Origin: an uncultured Bacilli bacterium
GTDB taxonomy: Bacteria > Bacillota_I > Bacilli_A > RF39 > UBA660
Direction of reading: 5' to 3'
DNA: 64,000 nucleotides
NCBI GenBank assembly: GCA_963931065.1
Contig: OZ006970.1
Coordinates: 934,903 to 998,902 of the forward strand
The notes under the pieces: generated by a model
Databases searched by the model: none
What the model was told of the DNA's origin: nothing
Seen by the model: the letters and a program-made list of their open reading frames with translations, nothing else
Made by a program: the position numbers and the translations under genes
Shown: positions 1-64,000 of the stretch, in pieces
Layout: every line of letters starts with the position of its first letter
How positions within the stretch are numbered: position 1 is the stretch's first letter

Positions 1-95
1 TAGAAAATTAATTTTTAGAGAAAAAAATATTTTAAAGTCATTAAAACTATTAAAAGAAGTTATGATAAAAAATAAAAAAATATAAGGAGTACAAT

Positions 96-2030
96 ATGAA
101 AAAAGAAGGAATATCAATAATAATACCATGTTACAATACAGAACAATATATAGAAAAATGCTTAGATTCTATTTTGAAGCAAAATTTAGAAAAGTTTGAG
201 ATCATTTTGGTTGATGATTGTTCTACTGATAAAACTGTTTCTATTATTAAGCGTTATATGAAAAAATGTCCTTATATAAAATTAATTAAAAATAAGGAAA
301 ATCATGGTGCTGGTTATAATAGAAATATTGCTTTAAAAGAAGCCAAATATGATTTAATATCTTTTATTGATTCAGATGATTATTTAGAAGATAATTTTTA
401 TGAAGAATTATATAAAGCTATTACTAAAGAGAAAGCAGATGTTGCAGTATGTGATATTTTTATAAAGTTTGATTCATCTTTTGAAAATCAAACAGATGTA
501 AGAGCTGTTGAGTGTGAAGGAAAAGTAACAAAAGAAAATATTTTAAATCAAGGTCATGCAGCTTCACCATGCAATAAATTATTTAGAAAGGAGTTATTAG
601 AAAAATTTCCATTTCCAACTGGGATAATGAACGAAGATGTAGCAACTGTATTAGCCATTATAATAAATGCGAAAAAAATAGCTTATACTGGTGATACATA
701 TTATAATTATATTCAAAGACAAAAATCTATACAGAATGATACTTTAAGTTTTAAACGATTTGATATTTTTAAAGCACTTGATATTTTAGAGAGCCGTATT
801 AATAAAGTAAAAGGATATAAAAAATATTTTGACATAATTATATATCAACAAGTTATTATGTTTTATTTATATATTCCACCTAAAGAAGATAAATTTATCA
901 AACGTTATAAGTTTTTAAAAGAATTATACAAGAAAAGTGCTAAATATAAAATTAGGCAAAATCATTATTTTTGGAATTTTTTAGAAACACAAGGAACTAA
1001 ACATAAATATTATTATAAACTCTACTTAAAATTTAATGATAGTGGTTTGTGCTTTTTAGCAAATATGATGATATCTTTTTATAAATTTTATTCTAGAAAT
1101 CTAGTTAAAACAGTTATTCCTTCTAAGATAACTTTGGACACTCTTATTGATTTAGCAGAAAAACAAAGTAATAAAAAAGAAAGTGGTAAAACTATTTCTG
1201 TAGTAATACCAAACTATAATTATGCTGATTTTATGTATCAGAGAGTTTATAGTATTTTATATCAAACTGAAAAAATAGATGAGTTAATAATATTAGATGA
1301 TTGTTCTAAAGATAATAGTAGAGAAGTTATAGATGAACTTGTGGATAAACTAAAACAATATATTAATATTAAAAAGATTTATAATGATGTTAATAGCGGT
1401 TCAGCTTTTAAACAATGGGAGAAAGGTTTTGAAAATGCTACAGGTGACTATGTTTGGATTGCAGAAGCAGATGATTTTTGCCAAAAACAATTTTTGAAAT
1501 CAGTTTTAAAACCTATTAAAGAGGATGATTCTATAGTTATATCATATACAGATACAGCATTTATAGATAAATTTGGAAAGATAATTCTTCCTTCTATAAA
1601 ACCAGAAATAGATATATTAAAATCAGGTCATTGGGATCATGATTTTATTGAAAATGGTGAAGATGAGATAAAAAAATACGCTTATTTAAATTGTACTATT
1701 GCTAATGTTTCTTCTGTTGTCTTTAAAAATAATAACTATAAAAAGTATTTTGCTAAATCTGGCAAATATAAACAAGCTGGAGATTGGCTATTCTATGTTA
1801 ATGTTATGAAAGAGGGTAAAATTGCTTTTATTAATAAACCTTATAATTTTTATCGTGTACATGGTAATAATGTTACTAGTTTAAATAAGAAACAAGCTCA
1901 ATTGAATGAAATTAAAATGGTTCATAAAGAAATAGGTAAGATGTATAAATTAACAAAGAAACAAAAAAATGAAATAGAAAAAAGGTATAAGTTTTTAATA
2001 AGAGTATGGCAATTGGAGGGTGATAAATAA
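96..2030 (+). CDS. Two-domain family 2 glycosyltransferase (two GT2 modules in one 644-aa protein)
   Basis: N-terminal 'ISIIIPCYNTEQYIEKCLDSIL...VDDCSTD' and a second 'ISVVIPNYN...LDDCSKDNS' GT2 signature with DxD-like motifs; upstream RBS (AAGGAG). Confidence 0.8.
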   Translation: MKKEGISIIIPCYNTEQYIEKCLDSILKQNLEKFEIILVDDCSTDKTVSIIKRYMKKCPYIKLIKNKENHGAGYNRNIALKEAKYDLISFIDSDDYLEDNFYEELYKAITKEKADVAVCDIFIKFDSSFENQTDVRAVECEGKVTKENILNQGHAASPCNKLFRKELLEKFPFPTGIMNEDVATVLAIIINAKKIAYTGDTYYNYIQRQKSIQNDTLSFKRFDIFKALDILESRINKVKGYKKYFDIIIYQQVIMFYLYIPPKEDKFIKRYKFLKELYKKSAKYKIRQNHYFWNFLETQGTKHKYYYKLYLKFNDSGLCFLANMMISFYKFYSRNLVKTVIPSKITLDTLIDLAEKQSNKKESGKTISVVIPNYNYADFMYQRVYSILYQTEKIDELIILDDCSKDNSREVIDELVDKLKQYINIKKIYNDVNSGSAFKQWEKGFENATGDYVWIAEADDFCQKQFLKSVLKPIKEDDSIVISYTDTAFIDKFGKIILPSIKPEIDILKSGHWDHDFIENGEDEIKKYAYLNCTIANVSSVVFKNNNYKKYFAKSGKYKQAGDWLFYVNVMKEGKIAFINKPYNFYRVHGNNVTSLNKKQAQLNEIKMVHKEIGKMYKLTKKQKNEIEKRYKFLIRVWQLEGDK

Positions 2031-2031
2031 A

Positions 2032-3573
2032 ATGCTTTCTTTTATAAAAAAAAATAGAGTTTTAATAATTTTTACTATCTTCTTTGCAATGCTTTTATTC
2101 CAACATCAATTTTTATGGCTATATCATGATGATTATGGATATGCTTCTCTTAGTTATGCAGTAGATATTGGAAATATAGGTCATGAATATGGGATATTAG
2201 ATATTTTTAATTTCTTAGGTCAACATTATTTACAATGGGGTGGCCGAATAACTTGTTTCTTTATTGAATGTTTATTACTTAGATTTGGATTACCAATTTA
2301 TAGAATTGCACAAAGTATAGTGATACTTGCAATATTTTATTTAATATATAAACTGGTTTCAAAAAGAGCTAATATTAGCGATTATAAGGTTGCTCTATTA
2401 ACCATTTCAATGTATGGTTTTCTCGAGATAATGATAGTGCGTGATGGTATTTTTTGGATAACTGGTGCTGTTAATTATTTATTCCCACTTTTAACTTTTC
2501 TTTTGTTAGTTTATTTTGTAGAAACAAATAAAGATAAAGGCAAATTATTTTTTGTTCTTCAAATACTTCTTGCATTTTTTGCAGGCTTTTCTCATGAACA
2601 AACTTCTGCTATGACAATTGCCTTTCTTGGATTTATAATTATTAAGGAAAAGATTTTAACAAAAAAATTTAATATAAAAAAAATAGTTACTTTTATTTTT
2701 GCACTAGTTGGTTTTCTTTTATTATTATTTTGTCCAGGTAGTTATAATAGATTGGGTTCTACTTCTACATTTGAAGGCATGAATATTATTGAAAAGTTAG
2801 ACTTTAGTTTTACAAATTTAATAAATGGTTTTTTTAGTGAATATAATGGTGCTTTTTTATTTATATTTTTTCTGATGATTTTGTATATATCAATCGAAAA
2901 TATAAAAAATAATAAAAATAATAATATTATTATAAAAATTGCATCTTTTTCTAATATAGTTATTGTATTAATAAGTTTCTTAAAACGCTCTTCAAATTAT
3001 TTTATATTTATGCAAGGTTTGTTTAGTAATTCTATATACCATGTGTTAATATTATTTGTATTTATAATTCAATTATGTTTAATTGTATACTCCTTGATAA
3101 TTTTTATAGGTAAAAAAGATTTATTATTAATTAATTTATTTATTAGCAGTCTAGCAAGCATATCTGTGATGTTAATTTCTTCGTATTATCCTATGCGTGC
3201 TTCACTTGGTTTTATAATAATTAATTATATAATTTTGCTTGTAATTTTTTGCAAATTTTTTGAAAAAAATAAAAGATTAAGATATTTTAATTATTTTTTA
3301 GTTGCAATTTGCATTTTTGCTTTTATTAATTATGGTACAATAACTAAAGGATATTATAACAATAATTTTGTTAATAAATATAATGACAATATTTTACAAC
3401 AAAGTAGTCTAAAAATTAAACAGGGGAAAAATATTAAAAAAATAGTTTTAAAAAAATTACCTGATATTGCATATTCAGGTGATCAACCTTATATAGATGG
3501 CTTTGAATATATAGAGAAATGGATTAAAAATTATTATGAGCTTCCAGAAAGGATAAAAATAGTTTATGAGTAG
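2032..3573 (+). CDS. Polytopic membrane protein, candidate polysaccharide polymerase / GT-C-like transferase
   Basis: More than 10 predicted TM helices, no soluble domains; located in a glycan locus; likely start ATG 2032 after GGAGGG (track start 2020 sits too close to the RBS). Confidence 0.5.
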   Translation: MLSFIKKNRVLIIFTIFFAMLLFQHQFLWLYHDDYGYASLSYAVDIGNIGHEYGILDIFNFLGQHYLQWGGRITCFFIECLLLRFGLPIYRIAQSIVILAIFYLIYKLVSKRANISDYKVALLTISMYGFLEIMIVRDGIFWITGAVNYLFPLLTFLLLVYFVETNKDKGKLFFVLQILLAFFAGFSHEQTSAMTIAFLGFIIIKEKILTKKFNIKKIVTFIFALVGFLLLLFCPGSYNRLGSTSTFEGMNIIEKLDFSFTNLINGFFSEYNGAFLFIFFLMILYISIENIKNNKNNNIIIKIASFSNIVIVLISFLKRSSNYFIFMQGLFSNSIYHVLILFVFIIQLCLIVYSLIIFIGKKDLLLINLFISSLASISVMLISSYYPMRASLGFIIINYIILLVIFCKFFEKNKRLRYFNYFLVAICIFAFINYGTITKGYYNNNFVNKYNDNILQQSSLKIKQGKNIKKIVLKKLPDIAYSGDQPYIDGFEYIEKWIKNYYELPERIKIVYE

Positions 3574-5080
3574 AATAATAAAGTTTTTTTATGTTTTTTT
3601 TGCTATTATCTTTTTATATTTGCTTATAAATATTCCATTTAGAGAAATATCAACTCTTTATGATATTAATTCATTAATCTTTGTACCAATAAGTATAATA
3701 ATAATCTTTATTTGGTATTTTATATATAAAGTAGTTAATAAGAAATTTAATAAACTTACAAATAAAAAGAAAATTATTTTGATATGTTCTACATTTATTT
3801 TTATTATAATTATAGAAATTTTAATTATTCTTTTTTTAGATGTTCCTTTAGGGTGGGATTTTGAAGTTGTATATCAACAAGCGAAAAGTTATGTTTTAAA
3901 CCATGCACATTTAAATAGTGGTGGTGTACCACATTATTTTCAATATTTTCCAAATAATATTCCAATTTTTATTGTGTTAGTTATTGTTTTTAAATTTTTT
4001 CAAATATTTGGTATGAATGACTTTTTATTAGTTGGTGAAATATTTAATGCTATTTTGATTTTGTTGACTATTATTTTTACTTATTTATTTATAAAAAAAA
4101 GTTATGGAGAAGCAAAAGCATATTTTTCATTGTTAATATCTTTGTTTTTTATTCCACTATTCTTATATATTCCAGTATTTTATTCTGATACATTTTCAAT
4201 ATTATTCGTTCCATTAATCCTTTATACATCTGCATTTTTTAATTCTTCTAATAAAAAATATAGAATTATTTCATATTTGTGTTTTGGAATATTTTCTTAC
4301 ATAGGGTGTAAAATGAAAATGACTGTAATTTTTATTCCTTTGGCCATTATCTTTGCTCAAATGTTGAAAGCTAATTATAAATGTTTTTTGATTTTATTAT
4401 CATCATTAGTTCTTTCTTTCTTAGTTTTGGGTAGTTTTTATAATTATTTTGTTCTTGAAAAAGATATTTTTTATGCAAAATATGATAATTATGGAGCAAT
4501 CCCTTATACTCATTGGGTAATGATGGGAATTGAGGATGGAGAGGTTAAAGATCATAATTCTTATGGCGGATATAATGGTGATGATTATGAGAAAACAGAA
4601 AGTTTTAAAACTGGCAGAGATAGTATGAAATATCATATAAAAGAAATAAAGAGAAGAATTAATAAATGGGGTTTTATTGGTTATGCTAATTATCTTACAA
4701 ATAAAGCTGTTAATGCATGGGGAGACGGAAATTATTATGCTGCTATAAAACTGAATTGGCAAAACAAATATAATACAAATAATTTTCAAAAAATTATTTC
4801 TGGAAGTGATAATAATCATTATATGATATATTTTAATTCTAGTGTTTCATTTGCGTTTTTGATTTTATTAGTAATGTCATTTTTATGGGCATTAATTAAA
4901 AAAGATAATAATTTGTTAGTGATTCAATTATCCATTTCTATGATTTTTGTATTTTTACTATTATGGGAAAATCGTTCTAGATATTTATATAATTATATTC
5001 CAATTTTTAATATTGTAATTGTCTATTATATAGATAAGCTTAAGTTATTAGGATTAAGATGGAAGAAATATCGAGGGTAG
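3566..5080 (+). CDS. Polytopic membrane protein, candidate GT-C fold (ArnT/PMT/GtrC-like) glycosyltransferase
   Basis: Multi-TM N-terminal half followed by a hydrophilic loop (DNYGAIPYTHWVMMGIEDGE...); located just upstream of a GtrB-like gene. Confidence 0.45.
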   Translation: MSRIIKFFYVFFAIIFLYLLINIPFREISTLYDINSLIFVPISIIIIFIWYFIYKVVNKKFNKLTNKKKIILICSTFIFIIIIEILIILFLDVPLGWDFEVVYQQAKSYVLNHAHLNSGGVPHYFQYFPNNIPIFIVLVIVFKFFQIFGMNDFLLVGEIFNAILILLTIIFTYLFIKKSYGEAKAYFSLLISLFFIPLFLYIPVFYSDTFSILFVPLILYTSAFFNSSNKKYRIISYLCFGIFSYIGCKMKMTVIFIPLAIIFAQMLKANYKCFLILLSSLVLSFLVLGSFYNYFVLEKDIFYAKYDNYGAIPYTHWVMMGIEDGEVKDHNSYGGYNGDDYEKTESFKTGRDSMKYHIKEIKRRINKWGFIGYANYLTNKAVNAWGDGNYYAAIKLNWQNKYNTNNFQKIISGSDNNHYMIYFNSSVSFAFLILLVMSFLWALIKKDNNLLVIQLSISMIFVFLLLWENRSRYLYNYIPIFNIVIVYYIDKLKLLGLRWKKYRG

Positions 5081-5260
5081 AAAAGAAATAATTTTATTAA
5101 TTATAATAAGAATTGTAGCTTTTTATTATTTTTTCCATTATTTTATCTATTTTTATATTAATTGAAAAAAGTGTTAAATATTTACAATGATTTAAGTTAA
5201 TGGTAAACTAGTTTTAGTAATATTAAAATATTATGAAACTAGTATGAGGAAGTGTTATTT

Positions 5261-6229
5261 ATGAAAAGAAAACAAGTTAGTCAAGATATTTTATATGTTG
5301 TAATACCATGTTACAATGAAGAAGAAGTTTTAGAAGAAACTACAAGGCAGTTAAAAGAGAAAATGAAGGATTTAATCACAACAAAGAAAATAAGCGATAA
5401 AAGTAGAGTTATGTATGTTAATGATGGCAGCAAGGATAAAACTTGGAATATCATTGAAAAAATTCATAGAAAAGAAAAACTATTTACTGGTATATCCTTA
5501 TCCAGAAATAGAGGACATCAAAATGCATTATTAGCAGGTTTAATGACTGCGAAAAATTATGCTGATGTAGTTATTAGTATGGATGCTGATTTACAGGATG
5601 ATATTAATGCTATGGATGAAATGTTAGATAAATATTATCAAGGTAATGATATTGTCTATGGAGTTAGAAGTTCCAGAAAAAAAGATACTTGGTTTAAAAG
5701 AACTACTGCTGAAGGTTTCTATAAATTTATGAATAAAATGGGAGTAGATGTTGTTTATAATCATGCTGATTATAGGTTGACTAGTAAAAGGGTATTAGAC
5801 TATTTAGAAAATTACAAGGAGGTAAATTTATTCTTGCGTGGTATTTTTCCTTTAATTGGTTTTTCATCAGACATTGTTTACTATGAGAGAAACGAAAGAT
5901 TTGCAGGTGAGAGTAAATATCCATTAAAAAAGATGCTTTCTTTTGCATGGGATGGTATTACTTCTTTTTCAATTCGTCCAATAAAACTTGTTTTAAATTT
6001 AGGAATCTTTATTTTTGCTATTAGTATATTGATTTTAATATATTGTTTAATAGTTAAATTATTTGGTTATACAGTTGATGGTTGGACATTTATTATGTGT
6101 TCTATCTGGATTGTAGCAGGGCTTGAAATGTTATCTTTAGGAATAATAGGAGAATATGTTGGTAAAATTTACAGTGAGACCAAAGCAAGACCTAGGTATA
6201 TAATATCTAGAAATCTAAATGAAGAGTAA
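5261..6229 (+). CDS. Polyprenyl-phosphate sugar transferase (GtrB/CsbB-like GT2 with C-terminal TM pair)
   Basis: 'YVVIPCYNEEEVL', 'VNDGSKDKT', 'MDADLQDD' motifs and two C-terminal TM helices typical of bactoprenol glucosyltransferases; RBS GAGGAAG upstream of ATG 5261. Confidence 0.8.
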   Translation: MKRKQVSQDILYVVIPCYNEEEVLEETTRQLKEKMKDLITTKKISDKSRVMYVNDGSKDKTWNIIEKIHRKEKLFTGISLSRNRGHQNALLAGLMTAKNYADVVISMDADLQDDINAMDEMLDKYYQGNDIVYGVRSSRKKDTWFKRTTAEGFYKFMNKMGVDVVYNHADYRLTSKRVLDYLENYKEVNLFLRGIFPLIGFSSDIVYYERNERFAGESKYPLKKMLSFAWDGITSFSIRPIKLVLNLGIFIFAISILILIYCLIVKLFGYTVDGWTFIMCSIWIVAGLEMLSLGIIGEYVGKIYSETKARPRYIISRNLNEE

Positions 6230-6232
6230 TTG

Positions 6233-6268
6233 CTAAAAATTGTCAAATTCTTGGCAATTTTTTTTAAT
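6233..6268 (+). terminator. Rho-independent terminator
   Basis: Hairpin AATTGTCAA/TTGGCAATT followed by a T7 run. Confidence 0.5.
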
Positions 6269-6325
6269 TCCTTTTTAATTATTCTTTTATATGATATGAT
6301 AAAAGTAATTAGAAAGGTTTAGACT

Positions 6326-7582
6326 ATGAAGAAAAATATTATAAAATTAATAGAATTATTTTTAATACTAAGTCCACTTTTTGATATGTTAACGGCATGT
6401 ATGTTGCAACTTTTAAATATCAATTTTACTATTGGAATGGTAGTTAGATTTATAATAATTTTAATATGTGTTTTCTATCTTATATTTATATATAAAAGTA
6501 AAGATAAAAAGTACTTGTTATTAATGTTAGGAAGTATCTTTATATATCTTGTTATCTTTGGAGTATTAACAATAGTTAATAAAGATATATCAGTCTTATT
6601 ATATGAAGGACAGAATGCTCTTAAAACCTTTTATTTACCAATTTTATTACTTAGTTTTTATGCTATTGTTAAAGAAAATAAAACCTTTATTACTAATAAG
6701 ACTATAGTTACTGTGTATATCATTTATCTTTTAGGTATCTTTATTCCTGATTTTTTAGGAATAGGATTTGATAGTTATGCAATTAGTAAAGAGGGAAGTA
6801 TTGGCTTTTTTAACACAGCTAATGAGATTAGTGCCATTATTTCAATCTTAATGCCTTTCTTTTTACTTTATCTTTATGAGAAAAAGAATTTTTTCTTAAT
6901 AGTATTATTGATAGGCATTTTAGTCTTTGATATCTTAAGTATAGGTACTAAAGGACCACTACTTGCTTTTATCATTATACTAGGAGTTATCTTATTAATT
7001 TATATAATTTATTTAGTTAAAGAAAAATTGTATAAAGTGCTTTCTATTCTCATAGTAACATTATTTTTATTCATTTTATTTATAAGTATTTATTTACCTA
7101 GAACAGCTTTCTATAAAAATATAGAAATACATTTAGACTTTCTAGGTGTTGATAATGTTATGGAAGTCTTTACTGATTATGAGTTATTTGATCACTTTGT
7201 CTTTAGTTCTAGACTTAAATTCTTAGGTAATACCTTTAATAGTTATAAAGACTCTAGTACTTTAGAAAAGATATTTGGTATTGGTTATATTGAAAATTAT
7301 GGAACTGATGATGTTAGTACGAAGATGATTGAAATGGATTATTTTGATATTTTATTTAGACATGGTATAGTTGGCTTTATTATTTATATGGGAGTATTTA
7401 TTTATTTCCTTTGTAAAACTTTTAAACATACTTATAGATTAAAAGATAACACCTATAAGATATGTAATTATTTATCGCTTTCCTTAATTATATTATTATC
7501 ATTAATTACAGGTCATGTTTTACTAGCACCATCTGTTAGTATTTTTGTAGCGATTATTTTAACTAAGAAGGATGTGGTATAA
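6326..7582 (+). CDS. O-antigen ligase / Wzy-like polymerase family membrane protein
   Basis: About 10 TM helices with a large periplasmic-type loop near the C-terminus; located in a glycan cluster. Confidence 0.55.
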   Translation: MKKNIIKLIELFLILSPLFDMLTACMLQLLNINFTIGMVVRFIIILICVFYLIFIYKSKDKKYLLLMLGSIFIYLVIFGVLTIVNKDISVLLYEGQNALKTFYLPILLLSFYAIVKENKTFITNKTIVTVYIIYLLGIFIPDFLGIGFDSYAISKEGSIGFFNTANEISAIISILMPFFLLYLYEKKNFFLIVLLIGILVFDILSIGTKGPLLAFIIILGVILLIYIIYLVKEKLYKVLSILIVTLFLFILFISIYLPRTAFYKNIEIHLDFLGVDNVMEVFTDYELFDHFVFSSRLKFLGNTFNSYKDSSTLEKIFGIGYIENYGTDDVSTKMIEMDYFDILFRHGIVGFIIYMGVFIYFLCKTFKHTYRLKDNTYKICNYLSLSLIILLSLITGHVLLAPSVSIFVAIILTKKDVV

Positions 7583-8448
7583 TGAGAAAATTAGTTTTTA
7601 TTATTATTAATTATAATGATTATAAAACTACGAAAAGATTACTTGATAATATTAAAGATTATAAAGTAATAGATAAAATATATGTAGTTGACAATCATTC
7701 TACTGATGATTCTTATAGTAGGTTAAAAAAAATAAAGATTAAAAGATATGAAGTAATTGAGTCTCCTAGTAATAATGGTTTCGCTTCTGCTTTAAATATA
7801 GGGGCTAAAAAAGCGATAGATGACTTTTCTAATGTAGATATTATCTTTTCTAATTCTGATATTATTATTAATAGTAATGATGATTTAGAAGATTTAAAAA
7901 AGACTTTAGATAAACGTGATATTGGTCTAGTTGGACCAGTTGTAGTTCAAAATGGAGAATTAAATAGAGGATGGAAACTACCTAGACCTAGTGATGAAAT
8001 ACTTGGTAATTTACCTGGACTAGGTAAGAAATTTAACAAAAAAATATATTATGATGATGCTCATTATAAAGGAGAAAGTAGTGAAGTAGAAGTTATATCA
8101 TTTTGTTTTTTCTTAATTAAAAGTGAAGTATTAAAGAAAATGGGCTTTTTTGATGAAAATACCTTTTTATACTATGAAGAAAATATAATGGCAAGTAAAC
8201 TTAAACATACTAGATATAAAATATTAGTTAATAATAATGTTACTATTATTCATGATCATTCTGTTAGTGTTGATAAAAATATTAGTTATATTAATAAATT
8301 TAAAATATTAAAAAAAAGTCAAATGTATTTTGAAACTACTTATAACCATGTTAATAGTATAGAGAAATTTTTATTAAAATTGACAATAAGATTAACACTT
8401 TTAACATTATATGTTAGAATATTTGTAAGAGGAGGTTTAAGGAAATGA
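7582..8448 (+). CDS. Family 2 glycosyltransferase
   Basis: '[19 protein letters not shown]', 'VDNHSTDDS', rhamnosyltransferase-like GT2 fold; start overlaps upstream stop (ATAATGA). Confidence 0.75.
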
Positions 8449-9320
8449 AAGGAATTATTTTAGCAGGAGGTAGTGGAACTAGACTTTATCCTTTAACAGA
8501 AGTTACAAGTAAACAGCTGATGCCAATTTATGATAAGCCTATGATTTATTATCCCTTATCAGTACTAATGCAAGCGGAAATTAAAGATATTTTAATAATA
8601 TCGACTCCTAAAGATTTACCTAGATTTATGGAATTATTAGGAGATGGTTCTAAGTTTGGAGTTAATTTTTCTTACAAAGAACAACCTAGTCCAGATGGCC
8701 TTGCTCAAGCCTTTATTTTAGGTAAAGAATTTATTGGAAATGATACTTGTTGTATGGTACTTGGTGATAATATTTTCTATGGTCCTAATTTAAAGAATGA
8801 GTTATTGAAAGCGAAAGAGGATGCTAGTAAAGGTAAAGCAACTGTCTTTGGTTATCATGTCCATGATCCTGAACGTTTTGGGGTAGTTGAATTTGATAAA
8901 GATGGCAAAGTTTTAAGTGTTGAAGAAAAGCCTGATAATCCTAAGAGTAATTATGCGATAACAGGACTTTATTTCTATGATAACTCTGTAGTTGAGAAAG
9001 CTGCAAATTTAAAACCATCTAAAAGAGGAGAGTTAGAAATAACTGATTTAAATAAACTTTATTTAAATGATTCTAAATTAAACGTAATTACTTTAAATGA
9101 AGGTTACGGATGGTTTGATACAGGAACATTTAAGAGTTTATTTGATGCTACTAATTTTGTTGCAACTATCCAAGAGCATCAAAATATTACTATATGCTGT
9201 CCAGAAGAAATAGCTTATAAAAATGGGTGGTTAAATAAAGAAAAAGTACTAGAAGCTGCTAAATTAATGAAAAAGAATACTTATGGGAAACATTTAATGG
9301 AAATTGTGGAGGAGAGATAA
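8445..9320 (+). CDS. rmlA: Glucose-1-phosphate thymidylyltransferase
   Basis: '[18 protein letters not shown]' and the full-length RmlA pattern. Confidence 0.95.
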
Positions 9321-9321
9321 T

Positions 9322-9894
9322 ATGAAAAAAATTGAAACTAATTTATTAGATTGTTATATTTTAGAACCAGATAAATTTGGAGATGAAAGAGGATATTTTT
9401 CACCTTATTATATAGAAGCTAATTTAAAAGAATTAGGTTTTGAAGGTGTAAAACAGGCAAACAGAAGTAAAAGTGCTAAAGGAGTAGTTAGAGGACTTCA
9501 TTTCCAAGAAGATCCAAAGTGTCAAGCTAAGATAGTTGAGGTTATTAAAGGTTCTGCCATTGATGTAGTTGTTGATATTAGAAAAGATTCAGATACTTAT
9601 GGAAAATATACTGCTGTTAAACTAACAGAAGATAATAATAGACAGTTATTTGTTCCTCGTGGTTTTGCTCATGGATTTATTTCCTTAGAAGATGATACCA
9701 TTTTTCAGTATTTAGTTGATAATGATTATGCACCTGACAAAGAAGGAGGAATCCTTTGGAATGATCCTGGTCTTAATATTAATTGGGATGAGATGTTTAA
9801 AGAAAATAATATAACTGAGCCAATATTATCTGAGAAAGATGGGAAGCATCCTACATTAGAAGAATCTAAAGTGCTATTTTTAAGGAGGAAATAA
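9322..9894 (+). CDS. rmlC: dTDP-4-dehydrorhamnose 3,5-epimerase
   Basis: Cupin RmlC motifs (ERGYF, RGLHFQ, FVPRGFAHGF); ATG 9322 after GGAGGAG. Confidence 0.9.
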   Translation: MKKIETNLLDCYILEPDKFGDERGYFSPYYIEANLKELGFEGVKQANRSKSAKGVVRGLHFQEDPKCQAKIVEVIKGSAIDVVVDIRKDSDTYGKYTAVKLTEDNNRQLFVPRGFAHGFISLEDDTIFQYLVDNDYAPDKEGGILWNDPGLNINWDEMFKENNITEPILSEKDGKHPTLEESKVLFLRRK

Positions 9895-10787
9895 TGAAAT
9901 ATTTAATTACAGGTTATAAAGGACAATTGGGTTATGATGTTAAAAGAGAATTATTAAAAAGAGGAGTTAGTGAAGATACTATTCTTGCTCTTGATAAAGA
10001 AGAGATGGATATTACTAATAGAGAAGAGGTAAATAGAGTTGTAAAAGAATTTGCTCCTAATGTTATTTTTCATTGTGCAGCATGGACTGCAGTTGATAAA
10101 GCAGAAGATATGGAAGATGCTTGCTATAATGTTAATGTAGTTGGTACAAAAAATGTTGTAGATGCATCCCTTGAAGTAGGTGCTACTACTATATATATGT
10201 CAACTGATTATGTTTTTGATGGTACTAAAGATGGAGTATATACTGAAGAAGATAAAGTTAATCCTAAGAGTGTTTATGGTAGAACTAAATTTTTAGGTGA
10301 AGAAGAAGTTAGACGTAATCCTAAACACTTTATTACTAGAATATCTTGGGTATTCGGAATTAATGGCCATAACTTTATTAGAACAATGCTAAAACTATCA
10401 GATAATCATAGTGAATTAAATGTTGTAGATGACCAGATAGGTAGTCCTACATATACAGTTGATCTTGCTAAAATCTTAGTGGATATGTCTAATAGTGATA
10501 AATATGGTACTTACAATGTTACTAATAGTGAATATTGTAGTTGGGCTGAGTTTGCAGAATATATTTTTGAATCTAATAAAAAGAGTGTTAAAGTAAATAA
10601 AGTTACAACGGAAGAGTATTTAGAAATTACTGGTGCTAAACAAGCATATCGACCTAGAAATTCTAAACTTGATAAATCTAAGCTAGAAGAGAATTTTGGA
10701 TTGTTACCAACTTGGAAAGATGCAGTAAATCGTTACAATATAGAACTTGAAGAAGAAAAAAAATTAGTTAAAAAATATAATATTTAA
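9894..10787 (+). CDS. rmlD: dTDP-4-dehydrorhamnose reductase
   Basis: Rossmann N-terminus with STDYVFDG and YG.TK motifs typical of RmlD. Confidence 0.9.
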   Translation: MKYLITGYKGQLGYDVKRELLKRGVSEDTILALDKEEMDITNREEVNRVVKEFAPNVIFHCAAWTAVDKAEDMEDACYNVNVVGTKNVVDASLEVGATTIYMSTDYVFDGTKDGVYTEEDKVNPKSVYGRTKFLGEEEVRRNPKHFITRISWVFGINGHNFIRTMLKLSDNHSELNVVDDQIGSPTYTVDLAKILVDMSNSDKYGTYNVTNSEYCSWAEFAEYIFESNKKSVKVNKVTTEEYLEITGAKQAYRPRNSKLDKSKLEENFGLLPTWKDAVNRYNIELEEEKKLVKKYNI

Positions 10788-10798
10788 GGAGAACAACT

Positions 10799-11695
10799 AT
10801 GCTTGAGGTTAAACATATTACAAAATATTATGGTGATAATAGGGCGGTGTCTGATCTGTCCTTTACTGTTAAAGATGGAGAAATATTTGGATTACTTGGA
10901 GAAAATGGAGCAGGTAAGACTACAACCTTTAGAATTATTATGGGTTTAATTGATTCTAATAAAGGAGAAGTTTTACTTGATGGTAAGAAAATCGATTATA
11001 ACTTAACTGATAAAATTGGTTTTGTTACAGAAGAGAGAAGTTTACTTACTAAACTTACTGTTTTAGAACAACTTACCTTTTATGGGGTATTAAAAGGTCT
11101 TGATGAGAGAACTATAGAAAAAGATATAGATAAATGGTTAGAAAAGTTTGAGATTTCTAGTTATAAGAATAGAAAGATTAAAGAATTATCTAAAGGTAAT
11201 CAACAAAAGATTCAGTTTATTTCTGCTATTATTAATCATCCTAAATTATTAATATTAGATGAACCTTTTACAGGTCTTGATCCTATTAATGTTAAGATGA
11301 TGAAAGATGCTATATATGATTTACAAAAAGAAGGAACATCTATTATCTTTTCATCACATCAGATGGAATATATTGAAGACTTTTGTGAGAAATTAGTTAT
11401 CCTTGTAAAAGGTCATCCTGTAGTAAGTGGAATGTTAAAAGATATAAAAGAAGACTTTGGTATTAAAAATATTATGTTAAGAGGAGATGATTTACCTCTT
11501 GATAAAATAAAGAAAGTAAAAGGGGTATTAGGTGTATCTAAAGTAAGAGGAGAAATAGAAGTAAAAATAGAAGATAAAACAGTCGCTCCTAAGATATTCT
11601 CATTAGTTAAAAACTGTAATATTACTAAATATGATGTAGTTGAACCTACACTTAATGAAATATTTATTGCGAAAGTAGGGGGTATCCATGAATAA
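10799..11695 (+). CDS. ABC transporter ATP-binding protein
   Basis: Walker A GENGAGKTT, signature LSKGNQQK, Walker B ILDEP. Confidence 0.9.
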   Translation: MLEVKHITKYYGDNRAVSDLSFTVKDGEIFGLLGENGAGKTTTFRIIMGLIDSNKGEVLLDGKKIDYNLTDKIGFVTEERSLLTKLTVLEQLTFYGVLKGLDERTIEKDIDKWLEKFEISSYKNRKIKELSKGNQQKIQFISAIINHPKLLILDEPFTGLDPINVKMMKDAIYDLQKEGTSIIFSSHQMEYIEDFCEKLVILVKGHPVVSGMLKDIKEDFGIKNIMLRGDDLPLDKIKKVKGVLGVSKVRGEIEVKIEDKTVAPKIFSLVKNCNITKYDVVEPTLNEIFIAKVGGIHE

Positions 11696-13004
11696 GAAGT
11701 TCCTTTATTTAACTAAAGTTAGTTTAAGAAAAAAGTTAAAAACTAAATGGTTTGTTATTACAAATATAATACTTGCAGTAGCGATTATTCTTCTTTTAAA
11801 TATAAATTCTATTGTAACTTTTTTTGGAGGAGATTTTGATAGTAAGACTAATATAATAGTTGTAGATAATAATACTAATAGTTATGAATTATTTAAACAA
11901 AACATAGAAAGTTATTCTAATAGTTTAAATAGTGATGAGGATGAAGTAAAAGTAACAGTTAAAAGTAGTAAAAAAGATGTTAAAAAATTAAAAGATGAAT
12001 TAAAAGATGATGAGATATTAGTAGAGTTAAATAGTGATAATAAAGAATATTTGAAAGCGAAAGTTACATCTAATGAGAAAATAGATACTATAACTTATCA
12101 AGTTATTTCTCAGAGCCTAAACTCTACTAAGACTACTATTGGTATGGCTATTAATAATATAGATGCTATTACTTTAAATAATATTTCTAGTCCTATTACA
12201 ATAGATAGAGTAGTACTTAATGAAAAAAATAGTGTTGATGAAAATTTAGATCTTATTATGAGTAGTGTCTTTCCAACAATTATTTTACCGTTTTTTATGT
12301 TAACAATGGTATTAATACAAATGGTAGGAGGAGAAATATGTGAAGAAAAAACAACTCGTAGTATGGAAATAATTATTTCTAATGTTTCTCCTAAGCAACA
12401 TTTAATGTCTAAAATACTTGCTAGTAATATCTTTGTTATTTTACAGGGGTTACTCTTAGTAATTTATGCAGTTATAGGCTTTTTAATAAGTACTAATATG
12501 TTAAGTAGTAAAATGGCTCTACCAGTTGAAGTTACATCTATCTTTGATAGTTTAATATCAAGTGGTTTTCTTGAAAAGTTAGTTTATGTAATACCACTAA
12601 CTTTAGTACTAATAGTATTGTCATTCTTAGCATACTCAATAGTAGCAGGAATCCTTGCTTCAATGACTGTTAATATGGAGGACTTTTCACAGTTACAAAC
12701 ACCATTATTATTTCTATCTTTGGGAGGATATTATTTAGCCATGATGGCAGGTATGTTTAATGGTTCTATTTTAATTAGAATACTTTCATATGTACCTTTC
12801 TTATCATCATTTGTTAGTCCTAGTCTTTATATGATGGGAGAAATAGGTTTAGTAGATATAGTTATTTCTATTATAGTTTTAATTATCTTTATTTATTTAA
12901 TATTACATTTTGGTCTTAGAGTATATAAAGTAGGAATACTTAATTATTCTAATGAGAAGGTATGGAGTAAATTCTTTAAGGCTTTTAAAAGTAAAGATGT
13001 TTAA
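11688..13004 (+). CDS. ABC-2 family transporter permease
   Basis: N-terminal TM helix, large extracytoplasmic domain, then 5 TM helices; translationally coupled to the ATPase. Confidence 0.7.
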   Translation: MNKKFLYLTKVSLRKKLKTKWFVITNIILAVAIILLLNINSIVTFFGGDFDSKTNIIVVDNNTNSYELFKQNIESYSNSLNSDEDEVKVTVKSSKKDVKKLKDELKDDEILVELNSDNKEYLKAKVTSNEKIDTITYQVISQSLNSTKTTIGMAINNIDAITLNNISSPITIDRVVLNEKNSVDENLDLIMSSVFPTIILPFFMLTMVLIQMVGGEICEEKTTRSMEIIISNVSPKQHLMSKILASNIFVILQGLLLVIYAVIGFLISTNMLSSKMALPVEVTSIFDSLISSGFLEKLVYVIPLTLVLIVLSFLAYSIVAGILASMTVNMEDFSQLQTPLLFLSLGGYYLAMMAGMFNGSILIRILSYVPFLSSFVSPSLYMMGEIGLVDIVISIIVLIIFIYLILHFGLRVYKVGILNYSNEKVWSKFFKAFKSKDV

Positions 13005-13015
13005 TATTATGTACT

Positions 13016-13046
13016 CAAAGTCACTTCTAATCTAGGAAGTGATTTT
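13016..13046 (+). terminator. Rho-independent terminator
   Basis: TCACTTC...GAAGTGA hairpin followed by TTTTT. Confidence 0.6.
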
Positions 13047-13133
13047 TATTATATTTTTAAAAGTTATTTCATTTTTGCGAAATAACTTTACAAGTTACTA
13101 AAATAAGAATAAACTATGTATAGGTGATGAAAA

Positions 13134-14327
13134 ATGTTAAAGAGGGAAACTTATTTATCAAGAATTAGAGGTTTCTATAAATCTGATTTAGTTAAAATAT
13201 TAGTAGGTATTAGGAGATGTGGTAAATCTGTAATTCTTAAACAAATAGTGGATGAACTTAAAGAGATGAAAGTTACTGAAGATCATATTATATATGTTAA
13301 TTTTGAACTTGTTGAATATGAAGATTTAAGAGATTATAAAAAATTAAATAAATATATTAAAGATAAAATAAAGGATGATAAAATTTATTATGTATTTTTA
13401 GATGAAATACAAAGAGTTGAAAAGTTTGAGTTAGTTGTTAACTCACTACGTGCCTCACTTTCTAATGTAAGTATCTTTATAACTGGATCTAATAGTAAAC
13501 TTTTATCTAATGAACTTTCTACGGTATTATCGGGTAGATATGTTTTATTTAATATTTATCCTTTGAGTTATAAGGAATTTACAGAATTATCTTTAAAAGA
13601 CCCTAAGAGTGAAGAAACATTTTGGAATTTTGTAAAGTGGGGAGGGTTACCTAACAGAGTAGAGTTTACTGATGAAGTTAACATAAAAGATTATCTTCAT
13701 AGTGTATTTGATTCTATTATTTTAAGAGATGTAGTAGAAAGATTAGGACTTAAGGATATAGTTTTATTTAATTTATTATTACAATATATTATTGACACTA
13801 CAGGAAGAAAATTTTCTGCTGATAATGTTATAAAGTTTTTAAAGAGTAAAGGAAGAAGTGTTTCTACTGAAACTTTATATATTTATTTGGATGCTCTTTG
13901 TAAGGCTTTAATAATTAATAAAATTTATAGATATGATATTCATGGTAAAGCAATTTTAAAAACTTTAAATAAGTATTATATGACTGATTTAGGAATAGCA
14001 CAGATAAAGAATAATAACTTTGAAATAAATAAAACTTTTGCTATAGAAAACGTTGTATATAATGAATTATTAGAAAGAGGATATGATGTATATATAGGAA
14101 AAACTAAAAAAGGAGAAATAGATTTTATTGCCACTAAAACTGATGAAAAAATTTATTTTCAAGTAACTTACTTACTAGATAGTGATAAGGTAATAGAAAG
14201 AGAATTTGGGGCATTTAAAGATGTAAATGAAGATGTCCCTAAGTATATATTGTCTTTAGATAAAAAAGATTTGTCAAAAGATGGAATTATACATAAAAAC
14301 ATAATAGATTGGTTACTAGAAAAATAA
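13134..14327 (+). CDS. AAA-family ATPase with DUF4143 (AAA_14-type) domain
   Basis: Walker A 'GIRRCGKS' and Walker B 'VFLDEIQ'; architecture matches the DUF4143 ATPase family. Confidence 0.7.
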   Translation: MLKRETYLSRIRGFYKSDLVKILVGIRRCGKSVILKQIVDELKEMKVTEDHIIYVNFELVEYEDLRDYKKLNKYIKDKIKDDKIYYVFLDEIQRVEKFELVVNSLRASLSNVSIFITGSNSKLLSNELSTVLSGRYVLFNIYPLSYKEFTELSLKDPKSEETFWNFVKWGGLPNRVEFTDEVNIKDYLHSVFDSIILRDVVERLGLKDIVLFNLLLQYIIDTTGRKFSADNVIKFLKSKGRSVSTETLYIYLDALCKALIINKIYRYDIHGKAILKTLNKYYMTDLGIAQIKNNNFEINKTFAIENVVYNELLERGYDVYIGKTKKGEIDFIATKTDEKIYFQVTYLLDSDKVIEREFGAFKDVNEDVPKYILSLDKKDLSKDGIIHKNIIDWLLEK

Positions 14328-14456
14328 ATACCCATTACGGAAAACAAGCCGAAATGGCAAAAATTCGTAATGGAGAGAATATGGAAATACAAAGTGATTA
14401 TTATCTAAAAAGTAATGCTGTTAATAAAAATTATATAGATGATAGCTCATACTATT

Positions 14457-14484
14457 AAGACGAAATAACTCTCGTCTTTTTCTT
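14457..14484 (+). terminator. Rho-independent terminator
   Basis: AAGACGA...TCGTCTT hairpin followed by TTTTC. Confidence 0.6.
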
Positions 14485-14527
14485 TATAATTATTTAATTC
14501 TGTGATAGACTAATTATAGAAGGATTG

Positions 14528-15448
14528 ATGAAGATGAAGAAAGTTGTAATTATAGGTTGTGGTAATGTAGGACTTGAGTATTTAAAGAAGCTTTGCTTAA
14601 CTGATATGACTCTTGATATTAGTTTAATTGATATAGATGAAGAAAAACTTGAAGGGGAGATACTCGATTTAGAACATTCTTTAATCTATAGAAATTGTAA
14701 TATTAATATAAAACTTGGTAATTATAGTGATTGTGATAATGCAGATATAGTTGTAATAACTGCAGGTGTTCCACAGTCTACTAATGATAGAATGGCTGAT
14801 TTAAAGAAAGCTAATGAAATTATAGTAGATATTACTAATAATCTTAGAGAAACTTCTTTTAAAGGTATTATCTTAGTCGCTTGTAATCCAGTAGACGTTA
14901 TAACAGAACTTATCGCTCATTATACAGATTATTCTTATAATAAAGTGATAGGTACAGGTTGTATGTTAGATACAGCAAGACTAAAGTCTTTAATTAGTAA
15001 AAAGATTAAAGTAAAAGCTAGTGATATAAATGTCTATGTTTTAGGAGAACATGGCAATAGTCAGTTTGTCGCTTGGAGTAATGCTAATATAGGTTTAGAA
15101 AACTTAAGTCAATATTTATCACTTGATGAAAAGTTAGAGTTAGAAGATAAAACAAAACATATGGGTGGATTTATCGTTAAACATAAAGGTTATACTAGTG
15201 ATGGAGTAGCAATGTGTTTATTAGAACTTACCTTATGTATCCTTAATGATTTAAAGAAAGTCTATCCAGTATCAAATTATAATACAACCTATGATGTATA
15301 TCTTTCAACCCCATGTATTATAGGAAAAAACGGTATAGAAAAAGTTATTAATATTAAATTAACTACTGAAGAGAAAGAAAAATTAGAAGAATCGAGTGAA
15401 GTAATTAGTGAAGCTCTTGATAGAATCTTACCAAAGGAGTTGTATTAG
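14528..15448 (+). CDS. ldh: L-lactate dehydrogenase
   Basis: 'KVVIIGCGNVG' NAD fold, 'VVITAG' and LDH-like catalytic region; ATG 14528 after GAAGGA. Confidence 0.8.
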   Translation: MKMKKVVIIGCGNVGLEYLKKLCLTDMTLDISLIDIDEEKLEGEILDLEHSLIYRNCNINIKLGNYSDCDNADIVVITAGVPQSTNDRMADLKKANEIIVDITNNLRETSFKGIILVACNPVDVITELIAHYTDYSYNKVIGTGCMLDTARLKSLISKKIKVKASDINVYVLGEHGNSQFVAWSNANIGLENLSQYLSLDEKLELEDKTKHMGGFIVKHKGYTSDGVAMCLLELTLCILNDLKKVYPVSNYNTTYDVYLSTPCIIGKNGIEKVINIKLTTEEKEKLEESSEVISEALDRILPKELY

Positions 15449-15450
15449 TA

Positions 15451-15789
15451 ATGAGTAATTATATTTTTTTAGTAATTATTTTCTTATTTATGGCCATAGA
15501 AGCAACTAGTGCTTATAAGTTTTTTAGACTAAAGAAAATTAAAATAGGTATATTTTCTACTATTTATTTTCTTATTACTTTAATACTTACTTTAAGCTAC
15601 TTTAAAAGTCGTAATATAACAGTTGAAAATGAATTAGAAAGTCTTATAAATGGAATTACAGACTTTAATTTATTTGCTATCATAATTCTTATACTTAATA
15701 TTTCTATGATTATAATTAGTACAATTAGTTATGTTAAAGTAATATTATTAACTAAAGAAATAAACAAGAAAAAAGAGGAAAAATTATAA
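15451..15789 (+). CDS. Small membrane protein (3 TM helices)
   Basis: Hydrophobic 112-aa ORF, tightly coupled to ldh. Confidence 0.4.
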   Translation: MSNYIFLVIIFLFMAIEATSAYKFFRLKKIKIGIFSTIYFLITLILTLSYFKSRNITVENELESLINGITDFNLFAIIILILNISMIIISTISYVKVILLTKEINKKKEEKL

Positions 15790-17112
15790 AAGTTCTTCCT
15801 CTTTTTGTTCTTCATCAATTGTTATAGATTTAGATTCTACTTTATTATCTTTATCTTGTAATGTATTACTTGTATCATTTTCTTTATACTTAATACCTCT
15901 AATCTTACAATAAATATCTAAATCATCATCAACATCAATTATCTTATATATCTCATCAAATGTAGTATGACCATCTAATACTTTTAATAATCCATCTTGG
16001 AGCATAGTAATAACATCTGATGTATAAACCATCTTATTTAAATCCTCTTTTTCTAGATTTTCTTCATTTAAAGCATTTCTAATTTCATCATTAATCATTA
16101 ATACTTCTTGAATGGCAATACGACCATGGTATCCTTTATTACATTTCTCACAACCATCAGGATTAGCATTATATATATAATCTACATCTTTACCTAAAGC
16201 TAACTTAAATACTTTTTTCTGATAAGGTGTAGTTTTCTCTTTTATATGACAATGTGGACATACCATTTTAGCAAGCTTTTGAGAAATAATACCTGATAAG
16301 GCACTTGATAATAAATATCTTTCTACATTCATATCAAGTAATCTTTCAATAGTACTTAAAGAGTTATTAGTATGAATTGTTGATAGAACTAAATGTCCTG
16401 TAATAGAAGCACGCACAGCGATTTTAGCAGTTTCGCTATCACGAATCTCACCAATTAAGATAACATTTGGATCTTGTCTTAAAATAGATCTTAAAACAGT
16501 TGCAAAGTCAAGTCCAATTTCACTATTTACTTGAACTTGATTTAAGCCTTCAAGATTCATTTCTATTGGGTCTTCAACAGTAATAATATTAGTTTCTTTT
16601 TTATTTAAAACTTGTAAAATAGAGTAAACTGTAGTACTTTTACCAGAACCAGTCGCTCCTGTTATTAAAATAATACCATTAGGTTCTTCTATCATCTTCT
16701 TTAGTTTTTTAAAGTTATCTTCATTAAATCCAAGAGCATCTAATCCTTCAAGACTCCTAGAATAATCAAGAATACGGATAACACATTTTTCTCCTTCATT
16801 AGTAGGTAGAGTAGATACACGAGTTTCTAGATTAATACCTTTGATAGTTCCCTTAATAGATCCATCTTGAGGTAGCCTACTTTCAGTAATATTCATATTA
16901 GCGATAAGCTTTATTCTTGTTATTAAATTTCTTTCATAAATTTTAGGAATCTGTGTATAATCTTGTAAATCACCATCGATTCTAATTCTTACCATTAAAC
17001 AATCTTCTCTTGGATCAAAATGAATATCACTAGCTCCTGCATTAGATGCATAAGCGATAATATCATCAACAACATTAACGATAGGCGTTTTTGTTATGTC
17101 ATATGTTACCAA
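15784..17112 (-). CDS. Type II/IV secretion ATPase (PilB/GspE/ComGA-like)
   Basis: Walker A 'GATGSGKST', Asp/His boxes and a tetracysteine motif (CPHC...CEKC). Confidence 0.9.
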   Translation of the reverse strand: MVTYDITKTPIVNVVDDIIAYASNAGASDIHFDPREDCLMVRIRIDGDLQDYTQIPKIYERNLITRIKLIANMNITESRLPQDGSIKGTIKGINLETRVSTLPTNEGEKCVIRILDYSRSLEGLDALGFNEDNFKKLKKMIEEPNGIILITGATGSGKSTTVYSILQVLNKKETNIITVEDPIEMNLEGLNQVQVNSEIGLDFATVLRSILRQDPNVILIGEIRDSETAKIAVRASITGHLVLSTIHTNNSLSTIERLLDMNVERYLLSSALSGIISQKLAKMVCPHCHIKEKTTPYQKKVFKLALGKDVDYIYNANPDGCEKCNKGYHGRIAIQEVLMINDEIRNALNEENLEKEDLNKMVYTSDVITMLQDGLLKVLDGHTTFDEIYKIIDVDDDLDIYCKIRGIKYKENDTSNTLQDKDNKVESKSITIDEEQKEEELL

Positions 17113-17196
17113 AGTATCAACCCCTTTACTTTCTTCTTTTATTCTACTATAATATATTATATAGTAATAATAGCCTAATTACAAGAGGAGTTTAGA

Positions 17197-17739
17197 ATGA
17201 AAAAAACAAAAATAGTAAATAAAAATGGATTTATTTTAGTAGAAACCTTAATAGTTGGTGTTTTTATTGTTGGCATTTTTTCTTTACTTTATACTAATTT
17301 TTTCCCTCTTATTGGAGAATATGAAAGATATAAAGACTATGATACAGTTGAATCTACATATATCGCTCACTGGGCTCGTATAATAGCTTTAAAAGGTCTT
17401 CCTGATAGTAGTTATAATACTGCTAGAACTAATGGATATCTTGATATTAGTAATTGTAGTTTATATGCTAATTCTGATGGTGTATCATCTTGTTCAGCTT
17501 TTGTTATTATGAATAACATCTCAAAGATATATTTAACACCTTATTCTACAGTTAGTTTTAAAAATTTTGTAAAAGATAATAATAGTTTTAGTAGAAGTTT
17601 TAGAGAATATATTTCTTATTTACCAACATATAGTAAGAATAATAGTAAGACCCCTACTACAGGTTATTATAGAATAATTGTAGAATATGTTTCAAATGAT
17701 ACATATAAATATGGGAACATTGAGTTATACAAGAAATAG
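17197..17739 (+). CDS. Type IV prepilin-like protein
   Basis: Class III signal peptide 'KNG|FILVETLIV' (Gly at -1, Glu at +5). Confidence 0.75.
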   Translation: MKKTKIVNKNGFILVETLIVGVFIVGIFSLLYTNFFPLIGEYERYKDYDTVESTYIAHWARIIALKGLPDSSYNTARTNGYLDISNCSLYANSDGVSSCSAFVIMNNISKIYLTPYSTVSFKNFVKDNNSFSRSFREYISYLPTYSKNNSKTPTTGYYRIIVEYVSNDTYKYGNIELYKK

Positions 17740-18255
17740 GTGATAAGAATGAGAATTAATAATAAAGGCATAACTTCTGTAGAGTTATTAGTATGTTTTA
17801 TAATTGTATCAACAATAGTCGCTAGTATGTATAGTTTAATACTTAGTTATCGTAATAGAGAACAGATAGAAGAAGTTAATAATGAAGTAGTTTCTTTTAG
17901 TAATACTTTACAAAGAGATATTCAAAAAGATTTAGTAAATGGTCACTTAGTTAATGTTACTAATGTAAGTGCTGATGGACATAGTGCAACTTTAACATTT
18001 GATAATCCTTTTAATTATACAACTACTCTTACTATAAAACCAAATGAAGGAGTTATTAGTTATGGTAAAAGTAGTGATGTAATTGATTATAAAATACCTG
18101 GAATTACTGATTTAATGTTAAGCCCTGATTCTAAAATTGAATATATTCCTGCTACTAATGGTTATTTAAAAATAACAATAATTTTAACTCATCCAAATTT
18201 TAAAAATAGCATATATTCTTTTATGATAAATGCTCCCGTTAATTATATATATTAA
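17740..18255 (+). CDS. Type IV prepilin-like (pseudopilin / ComGC-like) protein
   Basis: Class III signal peptide 'NKG|ITSVELLV' (Glu at +5). Confidence 0.7.
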   Translation: MIRMRINNKGITSVELLVCFIIVSTIVASMYSLILSYRNREQIEEVNNEVVSFSNTLQRDIQKDLVNGHLVNVTNVSADGHSATLTFDNPFNYTTTLTIKPNEGVISYGKSSDVIDYKIPGITDLMLSPDSKIEYIPATNGYLKITIILTHPNFKNSIYSFMINAPVNYIY

Positions 18256-19163
18256 AACAAAATATAAATAACTAAAGCGATAGATGTTTCTATAATTCTA
18301 CCTATAAAGAAGTATTTATAATCTATATCTACTTCTTTTATATTATTTAAGACTTGTAAATGAACTGAGAAACTACCAAAGGTAATAAAGGATAGGACAA
18401 GTAAACCTTTTATATAATTAGTAGTATTAATAGTATTTACCATACTAATACCACTAGTCATATCAAGAATACCTGTAATTATTGTTTCAAAAAAAGAATT
18501 TAGAGAAAGACTACTAGTAAGTAATTTACTAAATAACATAAAGAAGGCAATACTACCTAGCATAAACAAAAGAACTTTAACTGCATCATTTATCGCATTA
18601 GGTAAAGCTTCTAAAAAAGATTTACTTTGATAAGTATTTATTACTTTAGAAGAAATAATCTCTTTAGGTCTTAACATAATACCAAGTATTATGTTAGATA
18701 GTATCCCTATGATTAATATTTTATAAGCAAGAGAAACACTATTTAATATTAGACCACATGTACCTAGAACAAAAAGAGGATTAGCAAAGTGGGTAAAGGT
18801 TAAAAGATAATTAGCCGTATCTTTAGAAATACTTTTATTCTTTAAACATTCAACAATATATTTAGATCCACTAGGAAAACCCGATATAAGACTTACTAAA
18901 ATAATAAAAGAACTATTACCATCAACATGAAATAATCTTTTTATTAGAGGATTTAATTTCCTACTTATTTTAGTAGCAAGACCAAGTTCTAATGCAAGTG
19001 ATGCTAAGACAAAGAAAGGAAATATAGAAGGAAAGAGTTTAGTTTTAAAGATATTAATACTTAAAATACCACTTTCTATAATTAAAGAAGGATTAATAAA
19101 AATACTTAAGTAGAGAAATAATATAATAAGTACTGCAAATAATTCTTGATATTTTCTTTTCAT
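18252..19163 (-). CDS. Sporulation integral membrane protein YlbJ-like (nucleoside-recognition/gate-domain membrane protein)
   Basis: Polytopic membrane protein lying divergent to a ylbL-like gene, mirroring the Bacillus ylbJ–ylbL neighbourhood. Confidence 0.4.
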   Translation of the reverse strand: MKRKYQELFAVLIILFLYLSIFINPSLIIESGILSINIFKTKLFPSIFPFFVLASLALELGLATKISRKLNPLIKRLFHVDGNSSFIILVSLISGFPSGSKYIVECLKNKSISKDTANYLLTFTHFANPLFVLGTCGLILNSVSLAYKILIIGILSNIILGIMLRPKEIISSKVINTYQSKSFLEALPNAINDAVKVLLFMLGSIAFFMLFSKLLTSSLSLNSFFETIITGILDMTSGISMVNTINTTNYIKGLLVLSFITFGSFSVHLQVLNNIKEVDIDYKYFFIGRIIETSIALVIYILF

Positions 19164-19208
19164 AATATTACCTTCTTTGATATAATTTAATAGTAAAGGA
19201 ATGATTAT

Positions 19209-20228
19209 ATGCTTAATAAAGTTTACTTAAGATTAAAAGAATTTATGAAAGAATATTATAAAACTATTATTTTTTTAATAGTATGTTACTTTGTCTTTAC
19301 TTTCCCATTACCTTATTATATTTATGCTGGTGGTGGTACTATTGATATTAATGATAGGGTGGAAATAAATAATAGTGAAACAAGTTCAGGCTCTTTAAAC
19401 TTTGCATATGTAAAAGAATTAGAAGGTAATGTAGCATCATTCATCTTAGGTAATATTATTCCAAGTTATGATATAGAAAAAAAGGATAATGTATCTTTAA
19501 ATGAAGATGAGAGTAATGAAGATATAATGTTTAGAAATAAGATTTATTTAGAAAATGCTAATCAAACTGCCATAATGTTAGCATACCAAAAAGCAGAAAA
19601 AAAAGTTAGTATAAAAAGTAAACACTTTTATGTAATTTATGTAGAAGATAAAGTTGAGGATGGTCTAAGAGTAGGAGATGAACTTCTAAAAGTAAATGGT
19701 AAAGATATAGAAAATGTAGAAGATTATACTAATGAGATACAAATTCATGAAGCAGGAGAGAAGATTAAAGTAACTGTTAAAAGAGATGATAAAGAGATTG
19801 ATGTAAAAGCGACTGTTAAAGAGGGAGAAGATTACAAAGTAACAGGTATTTCTGTTAGTACTATTTATGAATATAAAACTAATCCTAAAGTAAAACTTAA
19901 TTTTAAAGATAGTGAAGGTGGGCCTAGTGGAGGTTTAATGTTAACACTTGCAATATATGATAAATTAACTAAAGGGGATTTAACTAATGGGTTAACTATT
20001 GTTGGTACTGGTACTATTAGTAGTGATGGAACTGTTGGTGAAATTGGTGGTGTTAAATATAAGTTAAATGGAGCGATAAAAGCTGATGCAGATATATTTT
20101 TAGTACCAAAGGGAGATAATTATAAAGAAGCTTTAAAAGAGAAAGAGAAACATGATTATGATATTGAAATTAAGGCAATAGGGACATTTGATGAAGCGGT
20201 AGAGTATTTAGAAAATTTAAAAAAATAA
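19209..20228 (+). CDS. YlbL-like PDZ + Lon-protease (S16) domain membrane-anchored protein
   Basis: N-terminal TM helix, PDZ-like central region (GLRVGDELLKVNG) and Lon C-terminal-like 'GGPSGGLMLTLAIYDKL'. Confidence 0.75.
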   Translation: MLNKVYLRLKEFMKEYYKTIIFLIVCYFVFTFPLPYYIYAGGGTIDINDRVEINNSETSSGSLNFAYVKELEGNVASFILGNIIPSYDIEKKDNVSLNEDESNEDIMFRNKIYLENANQTAIMLAYQKAEKKVSIKSKHFYVIYVEDKVEDGLRVGDELLKVNGKDIENVEDYTNEIQIHEAGEKIKVTVKRDDKEIDVKATVKEGEDYKVTGISVSTIYEYKTNPKVKLNFKDSEGGPSGGLMLTLAIYDKLTKGDLTNGLTIVGTGTISSDGTVGEIGGVKYKLNGAIKADADIFLVPKGDNYKEALKEKEKHDYDIEIKAIGTFDEAVEYLENLKK

Positions 20229-20265
20229 AAAGTTACCGAATGAAATAACAAAATCTCACCGAATG

Positions 20266-20340
20266 AAAGTCTTAAAAAGTGTTCATCAAAAGTCTTAAAA
20301 AATGTTCAACGGTTTTCTTAAAAAGTGTTCATCGATATTG
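20266..20340 (+). repeat. Three imperfect 19-bp direct repeats (GTCTTAAAAAGTGTTCATC-like) plus two ACCGAATGAAA repeats
   Basis: gtcttaaaaagtgttcatc, gtcttaaaaaatgttcaac and ttcttaaaaagtgttcatc within 75 bp, upstream of the DUF4143 ATPase gene. Confidence 0.6.
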
Positions 20341-20384
20341 AAAAATAGTTTAAACTATGATAAATTGGTAATAGGAGGAATATT

Positions 20385-21665
20385 ATGAGTTTAAGAGAAA
20401 AAGATTATAAAGAAAGATTAATAGATAAAAAAATAAATCGTTATTTAGAAACTTTTGGAGCGATTTTAATTGAAGGACCTAAATGGTGTGGCAAAACTTG
20501 GACTGCTTTAAATCATGCAGAAAGTGCAGTATATGTTACAGAAACCTCTGCAAAAAGACTTGCTTTAATTAATCCTAAGAATATTTTTAAAGATAAAAGA
20601 CCTCAATTGATAGATGAATGGCAAATTGTCCCTTCTATTTGGGATTCAGTAAGACATGAATGTGACAGAGGCAAAGGCCCAGGAAATTTTATATTAACAG
20701 GTTCTACAACGTTAAAAAAAGAAATGCAAGGAAAACAGGTGTATCATTCTGGAGCTGGTAGAATTGCAAGGCTTAAAATGGAAACAATGAGTCTTTATGA
20801 ATCCCTTGATTCAAGTGGTGTTGTTTCTATAACTGATATGTTAGAGAATAAGAATATTAATAAGAACACTGGAGAAGTAAAAATTAGAGAACTTGCTACT
20901 CTCTTGATAAGAGGAGGATGGCCAGAAAGTTTAAAAGTAAAAAAAGAAAATTATCCTTTAATACCAAAGAGTTATATTGACTCAATATTAAATGTAGAAC
21001 TAAACGCAGAAGATAAAGCAAGAGATAAGAATAAAATGAATATGTTATTAAAATCTTTAGCAAGAAATGAATCTACAACAGTAAGTAATAAAACTATTAT
21101 AAAAGATATTGATGAATATGAGTCTGGTAATAATATATTATCTAGCAGAACTACACTTTTAGATTATTTGGATTTTCTTGAAAGATTGCATTTAATTAAA
21201 AATCAAGAGTCATATAGTTCTAATTATCGTTCTCCAGAAAGAGTAGGTAAGTCAGTGAAAAGACATTTTGTTGATCCTTCTCTTGCTTGTTCTCTTTTAA
21301 ATCTTAATGTTGATAAATTAATAGGCGATTTAAATACATTTGGCTTTCTTTTTGAAGCACTTGTAGAAAGAGATTTAAGAATTTATATGGATTACTTAGA
21401 TGGAAAAATATATCATTTTAGAGATAATATTAGTGGTTTAGAAGTAGATACAATATTAGAGTTTGAAGATGGAGAATATGCTGCTGTTGAAATAAAACTA
21501 GGTTACAATGAAGTTGATGATGCTATTAAAAATTTAAAAGAATTTTATAATAAAATGGTAAAGAAACCTAAATTTATGTGTGTTATAGTTGGTGTTTTAG
21601 AAGCTGCTTATAAAGATCCAGATACTTCTATTTATGTAGTACCAATAACAGCTTTGAAACCATAA
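20385..21665 (+). CDS. AAA-family ATPase with DUF4143 domain (second paralogue)
   Basis: Walker A 'GPKWCGKT', Walker B 'LIDEWQ', same architecture as the 13134 gene. Confidence 0.7.
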   Translation: MSLREKDYKERLIDKKINRYLETFGAILIEGPKWCGKTWTALNHAESAVYVTETSAKRLALINPKNIFKDKRPQLIDEWQIVPSIWDSVRHECDRGKGPGNFILTGSTTLKKEMQGKQVYHSGAGRIARLKMETMSLYESLDSSGVVSITDMLENKNINKNTGEVKIRELATLLIRGGWPESLKVKKENYPLIPKSYIDSILNVELNAEDKARDKNKMNMLLKSLARNESTTVSNKTIIKDIDEYESGNNILSSRTTLLDYLDFLERLHLIKNQESYSSNYRSPERVGKSVKRHFVDPSLACSLLNLNVDKLIGDLNTFGFLFEALVERDLRIYMDYLDGKIYHFRDNISGLEVDTILEFEDGEYAAVEIKLGYNEVDDAIKNLKEFYNKMVKKPKFMCVIVGVLEAAYKDPDTSIYVVPITALKP

Positions 21666-21695
21666 GAAAAGAGATAAGTTATTTTGCTTATCTCT

Positions 21696-23708
21696 TTATT
21701 CATCTGGTTGTTCTGGAGTTTCAGCAGGAGAATCATCTTTTGGTGGAGTTTCTTGAGACTCATCAGGCTTTTCTGGATCACTTGGTTCTATAGGAATTTC
21801 TTCTGGATTGCTAGGTTCAGTACTTGGTGAGGTTGGCTTTGTAGTTGTAGTGTTGTTATCTTCTTCCTCATCTTCAACTACTTCTTCTTTAACACTTCCT
21901 CCAGATAATGTTAAAGTAACACTACCACTTATTAAATCAATTCTCTTATTAGCAGGGTAACTTTGACTAACTACATAACCACTTTCACCTTTAAAAGTAA
22001 CTCTTATTCCATGAGCATTTGCATAACTTTGGGCTTGACTCATACTATCACCAGTAAAATCAGGTAATAAATCATAAGTAAAAGCAGTTTTATAAGGTCC
22101 AGTTCCTGTTACTTTTTTCTCATAATCAGAATCATTAATTGAGAATGAGAACTCTTTAATCATATCAGGTTCTTCTTGTTCAAGATTAATTTTCATCGCT
22201 TTTACAATATCATCACGACTCTTAGTATTTGGAACATAATCCCATAAAACTAATCTTGTTCTCTCATCATAAATCATTTGTCCTGTACCATCTAAATATA
22301 ATTGTTCAATGTTAATAAGATCAGCATCATCTTTTTGTAAAGAATTATTCATAATATCTTTAGCAATATCATAGAAAGATAAAATTTGTTGTTCTGTAAA
22401 GTTAGTATCAAGATTATTAGTAATTGTATTTAAAACATCCATAACTTGGTTAATACTTTTCATATCTTTAACTTTATTTACTATTCCTTCAATAACTAAC
22501 TGTTGATTTAAACCTCTATCTAAATCACCCGCTGCAAGTTGTTTTCTATTTCTTGCAAGAACTAAAGCTTGTTCTCCATTTAATGTTTGAACTCCTTCGC
22601 TTATACAAACTTGTCCTTCACGGTTAGAATTATCAGTACATAAGTCTTGTGGAACTTCTACTGTAATACCACCAAGGGTATCAACTAAATTAACTAATCC
22701 CTTAAAATTAATCTTAGCATAATAATCAATTGTAACATCAAAATAATTTTCAATTGTACTCATCATACAATCAGTACCATAAGCGGCAGCATGAGTTATT
22801 TTATTTTCAGGAGTACCACTCCAACAAGAAATAGGTACATAACTATCTCTTGGAATAGAAAGCATTGTAGCATTTAAAGTATTAGGATTAAAAGTAACTA
22901 GAATTAAACTATCACCATTTGCAACAGTATTTTTAGATAAACCTTCTTCAGCAGAATCAACTCCCATTAAAAGAATTGTAAAAGGCTCTGTTACAGATTT
23001 ACCAGCTGAACTTTTTCTATTACTAGTACTTGCTTTCTTCATCTTTTTTTCTTTAGTTAAAATTATTTTTGTATCATCAGTAATATTTTCATATGTTTCC
23101 ATACTTGTAAACATAGATGGATAATCAGTTGGAACAAAGATAGAATCAACTTCACCTTCATATAAATCAGCCATTGCTGTGAAGTAATCATCATACTCAA
23201 CTATTTCATTATCATCTTTAAGTTTATTTTCATCAATTACTTCATTAGGAATAATATTACCTTCTTTAGAAGTTTCATCAGATAATATACCAATAGAATT
23301 ATCAGACAAATCTTTAACATCTTCTATTTCACTATCACTTTTAACTATTAAACTACTAGAATAAGTAACAGTATCTCTATTAATACTAGAAAGTGTTCCA
23401 TAAGCATACATTATAAGTCCACTTATTAGACAGCTTATAAGTAAATAGATAATTATAAAGAAGGTAAGAAGCCTTGCTTTCTTTTCTTTATGTCTTCTTT
23501 TAGACCTAACTTTAAATATAATGACTAAGTCTAAGATAACAAATACTCCTATAATAATATATCTTATTACTTCTTCAACTGGTCCTAATAATAAAATATT
23601 ATAAATAGCGAATATATTACTTAGTATTACAATAGCACTAAGTATCGCTAACCATAATCTACATTTTTTCTTTTTCATCTCTTTTTTTTCTTCATTATTC
23701 TTTCTCAT
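21696..23708 (-). CDS. LytR-CpsA-Psr (LCP) family cell-wall polymer ligase with a C-terminal PASTA-like domain and Pro/Glu-rich tail
   Basis: N-terminal TM helix, LCP core ('LLMGVDSAEEG...GDSLILVTFNP'), C-terminal low-complexity PEEPxxP tail; ATG 23708 after GGAGG. Confidence 0.75.
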   Translation of the reverse strand: MRKNNEEKKEMKKKKCRLWLAILSAIVILSNIFAIYNILLLGPVEEVIRYIIIGVFVILDLVIIFKVRSKRRHKEKKARLLTFFIIIYLLISCLISGLIMYAYGTLSSINRDTVTYSSSLIVKSDSEIEDVKDLSDNSIGILSDETSKEGNIIPNEVIDENKLKDDNEIVEYDDYFTAMADLYEGEVDSIFVPTDYPSMFTSMETYENITDDTKIILTKEKKMKKASTSNRKSSAGKSVTEPFTILLMGVDSAEEGLSKNTVANGDSLILVTFNPNTLNATMLSIPRDSYVPISCWSGTPENKITHAAAYGTDCMMSTIENYFDVTIDYYAKINFKGLVNLVDTLGGITVEVPQDLCTDNSNREGQVCISEGVQTLNGEQALVLARNRKQLAAGDLDRGLNQQLVIEGIVNKVKDMKSINQVMDVLNTITNNLDTNFTEQQILSFYDIAKDIMNNSLQKDDADLINIEQLYLDGTGQMIYDERTRLVLWDYVPNTKSRDDIVKAMKINLEQEEPDMIKEFSFSINDSDYEKKVTGTGPYKTAFTYDLLPDFTGDSMSQAQSYANAHGIRVTFKGESGYVVSQSYPANKRIDLISGSVTLTLSGGSVKEEVVEDEEEDNNTTTTKPTSPSTEPSNPEEIPIEPSDPEKPDESQETPPKDDSPAETPEQPDE

Positions 23709-23886
23709 TAAATAACCTCCATGTAACACATAAAACTATACCTTATCATTATAGACTATAATTTATATCATTTCAAGTTCTATACTTTTGTTTGCATTGT
23801 AAAGTTTACGTTTATTTATTACTTTTTAAAGAAATTTGTCTAATAATCTGTTATAATGTTATTAGAAGAATAGGAGTTGGTAGTAT

Positions 23887-25704
23887 ATGAAGAAATTTTC
23901 TTATATTTTATTAATCTTTATTATGCTTTTTACTTTTATTCCTGCTATAAATGCAAGTAGTTATATTGTATTAAATACTAATAAGTATTTTAGAGTAGTA
24001 CCAGGAGGAGATTTTGTAGGCGGTATTACAGATGGAGTATTACTAAGAGGTACAAAAGTAAATTTAATTAGTAAAGATGGCGAAAGTGGTAATGGTTGTA
24101 AAAATCCTTGGTATAAAGTAGAGTATGAAGGAAAAGTTGGTTATATTTGTTCAAGTGATCAAGCTGTTATAGATGTCGCTGATGTAGATTTGAATGGTGA
24201 CTTTGAAAAAGAAATGATTAGTAAAGGCTTTACAGAAAGTTATTTGCCTTATTTAAAAGCTTTACATGAGAAACATCCTAATTGGAATTTTAAAGCAGTT
24301 CGTACTAATATAGATTTTGATACTGCTGTTACTAATGAAAATTATGGAGAGATTAGTTTAATAGATGGTACTGATGAAAGTTTAAGAAGTAAGGAATGGC
24401 CTTATTATCAAAATGGAGTATATCAACAAATAGAACCAGGCTGGTATGTGGCTAGTAGAGAAACTGTTTCATATTATTTAGATCCTAGAAACTTCTTACA
24501 AGAAGAATATATCTTTATGTTTGAAGATATTAAATATAATGCTTCTATTCATACAGAGGATGCAGTAAAAGGAGTTGTTAGTGGAACTTTTCTTAATACT
24601 AATGAATATATAAATATTTTAATGAAAACAGCAAAGACTAATAATGTTAGTCCTGTATATCTTGCTAGTAGAATTAGACAAGAAAAAGGAAATAGTGATA
24701 GTATTTCAACTACAGGAGCATCTTTTACTTATGAAGTTGATAATAACTGTTTAAATAATTTAGGTTATGCAAATAATTCAAATAGTTGGAATGCCCTTAA
24801 TTCTTGTGGTAATGGTAAGACTTATAGTGGTATTTATAACTACTTTAATATAGGAGCATATGGTTCTTATAAATCTCCACAAATTAGAGGATTAATTTGG
24901 GCAAATGGAGGAATTGATGGAAGTGTTACTGATTATGGTAGACCATGGAATAGTAAAGAAAAAGCTATTATGGGGGGAGCTTCTTATATTGTAGGTGCTT
25001 ATGTAAATAATGGACAAAACACTTTATATTATCAAAAATTCAATGTATCACCAGAGGCTACTTATCCACATTATACTCATCAGTATATGACTAATGTAAG
25101 AGCTGCTTCAGGGGAAGCTTATAGTACTTATAAAAGTTATAGAGATAATAATTTACTTAATAATAACTATGAGTTTTTAATACCAGTTTATGATAATATG
25201 CCTAATGATAATGAAGTAATACTACCTAGTGATAGTGAAGGAGAAGAAATTGTTACGACTCCTAATATTGAAATAAATAAAGGTGTTGTAGGATCAGGCT
25301 TTAAAATAGATGGAGAGGCTATATCTAATATAGATTTTAATACAAGTATTGATTCTATTAATAGTAAATTAAGTAGTATTAATGCTAATTTAAAAGTAAC
25401 TAGTTACTTAGATAGATACGGAAACAAAGCAAGTGGTAATGTTGGTACAGGAGATACTTTAGTAATTAGTAATGGAACTACATCAAAAAGTTATAAAGTA
25501 GTTATTTATGGTGATAATAATGGTGATGGTAAAACTAGTGTTTTAGATTTACTTAGAGTACAAAAAGATATTTTAGGAAGTAGTAATTTATCTGTTTATG
25601 ATAAGAAAGCTAGTGATACTAATAAAGATGGTAAAATTGATATTGTTGACTTATTAAGAGTTCAAAAACAATTACTTGGTAATAATGTAATAGAACAGGA
25701 GTGA
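23887..25704 (+). CDS. Secreted SH3b + putative peptidoglycan hydrolase (glucosaminidase-like) + type I dockerin protein
   Basis: Signal peptide; SH3b-like 'GTKVNLISKDG...PWYKVEYEGKVGYICS'; C-terminal duplicated dockerin Ca-binding repeats 'GDNNGDGKTSVLDLLRVQKDILG' and 'DTNKDGKIDIVDLLRVQKQLLG'. Confidence 0.7.
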   Translation: MKKFSYILLIFIMLFTFIPAINASSYIVLNTNKYFRVVPGGDFVGGITDGVLLRGTKVNLISKDGESGNGCKNPWYKVEYEGKVGYICSSDQAVIDVADVDLNGDFEKEMISKGFTESYLPYLKALHEKHPNWNFKAVRTNIDFDTAVTNENYGEISLIDGTDESLRSKEWPYYQNGVYQQIEPGWYVASRETVSYYLDPRNFLQEEYIFMFEDIKYNASIHTEDAVKGVVSGTFLNTNEYINILMKTAKTNNVSPVYLASRIRQEKGNSDSISTTGASFTYEVDNNCLNNLGYANNSNSWNALNSCGNGKTYSGIYNYFNIGAYGSYKSPQIRGLIWANGGIDGSVTDYGRPWNSKEKAIMGGASYIVGAYVNNGQNTLYYQKFNVSPEATYPHYTHQYMTNVRAASGEAYSTYKSYRDNNLLNNNYEFLIPVYDNMPNDNEVILPSDSEGEEIVTTPNIEINKGVVGSGFKIDGEAISNIDFNTSIDSINSKLSSINANLKVTSYLDRYGNKASGNVGTGDTLVISNGTTSKSYKVVIYGDNNGDGKTSVLDLLRVQKDILGSSNLSVYDKKASDTNKDGKIDIVDLLRVQKQLLGNNVIEQE

Positions 25705-25709
25705 TTAAC

Positions 25710-27035
25710 TTGAAAAAAATATTATTTATATTAGGACTTAGCTTCCTTTTCTTTTGTCCTTATGTAGTAGATGCAGCATCTATTTCTGTAGCAGGAACAA
25801 CTGCAACAGGAACAGTAGGAGGTAATATTACAGTTAAAGTTACAATAAGTGAAAAAAGTGGTTTAGGAAGTTGGGAATATAGTCTTGATTATGATAGTAG
25901 TAAATTACAACTTTTAAGTGGTAATACTCATGTTGTTGGTTATGTAGATAGAGAAGGTCAAACTAATCAAAGTTATACTTATACATTTAGAGTTAAAGGA
26001 ACAGGAAGTACTACTATATCTGTAGTAAATACTGCTATCGCTTCTTGGAATGAAGTAGTTACAAGTCCAACTGATAGTACAACTATTAATTTAATAGCAA
26101 GAAGTGAAGTAGAAGAAAGTTATAGTACTGATAATAATCTTACAAGTCTAGAAGTAGAAGGTTATACCTTAAGTCCAGAGTTTAATAAAAATACAACTAA
26201 TTATAGTGTGGATGTAGATAGTGATGTTACTAGTGTTAAAGTTAATGCTAAAGCAAGTGATAGTAAAGCTAGTATAACCGGTACAGGAGATGTAGAAGTT
26301 CATGAGGGTGCTAATACTATAAATGTTGTGGTGGAAGCAGAAAATGGTTCTACTAAAACTTATACAATAGTAGTTAATGTTAAAGAAAAAGATCCTATAA
26401 ATGTAAAAGTTAATAAAGATAACTTAAGTGTCGTTAAAAAAACTGATGAGTTAACAGACTTAATTAAAGATTATTATGTAGATACAACTGTTAAAATTAA
26501 TGATGAAGAAGTACCTGCTTATAAAATAGAAGCCTTAGATATTACTTTAGTCGCTTTAAAAGATGAGAAAGGTAATATTAAGTTTTATATCTATGATGAT
26601 GGAGAATATACTTTATATCAAGAATTAGGTAGTGATTTACTTACTATTCATCTTTTAGATAATGGTAAAATTCCTCCTAACTATAAAAAATATACAGTTA
26701 ATATAGATGGAGAAGAATATACAGTTTATAAACTAAATAAAAAGTCTAAATACTATTTAGTATATGGTGAGAATGTAGAAACAGGTAAAAAAGGATTATA
26801 TTTATATGATAGTGTTGATAAGACTATACAAAGATATTATACTGAAGAAGCAGATAGTTTAAAAGATGAGTTAACAATTAATTCTTATATAATAGTTGGT
26901 CTTACTTGTTTAATAGTTTTATTATTAATAATTTTCTTAATAGCTTTACATACTAAGAATAGTGATAAAAGAAGAAAAAGAAAAGAAATTAAAAAGAGAT
27001 TAAAACAAGAGAAGAATGATTTCTTAAAAGATTAG
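25710..27035 (+). CDS. Membrane-anchored cohesin-domain + cadherin-like beta-sandwich (CLBS) protein
   Basis: Signal peptide; cohesin-like N-domain (ITVKVTISEKSGLGSWEYSLDYDSSKLQLL); CLBS 'LTSLEVEGYTLSPEFNKNTTNYSVDVDSDVTSVKVNAKASD...YTIVVNV'; C-terminal TM helix plus KR-rich tail; TTG start 8 nt after AGGAG. Confidence 0.65.
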   Translation: MKKILFILGLSFLFFCPYVVDAASISVAGTTATGTVGGNITVKVTISEKSGLGSWEYSLDYDSSKLQLLSGNTHVVGYVDREGQTNQSYTYTFRVKGTGSTTISVVNTAIASWNEVVTSPTDSTTINLIARSEVEESYSTDNNLTSLEVEGYTLSPEFNKNTTNYSVDVDSDVTSVKVNAKASDSKASITGTGDVEVHEGANTINVVVEAENGSTKTYTIVVNVKEKDPINVKVNKDNLSVVKKTDELTDLIKDYYVDTTVKINDEEVPAYKIEALDITLVALKDEKGNIKFYIYDDGEYTLYQELGSDLLTIHLLDNGKIPPNYKKYTVNIDGEEYTVYKLNKKSKYYLVYGENVETGKKGLYLYDSVDKTIQRYYTEEADSLKDELTINSYIIVGLTCLIVLLLIIFLIALHTKNSDKRRKRKEIKKRLKQEKNDFLKD

Positions 27036-27045
27036 GAGTGTAATT

Positions 27046-27684
27046 ATGGAAGTTAAACATCATAGTAAAAAGTTAGGAATAATGATACTTATTGGTTTTT
27101 TATTAATTGTTATAGGAATTATATCTTATATTATTATTAATTATAATAGTGATCAAGCTGAGGTTAGAAAGAGAATGGAAACGGTTAGAGATTCTTATGA
27201 GTCTTTTAAAACTGATGTAGACTCTTTTAATAGTATTAGGGATGATATTTATACTAATGTTTTTACAGATGATATGTATTATCAAACACTAAAAGATAAT
27301 GATGCTAGTTTTAAAGAGTTATTTAATAATTATAAGGATAATTTAGATAAAATTGATAAAGATTATGATGATGTAAAAGATAAATGCATTAATGTTTTAC
27401 ATCCTGAAGCAGATGTTAATAATAAGTGTGAAGCGATTGTTTCTTCTTATGAAGAAGTTGTTAATACTTATATAAGTGATGTTAATAATTATAATAACTT
27501 AATCACTTCTTATAATAAATGGTTAAGTGATACTAATAGTAGTGATACTAAATTAGAGGAAATAAAGTTAGATAGAGACTATATAGATATAAATGGTGAT
27601 AGAGAGTATAATGGAAGAAAAGATGAAGATATTAATATAAGTGATGAAGAAGAGAATAATACAGGAGTGGTACCTGATGAATAA
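27046..27684 (+). CDS. Membrane-anchored hypothetical protein (Asp/Asn-rich ectodomain)
   Basis: N-terminal TM helix and an acidic coiled-coil-like remainder; RBS AGGAG. Confidence 0.4.
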   Translation: MEVKHHSKKLGIMILIGFLLIVIGIISYIIINYNSDQAEVRKRMETVRDSYESFKTDVDSFNSIRDDIYTNVFTDDMYYQTLKDNDASFKELFNNYKDNLDKIDKDYDDVKDKCINVLHPEADVNNKCEAIVSSYEEVVNTYISDVNNYNNLITSYNKWLSDTNSSDTKLEEIKLDRDYIDINGDREYNGRKDEDINISDEEENNTGVVPDE

Positions 27685-28762
27685 AAATGACTTAGATAAG
27701 ACAATTCTAATGCCTAGTATTGCTAGTGAAATAAAAAAAGAAAAAAGAAAAGATAAAAAGATAATTACAAAAATTATAATCGCTCTATTTATAATAGGAA
27801 GTTCTTTTTCTTTATTTCTTTTTTATGGACCACTAGAAGGGTTTAGAAATTTTTGGATTACTTCTGCGATGACTTCTATGTCTCATCAATACCTTGCTAC
27901 TTGGTTTTATAATGATGATGTTATTAATGAAGTATTATCTAATAATCACATAATTGAAGTTGATGAAAATACTAATCCTGATTTAATTAATTTTAAAGAT
28001 TATGACTCTGATGCTAAGATATATAAAAATGAATATGAAAAACAAATATTAACAAAAGACCCAGGTAACGATTTATATAAAGTTATTGAAGTTAGTGGTA
28101 GTGGATATCAAGGATATTTAGTAGCAATATATGATCCATCACGTGTTTCTATTGCGACAACTGCTTATCTTGGTAAAAGAGGAGAAGCGATTACTACAGT
28201 TGCAAAAAGAGAAAATGCTATAATTGCAATTAATGCCGGTGGCTTTTATGATCCAGATTGGAATAGTAATGGAGCTTTACCTCATGGTACTGTTATAAGT
28301 AATGGAAAAGTAGTAAGTGATTTTGAAGATGCTAGAATGGGTGGTGGCTTTGTAGGATTTACTAAAGATAATAAGTTAGTACTTGGTAAGATGACTAAGG
28401 AAGAAGCACTTTCTATGGGTATTAGAGATGCCATTGAGTTTGGACCTTTCTTAATAGTTAATGGTAAGAGTAGTTTTGTTAAAGGTAATGGTGGTTGGGG
28501 TATTGCACCTAGAACTGCTATTGGTCAAAGAGAAGATGGTATAGTCTTATTCTTAGTAATTAATGGACGTCTTGCCACATCTATTGGTGCAGATATGGGA
28601 GACTTAACTGAGATAATGGAAAACTATGGTGCTGTAAATGCTGCTAATATGGATGGTGGAAGTTCTAGTGCTTTAGTTATCAATAATGAGATTATTAATA
28701 CACCAGTTGCCGGTGGTGACAATGGTCTTAGAGATATACCAACATTTTGGATAGTTAAGTAA
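27677..28762 (+). CDS. Phosphodiester glycosidase family protein (NAGPA-like, DUF2233)
   Basis: N-terminal TM helix; 'AINAGGFY' and 'NAANMDGGSSSALV' motifs; ATG 27677 after AGGAGTGG. Confidence 0.7.
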   Translation: MNKNDLDKTILMPSIASEIKKEKRKDKKIITKIIIALFIIGSSFSLFLFYGPLEGFRNFWITSAMTSMSHQYLATWFYNDDVINEVLSNNHIIEVDENTNPDLINFKDYDSDAKIYKNEYEKQILTKDPGNDLYKVIEVSGSGYQGYLVAIYDPSRVSIATTAYLGKRGEAITTVAKRENAIIAINAGGFYDPDWNSNGALPHGTVISNGKVVSDFEDARMGGGFVGFTKDNKLVLGKMTKEEALSMGIRDAIEFGPFLIVNGKSSFVKGNGGWGIAPRTAIGQREDGIVLFLVINGRLATSIGADMGDLTEIMENYGAVNAANMDGGSSSALVINNEIINTPVAGGDNGLRDIPTFWIVK

Positions 28763-28779
28763 ATTAACTATTCTTTTAT

Positions 28780-28866
28780 GCAGGAATGGTGGAATAGGTA
28801 GACACACTATCTTGAGGGGGTAGTGATTAATTAATCGTGCGAGTTCAAATCTCGTTTCCTGCACCA
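28780..28866 (+). tRNA. tRNA-Leu (anticodon GAG), type II with long variable arm, CCA encoded
   Basis: Acceptor GCAGGAA/TTCCTGC; 3-bp D stem GTG/CAC; anticodon stem CTATC/GGTAG with loop TTGAGGG; variable hairpin GATTAATTAATC; T-loop TTCAAAT; 3′ ACCA. Confidence 0.9.
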
Positions 28867-28966
28867 TTGGGAAATCTGTTCGAACTATTCGAACTTTTGA
28901 TATAGGAATCAATCAAAAATGATTGATTTTTTCGCTTATATGAAAAAATCAACCTAAAAAGAAAGG

Positions 28967-29284
28967 TTGGTGTTTATGATTAAAATTATTAAGGAAGAAA
29001 TAGAAATTGAAGAATCATTAGAATTGAGGTTAAAGATAATATGTAATTTTTGTAATACTGCTCCAACAATAATAAATGGAAGTATTAGAAGAGTAGAACA
29101 TACAAATCTTACTTATATTGAACCGCACAGAATAATTATTAATGATAACTTATATCTTGCTTTTAATTACTCAAATGAAATATATATTAATAATTTAGGT
29201 AAGAAACTAAAACTATCTGAACTTGAAAACTATATAAGACAAGCATACATTTTGTCAAAGAGAGAGAAATTTATAATAATCTAA
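28967..29284 (+). CDS. Hypothetical protein
   Basis: 105-aa ORF downstream of a hairpin/terminator; no recognisable motif. Confidence 0.3.
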   Translation: MVFMIKIIKEEIEIEESLELRLKIICNFCNTAPTIINGSIRRVEHTNLTYIEPHRIIINDNLYLAFNYSNEIYINNLGKKLKLSELENYIRQAYILSKREKFIII

Positions 29285-29375
29285 CATTTTTTATTTTGTA
29301 TTATATTTTTTTGATAGAACTAAAGACTTTTCGTTAGAAGTTTGGTACAATATATATAATATAGGAGGTGCTTTG

Positions 29376-29798
29376 TGAAAACAATATATTTAATAAAACA
29401 TTGTGGACCATTTGTGAATATAAAAAATTATGAAGATTATGAAAATGTTTTATAGGAAGATTATAATAGAAATATGATTCTATCTGTCGAGGGAGAAAAA
29501 CGAGCAGAAAATTTATGTGAAATAGAAGAATTATAATGTAGAAAGAATATTTGCTAGTGATTCAGTTAGAGCAATTGCTAGTGCCAAATATTTAGCAGAA
29601 AAGAATAATATTAAAATTGAGTTAGATGAAAGAATTAATGAAAGAATATTTGGAATAGAAAAATTAAGTGAATTGCCTAAAGATTTTAATAAATTATCAT
29701 TTTATGATAAAAACTATAAAATGCGAAGTGGAGAATCATTTAATGATGTTGATGAAAGATTTATTAATTTTATTATCATATTTAGAAACAATTTGTAA
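29376..29798 (+). pseudogene. Histidine phosphatase (phosphoglycerate mutase family) pseudogene with in-frame stops
   Basis: 'KTIYLIKHCG...' (RHG-like) then 'SDSVRAIASAKYLAEKNNIKIELDERINERIFG' across several stop codons and frame breaks. Confidence 0.6.
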
Positions 29799-29937
29799 TT
29801 TTAAATTTGATGGAACAAACTTCGATATAAAATACAATGGTAAAGAAGTATTAAATGGCAATCCTAAAAGTCCTAGCGTTTATAAAATAATTTATAATGA
29901 TAATAAAGAAGTAATTAATGTTAGTTTAGTAAAGTAG

Positions 29938-30792
29938 GTGATAAAAATGACTATACAAGAGCAATATATTGAATTACAAAAATGTAGAAAACAACAATCT
30001 TCTGATGTTTTAAATAATAAAAAAAGAATTGCTTGGGAATATTTTAGAAGTCTTACTGATGTTAGTAATTTAGAAAAAAATTTAAGTTCTAACTTCATGT
30101 TATATTTTGCTCCTTTAAAGCAAATAAGAGGAACAAATATGGTTAGTTGGCAAGTTGGAGATAACAAAGAAATATATGTAGATGAATCGTTTGCAATAAC
30201 TAATCCAGAATTAACTAATATTCAACTTCAACATGAAATATTACATGGATTAACTTCATTTAAAGAAAATCAACAATACTTCTTTGGACATCGATATGAT
30301 GGTTCTGGTAAATCAAATTATTTGGGTTTAGATGAAGCATCTACCCAAATGTTTGCAGAAGATATGAGTGGTGTAAGACTAGATGAAAACACCGATTATT
30401 TATATACAATTAAAAATGTTATGAGAGTAATGAAGTCTATATTTAGTGCAGATACTATAGCAGAACAATTTTTAAATAATAGTAATAGATTTGAAGAACA
30501 ATTTAATGAGGCAACAAGTTTTAAATTTGAACCTTTTGCTTTATTAATGAATGATGTTTATACTTTATCTAAAAGTTATCACTATAGTTCATTAACTCAA
30601 GAACAAATTCAAGAATTAACTGCTAAAAAAAATAAGTTATTTAGATTTACATCCAATTTAATTAATCAATTTGCACAAGATAATCCAACAATTATAGATA
30701 AGATTTGTGATGAATTAAATGATGAAAATATGCAGCAAAAATTAAATATAAGAAGAACAGAATTGTCTGATTCTAGTATTCATAGGAGGTAA
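29938..30792 (+). CDS. Hypothetical protein with an HExxH (zincin-like) motif
   Basis: 'LQHEILHGL' motif; coupled to the downstream HIT gene by a 2-nt gap. Confidence 0.4.
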   Translation: MIKMTIQEQYIELQKCRKQQSSDVLNNKKRIAWEYFRSLTDVSNLEKNLSSNFMLYFAPLKQIRGTNMVSWQVGDNKEIYVDESFAITNPELTNIQLQHEILHGLTSFKENQQYFFGHRYDGSGKSNYLGLDEASTQMFAEDMSGVRLDENTDYLYTIKNVMRVMKSIFSADTIAEQFLNNSNRFEEQFNEATSFKFEPFALLMNDVYTLSKSYHYSSLTQEQIQELTAKKNKLFRFTSNLINQFAQDNPTIIDKICDELNDENMQQKLNIRRTELSDSSIHRR

Positions 30793-30794
30793 TT

Positions 30795-31232
30795 ATGAAG
30801 CTATATGAAAGTAAAAATTGGGAAGTAGTATTTGTTAAATGGTGCCAAGAATTTCCTGGAGATTGTATTATATCTTCAAAAAAGAAATCGTTAAGTGATT
30901 TAACAAATGAAGAATGGATAGAATTAGGTGAATTGGAAAAAGAATTAGAAAGAATTACTAAAAAATTATTTGATGCAACAATGTTCAATTTTGCTTGTTT
31001 AATGAATAATGCTTACAGAGATAAAGAAACTCCGCATGTCCATTTTCATTTCATTCCTAGATATGACGGCAAAAGGATAATTTTGGGTAAAAAATATAAA
31101 GATAAACATTTTGGATATAATATGTGGAAATGGTCATTAAGTAAGTTTAAATGTCAAAAAGATATTTTTAGCAGAGAAGAAAAAGAACAACTATATAAAA
31201 TGATGAAAGATGAGTGGAACTATTATAAGTAA
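30795..31232 (+). CDS. HIT family nucleotide hydrolase/transferase
   Basis: Histidine triad 'HVHFHFIPR'. Confidence 0.7.
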   Translation: MKLYESKNWEVVFVKWCQEFPGDCIISSKKKSLSDLTNEEWIELGELEKELERITKKLFDATMFNFACLMNNAYRDKETPHVHFHFIPRYDGKRIILGKKYKDKHFGYNMWKWSLSKFKCQKDIFSREEKEQLYKMMKDEWNYYK

Positions 31233-31294
31233 ATATGTAAAAGTAATGTATGGAACAACAAGTGGCGTCTGAAAAATTTAGAAAGGAGTAATTA

Positions 31295-31478
31295 TGCTAG
31301 AAAAAATAATTTAAAAATGATTCAAGAAATTACTAATTTGGTAAATGAAGTAAAGTCTAATCTGTCTAGTGAAATTAATAAATCTATTATTTATGTATAT
31401 TGGAATATCGGAAAAATAATAGTATCTAATGAGAATGAATTTAATAACCGTTTGGAGTATGGCAAAGAAGTTTAAAAG
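31295..31478 (+). pseudogene. Fragment of a YhcG/DUF1016-type (PDDEXK nuclease) gene N-terminus
   Basis: '...IIYVYWNIGKIIVSNENEFNNRLEYGKEV*' resembles the DUF1016 N-terminal 'LYWEIGK...EYG' segment; truncated and frameshifted after an RBS-preceded ATG at 31295. Confidence 0.45.
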
Positions 31479-31654
31479 GTTTATCTTTAGAACTTACAAA
31501 ATATTTGGATTTGTATGATTTGTTATATATAAAAGTCAATGTAAAAATACATAAATTGCTAGCAAGTGGTAGAATAGTTGCCGAAAAGTTGCCGAAAATG
31601 GATGAAAAATAAATTTGACAAAAAAGCTTTTTTTTGTTATGATTTACTCGTGAG

Positions 31655-31689
31655 CACTGGAAAGGACTAAGGTCTTCCAGTCTTTTTTT
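31655..31689 (+). terminator. Rho-independent terminator
   Basis: ACTGGAA...TTCCAGT hairpin followed by CTTTTTTTG. Confidence 0.6.
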
Positions 31690-31808
31690 GTATATATTTT
31701 TTTATTTTGAATATATTATTAATGTGGGAATATAATTTCCTACTAGTGAGCACACAAAAGTTATTCTTTTGTGTCTTTTTCTGTTATAATGTTTACAGGT
31801 GATGTACA

Positions 31809-32738
31809 ATGGCAGAAAAAACTTTTTTAACTATTGATGAATTGATAACTAATATTAGATTTAAAAATATTAATATAAAAAATGAAGATGATGTTAGAAA
31901 CATTTTAGAAACTAATAATTATTATTTTATCATGGGTTATAAATTTGCATTTAAGAATAACGATGGAACTTATAAAGAAAATACTTCTTTTGAAGATATT
32001 TATTCATTGTATATATTTGATAAGGCGTTAAAATTAATTATTTTAAATCCTATACTTGAAATAGAGCAAAAACTTAAGACTGTATATACAAATAATTATA
32101 GTTTTAGATATGGATTTAAAGTGAGTGATATACTAAATAGTAATAACTACGATTCATCAAATAATTACTTGAATACTATATTATTAAATCTAGATAAACA
32201 ATTAAATGACTTTGGTAATAAAAATAAAGCAGTAATGTTTTATAGAAATAATCACTCATTTATTCCTTTATGGGTATATATGAAAATATTATCATTTGGT
32301 ATGATTCGTGATATGTTTTATGTATCAAAACCAAATGATAAGGACTATATGAAAAACAAATTAACTAGTGAAAATATAAATAGTAGTGAAGTTGCTAATA
32401 TGTTAAGATTACTTGTTAGAGTGAGAAATATTTGTTGTCATGATGATATACTATTATCATTTGTAGATGATAAATTAGGTATAAAAACTACAAAATATCA
32501 TAAAGAATTTAACTTAAAGAAAGATAAAAATAATAATATTATTCAAGGAAAAAAAGATTTGTTTGCTATTTTAATCTCTATAAAGTTTTTTTCTACTCGC
32601 AAGAAGTTTAATACTTTAATAGATAATTTATCAAAATTAATAAATGAGTATGACAAAAAAATTGGTTCATTAAATAGAAAGCAATTATTGTCAATAATGC
32701 ATTTGCCAGAAGATTTTGAAATATTAAAAAAATTATAA
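31809..32738 (+). CDS. Abi_2 family (AbiD/AbiF-like) abortive infection protein
   Basis: 309 aa; 'IPLWVYMKILSFGMIRDMFY' and 'LLVRVRNICCHDDIL' match Abi_2 signature regions; extended -10 TGTTATAAT upstream. Confidence 0.65.
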   Translation: MAEKTFLTIDELITNIRFKNINIKNEDDVRNILETNNYYFIMGYKFAFKNNDGTYKENTSFEDIYSLYIFDKALKLIILNPILEIEQKLKTVYTNNYSFRYGFKVSDILNSNNYDSSNNYLNTILLNLDKQLNDFGNKNKAVMFYRNNHSFIPLWVYMKILSFGMIRDMFYVSKPNDKDYMKNKLTSENINSSEVANMLRLLVRVRNICCHDDILLSFVDDKLGIKTTKYHKEFNLKKDKNNNIIQGKKDLFAILISIKFFSTRKKFNTLIDNLSKLINEYDKKIGSLNRKQLLSIMHLPEDFEILKKL

Positions 32739-32988
32739 ACAAAATATAAATTAATAGCAAAATAAATGTATAATTGATATATTTATTTGCTATATTTTTA
32801 ACTAAAGGAAATGGTAAAAATATAATATATGTTTTAAAATGAATGATTAAATGTGAAAGTTAATCAATTTATTATTTTACCAACTATGGTATAGTATAAA
32901 TGTTAATGGCGATGGTGTGTCTTCGGATCCCATCTATGCAAGTTAGATGCGTCTAGTTTGCTTTTTATTTTTAGTTTTTATGACAAAA

Positions 32989-33032
32989 GTGGTCGAAAAG
33001 TGGTCGAAAAGTGGTCGAAAGGTTGCTGAAAA
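32989..33032 (+). repeat. Tandem 11-bp repeats GTGGTCGAAAA ×3 plus GTTGCTGAAAA; related GTTGCCGAAAA ×2 at 31577..31599
   Basis: Direct visual tandem repeats on both sides of the Abi gene. Confidence 0.7.
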
Positions 33033-33160
33033 GAATTGATAATTTTAAATATAAAGAAAAAAGCATAAGAGATACTATACTTTTTATGTAATAATTTGTA
33101 ATTATTTATTTTAAAGCTTCATTTCATAAAAATGATTATGGTAATGCCTAATAGTATATT

Positions 33161-33598
33161 TTATTTTTTTCTTGGCTTTAAAACTTTAGCAGTGCCTTTA
33201 TTTGTAGTTGCTAAATTTTCTTGTTTTTTTAAACCTAATGTTTGATAAAAGATTTCTTTCATTTTATCAGTACTATCTACTATTTCATTTTCTTTGTAAT
33301 AAGTTATTAGTTTACTGATAGCATCTTCTATTGTATTAAATTCTTCATATTCAAATTTTGATGCTCTATCGATAACATAAAATTTAAAGATGTCATCTGT
33401 TTCTTCTAAACAGATATCACCCAATCCAAAATTAATACTTGGTCCTAAATATGGTAAATATTGTATAGTTAATTCTTTTTTTAATCGTTTATAAATAATA
33501 TCATTATTTTCATTTGTAAAATATTTTCTTTTAGAGTTGTTATTACCAATAGTATTATCAAAAGATTCATTTATTATTTTTTTCATAAAAGCTTTCAT
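33161..33598 (-). CDS. Hypothetical protein
   Basis: 145-aa ORF; no motif recognised. Confidence 0.35.
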   Translation of the reverse strand: MKAFMKKIINESFDNTIGNNNSKRKYFTNENNDIIYKRLKKELTIQYLPYLGPSINFGLGDICLEETDDIFKFYVIDRASKFEYEEFNTIEDAISKLITYYKENEIVDSTDKMKEIFYQTLGLKKQENLATTNKGTAKVLKPRKK

Positions 33599-33799
33599 TC
33601 CTTTCTTCTTTGATATTATATTATAACAGAGATTTCATATTTGTAAACTTTTTATTTTCTGTACTTTTCCGGATAAATTTATGGTTATTTCCAGTTATTT
33701 TAATCAAATTATAAAAGATATAATTGTTAATTTTTTCCAATTGATTAAAACCACTTTTCACGAATAAATGTTCGTGATAAAATAATTATGGTGAGTTAG

Positions 33800-35287
33800 A
33801 TGGAAAAGGTATATTGTTGTATTGATTTAAAGAGTTTTTATGCATCAGTAGAATGTGTTGAAAGAGGACTTAATCCTTTGAAAACTAATCTTGTTGTTGC
33901 CGATAAATCTAGAACAGAAAAGACAATCTGTTTAGCAGTAAGTCCAGCATTGAAGCAGTATGGTATTCCTGGTAGAGCGAGACTTTTTGAAGTGTTAAGT
34001 AAGGTTAAAGAGATCAATAAAATGAGAAGAAAAGCTAATGGCTATAAAAAGTTTAGTGGTAAATCTGTTAATGATGATATTTTAAAGAAAGATAAGACTA
34101 AAGAACTTGATTTAATTATCGCTCCTCCTAGAATGGCTCATTATATTGATTATTCAGCTAAAATATATAATATCTATTTAAAGTACATTGCTAAAGAAGA
34201 TATATTTGTTTACTCTATAGATGAAGTTTTTATGGATTTAACTAATTACTTAAAATATTATAAACTATCTCCTAAAGACTTAATAACTAAAATAATTAAA
34301 GATGTTTATGATACAACTGGTATTACAGCGACTGGGGGAATTGGTACTAACTTATTTCTTGCTAAAGTAGCTATGGATGTAGTTGCAAAACATATTACAC
34401 CTAATGAGTTTGGAGTAAGAGTTGCCGAACTTAACGAAATGTCTTATAGACAGTTGATATGGAGTCATGTGCCTATTACAGATATTTGGAGAGTAGGTAG
34501 GGGTATTTCTAAAAGATTAGAGAAGTATGGTATGTATACAATGGGTGATGTTGCAAGATGTTCTATTAATAATGAAGATTTACTATATAAATTATTTGGT
34601 GTTAATGCCGAACTTCTAATAGACCATGCTTGGGGTTATGAGCCTTGTACAATAGAATCTATAAAAAATTATAAGCCCCTTGCAAAAAGTATAAGTAGTG
34701 GTCAAGTTTTACAGTGTCCATATGATTATAATAAGACAAAGTTAATAGTAAGAGAGATGGCTGATTTACTAGCATTAGATCTTGTTTCAAAAAAATTAGT
34801 AACAGAACAATTAGTCTTAACTATTGGTTATGATATAGATAATATTACTGATGATTATAATGGAGAAATTACAATAGACCATTATGGACGTGCTATACCT
34901 AAGTCTAGCCATGGAACTATTAACTTAGATTATAAAACATCTTCATCTAAAATAATTATTGAAGCGATGATTAAATTATTTGAAAGAATAATAAATCCTA
35001 AACTATTAGTTAGAAGAGTTAATATGTGTGCCACTAAGTTAGCAAGTGAAGAAGATGAAAAAGGTAAAGTAAGATATAGGCAGTTAGATTTATTTTCATC
35101 TTTAGAAGAAAAAGATAATAGGTTAGATTATAATAGAGAAACTTTAAAAGAAGAAAACAATCTTCAAAATGCTATGTTAAAGATAAAGGAGAAGTATGGT
35201 AAAAATGCTATTTTAAAAGGTATGGATTTAGAAGATGGGGCGACGACAATGGATAGAAATAGACAGATAGGAGGACATCATGAATAA
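33800..35287 (+). CDS. Y-family DNA polymerase (UmuC/DinB-like translesion polymerase)
   Basis: 'VYCCIDLKSFYASVECVERGLNP' N-terminal catalytic motif and 'SIDEVFMDLT'. Confidence 0.85.
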   Translation: MEKVYCCIDLKSFYASVECVERGLNPLKTNLVVADKSRTEKTICLAVSPALKQYGIPGRARLFEVLSKVKEINKMRRKANGYKKFSGKSVNDDILKKDKTKELDLIIAPPRMAHYIDYSAKIYNIYLKYIAKEDIFVYSIDEVFMDLTNYLKYYKLSPKDLITKIIKDVYDTTGITATGGIGTNLFLAKVAMDVVAKHITPNEFGVRVAELNEMSYRQLIWSHVPITDIWRVGRGISKRLEKYGMYTMGDVARCSINNEDLLYKLFGVNAELLIDHAWGYEPCTIESIKNYKPLAKSISSGQVLQCPYDYNKTKLIVREMADLLALDLVSKKLVTEQLVLTIGYDIDNITDDYNGEITIDHYGRAIPKSSHGTINLDYKTSSSKIIIEAMIKLFERIINPKLLVRRVNMCATKLASEEDEKGKVRYRQLDLFSSLEEKDNRLDYNRETLKEENNLQNAMLKIKEKYGKNAILKGMDLEDGATTMDRNRQIGGHHE

Positions 35288-35681
35288 TTATGACGATATC
35301 ATAAACATGCCTCATCATGTATCTAAAATAAGAAAGCCTATGTCTTTACAAAATAGGTCAGCACAGTTCGCTCCTTTTTCTGCTTTAACTACTTATGATG
35401 AGAAGGTAAGAGAAGTTGCAAGAGAAACATCTAAAAAAATAGAATTAGATGATGGTATAAAATTAATGCTTAATGAGAAGTTATGCCTTATAAAAAATGA
35501 TATAAAACTAAGACCTAAAGTAACAATTACTTACTTTGTTAGAGATAATAAAAAAGAAAACAGAGGTAGATATAAAACTATAACTGGTAATGCTAAGATA
35601 GTTGATGAAGTGTATAAAAGAATAATTTTAATAGATAATACTATAATATCTTTTGATAATGTAATTGATATTAAGCTTTGA
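35280..35681 (+). CDS. YolD-like protein (UmuD-analogue partner of Y-family polymerases)
   Basis: 133 aa; 'SLQNRSAQFAPFSALT' matches the YolD core motif; translationally coupled to umuC-like gene. Confidence 0.65.
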   Translation: MNNYDDIINMPHHVSKIRKPMSLQNRSAQFAPFSALTTYDEKVREVARETSKKIELDDGIKLMLNEKLCLIKNDIKLRPKVTITYFVRDNKKENRGRYKTITGNAKIVDEVYKRIILIDNTIISFDNVIDIKL

Positions 35682-35783
35682 TTATATTTCTTAAAAATAT
35701 GTATATACTATTATTGTATACTAGTTGACATTTTTAGAAAAAAATAGTATATTTATATCACAGATGAGATTATTCATCTTGGA

Positions 35784-35880
35784 AATGTTTTTCGCTTCTG
35801 GATGGTGCGATTAATAAATGATTCCAGTCGACAATGTTTTTCGCTTCCAGGTGGTGCGACTAATAAATGATCCTGGTTGA
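35784..35880 (+). ncRNA. Two tandem 49-nt repeats each forming a 5-bp stem/20-nt loop hairpin (candidate type III antitoxin-like RNA)
   Basis: Units AATGTTTTTCGCTT-[CTGGA]-TGGTGCGATTAATAAATGAT-[TCCAG]-TCGAC and ...[CCAGG]-TGGTGCGACTAATAAATGAT-[CCTGG]...; upstream sigma-70-like promoter TTGACA(35725)-17-TATATT; downstream terminator. Confidence 0.55.
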
Positions 35881-35886
35881 AAATGT

Positions 35887-35921
35887 TAAAAACTTCATCA
35901 TTTATGGTGAAGTTTTTGTTT
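35887..35921 (+). terminator. Rho-independent terminator between repeat array and toxN-like ORF
   Basis: ACTTCATC...GGTGAAGT hairpin followed by TTTTTGTTTT. Confidence 0.6.
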
Positions 35922-36019
35922 TGCATGTTAAAAAAATAAATTTATATATTGACGAACATAAGTATAATTTAGTATATTTAAATTACATATCATATTTGTT
36001 GTTTGGGGGTGTTTGTAAA

Positions 36020-36487
36020 ATGAAAGTTAAAACTGGATATTTATATCATATTAAAGATGAATACTTTGATGTTGTAAATGATGATAATTTGATGCAAAAT
36101 CATGAAAGAGGAAAGAAACGACCAACATATTTTACAATTAAAGATAAAAATATACTATGGTTTATTCCTATAAGTTCTAAAGTAGAAAAATATCAGAAAA
36201 TAATTGATAAGAAAATAAAAAAATATGGTTTTTGTAATACAATAATGATAAGAAAAATTGCTAGTAGTAATGCTGCTATTTTATTGCAAAATGCTTTTCC
36301 TACCATAGAAAAATATATTGACCATGTGCATACTGTTGATGGAGTACCTTTAAAAGTTCCTACTGACTTACAAGCAGAAATCAAAAGCATGTTTAAAAAT
36401 ATGTTAGGTTTGAAAAAGAGAGGAACTAATTTATTCTTTGCTGATATAGATAGTTTAGTGGAAAAAATGTTAAAAGAAAATAAATAG
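36020..36487 (+). CDS. ToxN/AbiQ-family (type III toxin-antitoxin) endoribonuclease-like protein
   Basis: 155 aa from ATG 36020 (RBS GGGGTG). 'YLYHIKDEYFDVVND...KKRPTYFTI...WFIPISSK' parallels the ToxN/AbiQ N-terminal 'FY.I...Y..YL..FD..V...RPYIGIV...YFAPLSSPK'. Track start 35867 rejected because it overlaps the terminator and promoter. Confidence 0.55.
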   Translation: MKVKTGYLYHIKDEYFDVVNDDNLMQNHERGKKRPTYFTIKDKNILWFIPISSKVEKYQKIIDKKIKKYGFCNTIMIRKIASSNAAILLQNAFPTIEKYIDHVHTVDGVPLKVPTDLQAEIKSMFKNMLGLKKRGTNLFFADIDSLVEKMLKENK

Positions 36488-36546
36488 ATATTATAAGAAT
36501 TGCTAGCCAGTGGATGGCAAATTAAGTTTGTTTCATTATTATATAT

Positions 36547-37176
36547 TTAAAAATATAAGTATTTAAATCCTAGTTCTTTATATACTTCTGATGCTCTAGG
36601 TAGATTTAAAAGATTTGCAAATATTAAATTATAAAGTTCATCAAATAAGAAGATAGCACAGATTGTATAACTTAATATTAAAAAGGCTTTTTTAGGTATT
36701 TTTTTCGCTAGATAAAAACAAAGTGGTACTATTAAATACATTAATAATAAAGCTGATAATCCAAAGACTAAAACACTTCTTAGACATACATAACCATTAA
36801 TATTACCAAAGCTTAATATTTCATTAGTATAATCCCAACACTTTATATGCATGATATGTTCCATAAAGACTCCACCAATATATTCAAGTATTCCAGTAGA
36901 AATCATACTTATAATAAAAACAAATAAAGGATTCTTTCTTTTCTTATAAGTTAAAACATATATCAATATAGCACCCATAGCATAAATATTTATCCATGGT
37001 AAGAAATTACCTCCACGCCAGTATATTTCTTTCGTACCACTATTAAAATAATAGAATACTACTTCGTAGAGCCATCCAAACATTCCTGATATTACTATTA
37101 TTAAACAAAATATTCCTAACATAGTTTTTTTGTCAAAATTATGATCTTTATTTAAATAATCTTTATACTTCTTCAT
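36547..37176 (-). CDS. Polytopic membrane protein
   Basis: Five or six TM helices, no motif recognised. Confidence 0.4.
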   Translation of the reverse strand: MKKYKDYLNKDHNFDKKTMLGIFCLIIVISGMFGWLYEVVFYYFNSGTKEIYWRGGNFLPWINIYAMGAILIYVLTYKKRKNPLFVFIISMISTGILEYIGGVFMEHIMHIKCWDYTNEILSFGNINGYVCLRSVLVFGLSALLLMYLIVPLCFYLAKKIPKKAFLILSYTICAIFLFDELYNLIFANLLNLPRASEVYKELGFKYLYF

Positions 37177-37292
37177 GACTCTTAACTCCTTTAATACTTA
37201 TAGTTTATCAAAAAAATAGTTATCTTTAAATATTTTATCAAGATAATGACATAATTAGACGTTTTACATAAACTATTATTGGAGTTGATTTT

Positions 37293-37901
37293 ATGTATAA
37301 ATTGCCTATATTACCTTATTTATTTCAAGATTTAGAGCCATATATTGATACTCATACAATGGGACTACATTATCATAAACATGAACAGAATTATTTAAAT
37401 AAATTAAATGAATTGTTAGTAAAAAATAATTTTGATTATCGTTATGGTATAAATGAACTATACTATCATCTAGATGAATTTAATGAAAGTGATAGAGTAG
37501 ATATTCTATATAATTTAGGTGGAGTATTAAATCATAACTTATACTTTAAGAGTATGAGTCCTAATAGAGTATTACCAAATGGGAAGTTAAAAGAAGTTAT
37601 AGATAAGAAATATGGAAGTATTGATAAATTCTTTTTAGAGTTTAAAAATAAAGCCATGAGTTTAAAGGGTTCAGGTTATACCTTCTTAGTAGTAACAAGT
37701 GATGGTTCTCTAGATATTATAAATTTATCTAATCAAGAACTACCACAGTCTTTTGGTTATATTCCACTACTAAATATGGATATGTGGGAACATGCTTATT
37801 ATTTAAATTATAAGAATGAAAAAGGAAACTATATAGATAATTTCTTGATAATTGCAGATTTTACTAACGCTAATAAACTTTATAATAGTTTGATGAAGTA
37901 G
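37293..37901 (+). CDS. sodA: Fe/Mn superoxide dismutase
   Basis: 'LPYLFQDLEPYIDTHTMGLHYHKHEQNY' and 'DMWEHAYYL' metal-ligand motifs. Confidence 0.9.
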   Translation: MYKLPILPYLFQDLEPYIDTHTMGLHYHKHEQNYLNKLNELLVKNNFDYRYGINELYYHLDEFNESDRVDILYNLGGVLNHNLYFKSMSPNRVLPNGKLKEVIDKKYGSIDKFFLEFKNKAMSLKGSGYTFLVVTSDGSLDIINLSNQELPQSFGYIPLLNMDMWEHAYYLNYKNEKGNYIDNFLIIADFTNANKLYNSLMK

Positions 37902-37905
37902 GTAA

Positions 37906-37931
37906 TTGAGTGATAATTTAATCACTCTTTT
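37906..37931 (+). terminator. Rho-independent terminator
   Basis: GAGTGAT...ATCACTC hairpin followed by TTTTTT. Confidence 0.6.
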
Positions 37932-38043
37932 TTAGTAAAATATTTTTTTCTGCTAATAATATAAGTGTAAAGTTAATCTCTTTTGTTTGTAAGATGTATT
38001 AAAATAAATTATACTATTATTAAAGATAGAAAGAAGTGATGAT

Positions 38044-39000
38044 ATGCTTTTAGATATAGTTATTTTATTAATAGGCTTTGTAATAATCATTAAATCATCA
38101 GATGTTTTAGTAGATGCTGCTTCATCTTTAGCTTTAAAGTTAAGAGTACCTAAGATGTTAATTGCATTAACAATAGTATCATTTGGTACTTGTGCTCCTG
38201 AAGTTGCTATATCTTTTAGAAGTGTTGCAAATGGTGATGGAGTTATGGCTTTTGCAAATGTTGTAGGTAGCTCGATTGTAAATGTTTTCTTAATTATAGG
38301 ACTTGCTAGTTTCTTAAGACCTATTAAAGTAAGACATGCTACTGTTAAAAAAGAATTACCATTACTTTTTATTGTTACAACAGCTTTTTCTTTCTTAATG
38401 CTTGATGCAGTATTTAATCCAATAACTTCAAATACTTTTTCAAGAAATGATAGTTTTATTTTAATTTTATTATTTTGTATGTTTGTTCTTTATTTAGTAG
38501 GAATGTTATTTAAAAAGAATAGAAAAGATGATGAACAAGTAATAAGTAAGTATTCTGCTATTATGTCTTGTCTACTTTTAGTTGTTACAATTATCTTAAT
38601 AGTTTATAGTAGTGAGATGATTGTAGACTCTGCTAAAGCGATTGCCAGTGGACTAAATATAAGTGAGAAAGCAATTACAATGACTGCTATCGTAATAGGT
38701 ACAAGTTTACCTGAGATGATTATGACAGTAACAAGTGCTAGAAAAGGTGAGTTTGATATGGCTATTGGAAATATTATTGGTACTAATATCTTTAATATTT
38801 GTATAGTTTTAGGGCTTCCTATTCTTATATATGGTGATATTGTCTTAAAAGGTTTTAGTTTTATTGATATACTTGTTGTATTCCTATCTTCATTTCTTTT
38901 GTTTGTCTTTGCAAGAAGTGAAAGAGAAGTTAGTAAAAAAGAAGGAACTATTATGTTAATAGTGTTTGTTCTTTATTATGTATATATGTTATTCTTTTAA
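38044..39000 (+). CDS. CaCA family Na+/Ca2+ antiporter (YrbG-like)
   Basis: Duplicated alpha-repeat motifs 'GTCAPEVAISF' and 'GTSLPEMIMTV'. Confidence 0.85.
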   Translation: MLLDIVILLIGFVIIIKSSDVLVDAASSLALKLRVPKMLIALTIVSFGTCAPEVAISFRSVANGDGVMAFANVVGSSIVNVFLIIGLASFLRPIKVRHATVKKELPLLFIVTTAFSFLMLDAVFNPITSNTFSRNDSFILILLFCMFVLYLVGMLFKKNRKDDEQVISKYSAIMSCLLLVVTIILIVYSSEMIVDSAKAIASGLNISEKAITMTAIVIGTSLPEMIMTVTSARKGEFDMAIGNIIGTNIFNICIVLGLPILIYGDIVLKGFSFIDILVVFLSSFLLFVFARSEREVSKKEGTIMLIVFVLYYVYMLFF

Positions 39001-39002
39001 TA

Positions 39003-39130
39003 AGAAGTACAAGTGAACAAGTAAGTGAACAAGTAAGTGAACAAGTTAGTGGACAACAAAATACCATATATAATGGGAAAAGTGATGCAGTTAGTGATAC
39101 ACAAAGTGGACAACAAACTGGACAACAAAA
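39003..39130 (+). repeat. Tandem repeats: AGTGAACAAGTA ×3 (12 bp) followed by GGACAACAAA-type repeats
   Basis: Direct visual repeat; the in-frame 5′ extension has no start codon, so most likely non-coding. Confidence 0.6.
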
Positions 39131-39155
39131 TAGTGATTTAAAAAAATATAAATTA

Positions 39156-39350
39156 ATGATTTTAGAGTTTTGTACTAAGCCAAGGACTGCTAAAGAAATA
39201 AGTAATTATATTAAAATAAAGTCAAGACAATATATTTCCTCTAATTTTATTAAGCCTTTAATTGATGAAGGAAAATTAGAATATACTAATAAAAAAAGTA
39301 TTAATGCTAGAAATCAGAAATATGTAACTGTTAGAGATAATAAAAAATAG
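39156..39350 (+). CDS. Small winged-helix-like hypothetical protein
   Basis: 64-aa ORF; no motif recognised. Confidence 0.3.
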   Translation: MILEFCTKPRTAKEISNYIKIKSRQYISSNFIKPLIDEGKLEYTNKKSINARNQKYVTVRDNKK

Positions 39351-39366
39351 GAAGTGTAATAATTAT

Positions 39367-39939
39367 ATGAGTACAAAGTATTTAAAAGTTATGTTTGATG
39401 ATATTAGTGGTGCTAATAATAATTTAAAATATAAAATTGATGAAGTGAATATTGCAAAAAACTTTAATCCTAATGTTAATAATCCTAGAGAAACGGGTGG
39501 GTTTAACTTCTCGACTGAAGATAAAATATTTAGATGGTTAGTTAGAGGAGATACTTTATATGATGTAATAATACCAGAGGATGCAGAGATTATTAATGTT
39601 TCGAGTAACTCTGCTCCTAATGGTGTATTTAGGACTAATAAAATAATTTTAACTAATAAAAGAAAAATGACGGATGAAATGGCAATGTATTTCTATAAGA
39701 AATCTAACTTGCCAGAAAAATCATATTATAAAGCTTTAGCAGGTATTATGGTAAGAGGTTATAAAAATACTTGTTTACAATTGATTAGGGATAAAGTTAA
39801 TAAGGATAATATAGATTTAGTATTAAAAGAAATCAATGATTTTGTAGGACCTAATATGAGTAAAGAAAAAGATAATAGTCATAAAGTCTTTTATGAAGTT
39901 ATGGATGTTTTAAATAAAATAAAAGTGTCAAATGAGTGA
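39367..39939 (+). CDS. Hypothetical protein
   Basis: 190-aa ORF with start 16 nt after the upstream stop. Confidence 0.35.
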   Translation: MSTKYLKVMFDDISGANNNLKYKIDEVNIAKNFNPNVNNPRETGGFNFSTEDKIFRWLVRGDTLYDVIIPEDAEIINVSSNSAPNGVFRTNKIILTNKRKMTDEMAMYFYKKSNLPEKSYYKALAGIMVRGYKNTCLQLIRDKVNKDNIDLVLKEINDFVGPNMSKEKDNSHKVFYEVMDVLNKIKVSNE

Positions 39940-39984
39940 CAATCTCTTTAAATTATTCTTTAGTTTTGTTATACTGAAGTAGTA

Positions 39985-42270
39985 ATGATACGAAAGGCAG
40001 TGAAGGTTATGGCAAAAAGAAAGAAAAAGAAAGAAACTAAAAAAGGTTTTGCTCATGCTACAGAATTATATGGTGTATTACTTGTTTTAGCAGCAATACT
40101 TGGTATTGGTAGATATGGTCCTGTTGGTAATATGATTGCATCCTTTGCAATATTTCTTGTAGGAGGATTGTATGTTCCTTTATTAGTGGTATTTTTAGTA
40201 TTAGGTGCATATTTAATTATAAATAGAGAGTGGCCTAACTTATTTACAACTAAGATGTTAGGTATATATTTATTATTAATTGGAGTATTAGTCTTAATGC
40301 ATGAAAACTTTATATTACAAAATGATAGTAATGCAATAAAAGTATTTAGTGAAACTACTAATCAATTAATTAACTCTTTTTCAGACGTTATGAAAGGTGC
40401 TAGACCTAATGCTATTGGTGGAGGTATTATTGGTTGTACCTTTGGAGTTTTATTTATGTTATTATTCTCATATAGGGGAATGCAGATAATCGCTTGGACT
40501 TTAATTATTATAGGATTTTCATTATTTACTGGCTTTTCTATTGTTGATTTTGTTAAAGATAAGGCAAGTAAGGCTAAAGAGAAGTTCCCTAAAAGAGATA
40601 AGAATAAGGAAGAAGAACCTGATAGTAAGAAACCTATTATTACAGGTAATGAGGAACCTGTTATGGGTGAGATAAAAGATGATGATAAGAAAATTGTTAT
40701 ATCTAGTATAGACGAGTTAACTAAAGCTAAGGTAAATGAAGAAGTTACTGAGAATAATGATGTTAGTGATGAAGATAAAGAGACTACTAATAAAACTGCT
40801 ATTAAACATAATTATGTATTGCCGTCTATTAATCTATTAAATGCACCAAAGAAAAAGAAAAATAGTGTTAATCAAAGTTTAATTGAAAAGAATATAGAAA
40901 TACTTGAGAAAGTATTAAAAGACTTTAATATTATTGGTAAAGTAGTAGAAGTACATATTGGTCCTACTGTTACTCAGTATGAGTTAGAACTTCATTCTGG
41001 TACTAAAGTTAGTAAACTTTTATCTATTCATAGAGAAATAGCTTTAGCGATTGCTACTAAAGATGTTAGAATACAAGCACCAATTCCAGGGAAGAATACA
41101 GTAGGTATAGAAATTGCTAATAAAGAAACTGCTGCTGTTTCCTTTAGAGAAGTGTTAGAAAAAGTTCCTAAGTCTCTTGATGGTTCTAAATTACTTTGTC
41201 CTTTAGGGAAAAATATTATGGGTAATGTTATATGGTGTGAAATTAATAAAACACCTCACCTTTTAGTAGCAGGTTCTACTGGTTCAGGTAAATCTGTATG
41301 TATTAATGGTATTATTTGTTCTATTTTAATGAGAGCGAAACCAGATGAAGTAAAACTTGTTATGGTTGATCCTAAAAAAGTTGAACTTTCTGGTTATAAC
41401 GGGGTTCCTCATTTGATGAGACCAGTTGTAACTGACCCTAAGGAAGCAAGTGTCGCTTTATCTAAGATAGTTGCAGAGATGGAAAGACGTTATGATACAT
41501 TTAGCGAGACTAAGACTAAAAATATTGCAACTTATAATGATTATGTAGAAAAGAAGAATAAAACTTTACCAGCTGATGAACAAATTAAGAAGATGCCATT
41601 TATTGTCGTTATCATCGACGAGTTAGCAGACCTTATGTTAGTTGCAAGTAAAGATGTAGAAGCATCTATTATGAGAATTACCCAAATGGCTCGTGCTGCT
41701 GGTATTCACTTAATTATTGCAACACAAAGACCATCAACTGATGTAATCACTGGTGTTGTTAAAGCGAATATTCCAAGCCGTATTTCATTTGCTGTATCTA
41801 GTAGTATAGATTCACGTACAATTCTTGATATGACTGGAGCAGAAAAATTACTTGGTAAAGGTGATATGTTATTCTTACCAATGGGAGAAGCAGATCCAGA
41901 ACGTATACAAGGTGCCTTTATTTCTGATGATGAGATTAAAAGAATTATTGATTATACAGTTGAACAACAAAAAGCTGAATATGATCAAAGCTTTATGAAT
42001 TTATCAGGAGATAGCGAAAAGAGTGCCTCACAAAAAGAAGACATGGCTCAAGTTGAAGAATATGATGACCCTCTATATAATGAAATAGTAGAGTTTGTTA
42101 TAGAAACACAGAAAGCAAGTGCATCACTTCTACAAAGAAGGTTTAAGCTTGGTTATAATAGAGCAGCGAGGATTATAGATTTATTAGAAGAGCGAGGTAT
42201 TATTGGACCACCTAATGGATCTAAGCCTAGAGAAGTACTTGTTAAGTTAGATGATGGGGATGAGGAATAA
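39985..42270 (+). CDS. ftsK: DNA translocase FtsK/SpoIIIE
   Basis: N-terminal 4-TM domain, linker, motor domain with Walker A 'GSTGSGKS' and Walker B 'IVVIIDELAD', C-terminal gamma wHTH. Confidence 0.9.
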   Translation: MIRKAVKVMAKRKKKKETKKGFAHATELYGVLLVLAAILGIGRYGPVGNMIASFAIFLVGGLYVPLLVVFLVLGAYLIINREWPNLFTTKMLGIYLLLIGVLVLMHENFILQNDSNAIKVFSETTNQLINSFSDVMKGARPNAIGGGIIGCTFGVLFMLLFSYRGMQIIAWTLIIIGFSLFTGFSIVDFVKDKASKAKEKFPKRDKNKEEEPDSKKPIITGNEEPVMGEIKDDDKKIVISSIDELTKAKVNEEVTENNDVSDEDKETTNKTAIKHNYVLPSINLLNAPKKKKNSVNQSLIEKNIEILEKVLKDFNIIGKVVEVHIGPTVTQYELELHSGTKVSKLLSIHREIALAIATKDVRIQAPIPGKNTVGIEIANKETAAVSFREVLEKVPKSLDGSKLLCPLGKNIMGNVIWCEINKTPHLLVAGSTGSGKSVCINGIICSILMRAKPDEVKLVMVDPKKVELSGYNGVPHLMRPVVTDPKEASVALSKIVAEMERRYDTFSETKTKNIATYNDYVEKKNKTLPADEQIKKMPFIVVIIDELADLMLVASKDVEASIMRITQMARAAGIHLIIATQRPSTDVITGVVKANIPSRISFAVSSSIDSRTILDMTGAEKLLGKGDMLFLPMGEADPERIQGAFISDDEIKRIIDYTVEQQKAEYDQSFMNLSGDSEKSASQKEDMAQVEEYDDPLYNEIVEFVIETQKASASLLQRRFKLGYNRAARIIDLLEERGIIGPPNGSKPREVLVKLDDGDEE

Positions 42271-42333
42271 TATTCATCCTCTTTTTTCTTTGGGGTATTT
42301 GTGTTAAAATATGTTACGTAAAGGACTGATAGT

Positions 42334-43167
42334 ATGAAACTTTTAGGTGTAATAAGAGATAATAATTGTTTAGAATATTTAGATAATGGTTTAGATGGTA
42401 TGATTTTACCTTTAGAAAACTTTTCTGTTGATTATTTTAAGTATTATAGTATTTCTGATATTAAAAAATGTAGAAAAAGTACTGATAAATTATTATATGT
42501 AGTAATAAACAAAATGATATTTAATAATGAATTAGATAATTTACTTAATGTATTAAAAAAATTAGAAAATATAAAAGTAGATGGTGTTTTCTTTTATGAT
42601 TTAGCAGTTCTAAACTTAGTTAGAGAAAATAATTTATCAATAAATTTAATCTATAATGGAACTCATATGGTCACTAATAGTGATACTATTAATTTATATT
42701 ATGATTTAGGTGTTAAAGGAGCATATTTATCTAATGAAATAACTAAAAATGAAGTACTTAATATAAGAAGTAATACTAAAAGTGATTTATTTATTTTATT
42801 ACTTGGTAATCCAGTAGTCGCTATGTCTAGAAGAAGTTTACTTACTAGTTATTTTGCTAATAAAAATAAAAGTAAGAGTGACTTAATTACTATTAAAGAG
42901 CCTAAAAGTGGGCAAGAGTTCTTAGTTAAAGAAGATAGTAATGGAACAACTTTCTTTTATAATAGACGTCTAAATCTAAGTAATGTTTATAAAGAATTAA
43001 AAGACTCTGGTATTAACTATGGAATTGTAGAACAAGGTGATTACAGTTCTCTAGAATATAAAGAGTTAATTAATGCTTTTGTTAATTTTAATAAGAAAAA
43101 AATAGATGAATTGGCAGGACATAATAGAGGTTTCTTATATAGAGAAACTATCTACAAAGTAAAGTAG
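42334..43167 (+). CDS. Peptidase U32 family protein (short, YhbV-like)
   Basis: U32 TIM-barrel-like N-terminus; adjacent to a second U32 gene. Confidence 0.55.
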   Translation: MKLLGVIRDNNCLEYLDNGLDGMILPLENFSVDYFKYYSISDIKKCRKSTDKLLYVVINKMIFNNELDNLLNVLKKLENIKVDGVFFYDLAVLNLVRENNLSINLIYNGTHMVTNSDTINLYYDLGVKGAYLSNEITKNEVLNIRSNTKSDLFILLLGNPVVAMSRRSLLTSYFANKNKSKSDLITIKEPKSGQEFLVKEDSNGTTFFYNRRLNLSNVYKELKDSGINYGIVEQGDYSSLEYKELINAFVNFNKKKIDELAGHNRGFLYRETIYKVK

Positions 43168-43185
43168 TGAAAGGAGAAATTTATA

Positions 43186-43788
43186 ATGAAACAAATTATT
43201 TTTGCAACTTCAAATGAATCTAAAGCAAAAAGATTTAGTAAGGGATTAAAAGAATTAGGAATAGAGGTATTATCTTTAAGAGATATAGATGTTAAATTAG
43301 ATGTAGAAGAAGATGGAAACACCGCTATAGAAAATGCTTTAATAAAAGCGAGAGAGTGTTATAGACTTACAAAAAAGCCTTGTATGGGAATGGATGATAC
43401 ACTATATATGGAAGGAGTTCCTGAAGAAAAACAGCCTGGGTTATTTGTAAGACGGGTAAATGGTAAGAGTCTAACTGATGAAGAAGCACTTGACTATTAT
43501 ACTAACTTAGTAAAAGAATATGGTGTTGATGGTAGAATTAATTGTAAATGGATATATGGCTTAGCAGTTATTAATGATAAGGGTGAAGAAGCTACATATA
43601 CTTGGTCTAAAGATGATTTTTATATGGTTAGTACTAGAAGTGATAAAATTAATCCTGGATATCCATTAAACTCTATATCTAAATATAAAAAATTAGATAA
43701 ATATTTTACAGATGTTACTGATGAAGATATGAAGTTACTAGAGGTAAATGAAAATGATGTGGTGGACTTTATTGCAAATCATATATAA
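43186..43788 (+). CDS. Ham1/RdgB-like non-canonical purine NTP pyrophosphatase family protein (divergent)
   Basis: 'IIFATSNESK' and 'VEEDGNTAIENALIKARE' resemble Ham1 motifs. Confidence 0.4.
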   Translation: MKQIIFATSNESKAKRFSKGLKELGIEVLSLRDIDVKLDVEEDGNTAIENALIKARECYRLTKKPCMGMDDTLYMEGVPEEKQPGLFVRRVNGKSLTDEEALDYYTNLVKEYGVDGRINCKWIYGLAVINDKGEEATYTWSKDDFYMVSTRSDKINPGYPLNSISKYKKLDKYFTDVTDEDMKLLEVNENDVVDFIANHI

Positions 43789-43807
43789 ATAAGGAAGTAG
43801 TGATGTT

Positions 43808-45004
43808 ATGAAAAAAATAGAATTACTGGCACCTGCAGGAGATTTAGAAAGACTTAAAGTAGTTTTGTTATATGGTGCTGATGCTGTTTATGTAGGAGGA
43901 GAAAAACTAAGTTTAAGAGCAAATGCTACTAATTTTAGTTTAGATGAATTAAAAGAGGGGTGTATTTTCGCTCATAATCTAAATAAACGAGTATATTTAA
44001 CCGCTAATATTGTCTTTCATGATAAAGATAGAGTTGGTATGGAAGATTATATTAAAAAAGTTATAGACTGTGGTATAGATGCTTTTATTGTTAGTGATTT
44101 ATATCTTGCTAAATACATAATTGATAACTATAAATCTGTAGAAGTTCATATCTCAACTCAAGACTCTATTACTAATATAAGCAGTGCTAAGTTTTATAGA
44201 GATTTAGGAGCAAGTAGAGTGGTACTTGCAAGAGAATTATCTCGTGAAGAAATAAAAGAAATATCAAGTATAACTAATTTAGAGACTGAAGTCTTTATTC
44301 ATGGAGCCATGTGTACTTGTTTTAGTGGTAGATGTGCTTTATCTAATTATGTTACTAATAGAGATGCTAATAGAGGTGGTTGTGCCCAAGTATGTCGTTT
44401 TGCCTTCGATTATGATAGTAATGATAAATTTACTCTTGCTACTAAAGATTTAAACATGGCAATCTTTATTAAAGACTTAATAGATATTGGAGTTAGTTCT
44501 CTAAAAGTAGAAGGAAGAATGAGAAGTTTATATTACCTTGCAACAGTTATTGGTAGTTATAGATTTTTAATAGATAGTATTTATGATGGAACCTTAACGT
44601 ATGATAAATTACTAGAGTATCAAAAACGCCTTGATTCTGTCGCTAATCGTGATACAACTAGTCAATACTTTAATCATTTAGCAGATGTAACTGATCAATA
44701 TTATACAGGTAGACAAGAAGTATCTAATCAAGAGTATTTAGGACTTATAATAGGTTATGATGAAGAGATGAAATCTATTATATTAAAAGAACGTAACTAC
44801 TTTAAAGTAGGTGATGAAGTAGAGATATTTACACCTAATGGAGAGATTTATCCTTATAAAATAGAAACTATCTATAACGAAGATAATGAGAAAATAGAAG
44901 TTGCACGACATCCAGAAGAAATACTAAAATTACCATTTGGTACAAGACTTATTCCTTATTCTATGATAAGATTAATAAAGAAAGGATATAGTTGTTATGT
45001 TTAG
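43808..45004 (+). CDS. Peptidase U32 family (collagenase PrtC-like)
   Basis: 'IELLAPAGDLERLKVVLLYGADAVYVGG' and the characteristic cysteine cluster CTCFSGRCALSNY. Confidence 0.85.
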   Translation: MKKIELLAPAGDLERLKVVLLYGADAVYVGGEKLSLRANATNFSLDELKEGCIFAHNLNKRVYLTANIVFHDKDRVGMEDYIKKVIDCGIDAFIVSDLYLAKYIIDNYKSVEVHISTQDSITNISSAKFYRDLGASRVVLARELSREEIKEISSITNLETEVFIHGAMCTCFSGRCALSNYVTNRDANRGGCAQVCRFAFDYDSNDKFTLATKDLNMAIFIKDLIDIGVSSLKVEGRMRSLYYLATVIGSYRFLIDSIYDGTLTYDKLLEYQKRLDSVANRDTTSQYFNHLADVTDQYYTGRQEVSNQEYLGLIIGYDEEMKSIILKERNYFKVGDEVEIFTPNGEIYPYKIETIYNEDNEKIEVARHPEEILKLPFGTRLIPYSMIRLIKKGYSCYV

Positions 45005-45401
45005 ATATTATAAAGTTCCAGTTTATGAGTTGCAGGAAGATTTAGTAAGTTATAATCAGTTGGATTATATTGTTGTAACACCATACCATCTATTTGCAAA
45101 AGAACTTTTAACAGGTTATTTTAGTATAGAGATTTTAACTAAAGAAATGGTAGGTGGTAATAAATTAAAATTAATTAGAGGAAATACTTTAGAGACTAAA
45201 AAACAAAATAGGGGTGTAGCATTATTTACATTCAAAGAAGAGTTTATTCCTAAGAATTTAGTAACAGAACAGTTTTTAGATTATTATGTAGATAATTTTG
45301 ATAATTCAAACTTTAATAATATCTATAAGAATATAGATAATAAGAAATTAAGAAATATTGGTTGTAAGATAAGAAATTTAAAAAATAGTAAAAGGAGTTA
45401 A
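44997..45401 (+). CDS. Hypothetical protein
   Basis: 134-aa ORF overlapping the upstream stop. Confidence 0.3.
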   Translation: MFRYYKVPVYELQEDLVSYNQLDYIVVTPYHLFAKELLTGYFSIEILTKEMVGGNKLKLIRGNTLETKKQNRGVALFTFKEEFIPKNLVTEQFLDYYVDNFDNSNFNNIYKNIDNKKLRNIGCKIRNLKNSKRS

Positions 45402-45411
45402 AGAAGTAGTT

Positions 45412-45780
45412 ATGGGTAGTAAAGAATATTATATGGTTCCAGTTTATGTTATGCTTGCAGAAGATTTTGTTTGTGGAGAGGTTGATTTTAAGTTTTTAGA
45501 TAAGATAATAGTATCTGAAACTAAAAATGGTTATCAAGAGCTAGATGGCTTTAATAATTTTGTTATATTGAGGTCAGAAAGAGATGATAATAAAAGGTTA
45601 AGGGTTGTTAATTATGATGAGTGTTTATATTTAAATAGTGATGATTTTACTGAAGAAAATAGGGTGTTAGTTGATGATAGTTTTGATAGAAATAATTATG
45701 TTAAAGATAATTTCGAAAATTATGTTAAGATGAGAAGAGGAAAAGTAAAAACTAAAAAGTACTATGTCGGGAAGAAGTGA
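45412..45780 (+). CDS. Hypothetical protein
   Basis: 122-aa ORF; 34% identity to the preceding ORF N-terminus pattern (YxVPVYxxxEDxV) suggests a tandem paralogue. Confidence 0.3.
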   Translation: MGSKEYYMVPVYVMLAEDFVCGEVDFKFLDKIIVSETKNGYQELDGFNNFVILRSERDDNKRLRVVNYDECLYLNSDDFTEENRVLVDDSFDRNNYVKDNFENYVKMRRGKVKTKKYYVGKK

Positions 45781-46909
45781 TTTAATGGAAAATTTTGATA
45801 AAGCTAAAGAGAATTTTTTAAGCAAAGAAAAAAACTTAAGTAAATATGCTACTAGAAGTAGTGATGCTATTAGGTTTAAAGAGGAAAATGAAGATATTAG
45901 ACCTCCATTTTTTCATGATATAGATAGAATAATACATTCACTTTCTTATACAAGATATTTAAATAAGACACAAGTTTATACACTAAATTCTAATGATCAT
46001 GTCAGTAGAAGAATTACTCACGTTCAATTAGTTAGTAAAATTGCTAGAACTATTGGTAGGGCTTTAAACTTAAATGAAGACTTAATAGAGGCCATTGCCT
46101 TAGGTCATGATATTGGGCATACTCCTTTAGGACATACAGGAGAAGCGATATTAAATAGACTATCACTTAAAGAACTAGGAGAATATTTCGCTCATAATAT
46201 CCAGGGAGTAAGATATTATATGAATGTAGCAACTGATGGGAAAGGACTTAATTTAACACTACAAACATTGGATGGTATTATGACTCATAATGGAGAGATG
46301 TTAAGCCCTATATATGAACCTATGGCTAAAGATAAAGAAGAATTCTTAAGAGAATATAATGAAAGTTATAAAGACTTAAAGAAATCTAAAACTTATCGTC
46401 CTATGACTTTAGAAGGTTGTGTAGTTAGAATTAGTGATATTATAGGATATATTGGTAGAGATATTGAAGATGCTATTATGATAGATAGATTTAAAAGAAG
46501 TGATATACCTAAAGAAATAAGAGAAGTACTTGGTGATAACAATAGAGATATTGTTAATACTATTGTCTTAGACATAATTAACGAAAGTATAGATAAATCT
46601 TATATTAAGATGAGTGATAAAGTCTATAATGCCTTATTTGCTCTTAAGAAATTTAATAATGATAATATTTATAGTAAGTCTATGACTAAAGAAGAATTAG
46701 ATTATTATGAAATAGGTATTAACAAACTATATCATATCTATTTAGAAGATATTAAATCTAATAATAAAGAGAGTATTATTTATAAAATATTTTTAAATCA
46801 TCAAGATAAATCATATATAGAATCTACTAATATAAAAAGACAAGTAATAGACTTTATCGCTGGTATGACAGATGACTTTTTAATAAGAGAGATTAAGAAA
46901 TATGAGTAG
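45764..46909 (+). CDS. HD-domain dNTP triphosphohydrolase (dGTPase-like)
   Basis: 'HVQLVSKIARTIG...ALGHDIGHTPLGHTGE' HD motif and dGTPase-type length. Confidence 0.8.
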   Translation: MSGRSDLMENFDKAKENFLSKEKNLSKYATRSSDAIRFKEENEDIRPPFFHDIDRIIHSLSYTRYLNKTQVYTLNSNDHVSRRITHVQLVSKIARTIGRALNLNEDLIEAIALGHDIGHTPLGHTGEAILNRLSLKELGEYFAHNIQGVRYYMNVATDGKGLNLTLQTLDGIMTHNGEMLSPIYEPMAKDKEEFLREYNESYKDLKKSKTYRPMTLEGCVVRISDIIGYIGRDIEDAIMIDRFKRSDIPKEIREVLGDNNRDIVNTIVLDIINESIDKSYIKMSDKVYNALFALKKFNNDNIYSKSMTKEELDYYEIGINKLYHIYLEDIKSNNKESIIYKIFLNHQDKSYIESTNIKRQVIDFIAGMTDDFLIREIKKYE

Positions 46910-47672
46910 AGTGTTAGAGTGTAGTACTTTAGAAAAAGAAATATTAACTAAAGTAAAAAGAGATGTTAAAAATAAGAAAGTTACTCTTGCAATCATCAGT
47001 TTTAATGACTCTAAATATTGTGAGTTACTAATAGATAAATGTGACGAATTAGATGTATATTTTAGATGTTACAAACTATATAATTCTAATACATCAAAAG
47101 TTACATCTTTAATAGATGAATTAAATAAAGATAGTGAAATAACTGGTATTTTATTAGTAGAGCCTGTACCTAAAAATATTGATAAATACTCTTGTTATAA
47201 GCGAATAGATATAAATAAAGATATAGATGGAGTTAATCCACTTAATCAGTATTATTTATCTATAAATAAACCTAATATAATTAATTCAACTGTTCTTGCA
47301 GTTAAAAGATTATTAGAATTTTATAATATCTCTTTAGGTGGTAAAAATGCCACTATCATTGGAAGAAGTTACAATATATCTAAACCTCTTACAAACTACT
47401 TAATAAATAAAGATGCAACTGTTACAATGTGTCACTCTAAGACTAAAGATTTAGTTAGTATATTAAAAAATAGTGATATTATAATAAGTGTAACAGGTAT
47501 TAATAATTTATTTAAAAGTAGTGATTTAAAAGATGATACTATTGTTATAGATATAGGACTAGGAGATGTTTTAATAAATAGTGATAATATTAGTTATACA
47601 CCTAAAACTAAAGGAATAGGGCCTTTATCTATCGCTTGTCTTTTAGAAAATTTAGTTAAAAGTATTTACTAA
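46902..47672 (+). CDS. FolD-like methylenetetrahydrofolate dehydrogenase/cyclohydrolase family protein (divergent)
   Basis: C-terminal NAD(P) domain 'GKNATIIGRSYNISKPL...ATVTMCHSKTKDL...ISVTG'. Confidence 0.55.
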   Translation: MSRVLECSTLEKEILTKVKRDVKNKKVTLAIISFNDSKYCELLIDKCDELDVYFRCYKLYNSNTSKVTSLIDELNKDSEITGILLVEPVPKNIDKYSCYKRIDINKDIDGVNPLNQYYLSINKPNIINSTVLAVKRLLEFYNISLGGKNATIIGRSYNISKPLTNYLINKDATVTMCHSKTKDLVSILKNSDIIISVTGINNLFKSSDLKDDTIVIDIGLGDVLINSDNISYTPKTKGIGPLSIACLLENLVKSIY

Positions 47673-47737
47673 AATAAATTATTATGTTAAAGTAATGATG
47701 TATTAAATGAAAGAAATTTCATATAATATAAATGAAA

Positions 47738-47828
47738 ATGTTCTCGCTCCCGGATGGTGCGAGTAATAAATTATTCCGGTCGACAATGTTTCTCGCTCCC
47801 GGATGGTGCGAGTAATAAATTATTCCGG
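47738..47828 (+). ncRNA. Second copy (2 units) of the 49-nt hairpin repeat family, orphan array
   Basis: AATGTTCTCGCTC-[CCGGA]-TGGTGCGAGTAATAAATTAT-[TCCGG]-TCGAC ×2; conserved loop and compensatory stem changes relative to locus 35784. Confidence 0.55.
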
Positions 47829-47841
47829 ACGAAAATATTTA

Positions 47842-47875
47842 AGAAAGTTCTATCAATTGATAGAATTTTCTTTTT
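47842..47875 (+). terminator. Rho-independent terminator after the repeat array
   Basis: GAAAGTTCTATCAA/TTGATAGAATTTTC hairpin followed by TTTTT. Confidence 0.6.
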
Positions 47876-47969
47876 AAAATATTGACTTTTATAGTTATTA
47901 AAATATAGTTACTACTTGTGAAAAGTAAAAATAAAACTTATAATGAATATAGAAAGAAGAGTGAATTTA

Positions 47970-48341
47970 ATGAAAATTTATGTATGTAAAAAATGTGGAA
48001 ATGTTATATTAAAATTAGAAGATAAAAGTGAAACTTTAGTATGTTGTGGCGATAAAATGGAACTTGTTGATGCTAATACTACTGAAGCTGCTACAGAAAA
48101 ACATTTACCAGTATATGAGATTAAAGATGGAATGATTAACATTAAAGTAGGAGAAGTAGAACATCCTATGATGGATGAACATTATATTTCTTTTATAATT
48201 CTTGCAAGTGATAATAATTATATGATTAAAAAATTAAAAGTAAAAGATAGGCCTGAAGTAAGTTTTCCTTATAGTAGTGAATATAATAAAATATATGCAT
48301 ATTGTAATTTACATAGTCTATGGCTTACAGAAATTAAATAA
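47970..48341 (+). CDS. dfx: Desulfoferrodoxin (superoxide reductase)
   Basis: N-terminal 'CKKCGN...CCGDKM' desulforedoxin site and C-terminal 'HPMMDEHYI' centre II. Confidence 0.8.
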   Translation: MKIYVCKKCGNVILKLEDKSETLVCCGDKMELVDANTTEAATEKHLPVYEIKDGMINIKVGEVEHPMMDEHYISFIILASDNNYMIKKLKVKDRPEVSFPYSSEYNKIYAYCNLHSLWLTEIK

Positions 48342-48343
48342 TT

Positions 48344-49138
48344 ATGAATATTTATCATGAATTAAATAAAGTAATAGATTATATAGAAGATAATTTAGAA
48401 AGCGATATAGATTATGAAAAAATTGCAAGGATTTTAGGGGTAAATATTTATACTGCTAAAAAACTCTTTAGTCTTCTTTGTAATAATACAATTTCTGAAT
48501 ATATTAGGAAAAGAAGATTATCTTTATCTTTTTATGATTTAACAGTAAAGAATGAAAAAGTAATAGATGTTGCCATTAAATATCATTATGAGAATCCTAC
48601 TTCTTTTTCAAGAGCTTTTTATAACTTTTATGGGGTTAAGCCCAAAAGAGCGAAAGATTTAAAGAAAGATATTAAAACTTTTCCTAAAATTGTTTTTAAA
48701 GAAGAATTAAATGATACTGAAGAATTAACTTATAATATTGTATCTTTAGATGAATTTACTTTATATGGTGTTGGAATAAAGACAACGAATGATACAATTA
48801 AAGATGATGCTCCTAATTTTTTTGATGAATGTGTAGAAAAATTTAAGAAACACCCTGATTATGGTATGATTACTTATGAAGATAGATATAATAGTGATAA
48901 TTATGAGTATTGGTGTCTATATAAAGAGAAATTATCTTTATTATCAAAATATGTTATTCCTAAGAGTAAATGGATTGTATTTATTATTAATTCTCAAAAA
49001 GCATCTGAAATTAGAAGAGTAAGTCAAAAATTTTATAAAACTATGTTTTTAAATTTACAATATAACATTAGACCACTACCAGAACTTGAGTATTATCATG
49101 ACAATATAACAGAGTTTTTAATACCGATAGAAGATTAA
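48344..49138 (+). CDS. AraC-family transcriptional regulator with GyrI-like effector domain
   Basis: AraC HTH ('IARILGVNIYTAKKLF...YENPTSFSRAF') plus a C-terminal GyrI-like fold. Confidence 0.8.
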   Translation: MNIYHELNKVIDYIEDNLESDIDYEKIARILGVNIYTAKKLFSLLCNNTISEYIRKRRLSLSFYDLTVKNEKVIDVAIKYHYENPTSFSRAFYNFYGVKPKRAKDLKKDIKTFPKIVFKEELNDTEELTYNIVSLDEFTLYGVGIKTTNDTIKDDAPNFFDECVEKFKKHPDYGMITYEDRYNSDNYEYWCLYKEKLSLLSKYVIPKSKWIVFIINSQKASEIRRVSQKFYKTMFLNLQYNIRPLPELEYYHDNITEFLIPIED

Positions 49139-49375
49139 TTCAAAAGTAATTTGTGAAAATTGCTCATTATTATTACTTTAATCTCTAAATAATAAAGAAA
49201 TTTAACTCCATATCTGGAATTAGACATTTAAGTAAACTTTTTAAGGTTATATTCTTTTAAGAATATCATCGTGAATAGTAAGATTTATTTCTCATAAAAA
49301 CTGACAAAATATGAAATATAAATGTCAGTTTTTTTCTTTAAGTTTATGTTAAACTTCACTAAAGGGGAGTTTAAT

Positions 49376-51214
49376 ATGGTAGTACAATCTATATATTTAA
49401 ATAAAGATAATGTTTCTAAAGAATCTTGGCTAAATTTAATAAATTATGTATGTAAATATAATGGCTATTTTAGAAATTTTAAAATAGTTGTAGAGATATT
49501 TAATAATAAAATAAAATATTATTTAGTTACTAAATATAAAGTTGCACCAACAATAAATTCTATAGATGATTTTTTAATAAAAGAAGAAGATATCAATATA
49601 GTAATAGATTATGAAAAAGCAAAACCTTTAGTTTTAGATATAGATAAAAATGCTGTAGAACTTTTTGATATTAGTAAATTAAAACATAATAGGGAACTAA
49701 GATATATTATTATTAATGTAACACCTTTATTTAATAAAAGATTATTTAAGACTTATATGTTCTTTAATAATAATAATAATTATATTAGAAGAAGATTTTT
49801 GATGGCTAGTCCTACTTATTTACTTAGTATTGATTTTAGTAATAATAAAAGATTTTCTTATGAAAAGAAAAATAAATATCTAAATTTAGAAAAAATATTA
49901 CCACTTTTAACAAATGATAATAAAGGAATATTTTGTGTAGATTCTTTTCCTTATTTAGGAAAAGAGATGTATTTAAATTATAAAGATTATGACTTTTTTA
50001 AACATTCTTTAATAATAGGAAGTAGTGGTAGTGGTAAATCTAAACTTATAAGCCTTTTAGTAAAGAATATAACACTAAATACTGATGATTATAAAGTTGT
50101 TATAATAGATCCCCATGCTTCAATAGAAAAAGATATAGGAGGTTTAAGTAAGACAAGAGTTATTGACTTTTTAAATGATAAAGTTGATTTATTTACATCA
50201 AATAGTACTAATATTGTAATAAAAAATGAATTAATGTTATCAGTATTTAAAAATTTAATGAAAGATGGGTATAATTTAAAACTAGAAAGAGTTTTACGCT
50301 ATACTATTTATTTATTATTAACTAAACAAGATTTTTCTTTTTCTAATATTAGAAAAGTTTTATTAGATTTAGAATATAGAAATAATTTAGTAAGAGAATT
50401 AACACCTTATTTAAATGATACAGTTATATCATTTTTCTTAACAGAATTTAATGATTTAAAGACTAATTATTATAATGAGAGTATTTCACCAATAATAAGT
50501 TTTATTGATGAAATGTTAGTATTTTCTACTTTTGATAAGTTTGATGAAAGTGTAATTGATGCAATTGATAAAAGTGATTTAACAATATTTTCATTAGATA
50601 GAAGTGCTTTAGGTGATAAGATTGTTAAAACTATCTCTTCTTTAGTAATGGAAGAAATATTAGAATCAGCGATAGAAGATAAATTAAATAAAAAATTACT
50701 TTTAGTTGTCGATGAAGTATCCTTACTTGAAAATCCTATTATGGAAAGACTTTTATCAGAATCTAGAAAGTTTGGTATTTCTCTAGTCCTTGCTGAACAG
50801 TATTTTGGACAAATTAGTAAAAAATTACAACAATCTATTTTCGCTAATGTTATAAATTATTATTCTTTTAGATTATCAAGAAGTGATGCTATTATTTTAA
50901 AAGATGTTTTAGAAGTTAAGTTTGCAAGAAATGTAGTTGATGATGATAAAATAAATTTATTTACAAACTTAAATAATAGAGAAGTAGTAGTAAGAGTTAG
51001 TAAAGATGAAAAAGTTTTACCAGTATTTAAAGCTAAGACTACTGACTTTGAAGCAGTCCCTTTACTTAGAGATAAAGTTAAGATATTTACTAAAATAAAA
51101 GATATATCAAATAATGTAAAGTTAAATTTATCTAATTATACAGATAAAAAATTAAAAGATATATTAGTAACTTTATCTAATAGTAGGAAAAGACATGGTG
51201 ATAAATATGAGTGA
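49376..51214 (+). CDS. HerA/FtsK-like P-loop ATPase (DUF87-type)
   Basis: Walker A 'GSSGSGKSK', Walker B 'LLVVDEVS'. ATG 49376 after AAAGGGGAG. Track start 49322 rejected because it lies inside the upstream terminator hairpin. Confidence 0.6.
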   Translation: MVVQSIYLNKDNVSKESWLNLINYVCKYNGYFRNFKIVVEIFNNKIKYYLVTKYKVAPTINSIDDFLIKEEDINIVIDYEKAKPLVLDIDKNAVELFDISKLKHNRELRYIIINVTPLFNKRLFKTYMFFNNNNNYIRRRFLMASPTYLLSIDFSNNKRFSYEKKNKYLNLEKILPLLTNDNKGIFCVDSFPYLGKEMYLNYKDYDFFKHSLIIGSSGSGKSKLISLLVKNITLNTDDYKVVIIDPHASIEKDIGGLSKTRVIDFLNDKVDLFTSNSTNIVIKNELMLSVFKNLMKDGYNLKLERVLRYTIYLLLTKQDFSFSNIRKVLLDLEYRNNLVRELTPYLNDTVISFFLTEFNDLKTNYYNESISPIISFIDEMLVFSTFDKFDESVIDAIDKSDLTIFSLDRSALGDKIVKTISSLVMEEILESAIEDKLNKKLLLVVDEVSLLENPIMERLLSESRKFGISLVLAEQYFGQISKKLQQSIFANVINYYSFRLSRSDAIILKDVLEVKFARNVVDDDKINLFTNLNNREVVVRVSKDEKVLPVFKAKTTDFEAVPLLRDKVKIFTKIKDISNNVKLNLSNYTDKKLKDILVTLSNSRKRHGDKYE

Positions 51215-51905
51215 TAAAGATGCTTTAATAATAATAGATAAGATTTTTAAGGCTGTGTTTTTAGTTAATAATACTAATACCTTAGAAGAAATCTTAAATA
51301 AGTATGCTTTTGATATAAAACTTCCTCGTAAAGTATATGATTATATAACTAACGAAGAAACTTATACAGATTTTGATAATGCTAAAGTTTTTATTACTAA
51401 AGATAATATGGAAAAGTTAGATAGTACAAAAGGTTTTATGTTAGAAAAAAAAGATTTTAAAAGTTTAGATGAAATTATAATGACATGGGAAAATATTAAT
51501 TCTATAACTACTAATAGATGTTATAACTCTACTTATGTATCTAAAAGTGATACTATTTATGACTCTAGTTATGTTTATAATTCTTCTAATTGTTCTAATT
51601 CAAAAAACATAGTGTTTTGTGATGGTTGCACTAAAAGTGAATACTTACTAGCATCACAAAGAAGTGGTAGTTGTACTTTTTCAATTAGAGTAGATGATTC
51701 TAGTAATTGTAGTAACTCTTATAGTGTTATTTGTTCTAATAAGATTAGTAATTCTATATTTATTCAAGATTGTTTTAATTTAGATGAGTGTATTTTTTGT
51801 TCTCATATTGCTAATAAAAAGTATTGTATTTGTAATATGCAATTTGAAAAAGATGAATATTTTACTATAAAAAACATAATAGTAAAGTGGATTGTTAATT
51901 CCTAG
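51207..51905 (+). CDS. Cys-rich hypothetical protein coupled to the HerA-like ATPase
   Basis: Repeated 'NCSNS' and CxxC-like clusters (CDGC, CIFCSH, CICN); 8-nt overlap with the ATPase gene. Confidence 0.4.
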   Translation: MSDKDALIIIDKIFKAVFLVNNTNTLEEILNKYAFDIKLPRKVYDYITNEETYTDFDNAKVFITKDNMEKLDSTKGFMLEKKDFKSLDEIIMTWENINSITTNRCYNSTYVSKSDTIYDSSYVYNSSNCSNSKNIVFCDGCTKSEYLLASQRSGSCTFSIRVDDSSNCSNSYSVICSNKISNSIFIQDCFNLDECIFCSHIANKKYCICNMQFEKDEYFTIKNIIVKWIVNS

Positions 51906-52048
51906 TATCAAACTATCATATTAAGCATATTATATTTAGAATACAAATTGTAAAAAAAGCTTGAATTTTTTAAAAAAATATGCTAAAATTTTACTCGTAT
52001 TATGGTTAGGGACTCCTAACCTATATTAATATTTTTGAGGTGATTATA

Positions 52049-52522
52049 ATGGGAAACAAAAAAGTAGTTTATTTAACAGAAGATGGACTTAATGATTTAA
52101 AAAATGAGTTAAGTGAATTAATAAATGAGAAAAGACCTGCTAATATACAGGCTATTAAAGAAGCTCGTAGTTTAGGAGATTTATCTGAAAATGCTGACTA
52201 TGATGCTGCTAAAAATGAACAAGCACAAATAGAAGGTAGAATTAAAACTATTGAGAAAATGCTTGAAAATGTAGAAATTATTAAAGATATTCCAAAAGAT
52301 GTAGTAGGCCTTGGTAGCACTGTTTCTATTAAGTATGCAGATGATCCTGATGATACTGATGAATATAAAATAGTAGGAAGTCAAGAAGCAGATCCTTTTG
52401 AAGGAAGGATTTCTAATGAAAGTCCTATCGCTAAAGCTTTACTTAATCATAAAGTAGGAGATATTATTACTGTAGAAAGTCCTAATGGAAGTTATGATGT
52501 TGAAATAACTGAAATAAAATAG
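52049..52522 (+). CDS. greA: Transcription elongation factor GreA
   Basis: 'LTEDGLNDLKNEL...RSLGDLSENADYDAAK' coiled-coil and FKBP-like C-terminus; ATG 52049 after GAGGTG. Confidence 0.9.
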   Translation: MGNKKVVYLTEDGLNDLKNELSELINEKRPANIQAIKEARSLGDLSENADYDAAKNEQAQIEGRIKTIEKMLENVEIIKDIPKDVVGLGSTVSIKYADDPDDTDEYKIVGSQEADPFEGRISNESPIAKALLNHKVGDIITVESPNGSYDVEITEIK

Positions 52523-52561
52523 TCCATAGGACTTTTTAAATGAAAATAAGGCAAATAAGCC

Positions 52562-52729
52562 TTATCTTCTATAAAATGGATACATTGGATACATAGGATA
52601 GAATGGATATATTGGATAATAGAAGTTAGGTCTATTATAACTACCTAATCCATATCCTATAACACCACCAACAATTAAAGGAATGAAGCCACTTCTATTA
52701 TTATTTTGGTAATTAAATCTATTATACAT
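52562..52729 (-). CDS. Unannotated small (55-aa) Tyr/Pro-rich protein with a central hydrophobic segment
   Basis: Translation MYNRFNYQNNNRSGFIPLIVGGVIGYGLGSYNRPNFYYPIYPFYPMYPMYPFYRR; consensus RBS AAAGGAGGAAAGG 7 nt upstream; own terminator hairpin ATAAGGC...GCCTTAT downstream. Confidence 0.6.
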   Translation of the reverse strand: MYNRFNYQNNNRSGFIPLIVGGVIGYGLGSYNRPNFYYPIYPFYPMYPMYPFYRR

Positions 52730-52862
52730 AACCTTTCCTCCTTTATTTGTAGTTTATGTCTAATAGTAAAATAGATAAGTTTTTTTGCCTAAAAAACCAA
52801 AAACTGTTGTTTTCATTTTTTTAAGATTGTGTTACAATTAATTTAAGTTAGAGGTGATGATA

Positions 52863-53372
52863 ATGAAAAGTAAAAAGAATCAAAAACAAAATTATATAGT
52901 TTTAGTAGTTATATATATAGTTGTAATTGCTATAGTTTTATATTTAGCAAGTCTTTATAATACCTATAAGAATTATCAAAAGGAAATACCAGTTTTAGAA
53001 AATATTATTTCAGAGATTAATCCTAATGAGGTTGAACATTATTTGACAGAAAATCCCTCCCCAATTTTATATTTATGTACTGCAAGTGATGATGAATGTA
53101 GAGAGTTTGAAGAGACAATAAAGTCACCTTTAGAGAAGAATAATTATGAAGATATAGTATATGTTAATTTAGAAGATGTAGATAATAAAAAGTCCTTTAT
53201 ACAAAATTTATTAGATAAATATGGTCAAGATTTTAGTATAGAAAGAATCCCTTGTTTAATTAAGTTTACAGAAGGAAAGATTCAAGCGATAGAAGATGGA
53301 CTTAATGGAGCATTATTAACTAGGGATGAAGCTTTAAACTTTTTTGATATCAATGATAAAGCAGGACAATAA
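52863..53372 (+). CDS. Membrane-anchored hypothetical protein (possible thioredoxin-like fold)
   Basis: N-terminal TM helix; ATG 52863 after GAGGTG. Confidence 0.35.
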   Translation: MKSKKNQKQNYIVLVVIYIVVIAIVLYLASLYNTYKNYQKEIPVLENIISEINPNEVEHYLTENPSPILYLCTASDDECREFEETIKSPLEKNNYEDIVYVNLEDVDNKKSFIQNLLDKYGQDFSIERIPCLIKFTEGKIQAIEDGLNGALLTRDEALNFFDINDKAGQ

Positions 53373-53399
53373 GTCTTGTTTTAGTTTAGGAGGATAGAT

Positions 53400-53921
53400 A
53401 TGAATAATATAGTATTATTTGAGCCTGAAATACCCCAAAATACTGGTAATATTATGAGAACTTGTGTTGGTACTAATACAAAGTTACATTTAATTAAACC
53501 TTTAGGATTTTCTTTAGATGATAAACATATGAAAAGAAGTGCTGTTAACTATATAGAAAAACTAGATTACAAGGTCTATGAAAACTGGGATGATTTTAAG
53601 TCTAAAAATAAAGGTGTTTATTATTATTTAACACGATATGGAAGGAAACCTCATACTAGTTTTGATTATAGTAATAAAGATAATTTAAATTTATATTTTA
53701 TTTTCGGTAAAGAGTCTACTGGTATTCCTAAAGAGATATTAAAAGATGATTTATCTCATTGTCTTAGAATACCAATGACTTCTAATATTAGAGCTTTAAA
53801 TGTCTCTAATAGTGTAGCGATTGTTATATATGAAGTCTTAAGACAACAAAATTTTAATGATTTACTAAAAGAAGAACCAGAAGGGGATTCTTTTAAAAGA
53901 GCCGACTATTTAGAAAGATAA
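53400..53921 (+). CDS. trmL: tRNA (cytidine/uridine-2′-O)-methyltransferase TrmL (SpoU family)
   Basis: 'IVLFEPEIPQNTGNIMRTC' and SPOUT knot motifs. Confidence 0.85.
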   Translation: MNNIVLFEPEIPQNTGNIMRTCVGTNTKLHLIKPLGFSLDDKHMKRSAVNYIEKLDYKVYENWDDFKSKNKGVYYYLTRYGRKPHTSFDYSNKDNLNLYFIFGKESTGIPKEILKDDLSHCLRIPMTSNIRALNVSNSVAIVIYEVLRQQNFNDLLKEEPEGDSFKRADYLER

Positions 53922-54006
53922 TACTCTTAATTTTGCTCAAAAAAATGTTTGACAAAATGGAAGTGATATGATATTATATCAGCACGCAGTAAGAAAGGAG
54001 CAATTA

Positions 54007-54264
54007 ATGAGTAAAATGAATTTTCACTTTAGTTATGATACAACACAACGCTTAGCAGATGCTAGATGTGGAATAATTAGTTATAATGTTGTAAGAAAAC
54101 AACCATTTACAATCATTCAAACTAAACCTCCTATTCCAAACGAGTCAAATGATTATAATAAATCATTTGATTTAGATGAGTTTTTAAAAGAAACTGAAGG
54201 ACTAAGTTATGAAGAAATAAGAAATGGTGTGAATGAAAGTTATAATATATGTAAAAAAAGATAG
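54007..54264 (+). CDS. Hypothetical small protein
   Basis: Promoter TTGACA-17-TATGATATTAT at 53945–53977 and RBS AAAGGAG place the start at 54007 rather than 53968. Confidence 0.35.
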   Translation: MSKMNFHFSYDTTQRLADARCGIISYNVVRKQPFTIIQTKPPIPNESNDYNKSFDLDEFLKETEGLSYEEIRNGVNESYNICKKR

Positions 54265-54284
54265 GCACATAACCTATCTTTTTA

Positions 54285-54464
54285 CTAAGCAGCTTTTTCT
54301 TGTTTTCTTAAACTTCTAATTTCTCTTGCACTCATTCTAATTTTTGTTCCATCTTCAAGTCTTATTACTTGTAAATTTGGTTTTTGTTGTCTTTTAGTAG
54401 CATTTAAAGCGTGTGATCTACTATTTCCAGTTAAAGGCTTTTTGCTAGTAACTTTCTTTGCCAT
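54285..54464 (-). CDS. rpmB: 50S ribosomal protein L28 (Cys-less type), missed by the ORF track
   Basis: Translation MAKKVTSKKPLTGNSRSHALNATKRQQKPNLQVIRLEDGTKIRMSAREIRSLRKQEKAA matches the L28 pattern (GNxxSHAxNxTKR..PNLQ); RBS GGAGGAA; bidirectional terminator at 54258–54283. Confidence 0.85.
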   Translation of the reverse strand: MAKKVTSKKPLTGNSRSHALNATKRQQKPNLQVIRLEDGTKIRMSAREIRSLRKQEKAA

Positions 54465-54600
54465 AATAATTCCTCCTTTACTAAACGTTTCTGCTTTATA
54501 ACTTTATCATATTTATGTTATAAAGTCAAATAAAATCGCATAAAAATATTGACTCTACATACATCTGTATGCTATAAAAGAAGAAAGGAGAGTGATTGTT

Positions 54601-57561
54601 ATGTACAATATGTTATATGTTAAGAGTAATTACTCTCTTTTATCAAGTCTTTTAACGATAGATGATATTATAGACTATAATATTAAAAATAATAAAACTA
54701 GTGCCATTCTTTGTGATGATAATATGTATGGAGTAATGGAGTTCATTAAAAAGTGTAATATCAAGAAACTAAAACCTGTAATTGGACTAGAGGTTTCTAT
54801 TAATAATTATAAAGTACTTTTATATATAAAAAATTATCAAGGATATCTTAACTTAATAAAAATATGTACTAAGATAAATGATAATAGTATTACAATAGAC
54901 GATATTATTAACTATAAAGATAATCTTTTCTTTTTAATACCCTTTTCTAGTTTAGAATTTTATAAAGAATATAAAGATAAAATCAATGATATTTATCTTG
55001 GCTTTAGTAATAAAAAAGAAGAAAGTGAAGCCTTAGTTATTACTAAAGATATAGTTTATTTAAAGCCTTGCTTATATAAGAGTAGGGAGTATAGTAATTA
55101 CTTAAAATATCTTTATTTAATTAGAGATGGTAAGACTATAAACGATAATATTACTTATGATACTCTAAATAAAGAATTAGATGTTAATGATGTTATTAAT
55201 ACATATAGTAATATAGGACTGCTTAATACTTTAAAGATAGTAGATCTTTGTAATTTAGAATTTCCTAAGTCAAGTTTATTACTACCTATATATGAGACTC
55301 CTAAAGGAGTAGATTCATCTATTTATTTAGTATCTTTATCAAGAATAGGTCTTGCTAAAAGACTTAATAATAATGTTCCTAAAGATTATCTTAATAGATT
55401 AAACTATGAACTTAATATAATTAATCATATGGGTTTTGCTAACTACTTTCTTGTTGTTTATGATTTTATTAGATATGCTAAAAAGAAAGGTATCTTAGTA
55501 GGACCTGGTAGAGGTAGTGCTGCTGGGTCTTTAGTAGCATACTCACTTGGTATTACAGAAATTGATCCCTTAAAATATAATTTATTATTTGAAAGATTCT
55601 TAAATCCAGAACGCAAAACTATGCCTGATATAGATACAGATATACCTGATATTTATAGAGATGATATTATTAATTATGTTACGGATAAATATGGTAAAAA
55701 AAAGGTATCTGGAATAGTAACTTTTGGAACTCTTGCTGCTAAACAAGTATTAAGAGACATTTCTCGTGTATTTAGTGTACCTTTATATAAAGTAGATAAA
55801 TTAACATCTTTTATACCTGTTATGTCCAATAAGAAGTTAATTGATTTTTATAAAGAAAATAAAGAGTTTAGAGAATATATTAATAGTGATGAACTATTAT
55901 CTAAAGTCTATAAAATAGCATCTATTATTGAAGGATTCCCAAGACAAATTGGAACACACGCAGCGGGTATTGTTATGTGTAAGAAAGACTTGGATGAAGT
56001 AATACCTCTAACTAAAAGTGATGATATGTATTTAACTGGTTATTCTATGAATTACTTAGAAGAGTTAGGCCTATTAAAGATGGATTTTTTAGGAATTAGG
56101 AATCTTACTATTATTATGAATGTAATAGATATGATTTATAAAACGAAAGGGATAAAAATAGATTTTAATACAATTCCTTTAGATGATAAAGAAACTTATG
56201 ATTTATTTACAAGGAGCGATACAAGTGGTATTTTTCAATTTGAATCTAATGGCATGAGAGGTTTTCTTAGAAAACTTAAACCTAGTAGTTTTGATGATTT
56301 AATCGCTGCAATTGCCTTATTTAGACCTGGTCCTGCTGAAAATATTGATTTATATATTGCAAGACGTGAAGGACGCGAAAAAGTTATTTATCAAGATAAA
56401 GTATTAGAGCCTATCTTAAAAGAAACATATGGTATTATGATATATCAAGAACAAATAATGCAAGTAGCACATATTTATGCAGGTTATAGTCTAGGAGAAG
56501 CAGATATACTAAGAAGAGCGATTAGTAAGAAAAAAGTAGATGTTTTAAAGAATGAAGAAAGCAAATTCATAAGTAAAGCGAAAAGATTAGGACATGATGA
56601 AGTTACTTCAAAAACAATATTTGCAAGTATTATGAAGTTTGCAGGTTATGGTTTTAATAAATCTCATGCTGTTGCCTACTCACTAGTCGCTTATAAAATG
56701 GCTTATTTAAAAGTACATTATAAGTTAGAGTTTTATGCTAATTTACTTAATAATGTAATAGGAGCATCATCTAAAATGCAAGAATATATAAGAGAAGTTA
56801 GAAGCCATAACTTAAAAGTATTAAAACCTGATATTAATAAAAGTACTAATAAATTTGTTATAGATGATAATAACATAGTCTTCCCATTTTCTACTATTAA
56901 AGGTGTAGGAACAAGTGTCTCTAGTTTAGTAATAAAAGCAAGAGATAGAAAATTTACTGATATATATGATGCTTTCTCTAAGTTAGTTAGAGGGGGAGTT
57001 ACTAAAAAACAATTAGAAAGTTTAATTAATGCTGATACTTTTAGAAATTTTGGTTTTAATAAAAAAACTCTTATTACTAATTTAGACAGTCTAGTTAATT
57101 ATGGAAGTTTAACTATAGATTTAGACGAGTCTTTAGTATTAAAACCAGAACTTATTATTACTAATGAATATCAAGATAGTGTTTTATTAGAACAAGAGAT
57201 AGAGTGCTTTGGTTTTTATATTAGTAATCATCCTGTAACTTCTTATAAAAGTAAATATCAAAATATTGTTAGTATTAATAATTTAAGTAATTATTTTAAT
57301 AGAATAGTTAATGTTATGATAATGGTAGATAAAGTTAAAGCGATTAAGACTAAGAAAAATGAAGATATGGCTTTTGTAACTAGTAGTGATGAAACAGGAA
57401 GTATTGATTTTATCTTTTTTCCTAGAGTATATAAAAATAATATAGATATTAAAAAAGGAGATATTTGTATATTTACAGGGACAGTAGAAAAAAGATTTAA
57501 TGAGTTACAATTAATAGTTAGTAAAGTAGAATATATAAGGAGAGAAAATGAAGAAGAGTAA
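54601..57561 (+). CDS. dnaE: DNA polymerase III alpha subunit (DnaE-type)
   Basis: PHP domain, 'GPGRGSAAGSLVAYSLGITEIDP' palm motif, OB fold near the C-terminus; ATG 54601 after AAAGGAGAG. Confidence 0.9.
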   Translation: MYNMLYVKSNYSLLSSLLTIDDIIDYNIKNNKTSAILCDDNMYGVMEFIKKCNIKKLKPVIGLEVSINNYKVLLYIKNYQGYLNLIKICTKINDNSITIDDIINYKDNLFFLIPFSSLEFYKEYKDKINDIYLGFSNKKEESEALVITKDIVYLKPCLYKSREYSNYLKYLYLIRDGKTINDNITYDTLNKELDVNDVINTYSNIGLLNTLKIVDLCNLEFPKSSLLLPIYETPKGVDSSIYLVSLSRIGLAKRLNNNVPKDYLNRLNYELNIINHMGFANYFLVVYDFIRYAKKKGILVGPGRGSAAGSLVAYSLGITEIDPLKYNLLFERFLNPERKTMPDIDTDIPDIYRDDIINYVTDKYGKKKVSGIVTFGTLAAKQVLRDISRVFSVPLYKVDKLTSFIPVMSNKKLIDFYKENKEFREYINSDELLSKVYKIASIIEGFPRQIGTHAAGIVMCKKDLDEVIPLTKSDDMYLTGYSMNYLEELGLLKMDFLGIRNLTIIMNVIDMIYKTKGIKIDFNTIPLDDKETYDLFTRSDTSGIFQFESNGMRGFLRKLKPSSFDDLIAAIALFRPGPAENIDLYIARREGREKVIYQDKVLEPILKETYGIMIYQEQIMQVAHIYAGYSLGEADILRRAISKKKVDVLKNEESKFISKAKRLGHDEVTSKTIFASIMKFAGYGFNKSHAVAYSLVAYKMAYLKVHYKLEFYANLLNNVIGASSKMQEYIREVRSHNLKVLKPDINKSTNKFVIDDNNIVFPFSTIKGVGTSVSSLVIKARDRKFTDIYDAFSKLVRGGVTKKQLESLINADTFRNFGFNKKTLITNLDSLVNYGSLTIDLDESLVLKPELIITNEYQDSVLLEQEIECFGFYISNHPVTSYKSKYQNIVSINNLSNYFNRIVNVMIMVDKVKAIKTKKNEDMAFVTSSDETGSIDFIFFPRVYKNNIDIKKGDICIFTGTVEKRFNELQLIVSKVEYIRRENEEE

Positions 57562-58027
57562 TATTATATTAGTATGCTTTTTAATTAGTTTTTTATTAAG
57601 CTTAGATTTAGTTTTAAAATATATAGTTAGTAATTATTTAACATCTATTAATATTATAGATAACTTCTTTTCCTTAACCTATGTTTTAAATGATGGCGCT
57701 GCTTTTTCTTTATTTAGAGGTAATATTTATATATTAATAATTATTGCAATAATTTGTTTATTCTTTATAATCTATGAGCTAAAGAATAACTTAAATGATA
57801 GAATACTTTCTATAGGTTATTCTCTATTATTAGCAGGACTATTAGGTAATTTTATAGATAGATTAATAGATGGTTATGTAGTTGATTATTTATCATTTAA
57901 ATTACTTGGATACAACTATCCTATCTTTAACTTTGCAGATATATTAATAGTAGTAGGGATAATTATTGTTATAATAAAAGAAGTTTTAAAGGAAAGAGGT
58001 AAAAAAGATGAAGTTAGAAGTAAATAG
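57548..58027 (+). CDS. lspA: Lipoprotein signal peptidase II
   Basis: 4-TM protein with 'NDGAAFSL' and 'FNFADI' LspA motifs. Confidence 0.85.
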   Translation: MKKSNIILVCFLISFLLSLDLVLKYIVSNYLTSINIIDNFFSLTYVLNDGAAFSLFRGNIYILIIIAIICLFFIIYELKNNLNDRILSIGYSLLLAGLLGNFIDRLIDGYVVDYLSFKLLGYNYPIFNFADILIVVGIIIVIIKEVLKERGKKDEVRSK

Positions 58028-58910
58028 TGAAGGAAATAGACTTGATAGTTATATTGCAAGTAACAGTGATTTATCTAGAAGTAAAGTATCTAAACTAATA
58101 AGTGATAATAAAGTCCTTGTTAATGGTAAAGAGAAAAATGCTAGTTATAAAGTAAAGCTAGGGGATATTATTGAAGTAAGTGTTGATGATGAAATTAATT
58201 TAGATGACTTACAGCCTACTAATATTCCTTTAGATATTATTTACGAAGATGAATACTTAATGATTATTAATAAAGAAAGTGGCCTTGTAGTTCATCCTGC
58301 TCCAGGTCATGTTACTGATACATTAGTTAATGCCCTTATTTACCACTCTAAAGTAAGTAGCGATGGTACCTTTAGACCAGGTATTGTTCATCGTCTTGAT
58401 AAAGATACTAGTGGTTTAATGGTAGTTGCTAAAGATGCTAAGACTATGGAACTTTTAAGTGATATGATAAAAAATAAAAAGATAGAAAGACATTATCTTG
58501 CAATTGTAGATAGCGTTATTTTACATGATACAGGAACAATTGATGCTCCTATTGGAAGGGATGAATTTAATAGACAAAAGATGGCTGTAACATCCAATAA
58601 TAGTAAAGAGGCAATAACTAATTTTAAAGTCTTAAAAAGATTTAATAATAATACTTTAATAGAGTGTATTTTAGAGACTGGTAGAACTCATCAAATAAGA
58701 GTACATCTTAACTACATTAAACATCCAGTTTCTAATGACCCTTTATATGGTAATCATAAAAATGTAACAGAGTTTGGGCAAATGCTACACTCTAAAAGTA
58801 TTAGATTTATTCATCCTATTACAGGTAAAGAGTTATATTTTGAGAAAACACCACCTAAAGAGTTCTTAGATTATTTAAAGACTTTGGAGAGTGAAAAAAC
58901 TTTTAATTAA
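58008..58910 (+). CDS. rluD: RluA/RluD-family 23S rRNA pseudouridine synthase
   Basis: S4 domain plus 'HRLDKDTSGLMVVAK' catalytic Asp motif. Confidence 0.85.
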   Translation: MKLEVNSEGNRLDSYIASNSDLSRSKVSKLISDNKVLVNGKEKNASYKVKLGDIIEVSVDDEINLDDLQPTNIPLDIIYEDEYLMIINKESGLVVHPAPGHVTDTLVNALIYHSKVSSDGTFRPGIVHRLDKDTSGLMVVAKDAKTMELLSDMIKNKKIERHYLAIVDSVILHDTGTIDAPIGRDEFNRQKMAVTSNNSKEAITNFKVLKRFNNNTLIECILETGRTHQIRVHLNYIKHPVSNDPLYGNHKNVTEFGQMLHSKSIRFIHPITGKELYFEKTPPKEFLDYLKTLESEKTFN

Positions 58911-59043
58911 TATATAGGTGCGTAATATATTAATATCTTTAGATATTTTATAAGTAATATTTAATAATTAAATAAAATATGGATGGAATAAGAAACGACA
59001 AATTACTCGCTTCTTTTTTTATATACTTAAAACGGTGGTAGGA

Positions 59044-59832
59044 ATGAAAGTATATTTAGATCTAATATTCTTTATTAATTTCATGTTTGATTTACTCCTT
59101 TTAATGACAGTTAGTATAGAGTGTAAAGTCTTTTCTAAAAAAAGAAGATTAATAATATCTTCATTTCTAGGAAGTCTTAGTACCTTTCTTTTGTTCCTAC
59201 CCTTAAATAATATTTCTTTATTTCTTTTTAAAGTAATAATAAGTATTATTATGATTTTAGTTGCTTTTAAAATAAATTCTAAAGAACTGTTTTTTACTCT
59301 TATAAAGAGTCTATATGGCAATAGTATTATTTTAGGAGGACTAATTTATTTTTTAAATAATCAGTTTAGTTATAAACAAAAAGGTTTTATCTTTATTCAT
59401 GATGGAACTAGTATAAACTTAATAATTATTTTACTTAGTAGTCCTATAATCTTTTACTTATATCATAAAATGTTAAATAAAGAGAAAAAGAAAAGAGAAC
59501 TATTGCATAAAGTATTTATCAAATGTAAAAAAGGAACATTTTCTACTTTAGGATTTCTAGATACAGGTAATAATATTAAAGATCCTTATAAGAAAAGAGG
59601 AGTTATTATTATTAATTCAAATAAAATAAATCTTAATTTAGAAGAATCTATATTAGTACCATTTAAAACAGTAGAAAAAACTGGTTTACTTAAATGTATA
59701 GAAATAGAGGAATTAATAATTGATGATAATTTAATTAAAAAGAGATATCTATTAGGTATTAGTCCTGAAAAAATAGAAATTAAAGGTGCTAGTTGTATTT
59801 TACCTAATATAATAGAGGAGGAATTAAAATGA
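59044..59832 (+). CDS. spoIIGA: Sigma-E processing peptidase SpoIIGA
   Basis: N-terminal 5-TM domain and C-terminal aspartic protease-like 'GFLDTGN'; immediately upstream of sigE. Confidence 0.8.
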   Translation: MKVYLDLIFFINFMFDLLLLMTVSIECKVFSKKRRLIISSFLGSLSTFLLFLPLNNISLFLFKVIISIIMILVAFKINSKELFFTLIKSLYGNSIILGGLIYFLNNQFSYKQKGFIFIHDGTSINLIIILLSSPIIFYLYHKMLNKEKKKRELLHKVFIKCKKGTFSTLGFLDTGNNIKDPYKKRGVIIINSNKINLNLEESILVPFKTVEKTGLLKCIEIEELIIDDNLIKKRYLLGISPEKIEIKGASCILPNIIEEELK

Positions 59833-60521
59833 TTAGTTTACTTTACTTAGTAGCATTTTTACTTGATAAGTCTTATGAAATATTTTATGTAGGTAGTAGT
59901 GATATCTTACCGGAGCCATTATCTCGTGAAGATGAAGAAGCATATCTTGTTATGGCTCTTGATGGAGATATTCATGCAAGAGATGTTTTAATAGAACATA
60001 ATTTAAGATTAGTTGTTTTTCTTGCTAAGAAGTATGAAAATACTAAAGTAGATTTAGAAGATTTAGTTAGTATAGGTACAATTGGTCTTATAAAGGGAAT
60101 AAATACTTTTAAACCTGATAAAAATATTAAACTTGCAACATATGCATCAAGATGTATTGATAATGAGATTTTAATGTATTTAAGAAAGATTAAGAAATCT
60201 AAAACAGAAGTTAGTATTGATGCATCTTTAAGCTTTGATGCAGAAGGGAATGAACTACATCTTGAAGATATTTTAGGAACAGATGCTGATATAGTTACTA
60301 AAGGACTAGAAGAAAAGACTGATAAAAAATTAATGTTAGATGAAGTTATGAAATTAAACCCAAGAGATAGAGATATTATAATACTAAGATATGGACTTAT
60401 GGGACATAATGAACTTACTCAAAAAGAAGTAGCAGAGCTTTTAGGTATAAGTCAATCTTATATATCAAGAATAGAGAAAAAGGTTATTAGGAGGTTAAAG
60501 AATATAGTTAAATATTCATAA
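59829..60521 (+). CDS. sigE: Sporulation sigma factor SigE (pro-sigma-E)
   Basis: Pro-sequence followed by 'LPEPLSREDEEAYL', region 2 'NLRLVVFLAKKY...GTIGLIKGINTF' and region 4 HTH. Confidence 0.85.
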   Translation: MISLLYLVAFLLDKSYEIFYVGSSDILPEPLSREDEEAYLVMALDGDIHARDVLIEHNLRLVVFLAKKYENTKVDLEDLVSIGTIGLIKGINTFKPDKNIKLATYASRCIDNEILMYLRKIKKSKTEVSIDASLSFDAEGNELHLEDILGTDADIVTKGLEEKTDKKLMLDEVMKLNPRDRDIIILRYGLMGHNELTQKEVAELLGISQSYISRIEKKVIRRLKNIVKYS

Positions 60522-60797
60522 TATTATGAAAAGTGAAAAAGAAGAGTTAATGAAATTGAGATATTTATATAAATTAAAACAAAATAAAAACTTAGGACTT
60601 ATTAATAATGATATTGACTTTAAGAATAAATATTTTAAAGATTTAGAAGAATTTATCAGAAAATATATAGGGATTAAATAGAAATATTTAATTCTTTTTA
60701 ATATAATAGGAAACTTATACGAAAAAGTCGAAAAAATGTATTGACAAACATATTTTTTATAAGGTACACTTAAGTTACCGAAGGGAGGGTTCGTTCT

Positions 60798-61919
60798 ATG
60801 AAAATATATAAAGCTTATAAATATAGATTATATCCAACAGAAGAACAAAAGATATTAATACATAAAACCTTTGGATGTAGTCGTTTTGTATATAACCATT
60901 ATTTAGATTATGAGAAGAAAAACGGTGTAAAAAAAGCATATGATTTAATTAAAGATTTAAAAGAACTAGAAAAAGAATATGAATATCTTAAAGAAGTAGA
61001 TTCATGTGCTTTAAGATGTGCTGTATTTGATTTAGAAGATGCATTTAATAACTTCTATGCCAAAAGAAGTAACTACCCAAACTTTAAAAGTAAATTTGCA
61101 AGACAATCTTATAGAACTAACTGTATAAGAAGTACTTATAAAGGAAAAGAATATAGTAATATAGAGTTAAATCTATTAACAAGAAATATAAAATTACCTA
61201 AACTAGGAAAAGTAAAGATAAGAGGATATAGAAATAAAAAGACTATAGATGGAAGAATAATTAATGCCACTATTTCAAAAGAAACAACTAATAAATATTA
61301 TGTAAGTGTGTTAGTAGAAGAAGAACTATTAGTAGAAAAAGTAATACCTGCAAGTATTGTAGGAATAGATTTAGGTATAAAAGATTTAGTAATAACTAGT
61401 GATGGTATTAAATATGAAAATGATAAAATACTAATGAAATATGAAAAGAGATTAAAGAGATTACAAAGAAAATTATCAAGACAAGTTAAAGGAAGTAATA
61501 ATTATTTAAAGACAAAGGAGAAAATAGCAAGAGTACATACTAAAATAAAGAATTATAGAAAACATTATTTAAACAAGATTGCAAATGAAATAGTAGATGA
61601 ACATGATATAATAGTAACAGAAGACCTTAAAGTAAAAGATATGTTTAAAGGAAAAGTAAAAGCATTTAATAAAACTCTATCAGATGCAAGCTTTAGTAAA
61701 TTATGTTCTCTAATAGAATGGAAGAGCAAGTTGAAGGGAAAGTTTTATTATAAGATAAATACATATTATCCTAGTAGTCAGATATGCTCGTGTTGTGGTT
61801 ATAGGAATAGAAGTTTAAAAGATTTAAGTATAAGAGAATATGATTGTCCATGCTGTGGCTCACATAATGATAGAGATATAAATGCTAGTTTAAACATATT
61901 ATTTGGTGCGACTGGGTAG
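60798..61919 (+). CDS. tnpB: IS200/IS605-family TnpB (OrfB) RNA-guided endonuclease, solo (no tnpA), 3′ end interrupted by a group II intron
   Basis: 'MKIYKAYKYRLYPTEEQ' N-terminus, RuvC-like motifs, C-terminal zinc finger 'CSCCGY...CPCCG', 'DRDINASLNIL'. Confidence 0.85.
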   Translation: MKIYKAYKYRLYPTEEQKILIHKTFGCSRFVYNHYLDYEKKNGVKKAYDLIKDLKELEKEYEYLKEVDSCALRCAVFDLEDAFNNFYAKRSNYPNFKSKFARQSYRTNCIRSTYKGKEYSNIELNLLTRNIKLPKLGKVKIRGYRNKKTIDGRIINATISKETTNKYYVSVLVEEELLVEKVIPASIVGIDLGIKDLVITSDGIKYENDKILMKYEKRLKRLQRKLSRQVKGSNNYLKTKEKIARVHTKIKNYRKHYLNKIANEIVDEHDIIVTEDLKVKDMFKGKVKAFNKTLSDASFSKLCSLIEWKSKLKGKFYYKINTYYPSSQICSCCGYRNRSLKDLSIREYDCPCCGSHNDRDINASLNILFGATG

Positions 61920-63818
61920 GTCGTATAATTTAGCAGGTGGAAATCCTGCCTAGTAAGGTAAACCCACACCACTAGTAACGAGTCTTGGAGCGAAACTGGT
62001 AACAGTTAGTTTAAGCGTAGACAGTTAGGTACTAGGGTTAGTATTGAGCCTCGAAATATGTAAAATCAGAGTGCAGATGTAGTCGAATATGCAGAATGCA
62101 ATATTTAATATCGCGATATCGGGGATGTAGTATTAAAACTCTGCGGGGTCTAAGACCTAATCATGGTACACAATGATTATACGATGACCAGTGAGAACCT
62201 ATTTCTTCCTTTAAGTCCAAATGGCAATGAGTCTATGGTAAAGCAAGAGAGCGAAAGGTATGATATATACAAGTCCTAAAAAGACAAGATATATCAGAAG
62301 AGAAATAGGTAGTCAGATGAACTCATAGTACTGATGATACCATATCAATAAATATGGAGGAAGGAAGGGGTTCAATTAATATAGGTCTTGTTAGAAGAAA
62401 CATTATCGCTATACAAGGAGGGATTAAATAATGACAACTAAAATAGCAAGAATAAATCAGATAGCAAAAGAAAGACCTAAAGAGGTATTTACTTCTATTT
62501 ATCATTTAATAAACAAAGAACTACTAAGAGAATGCTTTGATGAATTAGATGGCAATAAAGCAACTGGGCTTGATAAAGTTACTAAAGATGAATATTTTCA
62601 TAATTTAGATGAAAACCTAGATAATTTAGTAGAAAAGCTAAAGAATAAAGCTTATAGACCAAGTCCAGCAAGAAGAGTAAATATACCTAAGGCAAATGGG
62701 AAACTAAGAAGTCTTGCAATTGCCAACTTTGAAGACAAGATAGTACAACTAGCAGTAAAGAAGCTTGTGGAAGCAATATACGAACCTAAGTTTACTAATA
62801 ATATGTTTGGTTTTAGACCAAATAGAGGTTGCCATGATGCTCTTAAATATCTAAACTATTGTATAGAAAAGCAACCTACAAACTATATACTAGATGCAGA
62901 TATTGAGGGTTTCTTTGATAACATTGACCATGATAAGTTAATGTTAGGTTTAGAAATGCATATTAAAGATAGAAATCTATTAAGATTAATTAAAAGGTTT
63001 CTGAAAGCAGGTATAATGGAAAACGGAACATATATAAAAGGAGAACTAGGTACACCACAAGGTTCAATATTAAGTCCAGTATTAGCCAATATCTATATGT
63101 ATTATGTACTTATGCTATGGTTTGAAAAAGAAATAAAACCTAAGTATAAAGGTTTTATTGAAATAATCAACTATGCAGATGACATGGTTGTATGTTTTCA
63201 AAATAAATCAACTGCCGAAGAAGTGTATAAACAAATGGAAGATAGGCTTAAAGAGTGTGGCTTAAAATTTGCAAAAGATAAAACTAGACTCATTGAATTT
63301 GGAAGATTTGCAAGTGAAAATAGGAAAAGAAAAGGTTTAGGTAAACCTGAAACATTTGACTTTCTAGGTTTTACTCACTACTGTAGTAAAAGCAGAGATA
63401 AGAAACACTTTAGAGTAAAACGTAAAACATCTAAGAAGAAGTATGCTAAGAAACTACAGGAGTACAATACTTGGGCTAAGAATAATAGAGGTAAAACATT
63501 AAAAGAAATAATGGAAACTACAAAAAGAAAACTACTAGGACATTATAATTACTTTGGTATAACCGATAATAGCCGGGCACTAGTGAAGTACACTTATGAG
63601 GTCATTAGGATTTTATTTAAATGGCTAAACAGAAGGAGTCAAAGGGAAAGTTATACATGGGAAGAATTCCGTCAGATGGTGAACACTTTCCAATTTCCTA
63701 AGCCTAAAATTAAGGTAAATATATATGCTATGTGATGAATTATATTACTAAAAGCCGTATGCGGAAAAGCCGCACGTACGGATTTGTGAGGGCTATATAG
63801 AGTAATCTATATTTCTAC
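61908..63818 (+). mobile_element. Bacterial group II intron (about 1.9 kb), En-less RT/maturase type
   Basis: 5′ GTGCGAC at 61908; domain IV ORF; domain V AAGCCGTATGCGGAAAAGCCGCACGTACGG at 63754–63787; domain VI-like hairpin ending ...TTCTAC about 63818. Confidence 0.7.
62431..63735 (+). CDS. Group II intron reverse transcriptase/maturase
   Basis: RT domains 0–7 ('ANGKLRSLAIANFEDKIVQ', 'ILDADIEGFFDNIDH', 'YADDMVV') and X/maturase domain; no HNH endonuclease domain. Confidence 0.9.
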   Translation: MTTKIARINQIAKERPKEVFTSIYHLINKELLRECFDELDGNKATGLDKVTKDEYFHNLDENLDNLVEKLKNKAYRPSPARRVNIPKANGKLRSLAIANFEDKIVQLAVKKLVEAIYEPKFTNNMFGFRPNRGCHDALKYLNYCIEKQPTNYILDADIEGFFDNIDHDKLMLGLEMHIKDRNLLRLIKRFLKAGIMENGTYIKGELGTPQGSILSPVLANIYMYYVLMLWFEKEIKPKYKGFIEIINYADDMVVCFQNKSTAEEVYKQMEDRLKECGLKFAKDKTRLIEFGRFASENRKRKGLGKPETFDFLGFTHYCSKSRDKKHFRVKRKTSKKKYAKKLQEYNTWAKNNRGKTLKEIMETTKRKLLGHYNYFGITDNSRALVKYTYEVIRILFKWLNRRSQRESYTWEEFRQMVNTFQFPKPKIKVNIYAM

Positions 63819-64000
63819 TCGATAAGGATTAAAGATACACTATAATTTGCAAAGCTTAGTTTAGATTATGTTTTAGATAAAATAACAATTAACTAATAAC
63901 AAATTAGTACGGTGGCGACCATCGGAATTTAAGCCTACGTGAGAATAAGGGTTACTTTATCTATGAAGTAGGAATCCTTGAAGGTAACGACAAGGTAAAA

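What the first reader, a model, noticed from the sequence alone, without database searches (positions are those of the whole stretch)
23887..27035. Non-cellulosomal cohesin–dockerin pair: a secreted SH3b–hydrolase–dockerin protein next to a membrane-anchored cohesin–CLBS scaffold
The 605-aa protein ends in two canonical dockerin Ca-binding repeats (DNNGDGKTSVLDLLRVQKDILG and DTNKDGKIDIVDLLRVQKQLLG). It also carries an SH3b domain and a large putative glucosaminidase-like cell-wall hydrolase region.

The next gene encodes a cohesin-like module, a cadherin-like beta-sandwich domain and a C-terminal TM anchor. Together they would tether a wall hydrolase to the cell surface via a cohesin–dockerin interaction in an organism with no cellulosome genes nearby.

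The pair is flanked by an LCP ligase and a phosphodiester glycosidase, suggesting a cell-wall remodelling module.
Basis: partly seen in the sequence, partly recalled or inferred. Interest (0 to 1): 0.7.

Follow-up and report, generated by a model that had tools for sequence, protein, structure and literature searches.

The report
Membrane-tethered wall hydrolase via cohesin–dockerin
Two adjacent genes in a small-genome gut bacterium encode a secreted peptidoglycan-cutting enzyme ending in a dockerin "plug" and a membrane-anchored protein starting with a cohesin "socket"; the pair is kept together in at least 80 gut Firmicutes species and most likely holds the cell's own wall hydrolase at its surface.

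Summary
Gene 1 (23887-25704) encodes signal peptide, SH3b, a GH73 glucosaminidase with an invariant catalytic Glu266, an X module and a canonical two-repeat dockerin (Pfam 45 bits). Gene 2 (25701/25710-27035) encodes signal peptide, a compact cohesin, a cadherin-like β-sandwich, a 160-residue domain with no solved structural relative, a TM helix and a basic tail.

Pfam Cohesin does not hit the window protein itself. The cohesin call rests on other evidence:
- 12 of 22 orthologues hit Pfam Cohesin.
- The domain profile finds cohesins in PDB (E 1e-4).

The dockerin-GH73 gene sits immediately upstream of the cohesin gene in all 83 fetched loci that have upstream DNA. These span uncultured gut Bacilli, and the cultured Vescimonas fastidiosa (Clostridia) has the same pair. 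Binding itself could not be tested.

The best reading is a minimal 1:1 cohesin-dockerin tether for an autolysin, in a lineage that, if it is RFN20 (my recollection, untested), is reported to lack sortases. Non-cellulosomal cohesin-dockerin pairs are known, and a GH73-linked single pair was noted in Ruminococcus bicirculans. I therefore rate it a new variant of a known kind, of moderate interest.

The parts
23887..25704 (+). Gene 1 (P1, 605 aa): secreted SH3b-GH73-X-dockerin peptidoglycan hydrolase
   Evidence: ORF. Pfam Dockerin_1 and SH3_3. PDB GH73 hits. 1993 homologues at E<=1e-3.
23887..23955 (+). P1 signal peptide (res 1-23, ...PAINA|SS)
   Evidence: Hydrophobic N-terminus. Cleavage site read from the sequence (inference).
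24034..24156 (+). SH3b (SH3_3) core, res 50-90
   Evidence: 26.8 bits against a 27-bit cut-off. 14 of 16 homologues hit SH3_3, best E 4.6e-8.
24187..25206 (+). GH73-type N-acetylglucosaminidase region (res ~101-440); catalytic Glu266 codon at 24682-24684
   Evidence: 5wqw E 1e-8. Profile hits: SagB 6fxp 6.6e-17, 6u0o_B 1.3e-16, Atl 6fxo 4.7e-15. E266 and Q399-Y400 are invariant in both alignments; Y381 and Q383 are invariant or nearly so.
25207..25497 (+). X module (res 441-537) preceding the dockerin; no family assigned
   Evidence: Conserved as an HMM block in most orthologous loci. No Pfam hit.
25498..25701 (+). Dockerin (res 538-605) with two Ca-binding loops, D543-D554 (25513-25548) and D577-D588 (25615-25650), each followed by DLLRVQKxxLG
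   Evidence: Pfam 45.3 bits. Profile hits C. thermocellum dockerin 2ccl_B at E 1.5e-8. Motif scan. Conservation across loci.
25701..27035 (+). Gene 2 (P2): cohesin-CLBS-unknown domain-TM scaffold; probable true start TTG 25710 (441 aa)
   Evidence: ORF. Ribosome-binding site and start codon. Database entries are 441 aa.
25701..25775 (+). P2 signal peptide (res 1-25, ...VVDA|AS)
   Evidence: Hydrophobicity. The Cys in FFCP is not conserved in orthologues, so it is not a lipobox.
25770..26120 (+). Compact cohesin module (res 24-140; nine β-strands)
26139..26378 (+). Cadherin-like β-sandwich (res 147-226)
   Evidence: PF12733 at 44.8 bits. Present in 22/22 and 48/48 relatives.
26382..26888 (+). 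Juxtamembrane domain of unknown fold (res 228-396): β-hairpins plus a C-terminal helix leading into the TM
26886..27032 (+). TM helix (res 396-416) and K/R-rich cytoplasmic tail (res 417-444)
   Evidence: Kyte-Doolittle maximum 3.38. Conserved in the alignment.
27046..27684 (+). Small N-terminally anchored coiled-coil protein, co-transcribed; function unknown
   Evidence: TM at res 5-36. Only weak coiled-coil Pfam hits. Conserved position in L003, L005, L089 and L092.
27641..28762 (+). Membrane-anchored NAGPA phosphodiester glycosidase
   Evidence: PF09992 at 150 bits. Kept downstream in close relatives.
21696..23729 (-). Divergently transcribed LCP glycopolymer transferase with a PASTA domain
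   Evidence: PF03816 at 148 bits and PASTA at 35.9 bits. NCBIfam CpsA/TagU/LytR. Kept in L003, L005 and L089.
28780..28894 (+). tRNA-Leu(GAG) and a terminator-like hairpin closing the transcription unit
   Evidence: ARAGORN and Rfam. Hairpin at 28878-28894.

Best explanation
The two genes form a minimal, one-to-one, non-cellulosomal cohesin-dockerin system for a cell-wall hydrolase.

Shown:
- Both products carry Sec-type signal peptides.
- P2 has the layout of a type I membrane protein. It has a single C-terminal helix with a basic tail (cytoplasmic by the positive-inside rule), and three stacked extracellular domains with the cohesin at the membrane-distal tip.
- P1 is a secreted SH3b-GH73 N-acetylglucosaminidase ending in a canonical two-repeat, Ca-binding dockerin.

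Inferred:
- The dockerin plugs into the P2 cohesin in a Ca-dependent way. The glucosaminidase is thereby held on the producer's own surface, at a fixed distance from the membrane and within the peptidoglycan layer.
- There the SH3b domain engages peptidoglycan and the GH73 domain cleaves GlcNAc-β1,4-MurNAc bonds for wall turnover, glycan-strand trimming or daughter-cell separation.
- The tether would replace sortase, SLH or choline-binding anchoring.
- The neighbouring LCP ligase, NAGPA glycosidase and small membrane coiled-coil protein make this a cell-envelope locus in the window's lineage. The conserved functional unit is the gene pair alone.
For: Domain identities: for P1; for P2.

Cohesin homology beyond fold:
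- The second-best hit among 1.84 billion representatives is a protein with seven Pfam Cohesin modules.
- A protein whose cohesin is 67% identical scores 29.9 bits on Pfam Cohesin, above the cut-off.

Genetic linkage:
- The two genes lie 5 nt apart, or overlap by 4 nt if the GTG start is used. The ribosome-binding site of gene 2 sits inside the end of gene 1.
- An SH3-GH73-X-Doc gene lies directly upstream of the cohesin gene in 83 of 85 fetched loci. The other two lack upstream DNA. This holds down to about 35% identity of P2.
- The reciprocal check starting from P1 homologues gave the same result.
- The pair persists where all other neighbours differ (L001).
- It is present in Vescimonas fastidiosa, Clostridia, and on 40-47% GC faecal contigs.

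Other support:
- Only one dockerin and one cohesin occur in the 64-kb window.
- Weak co-evolution signal. The dockerin-cohesin partial distance correlation is 0.39, against 0.15 and 0.20 for the other P2 domains. 45 of the top 100 inter-protein covarying column pairs fall in the cohesin, against 32 expected.
- Context: the orders RFN20 and ML615J-28 are reported to lack srtA/B sortases (PMC10868615).
Against: - No direct or predicted binding.
- The co-evolution measures are not specific. GH73-cohesin and GH73-domain 3 correlations are as high as dockerin-cohesin. Effective sequence number is only 32.
- The rest of the genome could not be searched for further cohesins or dockerins.
- The Vescimonas dockerin has a degenerate second repeat.
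- The substrate and timing of the hydrolase are untested.
Confidence: 0.65

Rival explanations
1. The partnership is regulatory rather than a simple tether. P2 (with its unknown juxtamembrane domain) positions and activates or restrains the GH73 enzyme next to the membrane. The enzyme would then cut nascent glycan strands, as the membrane complex SagB-SpdC does in Staphylococcus aureus.
For: - The closest solved relatives of the P1 catalytic domain are SagB structures, including the chain deposited with its partner (6u0o_B, E 1.3e-16; 6fxp, 6.6e-17).
- NCBIfam's only hit is 'peptidoglycan release complex glucosaminidase SagB'.
- Domain 3 is strongly conserved, has no known fold, and its divergence tracks that of GH73 (partial r 0.36-0.48).
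- That SagB works with SpdC is from my own knowledge.
Against: - P2 has no resemblance to SpdC: one TM helix and no CAAX-protease-like domain.
- The cohesin sits at the far end of three domains, which places the enzyme away from the membrane rather than on it.
- The correlation evidence is weak.
- The SagB NCBIfam score (36.8 bits) is far below the family cut-off of 425.
Confidence: 0.12
2. The two proteins act in the same envelope pathway but do not bind through these modules. The N-terminal domain of P2 would be a generic Ig-like or BatD-like spacer or glycan binder. The dockerin would bind something else, or serve only as a Ca-stabilised tail.
For: - No Pfam Cohesin hit for the window protein.
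- BatD hits in 10 of 48 relatives.
- Many dockerins in non-cellulolytic organisms have no identified cohesin (discussion in PMC4081043).
Against: - Cohesins are the top structural and profile matches.
- A seven-cohesin protein is the second-best sequence hit.
- Strict adjacency of exactly one dockerin gene and one cohesin gene across more than 80 species and two classes.
Confidence: 0.12
3. The surface-displayed GH73 acts on foreign peptidoglycan. It would either scavenge muropeptides for a reduced-genome bacterium or attack neighbouring bacteria, a nutritional role analogous to cellulosomes and amylosomes.
For: - PMC10868615 predicts that some RFN20, RF39 and ML615J-28 families lack steps of peptidoglycan precursor synthesis and may need scavenged muropeptides.
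- Display at the tip of a long stalk resembles substrate-capturing scaffoldins.
Against: - The pair also occurs in Vescimonas, a cultured Oscillospiraceae.
- The locus sits beside the cell's own LCP ligase.
- No transporter or catabolic genes for amino sugars were seen next to the pair in the loci examined.
- The window's placement in those families was not established.
Confidence: 0.07
4. The pair is a mobile or phage-derived lysis module rather than a housekeeping system.
For: P1-like genes occur on GenBank records labelled 'Bacteriophage sp.' from human faecal viromes.
Against: - Those records are flagged UNVERIFIED, unannotated and short. They carry the cohesin gene next to the hydrolase, as bacterial loci do.
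- Both proteins have signal peptides, not holin-dependent endolysin architecture.
- The position next to LCP is stable across species.
- Genuine phage hits are only a 110-residue GH73 segment in staphylococcal tail hydrolases.
Confidence: 0.03

Closest known systems
Non-cellulosomal cohesin-dockerin complexes of Clostridium perfringens glycoside hydrolases (NanJ, NagJ, NagH)
   Same: - Cohesin and dockerin are used outside plant-cell-wall degradation and are attached to glycoside hydrolases.
   Different: - In C. perfringens the modules sit on large secreted enzymes that target host glycans and join enzymes to each other (own knowledge).
- Here the cohesin is on a non-catalytic, membrane-anchored protein and the cargo is a peptidoglycan hydrolase.
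- Sequence identity to those cohesins is only 9-19%.
Single dockerin/single cohesin 'associated with a GH73 enzyme' in Ruminococcus bicirculans, and dockerin-bearing GH73 enzymes of R. albus
   Same: - A lone cohesin-dockerin pair linked to GH73 in a non-cellulolytic gut Firmicute is stated in PMC4611034, citing Wegmann et al. 2014.
- Each R. albus strain has one GH73 with a dockerin (PMC4081043).
   Different: - The primary paper was not available. The architecture, gene order, anchoring and homology to this pair are therefore unverified.
- No experiment or conservation analysis was found in the held papers.
- The R. albus lone cohesin is described as a ScaF-like cohesin-dockerin adaptor, not a membrane protein.
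Cellulosome/amylosome anchoring scaffoldins (SdbA/OlpB with SLH domains, ScaE with sortase signal, R. bromii Sca proteins)
   Same: A cell-surface-anchored cohesin that receives a dockerin-bearing enzyme. Type I-like dockerin with two Ca loops.
   Different: - The anchor is a C-terminal TM helix, not SLH or LPXTG.
- One cohesin, no CBM.
- A single cargo encoded by the adjacent gene.
- The substrate is the bacterium's own wall, not a dietary polymer.
Staphylococcus aureus SagB-SpdC membrane glucosaminidase complex
   Same: - SagB is the closest solved relative of the catalytic domain.
- A GH73 enzyme is held at the membrane by partnership with a membrane protein (own knowledge).
   Different: - SagB has its own TM helix and its partner is a polytopic CAAX-like protein.
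- No cohesin or dockerin is involved.
- The resemblance is functional only, not membership.

Membership tests
Dockerin (Pfam PF00404, type I-like) | Score above the curated cut-off | tested here: met
   45.3 bits against 22.9. 16 of 16 homologues hit. Profile hits solved dockerins at E 1.5e-8.
Dockerin (Pfam PF00404, type I-like) | Two ~22-residue repeats, each with a DxNxDGxxxxxD Ca-binding loop followed by a helix | tested here: met
   DNNGDGKTSVLD at 543-554 and DTNKDGKIDIVD at 577-588, each followed by DLLRVQK..LG.
Dockerin (Pfam PF00404, type I-like) | Ca-dependent binding to a cohesin | not testable with these tools
Needs AF-Multimer or ITC.
Cohesin (Pfam PF00963) | Score above the curated cut-off (24.1 bits) | tested here: inconclusive
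   The window protein has no hit at E<=0.1. 12 of 22 orthologues and 14 of 48 distant relatives hit, best E 8.8e-8. A 67%-identical cohesin scores 29.9 bits.
Cohesin (Pfam PF00963) | Nine-stranded β-sandwich, structurally closest to solved cohesins | tested here: met
   [not shown]
Cohesin (Pfam PF00963) | Sequence-profile relationship to bona fide cohesins | tested here: met
   The domain profile hits the 3l8q cohesin dyad at E 1.2e-4, and about 20 of 34 PDB hits are cohesins. A 7x-Cohesin protein is hit at E 7e-37.
Cohesin (Pfam PF00963) | Binds a dockerin | not testable with these tools
   Only indirect evidence: 83 of 83 adjacency and weak covariation.
GH73 N-acetylglucosaminidase | Sequence similarity to characterised GH73 catalytic domains | tested here: met
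   5wqw at E 1e-8. Profile hits: 6fxp, 6u0o_B, 6fxo, 5wqw and 4pi7 at E 7e-17 to 1e-13.
GH73 N-acetylglucosaminidase | Conserved catalytic Glu and the Y/QY motifs of the active-site cleft | tested here: met
   E266 aligns with the HETGNG Glu of Acp. E266 and Q399-Y400 are invariant in both alignments; Y381 and Q383 are invariant among 49 homologues and nearly invariant among 16 more diverse ones.
GH73 N-acetylglucosaminidase | Pfam Glucosaminidase (PF01832) hit | tested here: not met
   No hit at the E 0.1 limit. The family is a divergent, insertion-bearing branch.
GH73 N-acetylglucosaminidase | Hydrolysis of GlcNAc-β1,4-MurNAc in peptidoglycan | not testable with these tools
   Needs zymography or muropeptide analysis.
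Cellulosome / amylosome | Scaffoldin with several cohesins and/or a CBM that assembles many dockerin-bearing polysaccharide-degrading enzymes | tested here: not met
   One cohesin, no CBM, one dockerin in 64 kb. The cargo is a peptidoglycan hydrolase. The rest of the genome was not searched.
Cadherin-like β-sandwich (PF12733) | Score above the curated cut-off | tested here: met
   44.8 bits against 24.2. 70 of 70 relatives hit.
SagB-SpdC peptidoglycan release complex | Equivalog-level match to SagB and a polytopic SpdC/LyrA-type partner | tested here: not met
   NCBIfam SagB scores 36.8 bits against a cut-off of 425. P2 has a single TM helix.

The most novel reading that the evidence does not exclude
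The pair is a dedicated, widely conserved 'autolysin docking station' of gut Firmicutes.

In this reading a single cohesin-dockerin bond, plus a juxtamembrane domain of a fold not yet seen in solved structures, sets where and when the cell's main GH73 glucosaminidase cuts. That would make it functionally equivalent to SagB-SpdC or FtsEX-type hydrolase control, built from cellulosome parts. In lineages reported to lack sortases it may be the principal way of displaying a wall enzyme.

A bolder variant is that it captures foreign peptidoglycan for muropeptide scavenging.
Probability: 0.25. Interest if true: 0.7.

Novelty: new variant of a known kind. Interest (0 to 1): 0.5.

Why it matters
How Gram-positive bacteria keep autolysins on their own surface and under control is usually explained by wall-binding repeats, sortase anchoring or membrane partner proteins. 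This locus suggests another solution that reuses the cohesin-dockerin bond of cellulosomes as a 1:1 tether encoded by two coupled genes.

- **Annotation.** In the two named records seen here the scaffold family is annotated only as 'cadherin-like beta sandwich domain-containing protein'. Recognising its N-terminal cohesin would re-annotate many proteins from gut metagenomes: 253 clusters at 50% identity match the cohesin module.
- **A possible dockerin partner.** It offers a natural partner for at least one class of the many dockerins in non-cellulolytic bacteria that have no identified cohesin.
- **Experimental access.** A cultured host, Vescimonas fastidiosa MM35, carries the pair, so the idea is directly testable.
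- **Tools and structure.** The system is a compact orthogonal cohesin-dockerin pair of possible use in surface display. It also contains a confidently predicted domain with no solved structural relative.

Tried and rejected
- **Complex prediction.** A paired dockerin-(G4S)5-cohesin alignment of 31 orthologous pairs was built to emulate a complex prediction.
- **Fold libraries.** The AlphaFold-database fold library was not available. Domain 3 was therefore compared only with PDB.
- **Loci scan.** A broad alignment (A4) was too diverse for the loci scan. The narrower A1 was used, so the genome survey is biased to the Bacilli lineage.
- **Literature.** Wegmann et al. 2014 (R. bicirculans) is not held. 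Its statement is known only through PMC4611034.
- **Taxon names.** The listing of cluster members gave no organism names for distant relatives. The third homologue search, seeded with the Vescimonas protein, returned only near-identical sequences.
- **Co-evolution tests.** Mirror-tree partial correlations and APC-corrected mutual information lean towards dockerin-cohesin coupling. They are confounded by phylogeny, have an effective sequence number of 32, and GH73 correlations are equally high. I do not count them as more than weak support.
- **Lipoprotein anchoring of P2.** Rejected, because the Cys in the signal peptide is not conserved.
- **Phage origin.** Rejected.
- **Sporulation-specific role.** Considered because the most distant locus (L001) has Peptidase_S11, Gate and polysaccharide-deacetylase neighbours, a dacB/spmAB/pdaA-like set, and the window has a Gate-family gene at 18252-19163. 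This was not tested further.


Full report
**1. What is in the sequence**

The window is AT-rich (about 25% G+C). Two same-strand ORFs occupy 23887-25704 (P1, 605 aa) and 25701-27035 (P2, 444 aa).

A GGAG at 25698-25701 lies inside the last codons of P1 and overlaps the GTG at 25701. The TTG at 25710 is correctly spaced from it. The real P2 is therefore probably 441 aa, as in identical database entries. Either way the genes are translationally coupled.

Downstream follow:
- a small N-terminally anchored coiled-coil protein (27046-27684);
- a membrane-anchored NAGPA phosphodiester glycosidase (27641-28762, 150 bits);
- tRNA-Leu(GAG) (28780-28866);
- a terminator-like hairpin.

Upstream, on the other strand, lies an LCP glycopolymer transferase fused to a PASTA domain (21696-23729).

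**2. P1 is a secreted SH3b-GH73-X-dockerin hydrolase**

- *Dockerin.* Pfam Dockerin_1 matches residues 541-597 over the whole model at 45.3 bits (cut-off 22.9). The two loops, DNNGDGKTSVLD and DTNKDGKIDIVD, have the canonical Ca-ligand spacing. Each is followed by DLLRVQKxxLG, so the module is internally symmetric.
- *SH3b.* SH3_3 is borderline in the window protein (26.8 bits against 27) but is found in 14 of 16 homologues.
- *Catalytic region.* It gives no Pfam Glucosaminidase hit. It does match solved GH73 enzymes: C. perfringens Acp 5wqw at E 1e-8 with the single sequence. With a 16-sequence profile it matches S. aureus SagB (6fxp 6.6e-17; 6u0o_B 1.3e-16), Atl glucosaminidase (6fxo), Acp and AtlE.
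- *Active site.* Glu266 aligns with the catalytic Glu of the HETGNG motif and is invariant. Q399-Y400 is also invariant, and Y381 and Q383 are invariant or nearly so.
- *Other parts.* A hydrophobic N-terminus ending in INA|SS is a signal peptide. Residues 441-537 form a conserved X module with no family assignment.

**3. P2 begins with a cohesin**

Pfam finds only the cadherin-like β-sandwich (residues 147-226, 44.8 bits) in the window protein. Four independent results identify residues about 26-135 as a cohesin.

- *Pfam hits in relatives.* 12 of 22 orthologues (45-87% identical) and 14 of 48 distant relatives hit Pfam Cohesin, best E 8.8e-8.
- *Profile against PDB sequences.* A profile of the isolated domain finds the ScaB cohesin dyad 3l8q at E 1.2e-4. 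Roughly 20 of its 34 weak hits are cohesins, including the non-cellulosomal NagJ cohesin.
- *Exhaustive sequence search.* Against 1.84 billion representatives, the second-best hit is a 1031-aa protein with seven Pfam Cohesin modules (296 bits). A 67%-identical copy of the domain scores 29.9 bits on Pfam Cohesin.

The module is compact (about 110 residues) and divergent. This explains the missing Pfam hit, and also the competing weak BatD hits in 10 of 48 relatives.

**4. The pair is a conserved unit**

- *Context look-ups.* Three distant P2 orthologues (46-55% identity) each have a Dockerin_1 gene immediately upstream. In the most distant one all other neighbours differ.
- *Species survey.* A scan of one genome per species returned 79 loci from uncultured gut 'Bacilli', 'Tenericutes', 'Mycoplasma sp. 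CAG:472', 'Clostridium sp. CAG:451' and four Candidatus Onthousia species.
- *HMM scan of the loci.* HMMs built from the window families found SH3-GH73-X-Doc directly upstream of the cohesin gene in 83 of 85 loci. The other two start at the cohesin gene. This holds down to about 35% identity.
- *Reciprocal check.* Starting from P1 homologues gives the same picture.
- *Outside this lineage.* The cultured Oscillospiraceae Vescimonas fastidiosa MM35 has the same arrangement:
  - The upstream gene is annotated 'dockerin type I domain-containing protein'. It is 32% identical to P1 over the full length (E 3e-75).
  - The downstream gene is annotated 'cadherin-like beta sandwich domain-containing protein'. 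Its N-terminus matches the cohesin profile (hhalign probability 92%).
- *Faecal contigs.* Two unverified 'Bacteriophage sp.' faecal contigs of 40-47% G+C also carry the pair, one with a GH73-CLBS-X-Doc hydrolase. They look like bacterial DNA.
- *Neighbours.* The LCP and NAGPA genes accompany the pair only in the closer relatives.

**5. Mechanism**

Shown: secretion signals on both proteins, a single C-terminal membrane helix with a basic tail in P2, a catalytically intact GH73 domain, a canonical dockerin, a cohesin fold, and obligatory gene adjacency.

Inferred: the dockerin binds the cohesin with Ca2+. The glucosaminidase is thereby retained on the producer's surface, within the wall, for turnover, strand trimming or cell separation.

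Indirect tests of coupling are favourable but weak. Dockerin divergence tracks cohesin divergence better than that of the other P2 domains (partial r 0.39 against 0.15 and 0.20; greater in 99.8% and 95.7% of half-samples). However, GH73-cohesin and GH73-domain 3 correlations are equally high. Among dockerin-by-P2 column pairs, 45 of the top 100 by APC-corrected mutual information fall in the cohesin against 32 expected, with an effective sequence number of 32.

A direct in-silico complex could not be obtained.

A published genome survey reports that the orders RFN20 and ML615J-28 lack srtA/B sortases, and that their ancestor lost most lyt/cwl endopeptidases (PMC10868615). If the window's organism belongs there, a membrane cohesin would be a plausible substitute anchor. 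NCBI lists Candidatus Onthousia only as Bacilli incertae sedis. The GTDB placement in RFN20 is my recollection and was not tested.

**6. Rivals**

- *Regulatory complex.* This would be analogous to SagB-SpdC. It is suggested by the SagB similarity and the unknown conserved domain, but P2 is unlike SpdC.
- *No direct binding.* This is disfavoured by the cohesin evidence and the 1:1 adjacency.
- *Muropeptide scavenging or attack on other bacteria.* This is possible for reduced genomes. It is not supported by neighbouring genes, and the pair also occurs in Vescimonas.
- *Phage lysis module.* This is rejected.

**7. Comparison with what is known**

[quoted passage not shown] R. albus strains each have one dockerin-bearing GH73 (PMC4081043). 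The concept therefore has a precedent, although I could not read the primary description. I found no experimental or comparative treatment in the held papers.

What this analysis adds:
- recognition of a cohesin at the head of a family annotated only as cadherin-like;
- the C-terminal TM anchoring;
- strict conservation of the two-gene unit across two classes;
- the uncharacterised juxtamembrane fold.

It is not a cellulosome: one cohesin, no CBM, and peptidoglycan as substrate.

**8. Verdict**

I rate it a new variant of a known kind and of moderate interest (0.5).

Noticed in passing
window 25698-25712: The GGAG ribosome-binding site overlaps the GTG at 25701. The TTG at 25710 is the likely true start of gene 2 (441 aa, as in database entries). 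The finding's residue numbers would then be offset by 3.
   Followed up: yes
[not shown]
   Followed up: partly
protein P0243 (ENA contig, 4 kb; not in the window): A 609-aa protein carries a cohesin 67% identical to the window's, followed by choline-binding repeats and a Peptidase_C39_2 domain. The same cohesin type is thus also deployed on a wall-bound peptidase-like protein.
   Followed up: no
L087 (MT836742) 7682-10711; L088 (MT836697) 6050-9470: GenBank 'UNVERIFIED Bacteriophage sp.' human faecal contigs (40% and 47% G+C) carry the same hydrolase-dockerin / cohesin-CLBS pair. In L088 the hydrolase has an extra cadherin-like domain (GH73-CLBS-X-Doc). This is probably bacterial DNA in virome data.
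   Followed up: partly
L086 (Vescimonas fastidiosa pMM35_01) 4095-5861: The second dockerin repeat of the Vescimonas orthologue has lost its Ca-ligand residues (…AAQLSGSKIAATSLL…). This suggests a single functional binding face in that lineage.
   Followed up: no
window 21696-23729 (-): The LCP enzyme is an unusual fusion: N-terminal TM segments, a phosphonate-binding-protein-like region, the LCP domain, a PASTA domain and a Pro/Thr/Glu-rich tail.
   Followed up: no
window 24097-24099, 24148-24150, 24748-24750, 24805-24807 (P1 C71, C88, C288, C307): Two pairs of conserved cysteines occur in a secreted protein of an anaerobe, one pair in the SH3b domain and one in an insertion of the GH73 domain. 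They may form disulfides or bind metal.
   Followed up: no
window 28780-35287: tRNA-Leu(GAG) is followed by a stretch of short or unassigned ORFs, a HIT-like gene (30795-31232), an Abi_2 abortive-infection gene (31809-32738) and a Y-family polymerase (33800-35287). This could be an island inserted next to the tRNA.
   Followed up: no
window 61940-63823: A group II intron: domains D1-D4 (146.9 bits) and the 3' domain, enclosing a reverse transcriptase/maturase ORF (62431-63735).
   Followed up: no
L001 2752-10815; window 18252-19163 (-): In the most distant Bacilli locus the pair is flanked by Peptidase_S11, two Gate-family genes and a polysaccharide deacetylase, resembling the dacB-spmAB/pdaA cortex genes. 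The window has a Gate-family gene nearby. A link to sporulation was not tested.
   Followed up: no

Follow-up and report, generated by a model that had tools for sequence, protein, structure and literature searches.

[quoted passage not shown] 2015, PMC4627078), together with the cptIN family as a whole (PMC3401426). Members of this family have been demonstrated to be toxin-antitoxin pairs, and the E. rectale system processes its own RNA (PMC3401426, PMC4627078). In the survey of Blower 2012 (PMC3401426), repeat units measured 31-62 nt in toxIN, 40-48 nt in cptIN, and 39-57 nt in tenpIN loci, while copy numbers were 1.9-5.6 overall and 1.9-3.4 for cptIN. ToxIN of Pectobacterium and Bacillus thuringiensis and AbiQ/antiQ of Lactococcus likewise join an antitoxin RNA of tandem repeats and a terminator to an endoribonuclease of related fold, and they share an A-rich unit boundary with the present locus. 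However, in ToxI and antiQ the units measure 34-36 nt and form triplex-stabilised pseudoknots in heterohexamers, unlike the locus here, and the toxin encoded here has no detectable membership in the ToxIN/AbiQ sequence family. Abortive-infection activity has been demonstrated for ToxIN and AbiQ, whereas none has been so far for cptIN (PMC3401426, PMC4627078). TenpIN (Sci Rep 2025, PMC12283969) resembles the present locus in having two longer units (39-57 nt) with non-identical repeats reported, but its toxin belongs to another family, and in the NCBIfam scan here no model other than CptIN exceeded its cutoff.

The locus lies within a 64,000-nt stretch of DNA (the window) from an uncultured, metagenome-assembled (MAG) lineage of gut Bacilli. 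A sequence-only reading had proposed a type III toxin-antitoxin locus composed of a promoter, tandem structured repeats, a terminator, and a toxin gene, and this proposal was borne out. We conclude with high confidence that the locus is an intact chromosomal toxin-antitoxin module of the cptIN family. Its features, together with a second array located elsewhere in the window, are as follows:

35725-35753, plus strand: predicted promoter P1 of the antitoxin array, TTGACA-17-TATATT (11 of 12 consensus matches, and conserved)
35762-35779, plus strand: 5' leader hairpin AGATGA/TCATCT, placed by folding after the predicted transcription start and before unit 1
35784-35832, plus strand: cptI unit 1, 49 nt (Tandem Repeats Finder; covariance model 78 bits, E=8e-21)
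35833-35881, plus strand: cptI unit 2, 49 nt (covariance model 75.8 bits)
35882-35887, plus strand: partial third copy AAUGUU (2.2 copies in Tandem Repeats Finder), which places a boundary motif 3' of unit 2
35887-35924, plus strand: intrinsic terminator (14-bp stem at 35887-35918, 4-nt loop, T-run)
35941-35978, plus strand: candidate second promoter P2, TTGACG-18-TATATT (35949-35978) overlapping TTTATA-16-TATAAT (35941-35968)
36005-36011, plus strand: Shine-Dalgarno-like GGGGGTG, 8 nt before the cptN ATG, read from the sequence
36020-36487, plus strand: cptN, encoding the 155-aa toxin, a predicted endoribonuclease (NCBIfam, PDB, and structure matches)
47737-47875, plus strand: second, toxin-less cptI array, possibly related (units 47737-47784 and 47785-47833; hairpin plus T-run 47846-47875)

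The promoter, the terminator, and the 155-aa ORF with its quoted N-terminal residues were all confirmed where the sequence-only reading had placed them. The elements occur in the order promoter, 5' hairpin, two tandem units, terminator, and cptN, much as in CptIN-Er and the cptIN family (promoter, ~2 tandem repeats, terminator, toxin). Chance is a very poor explanation for this arrangement, the unit pattern having 0 occurrences in 100 shuffles of the window. The same layout, with its two units, is common to ~70 relatives, all of them MAGs of uncultured gut Bacilli, and is conserved in ~70 species-level genomes. Like CptIN-Er, the module is chromosomal and its host is of Firmicutes lineage, although here the host belongs to an uncultured gut Bacilli lineage.

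The toxin and its family

A scan of the 155-aa ORF against NCBIfam identified the CptIN toxin equivalog NF047359 (E=1.1e-47, 161.6 bits against a curated cutoff of 90 bits), aligned over its full length (profile 1-150 of 150), as the only model above its curated cutoff. In sequence comparison with PDB entries, the ORF matched CptN itself (4RMO_A; E=7.9e-21, 35% identity over residues 5-139), and the two proteins are of equal length (155 aa). An AF2 model, for which the input alignment was built without the PDB sequence, reached a pLDDT of 95.2 and a pTM of 0.90 and carries the CptN/ToxN/Kid-like fold, with a twisted antiparallel sheet and flanking helices. Its best Foldseek match was again 4RMO_A (TM 0.85, rmsd 2.5), followed by AbiQ, MazF, and ToxN.

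The ORF had initially been described as ToxN/AbiQ-like, which raises the question of whether the locus might be a ToxIN/AbiQ system proper. The overall layout is indeed alike, and there is resemblance at the level of the fold to AbiQ (4GLK; TM 0.74, E=4.6e-6, 13% identity) and to ToxN of B. thuringiensis (4ATO; TM 0.70). Nevertheless, CptN is the best match in both sequence and structure by a wide margin, the RNA has the loop motif and topology of CptI, no Pfam family matched the ORF at E<=1 (PF13958, ToxN_toxin, included), and no PADLOC model matched it at E<=10. The ToxIN/AbiQ assignment is effectively refuted and we regard it as highly improbable. Thus, the profile check that had been suggested for this ORF yielded CptN rather than PF13958. 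Only on a narrow reading do the Pfam and PADLOC misses amount to a refutation of the locus, an ambiguity that the NCBIfam and PDB searches resolve.

The residues of the predicted active site are conserved to differing degrees. The Ser-Ser motif of CptN-Er is kept, with S52-S53-K54 of the toxin aligning with S51-S52-R53. Among 27-30 diverse members, S52 is conserved in at least 90% and K57 is invariant, and R34-P35 are also retained. The lysine at position 54 replaces R53, which we assumed to be the "triad Arg" of CptN-Er, and is the majority residue of the family. The three CptN-Er residues that specify the scissile adenine, D81, S85, and Y104, are replaced here by Ser or Ala, Ala, and His, respectively; His is the family majority at the Y104 position, while the D81 and S85 positions are not conserved in the family. 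The adenine-specifying residues are therefore not family-defining, and given their replacement the cleavage site may differ from that of CptN-Er.

The start of the gene also required consideration, as public calls include a 206-aa ORF beginning at the ATG at 35867, which would make part of the repeat coding. Such an ORF (35867-36487) exists mechanically, and there is a cluster representative of 206 aa at 97% identity. However, the extension would cross unit 2 and the terminator, the repeat period of 49 nt is not divisible by three, and residue 5-6 of the 155-aa form is where both the NF047359 and the 4RMO alignments start. In addition, the homologues are nearly all 155-160 aa, with a start equivalent to 36020 behind a Shine-Dalgarno sequence (GGAG in the relatives, 9 nt before the ATG). 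The probability of the longer gene is practically negligible, and we refer to the 155-aa form throughout.

Homologues of CptN are numerous, forming 2518 clusters at 90% and 1009 clusters at 50%, and of 537 genome stretches picked up by a search pattern, 280 encode a relative. The toxin also matches phrog_33519 (E=8e-24). A tblastn search of a phage collection with the toxin returned no match, and the plasmid search gave 14 distant matches only, all below 40% identity.

Antitoxin units and their pseudoknot

Tandem Repeats Finder reported the repeat at 35779-35887 with a period of 49, 2.2 copies, 80% match, and no indels. Thus, the tandem 49-nt units of the sequence-only reading were recovered; its description of them as hairpins was not, since covariation identifies them as pseudoknots. 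In unit 1, stem 1 pairs UCGC (35793-35796) with GCGA (35807-35810) and stem 2 pairs CUGGA (35798-35802) with UCCAG (35823-35827), with AUAAAUG lying within an A-rich loop and a tail ending in ..CGAC. Unit 2 has the same UCGC/GCGA stem 1, a stem 2 of CCAGG (35847-35851) with CCUGG (35872-35876), and a tail of ..UUGAA. Relative to unit 1, its stem 2 has three compensatory pair changes. The two units are mutually 80% identical and the variants at their positions are conserved among relatives, whereas the literature portrays cptI repeats as almost identical.

Single-sequence MFE folding of 35755-35925 (z=-1.74) was uninformative because a pseudoknot is beyond ViennaRNA, and we therefore counted covariation on the named pseudoknot instead. 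In an alignment of 54 distinct units from relatives, pairing holds in 96.5% of cells and 7 of the 10 pairs show compensatory changes, with support for both interleaved stems; none of 500 shuffles reached the observed pairing, and slid controls gave 22-59%. Covariation thus supports an H-type pseudoknot as the structure of the antitoxin unit. In Rfam, the repeat region returned chance-level snoRNA and sRNA matches only.

The pseudoknot is similar to that of CptI-Er, for which we took the reference sequence from a primer in Rao 2015. Both are H-type, L1 being short and L2 A-rich and containing AUAAAUG, and the unit's tail ..GGUUGA and head AA(U)GUUU resemble those of CptI-Er. The AUAAAUG motif corresponds to A29-G35 of the 45-nt CptI-Er, in which dU30 and A29U each abolish antitoxicity (Rao 2015, PMC4627078). 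The cptIN antitoxin is characterised by an extended A-minor twist of its A-rich L2 with a kink U, and the counterpart here at the sequence level is the AUAAAUG motif, in which A31 and U32 are at least 90% conserved and A33 and A34 are invariant. Several differences were also apparent. The unit here is 49 nt rather than 45, has a longer 5' tail, a 4-nt junction between the stems, and a loop of 12 instead of 9 nt, and has a stem 1 of 4-5 bp.

The sequence-only reading had considered 49 nt and two copies an unusual variant, on the premise that known families have units of 35-45 nt in 2-5.5 copies. That premise is at odds with the ranges of Blower 2012 given above. Two copies are typical of cptIN, and 49 nt falls within the tenpIN and toxIN ranges and lies one base above the cptIN range, which describes the 33 loci of 2012. 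Within the clade, units of 49-52 nt in ~2 copies are the rule: 71 of 73 related loci have two tandem units, spaced 48-51 nt, upstream of a homologous gene, and the exact 49-mer of unit 2 recurs in 41 related loci.

The boundaries of the units point to where processing may occur. All units in the unit alignment begin with AAU, and AAATG(T) follows unit 2 in the relatives as well. Homology to CptI-Er suggests ..UUGA^A.. as the cleaved bond, and the uniform invariance suggests A^AUGU.

Flanking signals, toxin-less arrays, and neighborhood

A TTGAC[AT]-N16-18-TATATT element is found upstream of unit 1 in 64 of the 71 related loci, where the distance from this P1-like element to unit 1 is 44-140 nt and most often 52-59 nt. 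Nearly all relatives also have a hairpin at the leader position (GCACTTG/AAGTGT, GCTACTT/AAGTGGT, and GCCATT/AATGGT). Since these hairpins are co-located yet differ in sequence, it is the structure of the leader that is conserved rather than its sequence, and the hairpin may serve in 5' protection or in presentation of the first processing site. The terminator is the only terminator-like site in the 1.4 kb from 35400 to 36800, against 0.1 expected, and the relatives have an equivalent hairpin plus UUUUCUUUU, with a median of -13.4 kcal/mol.

Between this terminator and the toxin gene lies the candidate promoter P2. Its two overlapping elements each have 10 of 12 consensus matches and are identical in the 8 closest loci. 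The window's longer spacer is absent from 62 other loci (of 71), and in 54 of 71 loci the toxin ATG is preceded at ~28 nt by a TRTGNTATANT extended -10-like element, whose consensus letters are more conserved than its N positions and flanks. As a candidate promoter in this position, P2 would differ from the arrangement of CptIN-Er and cptIN and would not fit the single-promoter bicistronic model of cptIN.

The second array, at 47737-47875, starts 64 nt after folD and its units scored 61.5 and 68.3 bits with the covariance model. A tblastn search with 30 diverse CptN sequences found no further cptN in the window. In metagenomes, units of like type precede full-length, truncated, or absent cptN genes, and in sister loci a like array is followed by a cptN that is truncated, frameshifted, or missing.

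These arrays bear on whether the repeats might be a cis-regulatory leader, that is, an attenuator or protein-binding site, rather than a trans-acting antitoxin. The terminator between the repeats and the ORF, coming directly after structured RNA, is indeed reminiscent of leader-attenuator systems. However, arrays with promoter and terminator persist alone where no cptN follows, as a pure cis-leader should not. Furthermore, no Rfam family matched the region, and both topology and loop motif are common to a crystallographically defined antitoxin. A cis-acting role alone is therefore scarcely tenable, and an antitoxin RNA is the reading we retain.

The decay of sister loci could also suggest that the present locus is an inactive relic with an attenuated toxin, its array kept by inertia. 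Consistent with this, the adenine-specifying residues of CptN-Er are not conserved here, and Blower 2012 (PMC3401426) includes cptIN loci with shortened toxins. In contrast, the ORF is full length and its profile is matched end to end, while the residues that replace Y104 and R53, His and Lys, are those found in most of the family. Compensatory changes maintain both RNA stems, and 41 loci have an identical unit 2, which points to ongoing selection. We thus consider a relic very unlikely and an intact module the better description.

Synteny is confined to the closest relatives: the order umuC-yolD-cptIN-cmpB-sod is kept in the 8 closest genomes only. The genomic context says little about function. 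An Abi_2/AbiD gene lies at 31809-32738, 3.3 kb upstream of the cptIN locus, and this pair is all that remains of the "defence-rich island" proposed earlier, a designation we reject, as PADLOC found no match apart from AbiD among 10 neighboring proteins. Relevant to the Abi_2 gene is AbiF/RCd22 of Clostridioides difficile (bioRxiv 10.1101/2025.04.15.648962), in which an RNA binds a toxic defence protein directly and thereby neutralises it; its Abi_2 (HEPN-like) protein and its RNA are unrelated to cptIN. The Rfam abiF motif had no match at E<=1 upstream of the window's Abi_2 gene. Two repeated motif-plus-hairpin modules were observed upstream of this gene.

Proposed mechanism and significance

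In the model we propose, the strong promoter P1 would produce a short RNA consisting of the 5' hairpin, the two 49-nt units, and the terminator. Each unit would fold into an H-type pseudoknot in which stem 1 (UCGC/GCGA) and a 5-bp stem 2 interleave and the A-rich AUAAAUG loop runs along stem 1. The downstream gene would encode CptN, an endoribonuclease of the Kid/MazF fold, at a lower level set by read-through of the terminator and perhaps by a weak promoter of its own. CptN would then cleave the precursor into single units at the ..GA[A/C]-AAUGU.. boundaries and stay attached to these as an inactive ring, which on the model of CptIN-Er would comprise two proteins and two RNAs. This 2:2 ring is an extrapolation, as the unit exceeds CptI-Er by 4 nt and has a longer junction and loop. 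Antitoxin shortage or RNA degradation, triggered by transcription shut-off, loss of the locus, or possibly phage infection, would free CptN to cleave cellular RNA and stop growth. The model draws on the family (Blower 2012; Rao 2015) for toxicity, for self-processing to single units with a 2',3'-cyclic phosphate, for the stoichiometry of a closed 2:2 RNP, and for the trigger. Phage defence by the module could only be inferred, and since the cptIN loci tested gave no phage protection in E. coli (PMC3401426, PMC4627078), a defence role is unproven for the whole cptIN family.

[quoted passage not shown] It does show a very high abundance of CptIN in an uncultured gut lineage with small genomes. 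As neither Pfam nor PADLOC returned a match, domain-based pipelines miss the CptIN family, and public gene calls sometimes extend the cptN ORF through the antitoxin. The covariation set, which includes 49- and 51-nt length variants, confirms from sequence that the CptI pseudoknot, with its two stems and conserved AUAAAUG loop, occurs beyond E. rectale.

A more speculative and, in our estimation, doubtful proposal is that the cptIN of this clade departs from the textbook design in three linked ways, having its own toxin promoter, two distinct antitoxin RNAs, and toxin-less arrays. If so, a toxin promoter would lie just past the antitoxin terminator, as TTGACG-18-TATATT at the present locus and as TRTGnTATAnT in most relatives, and the toxin:antitoxin ratio would be set by two promoters and not by read-through alone. 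The array would encode two positionally conserved antitoxin RNAs with mutually orthogonal stem-2 sequences; these could form a hetero-complex of units 1 and 2, or their orthogonality could simply block mis-pairing between units. Toxin-less arrays like that at 47737-47833 would persist in the same genomes, where they could be spare antitoxin or an "anti-addiction" module against an incoming cptIN. If confirmed, the non-identical units, possible toxin promoter, and orphan arrays would refine our view of how toxin:antitoxin ratios and antitoxin arrays evolve.

The locus and its toxin

The locus is a real and intact type III toxin-antitoxin system of the cptIN family, and thus belongs to a family that is already known. 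The sequence-only reading had described a promoter, a repeat array, a terminator and an ORF, and all of these were read in place.

Features of the cptIN locus (window positions)
35725-35753: P1, promoter upstream of the antitoxin array, TTGACA-17-TATATT (11/12 matches)
35784-35832: unit 1, 49-nt cptI repeat, in the framing chosen in this analysis
35833-35881: unit 2, 49-nt cptI repeat, with a partial AATGTT coming next
35887-35918: terminator-like hairpin, 14-bp stem and T-run (1 present versus 0.1 expected)
36020-36487: toxin ORF, 155 aa, with an SD-like GGGGGTG in front

The units lie in a tandem repeat (35779-35887; period 49, 2.2 copies, 80% match, 0 indels), and the unit core pattern had 0 occurrences in 100 shuffles of the window, the G+C content of which is 26%. 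Searches of the 155-aa ORF returned no match in Pfam at E≤1 and none in PADLOC at E≤10, while the NCBIfam model NF047359 ('type III toxin-antitoxin system CptIN family toxin') aligned with it end-to-end (E=1.1e-47, 161.6 bits; curated cutoff 90). CptN of Eubacterium rectale (CptN-Er; PDB 4RMO) was the sole real PDB sequence match (E=7.9e-21), and a confident AlphaFold2 model (30 homologues; pLDDT 95.2, pTM 0.90) had 4RMO_A as its nearest structural neighbour (TM 0.85), followed by AbiQ, MazF and ToxN-Bt. The type III interpretation of the sequence-only reading was therefore right, but its ToxN/AbiQ-like label was wrong, as the best sequence and structure matches are both CptN.

Conserved positions were read from alignments of the toxin with CptN-Er and with representatives of 25 diverse 50%-identity clusters. 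The IPxSSK-x2-KY motif is retained, with S52, S53 and K54 corresponding to S51, S52 and R53 of CptN-Er; K57 is invariant, and R34-P35, L88, Q90 and P94 vary little or not at all. CptN-Er recognises the scissile adenine through D81, S85 and Y104 (Rao et al. 2015, PMC4627078); the family does not conserve the equivalent positions, and the majority residue at that of Y104 is His. Homologues at E≤1e-3 form 2518 clusters at 90% identity; at 50% identity there are 1009, 486 of which reach 1e-10. No Pfam domain is present in any of 120 homologues among the matches listed, nor does PADLOC recognise the family, so these toxins go unnoticed in domain-based pipelines. Public gene calls also include a 206-aa form (cluster representative P0001, 97% identity; window 35867-36487), which starts at an ATG within unit 2 and extends across the terminator, probably because the start was mis-called.

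Antitoxin units and their pseudoknot

Each unit contains two interleaved helices, stem S1 pairing (U)UCGC with GCGA(N) and stem S2 pairing unit positions 15-19 with 40-44. Even within the window, three compensatory pair changes separate the S2 of unit 1 (CUGGA/UCCAG) from that of unit 2 (CCAGG/CCUGG). Because such a fold is a pseudoknot, folding of single sequences was uninformative, and an Rfam search of the repeat region found no matching family. Units were taken from upstream of the homologous gene in 73 related genome loci, and the 54 distinct ones were aligned (alignment A1). Counted on A1, the pseudoknot had 96.5% of its cells paired, with both-sided changes in 7 of 10 pairs (85 cells), and none of 500 shuffles equalled A1 on four of five measures; when partners were slid by 1-3 columns, pairing fell to 22-59%. 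All five S2 pairs and two S1 pairs covary, while the other three S1 pairs never vary.

In topology the units match CptI-Er, the E. rectale antitoxin: S1, short L1, S2, junction, S1', A-rich loop, S2' and tail (Rao et al. 2015, PMC4627078). Compared with the 45-nt CptI-Er sequence, taken from a primer of Rao et al. (AAGUUUACCACUGACCGAUAUGUGGUAUAUAAAUGGUCGGGUUGA), the unit ends are alike (..GGUUGA / AA(U)GUUU), and the CptI-Er loop heptamer A29-G35, AUAAAUG, occurs verbatim in the window loop (unit positions 31-37), with strong conservation across A1. In the CptI-Er loop, dU30 and A29U abolish antitoxicity (Rao et al. 2015, PMC4627078). The window units are longer, however, at 49 nt versus 45, the 5' tail, junction and loop each being extended, and a sub-clade of 51-52-nt units has a 2-nt insertion in the junction. 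Two copies of a 49-nt unit had been considered an unusual variant, yet this argument fails, because published cptIN loci have units of 40-48 nt (mean 44.8) in 1.9-3.4 copies with toxins of 45-213 aa, while the maximum unit is 57 nt in tenpIN and 62 nt in toxIN (Blower 2012, PMC3401426); two copies are usual, and a length of 49 nt extends the range only trivially.

Although the literature describes cptI repeats as nearly identical, the two units within the locus share 80% identity, whereas between-locus identity (53 loci) is 92.5% for unit 1 and 97.2% for unit 2. The two units are thus positional variants, each conserved in its own right, and they also differ in their tails (GAC versus GAA) and S2 sequences. 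AAU at each unit boundary is invariant in A1, and the bond cleaved there may be either ..GA^N or A^AUGU.

Relatives, neighbours and extra arrays

A genome scan yielded 280 relatives, and each of the best 80 (69-100% identity) is an uncultured MAG recovered from the gut of a rabbit, human, mouse or ruminant; these carry the labels Bacilli, Tenericutes, Erysipelotrichaceae or Mycoplasma. In every locus with upstream sequence, a covariance model found units ahead of cptN, and two units lie 48-51 nt apart in 71 of the 73 loci having enough of it. P1 is conserved in 64/71 loci, as are the terminator and a 5' hairpin in relatives, the latter keeping its structure while its sequence varies. The umuC-yolD / cmpB-sod context is common to the 8 closest genomes only, and outside these the cassette is flanked by unrelated chromosomal genes. 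A phage collection search gave 0 matches and a plasmid search only distant ones.

Among the closest relatives the yolD-cmpB interval (35681-36547 in the window) is variable: the yolD-cptN distance is ~1.2 kb in L005, L028 and L036 versus 0.34 kb in the window, and an extra 1-2 kb separates cptN from cmpB in L003, L005 and L036. At 33800-35681, a Y-family polymerase gene (IMS domains, E=1e-27) shares an 8-nt overlap with a 133-aa ORF whose match to YolD is weak (E=0.011, below the Pfam cutoff), so the umuC/yolD label is firm for the first gene only.

Neighbouring gene (window positions)
31809-32738: Abi_2/AbiD gene

Upstream of this gene (31615-31790) are a promoter-like TTGACA-17-TATGAT and two copies of TACTNGTGAGCAC, 96 nt apart, each followed by a hairpin and T-run. 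These modules recall the C. difficile RCd22 RNA, which has two abiF motifs and neutralises AbiF; the Rfam abiF motif had no match here at E≤1.

Of the four units in total that the covariance model found in the window, the additional two form a second array that begins 64 nt 3' of folD.

Second array and its surroundings (window positions)
47737-47784: extra unit, 61.5 bits
47785-47833: extra unit, 68.3 bits
47846-47875: hairpin and T-run after the array
47882-47909: P1-like TTGACT-16-TATAGT, 3' of the T-run (a small hairpin also precedes the next ORF)
47943-48341: desulfoferrodoxin-like ORF, 3' of the P1-like site

There is no second cptN in the window. A 28-mer of this unit type was found in 46 metagenome contigs, about half of which have a full-length cptN next, 60-75% identical to that of the window, while several have a truncated or frameshifted gene and at least 6 have none; the folD context was seen in 1. 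Orphan or tandem second arrays also adjoin cptN in seven related loci, without a toxin gene in L012, L052, L053 and L076 and as tandem second cassettes in the other three, where the additional cptN has 67-85% identity to a family member and, in L020, is split.

Tandem second cptIN cassettes (locus positions)
L016: 5660-6304
L020: 1095-1680
L039: 5700-6335

The simplest reading of the second array is a decayed cptIN locus with its antitoxin retained.

Candidate toxin promoter and proposed function

Type III operons are described as using a single promoter (2016 review). Promoter-like elements nevertheless lie between the terminator and the cptN ATG (window 35941-35978), namely TTGACG-18-TATATT and TTTATA-16-TATAAT in the window and its 8 closest relatives, a sub-clade with a spacer 65 nt longer and two full -35/-10-like sites. 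More widely, an extended -10-like TRTGNTATANT occurs ~28 nt before the ATG, directly 3' of the antitoxin terminator, in 54/71 related loci (L006-L080); its consensus letters are conserved at 72-90%, versus 47-52% for the degenerate R/N positions and 47-69% for the stretch between element and SD. Contrary to the single-promoter description, these elements are suggestive, though only suggestive, of a separate promoter for the toxin gene.

Toxicity and rescue are reported for three cptIN loci, together with self-processing to a 2',3'-cyclic phosphate, a 2:2 ring and plasmid stabilisation (PMC3401426, PMC4627078). Even at family level, a part in phage defence is unproven, as cptIN gave no protection from 6 coliphages, nor from >200 (PMC3401426, PMC4627078). 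By homology with these characterised members, we infer that P1 would produce an excess of terminated precursor RNA, which CptN, made at a lower level, would cut at the unit boundaries, remaining attached to the pseudoknots in an inactive ring. The RNase would be freed once the antitoxin supply was lost.

Follow-up and report, generated by a model that had tools for sequence, protein, structure and literature searches.

A toxin-less CptI array between folD and dfx in an uncultured gut Bacilli bacterium, very probably what remains of a CptIN type III toxin-antitoxin cassette after loss of the toxin gene

The DNA analysed here is a 64,000-nt stretch (hereafter, the window) from the genome, of about 1.5 Mb, of an uncultured Bacilli bacterium. 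As listed in Table 1, it contains two short arrays of a 49-nt tandem repeat. Array 1 is followed by a toxin gene, and array 2 is situated between a folD-like gene and the desulfoferrodoxin gene dfx. The gene next to array 1 is the sole CptN-like coding sequence of the window and lies approximately 11.3 kb upstream of array 2; no CptN-like coding sequence was found within 1.2 kb of array 2 itself, relaxed thresholds included. The window's own arrangement recurs in independent assemblies, including a 1.52-Mb contig. A previous reading of the same DNA, made from the sequence only, had placed array 2 between folD-like and dfx genes with no ToxN-like gene nearby, and both observations were correct; its description of the associated toxin as ToxN-like was not, as described below.

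Table 1. Positions of the two repeat arrays and of the parts of the folD-dfx locus within the window
Feature	Position	Strand	Basis or remark
Array 1, a pair of CptI units differing in subtype from array 2, intact cptIN locus	35781-35882	+	Sequence, Tandem Repeats Finder, covariance model
cptN, encoding the 155-aa toxin that is cognate to array 1	36020-36487	+	NCBIfam NF047359; PDB 4RMO
folD-like gene	46902-47672	+	Pfam PF00763 and PF02882; 5' of the cassette
Left copy of 12-nt direct repeat, AAAATTTAGTTA	47647-47658	+	Within the folD 3' end; flanks the inserted cassette
Cassette left end (AAAGTATTTACTAAAAT...) and putative cptI promoter	47659-47736	+	Homologous to the upstream region of loci L094, L128 and L023
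CptI unit 1, 48 nt	47737-47784	+	Covariance-model match, 57.7 bits
Unit 1, S1	47743-47747 pairing with 47759-47763	+	Helices supported by covariation
Unit 1, S2	47750-47754 pairing with 47775-47779; A-rich L2, 47764-47774	+	
CptI unit 2, 49 nt	47785-47833	+	Covariance-model match, 76.5 bits
Unit 2, S1	47792-47796 pairing with 47808-47812	+	
Unit 2, S2	47799-47803 pairing with 47824-47828	+	
Intrinsic terminator, 14-bp AT-rich hairpin followed by a T-run	47841-47876	+	Predicted fold; kept in L094, L128 and L131
Scar of the lost toxin segment	47877-47899	+	Three-way alignments with L094/L128 and with L131
Right-hand copy of the 12-nt repeat, AAAATATAGTTA	47900-47911	+	Native folD-dfx intergenic DNA restarts here
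dfx, desulfoferrodoxin	47943-48341, likely start 47970	+	Pfam PF01880 and PF06397; occupies the former place of cptN

The core of the repeat, the 17-mer TGGTGCGANTAATAAAT, occurs exactly four times in the window, always on the + strand (35803, 35852, 47755 and 47804). When up to three mismatches were allowed, nine matches were obtained against 1.0 expected, a number reached by none of 100 shuffles. A covariance model made from 138 related units recovered these four units only, with scores of 57.7 to 76.5 bits, the next match reaching 13.8 bits (E=0.14), and Tandem Repeats Finder assigned a period of 49 and 2.2 copies to both arrays (35779-35887 and 47734-47840). These results agree with the four units, two loci and conserved loop core of the sequence-only reading, and with its two-unit arrays each followed by a terminator. 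The terminator hairpin of array 2 was missed by a simple terminator scan because it is AT-rich, and the 148-nt region predicted to be transcribed from array 2 gave a fold of -45.8 kcal/mol (z = -4.8). Upstream, the -10 box TATAAT of the putative cptI promoter occupies 47722-47727 and is overlapped by the palindrome ATGAAAgaaaTTTCAT (47707-47722); a consensus promoter scan did not call the cptI promoter of array 2, and its -35 box is weak. The palindrome over the -10 box (47707-47727) is also kept in four related loci (L094, L128, L071 and L023), and may be an operator for some regulator.

The product of the gene downstream of array 1 matched NCBIfam family NF047359 ("type III toxin-antitoxin system CptIN family toxin", an equivalog) with 161.6 bits against a cut-off of 90, over profile positions 1-150 of 150, and a PDB sequence search related it to crystallised CptN (4RMO) at E=8e-21. 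An assignment as a ToxN/AbiQ-type toxin was rejected: no Pfam family matched at E<=0.01 and no PADLOC model matched, and the CptIN family was the sole toxin-family NCBIfam match, the other three NCBIfam matches being weak and far under their cut-offs. The order at this locus is promoter, two repeats, terminator and toxin, with a full-length CptN at the canonical distance. Since array 1 and CptN show this canonical type III layout, the repeats can be identified as CptI antitoxin RNA. With the CptIN system of Eubacterium rectale and the family surveyed by Blower et al., they have in common the homologous toxin, the order repeats-terminator-toxin (array 1) and a copy number of approximately 2. 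The published cptIN repeats are of 40-48 nt in 1.9-3.4 copies (Blower et al. 2012, PMC3401426), and the 49-nt unit of the window is 1 nt beyond that range.

In E. rectale, the CptI RNA is a 45-nt H-type pseudoknot in which the two stems are S1 and S2, L1 is very short, and L2 is long and A-rich (PMC4627078); its sequence, as recovered from the primers of that paper, is AAGUUUACCACUGACCGAUAUGUGGUAUAUAAAUGGUCGGGUUGA. Read 5' to 3', the window unit is composed of a tail (AAUGUUU), S1 (CUCGC), L1 (UC), S2 (CCGGA), a junction (UGGU), S1' (GCGAG), L2 (UAAUAAAUUAU), S2' (UCCGG) and a 3' tail (UCGAC), with UAAUAAAUKAU as the L2 consensus. By inspection, this order of parts matches that of the E. rectale CptI, including the single-stranded A/U-rich tails. 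The primary sequences, however, are unrelated, the architecture alone being alike, and in the window units a conserved UGGU of 4 nt separates the 5' strand of S2 from the 3' strand of S1. Together, S1 (CTCGC/GCGAG) and S2 form an H-type pseudoknot with an A-rich L2. Consequently, the simple hairpin of a 5-bp stem and a 20-nt loop proposed earlier is incorrect: the "stem" is S2, and the "loop" holds the 3' strand of S1 together with L2. The stem sequences themselves had been read correctly (CTGGA/TCCAG, CCAGG/CCTGG and CCGGA/TCCGG, the last twice), and they remain complementary despite their differences, with three covarying positions. The ends of the units in array 2 were placed by likeness to the E. 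rectale cleavage after ...UUGA and are putative: the window junction GA(C/A)AAUGUUU resembles the E. rectale cleavage site UUGA^AAGUUU.

To evaluate the fold, units were collected by a pattern scan with one genome per species, which returned at least 119 loci, mostly in metagenome-assembled genomes of uncultured gut Bacilli or "Tenericutes"; 138 distinct units were taken from the loci listed. With both helices arranged as a pseudoknot, 94.4% of the cells pair, versus 32-58% when the partners are slid by 1-3 columns; for the two crossing helices, 94.4% and 92.5% of the cells are paired versus 31-58% in the slid controls. Changes on both sides were found at all five pairs of S2 (243 cells among the 138 units listed), which none of 500 shuffles reached. 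The inner S1 pairs are invariant in this set because the scan pattern fixed TCGC/GCGA. A search free of S1 recovered the variants CCGC/GCGG, TCAC/GTGA, CCGT/ACGG and CCAC/GTGG, and S1 covaries at four of five pairs in a 32-unit set that includes S1 variants; since this set was assembled by hand and enriched for them, it shows that compensation exists rather than how frequent it is. The structured RNA family that had been suspected from the four units is therefore borne out, with covariation in both helices, and these repeats constitute a previously undescribed 49-nt CptI subfamily of small-genome gut Bacilli.

The same alignments bear on whether the repeats might act as DNA, as an IS end, a REP element or a cruciform, or as a cis-acting leader or attenuator of dfx, which begins approximately 100-130 nt 3' of the array 2 terminator and could be reached by read-through. 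Stem G-U pairs are common (for example, 18 at the outer S2 pair among the 138 units listed), and because these would be A-C mismatches on the other strand, they point to an RNA read from the + strand and make a DNA cruciform unlikely. Of the two forms of selection previously deduced from the covariation, that on RNA structure is thus upheld and that on a DNA cruciform is not. Neither inverted terminal repeats nor an adjoining transposase gene was noted at array 2. Comparison with Rfam, which had been suggested as a way of recognizing fragments of a known element, gave no match at gathering score at either array, and permissive searching of 47650-47950 gave chance-level matches only (E>=3). A role for the repeats as a DNA element or as a dfx leader is, in our view, highly improbable, and the comparison of orthologous sites described below also speaks against the latter.

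The four units of the window belong to two subtypes. Units of the array 2 type have C in L1, U in L2 and a closing C-G pair in S1, and those of the array 1 type have U in L1 and G in L2. In at least 19 complete loci, array 2-type units precede a CptN that is 55-69% identical to the resident CptN, and array 1-type units precede toxins with a median identity of 85% to it, among the arrays listed. In 41 of 43 cases among the loci listed, the nearest-neighbour toxin carries the same unit subtype. Single-linkage clustering of the toxins at 75% identity merged both subtypes, and the reference-identity and nearest-neighbour tests were used instead. Over the cores of approximately 39 nt that were compared, both array 2 units are identical to the toxin-linked units of locus L031, the toxin of which is 66% identical to the resident CptN. 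The limits of specificity are not readable from sequence alone, because toxins served by array 2-type units share only ~65% identity (L031 versus L094), and toxins as much as 82% identical can have different unit subtypes, among the loci listed.

Arrays 1 and 2 have the same period, the same copy number and a common 17-mer core, as would be expected if array 2 were a recent duplicate of array 1 serving as a spare resident antitoxin. Nevertheless, the promoter and terminator sequences of array 2 are unlike those of array 1, the subtype-diagnostic bases differ between the arrays and track different toxin groups, and array 2 has its own cassette ends and toxin-promoter scar, while at the orthologous site in L131 the array is followed by a cptN pseudogene of its own. 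A recent duplication can hardly be credited against this evidence. Array 2 is of a separate subtype, and its promoter, terminator and cassette history are its own; it is not a copy of array 1, contrary to its first description as a second copy of the same repeat.

This cassette history can be followed at related loci. Positions 47659-47880 of the window align with the promoter, array and terminator of two complete cptIN loci, L094 and L128. The similarity stops right 3' of the terminator, where those loci run via an internal promoter (ATTGACGAACAT...) into cptN. L094 and L128 were rejected as orthologous sites, since their flanks are a different gene and dnaG and the homology is that of the cassette only; L071 (U32-HD-greA-single unit) was rejected as an orthologue because its gene order differs. 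A folD protein-guided scan of metagenome contigs identified two true folD-dfx orthologues, L131 and L132, whose dfx products begin MKIYVCKKCG, in line with a dfx start at 47970 in the window. In L132 (folD 77% identical), folD passes directly into the dfx promoter without any insert, and the covariance model found no unit at this site. The empty site reads GAAAATGTAGTTAC once, and the window and L131 hold the insert between two copies. The insertion rewrote the C-terminus of FolD, which is ...ENVVTSCEKLK in L132 versus ...ENLVKSIY in the window, where the folD stop codon (47670-47672) and last codons come from the cassette. That L132 has the same dfx gene and promoter region without an array, and that identical arrays at other loci precede cptN rather than dfx, are the observations that argue against a dfx leader.

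In L131 (folD 78% identical), the left and right junctions are as in the window. Its promoter is partly deleted, its single unit has a stem mismatch and an L2 substitution, its terminator is kept, and its cptN is a pseudogene spread over three reading frames with internal deletions. In the window, both cassette ends are kept, and the ~0.5-0.6 kb that held cptN are missing. At the scar, ATTGAC (47881-47886), which matches the -35 box of the internal cptN promoter in complete loci, is fused to the cassette right end TTTTATAGTTATT; in a promoter scan, the fused sequence scores as promoter-like (TTGACT-16-TATAGT). The cassette left end (AAAGTATTTACTAAAA...) recurs in L094, L128 and L023 at another genomic site, and this recurrence, together with the 12-nt direct repeat, suggests that cptIN may be a discrete insertable cassette. 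In a fuzzy search for the left-end motif, chance matches were very numerous, the DNA being AT-rich, and the credible ones were those in the window, L131, L094, L128 and L023 only; no flanking direct repeat was found for the cassettes at the dnaG site (L094 and L128).

Overall, these results make it very probable that array 2 is the CptI antitoxin half of a CptIN type III cassette from which the toxin gene was deleted. We class it as a derived, toxin-less member of CptI because arrays with identical cores precede cptN in L031, L094 and L128, and because L131 keeps a cptN pseudogene. The mechanism of CptIN, including the cutting of CptI from the repeat transcript by CptN, has been demonstrated experimentally in E. 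rectale (Rao et al. 2015, PMC4627078). In an intact cassette of the present type, a constitutive promoter would transcribe the tandem 49-nt repeats, and a leaky terminator would restrict read-through into cptN. The CptN endoribonuclease would then cut the repeat transcript to single units, each of which would fold as an H-type pseudoknot, bind CptN and keep it inactive. At the folD-dfx site, such a cassette entered the 3' end of folD, and a later internal deletion of ~0.5-0.6 kb took out cptN, leaving the promoter, two perfect units, the terminator and both ends. Array 2 probably still gives an RNA of ~140 nt with two pseudoknots that stops at the terminator, with no cognate toxin at the locus. 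Of the functions offered in the sequence-only reading, that of an orphan antitoxin-like array therefore stands; a decoy or a broader sRNA family need not be invoked, since a cptIN cassette with a deleted toxin suffices.

Loci in which the toxin decays while the array persists have been described before. Truncated-toxin cptIN loci of Bryantella, Lachnospiraceae and others encode toxins of 45-101 aa together with full repeats and terminators (PMC3401426). Array 2 resembles them in that array and terminator persist, but its toxin open reading frame is wholly gone, so a toxin-based search would never find this locus. We classified 133 arrays among the matches listed according to what follows them; as the sample is pattern-based and drawn from metagenome-assembled genomes, where contigs may be broken or wrongly joined at repeats, the counts are indicative only. 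Among those listed, a full-length cptN was found 3' of 59 arrays and a partial cptN 3' of 16 (~12 truly truncated or frameshifted, the others cut by a contig end), 39 of the ~114 assessable arrays had no cptN within 1.2 kb, and 14 were too near a contig end to judge. At least two good units were present in 26% of the toxin-less arrays versus 80% of the complete loci, and the inner part of the S2 stem was fully paired in 90% of toxin-less units versus 98% of those in complete loci (Fisher p=0.03), among the arrays listed. Toxin-less arrays thus look degraded as a class, and many of those listed still have a recognisable promoter and terminator. No recurrent protein family that could represent an alternative toxin was found 3' of the toxin-less arrays listed: the downstream genes are unrelated, which argues against a hidden alternative toxin, and only two pairs of open reading frames cluster, one of which (L106/L121) is a single orthologous locus.

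Array 2 is most likely a neutral, decaying relic. A toxin-antitoxin pair is expected to decay safely only when the toxin goes before the antitoxin, and L131 and the ~12 truncated-toxin loci among those listed show intermediate stages of it. As a counterpoint, array 2 is flawless: its -10 box, both units and its terminator are intact, as expected of a maintained functional module. Moreover, the 64-kb window is a small part of the ~1.5-Mb genome, and a matching cptN may be encoded outside it. It could have been retained as a stand-alone antitoxin, which would either buffer the resident CptN 11 kb away or guard against incoming cptIN of the same subtype on mobile elements or phages. Both arrays have the inter-unit junction GTCGACAATGTTT, and their subtypes differ at ~3 non-compensated positions only, and thus, judging from these sequences, the resident CptN could plausibly cut or bind array 2 RNA. 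Near-identical units of the array 2 type serve toxins as distant from each other (the L031 and L094 pair mentioned above) as from the resident toxin, and toxin-less arrays are frequent (at least 39). Against such retention are the degraded state of the toxin-less arrays listed, the state of the orthologous array in L131, where decay has left a single imperfect unit behind a damaged promoter, and the existence of an empty folD-dfx site in L132. Published CptI RNAs gave no cross-protection against non-cognate CptN, but those toxins are only 35-44% identical, so this is not decisive here. On balance, we consider a retained stand-alone antitoxin unlikely, and a present-day lack of function of the relic the better expectation.

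The pseudo-ToxI of phage PhiTE is a type III antitoxin mimic that allows the phage to escape ToxIN and acts in trans (PMC5086642). Like it, array 2 consists of toxin-less type III antitoxin-like repeats; pseudo-ToxI, however, is phage-borne, of the ToxI family and of demonstrated function, whereas array 2 is chromosomal, of the CptI family and derived from a deletion of its own toxin. When viral contigs were scanned, the unit pattern matched in two of them only. A closer analogue of pseudo-ToxI is found in a predicted phage contig (L010, IMGVR_UViG_3300031521_000065), where two CptI-like units of the GTCGC/GCGAC type (2690-2801, - strand; the better one at 60.8 bits) lie within a tRNA cluster, just upstream of 14 same-strand tRNA genes, and no CptN is encoded within 1.2 kb of them; by analogy, they may serve the phage as an antitoxin mimic. 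Orphan type II antitoxins and anti-addiction modules represent the same concept, an antitoxin without a toxin that possibly guards against incoming homologues, but the antitoxin of array 2 is an RNA that would need the RNase of the toxin for its processing, and its function is putative. A limited literature search gave no report of orphan type III antitoxin arrays or of chromosomal toxin-less CptI arrays.

Other loci of this lineage carry further arrangements, and tandem or nested cptI/cptIN modules seem common in it. In L094 (+ coordinates ~5880-6080, - strand reading), the promoter region is present a second time and drives a two-unit repeat of another sequence, GGTTT(T)ACCATTCC...AAAAAATGG, which has a period of ~38 nt and its own terminator; the next cassette is reached with no open reading frame in between. 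This appears to be a toxin-less array as well, but one belonging to another antitoxin type, and L094 has three modules in tandem upstream of dnaG. In L077 (- strand, ~4700-4930), a truncated cptIN locus is followed directly by a toxin-less array of four units, whose S1 helices all differ and are all compensated (CCGT/ACGG, TCGC/GCGA, CCGC/GCGG and CCAC/GTGG), and in L031 (4770-4822 and 5016-5068, - strand) more CptI units, of 56.7-58.2 bits, lie downstream of cptN. The orthologous locus of array 1 in L121 (2878-4076) and L106, which comprises impB, a 133-aa gene, the array, a membrane protein and SOD with flanking proteins 88-96% identical, has an intact two-unit array, and the place of cptN is taken by a gene with a promoter of its own, whose 331-aa product bears an HEAGH metalloprotease-like motif.

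Elsewhere in the window, 49322-51905, just downstream of dfx-AraC and followed by greA at 52040, has the lowest GC (~22%). Its products are a HerA/DUF87 ATPase of 630 aa that has a TrwB-like domain, and a partner of 236 aa without a Pfam match; the stretch could represent a variable island or a defence pair. In the region 60798-63823, an IS605 OrfB/TnpB-like gene (60798-61919) is followed on its 3' side by a group II intron (Rfam matches at 61940-62158 and 63750-63823) with an internal 434-aa open reading frame. Perfect 11-nt tandem repeats (AAAAGTGGTCG, 3.3 copies) are located at 32985-33033, ~770 nt upstream of an impB-like gene.

[quoted passage not shown] The analysis also provides more than 130 natural variants of the CptI pseudoknot with both helices covarying, which could seed an Rfam-type model, since no Rfam family matched. 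Toxin-based surveys overlook a sizeable antitoxin-only population, which amounts to approximately one-third of the arrays sampled among those listed. It is conceivable, although in our estimate doubtful, that the toxin-less cptI arrays are maintained in small-genome gut Bacilli as a class of stand-alone RNA antitoxins, neutralising incoming cptIN of the same subtype on mobile elements or phages or tuning the resident CptN, and that cptIN is an insertable, discrete cassette whose ends are conserved and whose insertion duplicates ~12 bp of the target. If solitary arrays do neutralise toxins in trans, this would affect the spread of cptIN cassettes and phages in gut Bacilli.

What the first reader, a model, noticed from the sequence alone, without database searches (positions are those of the whole stretch)
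49376..51905. HerA/FtsK-like ATPase translationally coupled to a small Cys-rich protein: possible uncharacterised two-gene system
A 612-aa P-loop ATPase of the DUF87/HerA-FtsK type (GSSGSGKSK and LLVVDEVS) has an approximately 230-aa N-terminal domain. It overlaps by 8 nt a 232-aa protein rich in NCSNS and CxxC-like motifs. The pair lies downstream of an AraC/GyrI regulator in otherwise housekeeping context.

HerA-like ATPases paired with small effector or nuclease partners recur in anti-phage systems and in DNA-translocation modules. This partner has no motif I can place.
Basis: inference. Interest (0 to 1): 0.55.

Follow-up and report, generated by a model that had tools for sequence, protein, structure and literature searches.

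The report
Regulated HerA-type ATPase with unknown partner
A ring-motor ATPase gene and a tightly coupled gene for a protein of an undescribed family, built on a serine/cysteine repeat, form a regulated module that is conserved in small-genome gut bacteria and in DPANN archaea, and its function is unknown.

Summary
ORF 49376-51214 encodes a soluble 612-aa FtsK/HerA-superfamily ATPase with intact catalytic motifs. It overlaps by 8 nt ORF 51207-51905, a 232-aa Ser/Cys-rich protein with no match in Pfam, NCBIfam, PADLOC, PHROGs or PDB.

The pair is a real, conserved module. The ATPase lies directly upstream of the partner in 71 of 71 related gut-Bacilli loci, usually with a 1-8 nt overlap. The same pairing recurs in other bacteria and in archaea. 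In Candidatus Micrarchaeota the partner family forms tandem arrays of up to nine or more divergent two-copy paralogues beside the ATPase.

The partner has a confident N-terminal alpha/beta domain, about 17 hexapeptide repeats with a Ser/Cys ladder, and a C-terminal helix. Most cysteines are not conserved across the family.

The upstream MarA/Rob-like AraC-GyrI regulator belongs to the module. A previously unnoticed 28-bp palindrome (49301-49328) sits about 75 nt before the ATPase start in 64 of 72 loci and is missing where the regulator is missing.

No T4SS, phage, plasmid or defence-island context was found. I read it as a stress-inducible ATPase-partner machine. A defence role is not excluded.

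The parts
48344..49138 (+). AraC-family regulator. The N-terminal double HTH is of the MarA/SoxS/Rob type and the C-terminal domain is a Cass2/GyrI-like ligand-binding domain. It follows the superoxide reductase gene (47943-48341) with a 2-nt gap.
   Evidence: Pfam HTH_18 scores 46.3 bits (cut-off 33.6) and Cass2 37.8 bits (cut-off 27). The best PDB matches are MarA, RamA, SoxS and Rob, with E from 4e-12 to 3e-7. It is present upstream of the ATPase in 50 of 52 related loci that have 6 kb of upstream sequence.
49301..49328 (+). Conserved 28-bp palindrome CTGACA-N16-TGTCAG. The wider consensus is AAACTGACAAAA...AAAAGTCAG followed by a T-run, at 49298-49339 in this window. It is a candidate operator and may also act as a terminator or insulator hairpin.
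   Evidence: It is unique in the 64-kb window and absent from 100 shuffles. It lies 70-89 nt before the ATPase start in 64 of 72 loci from both clades, against 0.008 expected per 250 nt. Copies also sit 69-80 nt before genes inserted between the regulator and the ATPase. It is absent or degenerate in the three loci that lack the regulator. The RNA fold energy is -10.3 kcal/mol. No Rfam family matches.
49345..49355 (+). Putative extended -10 promoter element, TATGT-TAAACT.
   Evidence: The motif-anchored alignment of 70 sites gives the consensus TnTGnTAtAnT about 22 nt after the palindrome. The 85 nt before the start codon are nearly identical across species whose ATPases are only 77-88% identical. 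This is an inference with no transcript data behind it.
49363..49369 (+). Ribosome-binding site AGGGGAG of the ATPase gene.
   Evidence: Read from the sequence and conserved in relatives.
49376..51214 (+). Soluble 612-aa FtsK/HerA-superfamily P-loop ATPase. It has an N-terminal domain of about 200 residues, a helical insert between the Walker A and B motifs, and a clade-specific C-terminal tail at residues 558-612.
   Evidence: Pfam DUF87 scores 35.2 bits (cut-off 23.2) and TrwB_AAD_bind 36.6 bits (cut-off 20.5). Invariant residues in alignment A4 are Walker A G215-S222, D245-P246-H247, Walker B D446-E447, E462/R464/K465, Q475, Q479, N491, N494 and R540. There is no membrane segment; the maximum 19-residue hydropathy is 1.07. 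It shares 29% identity over 450 aa, E 5e-52, with the Micrarchaeota ATPase.
51207..51905 (+). 232-aa partner protein of an undescribed family. It has an N-terminal alpha/beta domain (residues 1-100), about 17 hexapeptide repeats with a Ser/Cys ladder (residues 108-207), and a C-terminal helix (residues 215-231) preceded by the conserved motif FC-x8-CI-x-N-x-Q.
   Evidence: No hit in Pfam, PADLOC, NCBIfam, PHROGs or PDB. It has 790 homologues, is found in 364 species genomes, and falls into 787 clusters at 50% identity. The AF2 model has pLDDT 77 and pTM 0.77. Ser/Cys autocorrelation is 0.57, 0.63 and 0.53 at lags 6, 12 and 18. Foldseek against PDB and BFVD found no match with E below 1.

Best explanation
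This is a chromosomal, regulator-controlled module with three parts.

Shown:
1. A MarA/Rob-type AraC regulator with a GyrI/Cass2 ligand-binding domain.
2. A conserved 28-bp palindrome at a fixed distance from what looks like an extended -10 promoter.
3. A translationally coupled two-gene operon. The first gene encodes a soluble HerA-clade ATPase with all catalytic motifs intact. The second encodes a protein of an undescribed family: a globular N-terminal domain, a Ser/Cys-ladder hexapeptide-repeat region, and a C-terminal helix.

The ATPase-partner pairing is kept across bacteria and archaea.

Inferred:
- The two proteins are made in matched amounts and form one complex. The ATPase would assemble as a ring motor, as its relatives do. 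The repeat protein would be its dedicated adaptor or substrate, docking on the family-specific N-terminal domain as NurA, Sir2 and DUF4297 dock on HerA.
- The regulator binds the palindrome and switches the operon on when it senses a small molecule.
- In several species the same operator drives nitroreductase, GNAT acetyltransferase and transglutaminase-like genes. The module therefore most likely belongs to a xenobiotic or redox stress response and deals with damaged DNA or protein rather than with phage.

What the motor threads (DNA, as in most relatives, or the rod-like partner itself) is not known.
For: Linkage of the pair:
- The ATPase lies directly upstream of the partner in 71 of 71 Bacilli loci.
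- The junction is an 8-nt overlap in 29 loci, 4 nt in 17, 1 nt in 7, and a gap of 0-7 nt in 22.
- The downstream flank differs in almost every species of the distant clade, yet the module stays together.
- The same pair occurs in L095, L099, L100, L101 and L102, and beside the paralogue arrays in L089 and L091.

Active ATPase: the catalytic residues are invariant across the bacterial and archaeal members.

Regulation:
- The regulator is present in 50 of 52 loci.
- The palindrome is present in 64 of 72 loci at a fixed position, with duplicates in front of inserted genes.
- It is lost together with the regulator in 3 of 3 loci.
- The regulator's DNA-binding domain is closest to MarA, RamA, SoxS and Rob.

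Stress theme:
- Nitroreductase and GNAT genes sit under the same operator.
- Superoxide reductase is immediately upstream and same-strand with the regulator here, 2 nt apart.
- Flavodoxin lies directly upstream of the pair in L095.
- A Rieske protein and a class II fumarase lie directly downstream in L101.

Not mobile: no relatives of the partner were found in IMG/VR, PLSDB or GenBank phages, and the flanks here are housekeeping genes.

Precedent: HerA-partner complexes are described in PMC11291478, PMC11514289 and PMC11472057.
Against: - No physical or expression data exist. Complex formation, binding of the regulator to the palindrome, and induction are all inferences.
- MarA, SoxS and Rob bind asymmetric sites as monomers (my own knowledge), so a 28-bp palindrome is not what that subfamily would predict.
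- The palindrome plus T-run could act mainly as a terminator.
- The redox and xenobiotic theme rests on a handful of neighbours.
- The partner has no recognisable catalytic or DNA-binding motif. The repeat region is modelled at low confidence (pLDDT 52-60 for residues 141-210).
- Some family members lie without an ATPase within 7-10 kb (L093, L097/L098, L103).
- The archaeal paralogue arrays are not explained by a simple stress-repair role.
Confidence: 0.4

Rival explanations
1. An anti-phage or conflict system of the HerA-plus-effector type. The ATPase ring would sense foreign DNA and activate the partner as a new kind of effector, or the partner would sense a phage protein.
For: - All 18 ATPases tested hit the PADLOC HerA and mad8 models (E 1e-7 to 5e-19).
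- The nearest solved structures are HerA subunits of the defence complexes 8xau and 8wiv.
- The layout is a two-gene, translationally coupled operon with its own regulator.
- The distribution is scattered across distant phyla and both domains.
- Micrarchaeota carry tandem arrays of paralogues only 30-45% identical to each other, a pattern seen in diversifying conflict systems.
Against: - The partner matches nothing in PADLOC and carries no nuclease, NADase, protease or membrane domain.
- The partner is more conserved than the ATPase between clades (57-65% against 38-47% identity), the opposite of fast-evolving effectors.
- Each gene is single-copy in this window, the module is found in 364 species genomes, and its position is stable within the genus.
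- The flanks are housekeeping genes with no neighbouring defence genes.
- The family is absent from phage, viral-contig and plasmid collections.
- The operator is shared with detoxification-type genes.
Confidence: 0.25
2. A structural or cytoskeletal assembly system. The repeat protein would polymerise or oligomerise into rods or fibres, possibly as an intertwined multimer. The ATPase would be its assembly, disassembly or threading motor. The archaeal operons of many paralogues would encode subunits of one large hetero-oligomer.
For: - The strict period-6/12 Ser/Cys ladder over about 100 residues suggests a narrow beta-solenoid.
- AF2 models the conserved repeat region poorly as a monomer while the N-terminal domain is confident, as expected for an obligate oligomer.
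- Archaea carry two-copy fusions and overlapping, co-oriented paralogue genes.
- The partner is conserved more strongly than the ATPase.
Against: - No fold match supports a solenoid or fibre; the best Foldseek E-value is 1.2-2.5.
- No multimer prediction was possible.
- Known beta-helical cytoskeletal proteins such as bactofilins need no ATPase (my own knowledge).
- A dedicated small-molecule-sensing regulator is unusual for a structural protein.
Confidence: 0.2
3. A remnant or minimal form of a conjugative DNA-transfer apparatus, either a coupling protein of the TrwB/VirD4/TraD type or a Streptomyces TraB-like DNA translocase, with an accessory protein.
For: Weak Pfam and NCBIfam similarity to TrwB_AAD_bind, TraG-D_C and TraD. 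The best plasmid match is a 'type IV secretion system DNA-binding domain-containing protein' at 21% identity. In L099 a second ATPase of the DUF87/TrwB/TraG-D_C type follows the pair.
Against: - There is no membrane anchor.
- No relaxase, VirB4, pilin or other T4SS gene lies within at least 8 kb.
- Scores are far below the family cut-offs: TraD 25.5 against 521, TraG-Ti 16.6 against 686.
- Only two distant hits were found among 72,556 plasmids, and the partner has none.
- The gene is inherited stably in the chromosome within the genus.
Confidence: 0.04
4. Two unrelated genes that are adjacent by chance, or a partner ORF that does not encode a protein.
For: None beyond the lack of any annotation.
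Against: Adjacency holds in 71 of 71 loci. The pairing recurs across both domains. The partner is 57-92% identical across 80 species loci, full length and with a conserved start.
Confidence: 0.01

Closest known systems
HerA-partner two-gene modules: HerA-NurA (DNA end resection), and the defence systems Sir2-HerA and HerA-DUF4297 (PMC11514289, PMC11472057, PMC11291478)
   Same: The ATPase belongs to the FtsK/HerA superfamily and carries Walker A, a DPH motif, Walker B and a candidate arginine finger (R464). It has an N-terminal domain before the P-loop. A smaller partner gene is tightly linked. A stoichiometric ring-plus-partner complex is therefore expected.
   Different: - The partner is unrelated to NurA, Sir2 or DUF4297 and has no enzymatic motif.
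- ATPase similarity to solved HerA proteins is confined to the Walker A region (E about 1e-6).
- The module sits among housekeeping genes under a small-molecule-sensing regulator.
- The partner family forms large paralogue arrays in archaea.
Type IV coupling proteins (TrwB, VirD4, TraD, TraG)
   Same: A P-loop domain with a helical insert between the Walker A and B motifs. The Pfam TrwB_AAD_bind hit is above its cut-off.
   Different: There is no N-terminal membrane anchor and no T4SS or relaxase context. Equivalog models score far below their cut-offs.
mar/sox/rob-type regulons (MarA, SoxS, Rob; Rob carries a GyrI-like domain)
   Same: The regulator's DNA-binding domain is closest to MarA, RamA, SoxS and Rob, and it has a GyrI/Cass2-like C-terminal domain as Rob does. 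Nitroreductase genes are recruited to the same operator. In E. coli, nitroreductases, flavodoxins, fumarase C and superoxide-removing enzymes belong to this regulon (my own knowledge).
   Different: The conserved site is a 28-bp palindrome rather than an asymmetric 20-bp marbox. The main target is an ATPase-partner operon with no counterpart in the E. coli regulon. Binding has not been tested.
Beta-solenoid repeat proteins: hexapeptide left-handed beta-helix, the 12-residue-coil insect antifreeze protein, and the pentapeptide-repeat DNA mimics Qnr and MfpA
   Same: A strict short-period repeat with a small residue (Ser or Cys) at a fixed position and a 12-residue super-period. Left-handed beta-helix acetyltransferases appear among the non-significant Foldseek hits. 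MfpA is a precedent for a solenoid that works with an NTPase (my own knowledge).
   Different: There is no Pfam Hexapep, pentapeptide or AFP hit at E <= 1. The spacing from Ser to the hydrophobic residue is 3-4, not the canonical 2 of hexapeptide repeats. No significant structural match was found. The fold of residues 141-210 is not established.

Membership tests
FtsK/HerA superfamily of P-loop ATPases | Walker A and Walker B motifs, a conserved arginine and sensor residues, and Pfam DUF87/FtsK-type domain hits above the cut-off | tested here: met
   DUF87 scores 35.2 bits (cut-off 23.2) and TrwB_AAD_bind 36.6 bits (cut-off 20.5). G215-S222, D446-E447, R464 and Q475/Q479 are invariant in 18 bacterial and archaeal members.
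FtsK/HerA superfamily of P-loop ATPases | Hexameric ring with a central pore | not testable with these tools
HerA sensu stricto (HerA-NurA) and anti-phage HerA (Sir2-HerA, HerA-DUF4297) | Full-length match to HerA models | tested here: not met
   NCBIfam HerA_antiphage scores 26.4 bits against a cut-off of 800. The PDB profile search matches HerA chains only around Walker A, E about 1e-6.
HerA sensu stricto (HerA-NurA) and anti-phage HerA (Sir2-HerA, HerA-DUF4297) | Adjacent NurA, Sir2 or DUF4297 partner gene | tested here: not met
   The partner has no hit in Pfam, PADLOC or NCBIfam at E <= 1, apart from one irrelevant NCBIfam match at E 0.097.
Type IV coupling protein (VirD4/TrwB/TraD/TraG) | N-terminal transmembrane anchor | tested here: not met
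   The maximum 19-residue hydropathy is 1.07, so there is no membrane segment.
Type IV coupling protein (VirD4/TrwB/TraD/TraG) | Relaxase and T4SS genes in the neighbourhood, or carriage on a conjugative element | tested here: not met
   The neighbours are housekeeping genes. Only two distant plasmid hits at 21-23% identity were found.
MADS defence system (mad8) | Eight-gene mad operon (10.1101/2023.03.30.534895) | tested here: not met
   mad8 is the best PADLOC hit (E 2.8e-16), but none of the other seven mad genes is present and the neighbours are housekeeping genes.
Hexapeptide-repeat left-handed beta-helix (Pfam Hexapep) | Match to the hexapeptide profile, or a significant structural match to a left-handed beta-helix | tested here: not met
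   There is no Pfam hit at E <= 1. Left-handed beta-helix enzymes appear only at Foldseek E 3.4-9 and probability 0.01. A period-6 pattern is nevertheless present.
AraC/XylS regulators of the MarA/SoxS/Rob type with a GyrI-like domain | Double HTH (HTH_18) plus a GyrI/Cass2 effector-binding domain | tested here: met
   HTH_18 scores 46.3 bits and Cass2 37.8 bits, both above their cut-offs. The best PDB matches are MarA, RamA, SoxS and Rob.
AraC/XylS regulators of the MarA/SoxS/Rob type with a GyrI-like domain | Binds an operator upstream of the regulated promoter | tested here: inconclusive
   A conserved palindrome co-varies with the presence of the regulator. Binding itself was not tested, and the site is not marbox-like.

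The most novel reading that the evidence does not exclude
The partner defines a new class of narrow Ser/Cys-ladder beta-solenoid proteins, and a HerA-type ring ATPase assembles, threads or remodels them. This would be a protein-handling rather than DNA-handling use of the HerA motor. The machine would be shared by small-genome bacteria (gut RFN20-type Bacilli) and DPANN archaea (Micrarchaeota), with partner-family members also in CPR bacteria. In Micrarchaeota it would have expanded into operons of nine or more divergent two-copy subunits that build a large hetero-oligomeric structure.
Probability: 0.15. Interest if true: 0.85.

Novelty: new variant of a known kind. Interest (0 to 1): 0.6.

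Why it matters
HerA-type ATPases paired with small partners are known from DNA repair and from several recently solved anti-phage complexes. In every known case the partner is an enzyme.

Here the partner is a strongly conserved protein with no apparent enzymatic motif, belonging to a family that no library names. It falls into 787 clusters at 50% identity, spans bacteria and archaea, and is massively duplicated in DPANN archaea.

The ATPase-partner pair occurs in several lineages with small genomes, where little non-essential DNA is kept. That argues for an important cellular role.

The Bacilli version comes with a ready handle for experiments: a ligand-sensing regulator and a sharply defined operator. 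Working out what this motor-plus-rod does would add a new function to a well-studied ATPase superfamily and annotate thousands of hypothetical proteins.

Tried and rejected
- **Alternative genetic code.** Some RFN20 Bacilli read AGG as Met or CGG as Trp (PMC8629427). Here AGG is rare (38 per 10,000 codons), AGA dominates and ATG is normal. The ATPase gene has two AGG codons, the partner gene none, and neither has a CGG codon. Table 11 translations stand.
- **T4SS or conjugation.** Rejected; see the membership tests.
- **MADS.** The mad8 hit is generic P-loop similarity, and the rest of the operon is absent.
- **Metal-cluster protein.** The wide alignment shows that most Cys exchange with Ser. 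Only C198 and C207 are (nearly) invariant. A small C-terminal metal site is still possible.
- **Known RNA element in the leader.** No Rfam match at E <= 1.
- **Carriage on phages, plasmids or viral contigs.** No relative of the partner was found. The ATPase has no phage match.
- **First AF2 model.** Built from a shallow alignment of 27 sequences, it was poor (pLDDT 56). A 57-sequence alignment gave pLDDT 77.
- **Literature.** Searches for the family in DPANN, HerA or beta-helix contexts found no description.
- **Organisms of L095 and L099-L101.** A cluster look-up returned no names.
Full report
**1. The observation**

The two ORFs are as described.

- The ATPase gene runs from 49376 to 51214. 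An AGGGGAG ribosome-binding site lies 7 nt before the ATG. Gene calls on identical metagenomic contigs also give 612 aa.
- The partner gene runs from 51207 to 51905 and overlaps the ATPase stop codon by 8 nt. An upstream in-frame ATG at 51195 would add four residues. Homologues are almost all about 232 aa and align from the Met at 51207.
- The upstream gene, 48344-49138, is an AraC (HTH_18) regulator with a Cass2/GyrI-like domain.
- The window is about 25% G+C. The GreA protein encoded here falls in a 90%-identity cluster with Candidatus Onthousia, an uncultured gut member of the Bacilli.
- The standard genetic code applies.

**2. The ATPase**

- Pfam places residues 206-500 in DUF87 (the HerA central domain) and TrwB_AAD_bind, both above their cut-offs.
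- NCBIfam equivalogs for anti-phage HerA, TraD, TraG and EccC score far below their cut-offs.
- The best PADLOC hits are mad8 and several HerA models.
- An alignment of 18 members from Bacilli, other bacteria and an archaeon shows invariant Walker A (G215-S222), a HerA-like D245-P246-H247, Walker B (D446-E447), E462/R464/K465, Q475, Q479, N491, N494 and R540. The enzyme is therefore expected to be active.
- It has no membrane segment.
- The nearest solved structures are HerA subunits of defence complexes, matched only around Walker A.
- About 200 residues precede the P-loop. They match nothing, but they are partly conserved into archaea: the BLASTP alignment starts at residue 122.

**3. The partner**

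- It has no hit in Pfam, PADLOC, NCBIfam, PHROGs or PDB sequences, either as a single sequence or as a profile.
- It is nevertheless strongly conserved. It has 790 homologues at the 90% cluster level, relatives in 364 of 185,579 species-representative genomes, and 787 clusters at 50% identity.
- Within the gut Bacilli it is more conserved than the ATPase or the regulator: 57-65% identity, against 38-47% and 43-53%.
- In the wide alignment most cysteines exchange with serine. Only C207 and N210 are invariant or nearly so, along with S114, R161, F197, C198, I208 and Y218.
- Ser or Cys occupies every sixth position from residue 108 to 207. Autocorrelation is 0.57, 0.63 and 0.53 at lags 6, 12 and 18. 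Hydrophobic positions repeat every 12 residues (0.45).
- AF2 with 57 sequences gives pLDDT 77 and pTM 0.77. The N-terminal alpha/beta domain is confident (pLDDT 85-96) and beta strands are modelled to about residue 136. Residues 141-210 are modelled poorly, and there is a C-terminal helix.
- Foldseek against PDB and BFVD finds nothing significant.
- I read the repeat region as a narrow beta-solenoid. This is an inference from periodicity, not an established fold.

**4. The pairing is real and old**

- In 80 genome loci and 8 metagenome loci of gut Bacilli, every locus with at least 2 kb upstream of the partner has the ATPase directly upstream (71 of 71).
- The junction is an 8-nt overlap in 29 loci, 4 nt in 17, 1 nt in 7, and a gap of 0-7 nt in 22.
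- The downstream flank is conserved only in the close, genus-level clade (GreA). It differs in almost every species of the distant clade.
- The same order, ATPase then partner, occurs in several other organisms:
  - an unrelated bacterium with a 1.2-Mb contig (L095, preceded by flavodoxin);
  - L099, where a second DUF87/TrwB/TraG-D_C ATPase follows the pair;
  - L100;
  - an archaeon, L101, where the cut-off upstream ORF is the ATPase C-terminus (E 3.7e-89);
  - a Micrarchaeota-related archaeon, L102.
- In Candidatus Micrarchaeota the partner family occurs as two-copy proteins of about 525 aa.
- These form tandem, overlapping arrays. L089 has nine or more in a row, 30-45% identical to each other. 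L091 has four one-copy and four two-copy genes plus an HTH_10 regulator.
- Each array lies beside an ATPase. The L091 ATPase is 29% identical to the window's over 450 residues, E 5e-52.
- Some family members lie without an ATPase within 7-10 kb. These are L093, L103 and Candidatus Dojkabacteria L097/L098.

**5. The regulator and a conserved operator**

- The regulator is found within 6 kb upstream in 50 of 52 loci.
- A 28-bp palindrome, CTGACA-N16-TGTCAG, lies at 49301-49328. It is unique in the window and absent from 100 shuffles.
- Allowing up to two mismatches, it occurs 70-89 nt before the ATPase start in 64 of 72 loci. These span both clades, with ATPase identity from 38% to 88%. The background rate is 0.008 per 250 nt.
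- The anchored consensus is AAACTGACAAAAyTGaTT...AAAAGTCAGTTTTTT. It is followed about 22 nt later by TnTGnTAtAnT (an extended -10) and then the ribosome-binding site.
- Within the genus the 85 nt before the start codon are nearly invariant, although the proteins are only 77-88% identical.
- In some species other genes are inserted between the regulator and the ATPase. These include nitroreductase, two GNAT acetyltransferases and a transglutaminase-like protein. In five of these loci (L041, L045, L059, L065, L066) a copy of the palindrome sits 69-80 nt before the first inserted gene.
- The three loci that lack the regulator also lack the palindrome or keep only a degenerate trace of it.
- In the distant clade the inner bases of the site cannot pair, so it is the sequence and not a hairpin that is conserved. 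This points to a protein-binding site.
- The regulator's DNA-binding domain is closest to MarA, RamA, SoxS and Rob.
- Binding of this regulator to this site is an inference.

**6. Interpretation**

- The conflict-system reading is not excluded. It rests on HerA-type similarity, a two-gene operon, scattered phyletic distribution and the archaeal paralogue arrays.
- Several findings argue against a classical defence island:
  - the housekeeping context;
  - a single copy of each gene in this window, and a stable position within the genus;
  - a partner conserved more strongly than the ATPase;
  - no recognisable effector domain;
  - absence from phage, viral-contig and plasmid collections;
  - an operator shared with detoxification-type genes.
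- A weak redox or xenobiotic theme recurs in the neighbourhoods:
  - superoxide reductase directly upstream of the regulator here, 2 nt apart;
  - nitroreductase under the operator;
  - flavodoxin in L095;
  - a Rieske protein and a class II fumarase in L101.
- From my own knowledge, these gene classes overlap with the E. coli mar/sox/rob regulon.
- I therefore favour a stress-inducible ATPase-partner machine (confidence 0.4).
- The defence reading (0.25) and the structural-assembly reading (0.2) remain open.
- The conjugation-remnant reading is close to refuted.

**7. Novelty**

I found no description of the partner family or of this pairing in the protein-family libraries or in the literature searched. 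The kind of system, a HerA-family ATPase with a dedicated partner, is known. The partner family, its repeat architecture, the archaeal arrays and the Bacilli operator appear to be new.

Noticed in passing
window 47741-47838: Two tandem copies of a 49-nt G+C-rich unit (TTCTCGCTCCCGGATGGTGCGAG...) lie in the FolD-to-superoxide-reductase intergenic region of a genome with about 25% G+C. Each copy can form a CTCGC/GCGAG hairpin. The unit occurs nowhere else in the window. The fold z-score is only -2.0.
   Followed up: partly
window 47943-48341 and 48344-49138: The desulfoferrodoxin-type superoxide reductase gene ends 2 nt before the AraC-GyrI regulator gene, so the two are probably co-transcribed. 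The adjacency is kept in the genus-level clade only.
   Followed up: partly
window 44997-45401 and 45412-45780: Two adjacent small ORFs of 134 and 122 aa have similar N-termini (YYKVPVYEL... and YYMVPVYVM...) and no Pfam family on record. They lie between the U32 peptidase and HD dGTPase genes and look like a local duplication of an unknown gene.
   Followed up: no
whole window (codon counts): CGG is almost unused: 2 of 18,595 codons in long ORFs. One clade of the same order (RFN20) is reported to read CGG as Trp (PMC8629427). No tRNA evidence is available in this window, where the only tRNA is Leu-GAG at 28780-28866.
   Followed up: partly
L089 1-13555; L091 2380-12503: Candidatus Micrarchaeota contigs carry operon-like arrays of the partner family beside a DUF87 ATPase. 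L089 has nine or more two-copy paralogues, and L091 has four one-copy and four two-copy paralogues. In L091 an HTH_10 regulator lies inside the array, and T2SSE/T2SSF pilus-type genes and a HicA toxin lie upstream.
   Followed up: partly
L014 2579-3727; L007 385-1626: Mobile elements have landed next to the module in relatives. An IS605 OrfB/TnpB-type gene sits between the regulator and the ATPase in L014. A reverse transcriptase (RVT_1) gene lies upstream in L007.
   Followed up: no
L033 1366-4077: In one species a radical-SAM/NUDIX fusion, a methyltransferase and a nicotinamide mononucleotide transporter lie between the regulator and the ATPase. The palindrome there is directly upstream of the ATPase.
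   Followed up: no
window 52005-52022: A short G+C-rich hairpin (GGTTAGGGACTCCTAACC) lies in the GreA leader, just downstream of a promoter-like site at 51961-51989.
   Followed up: no
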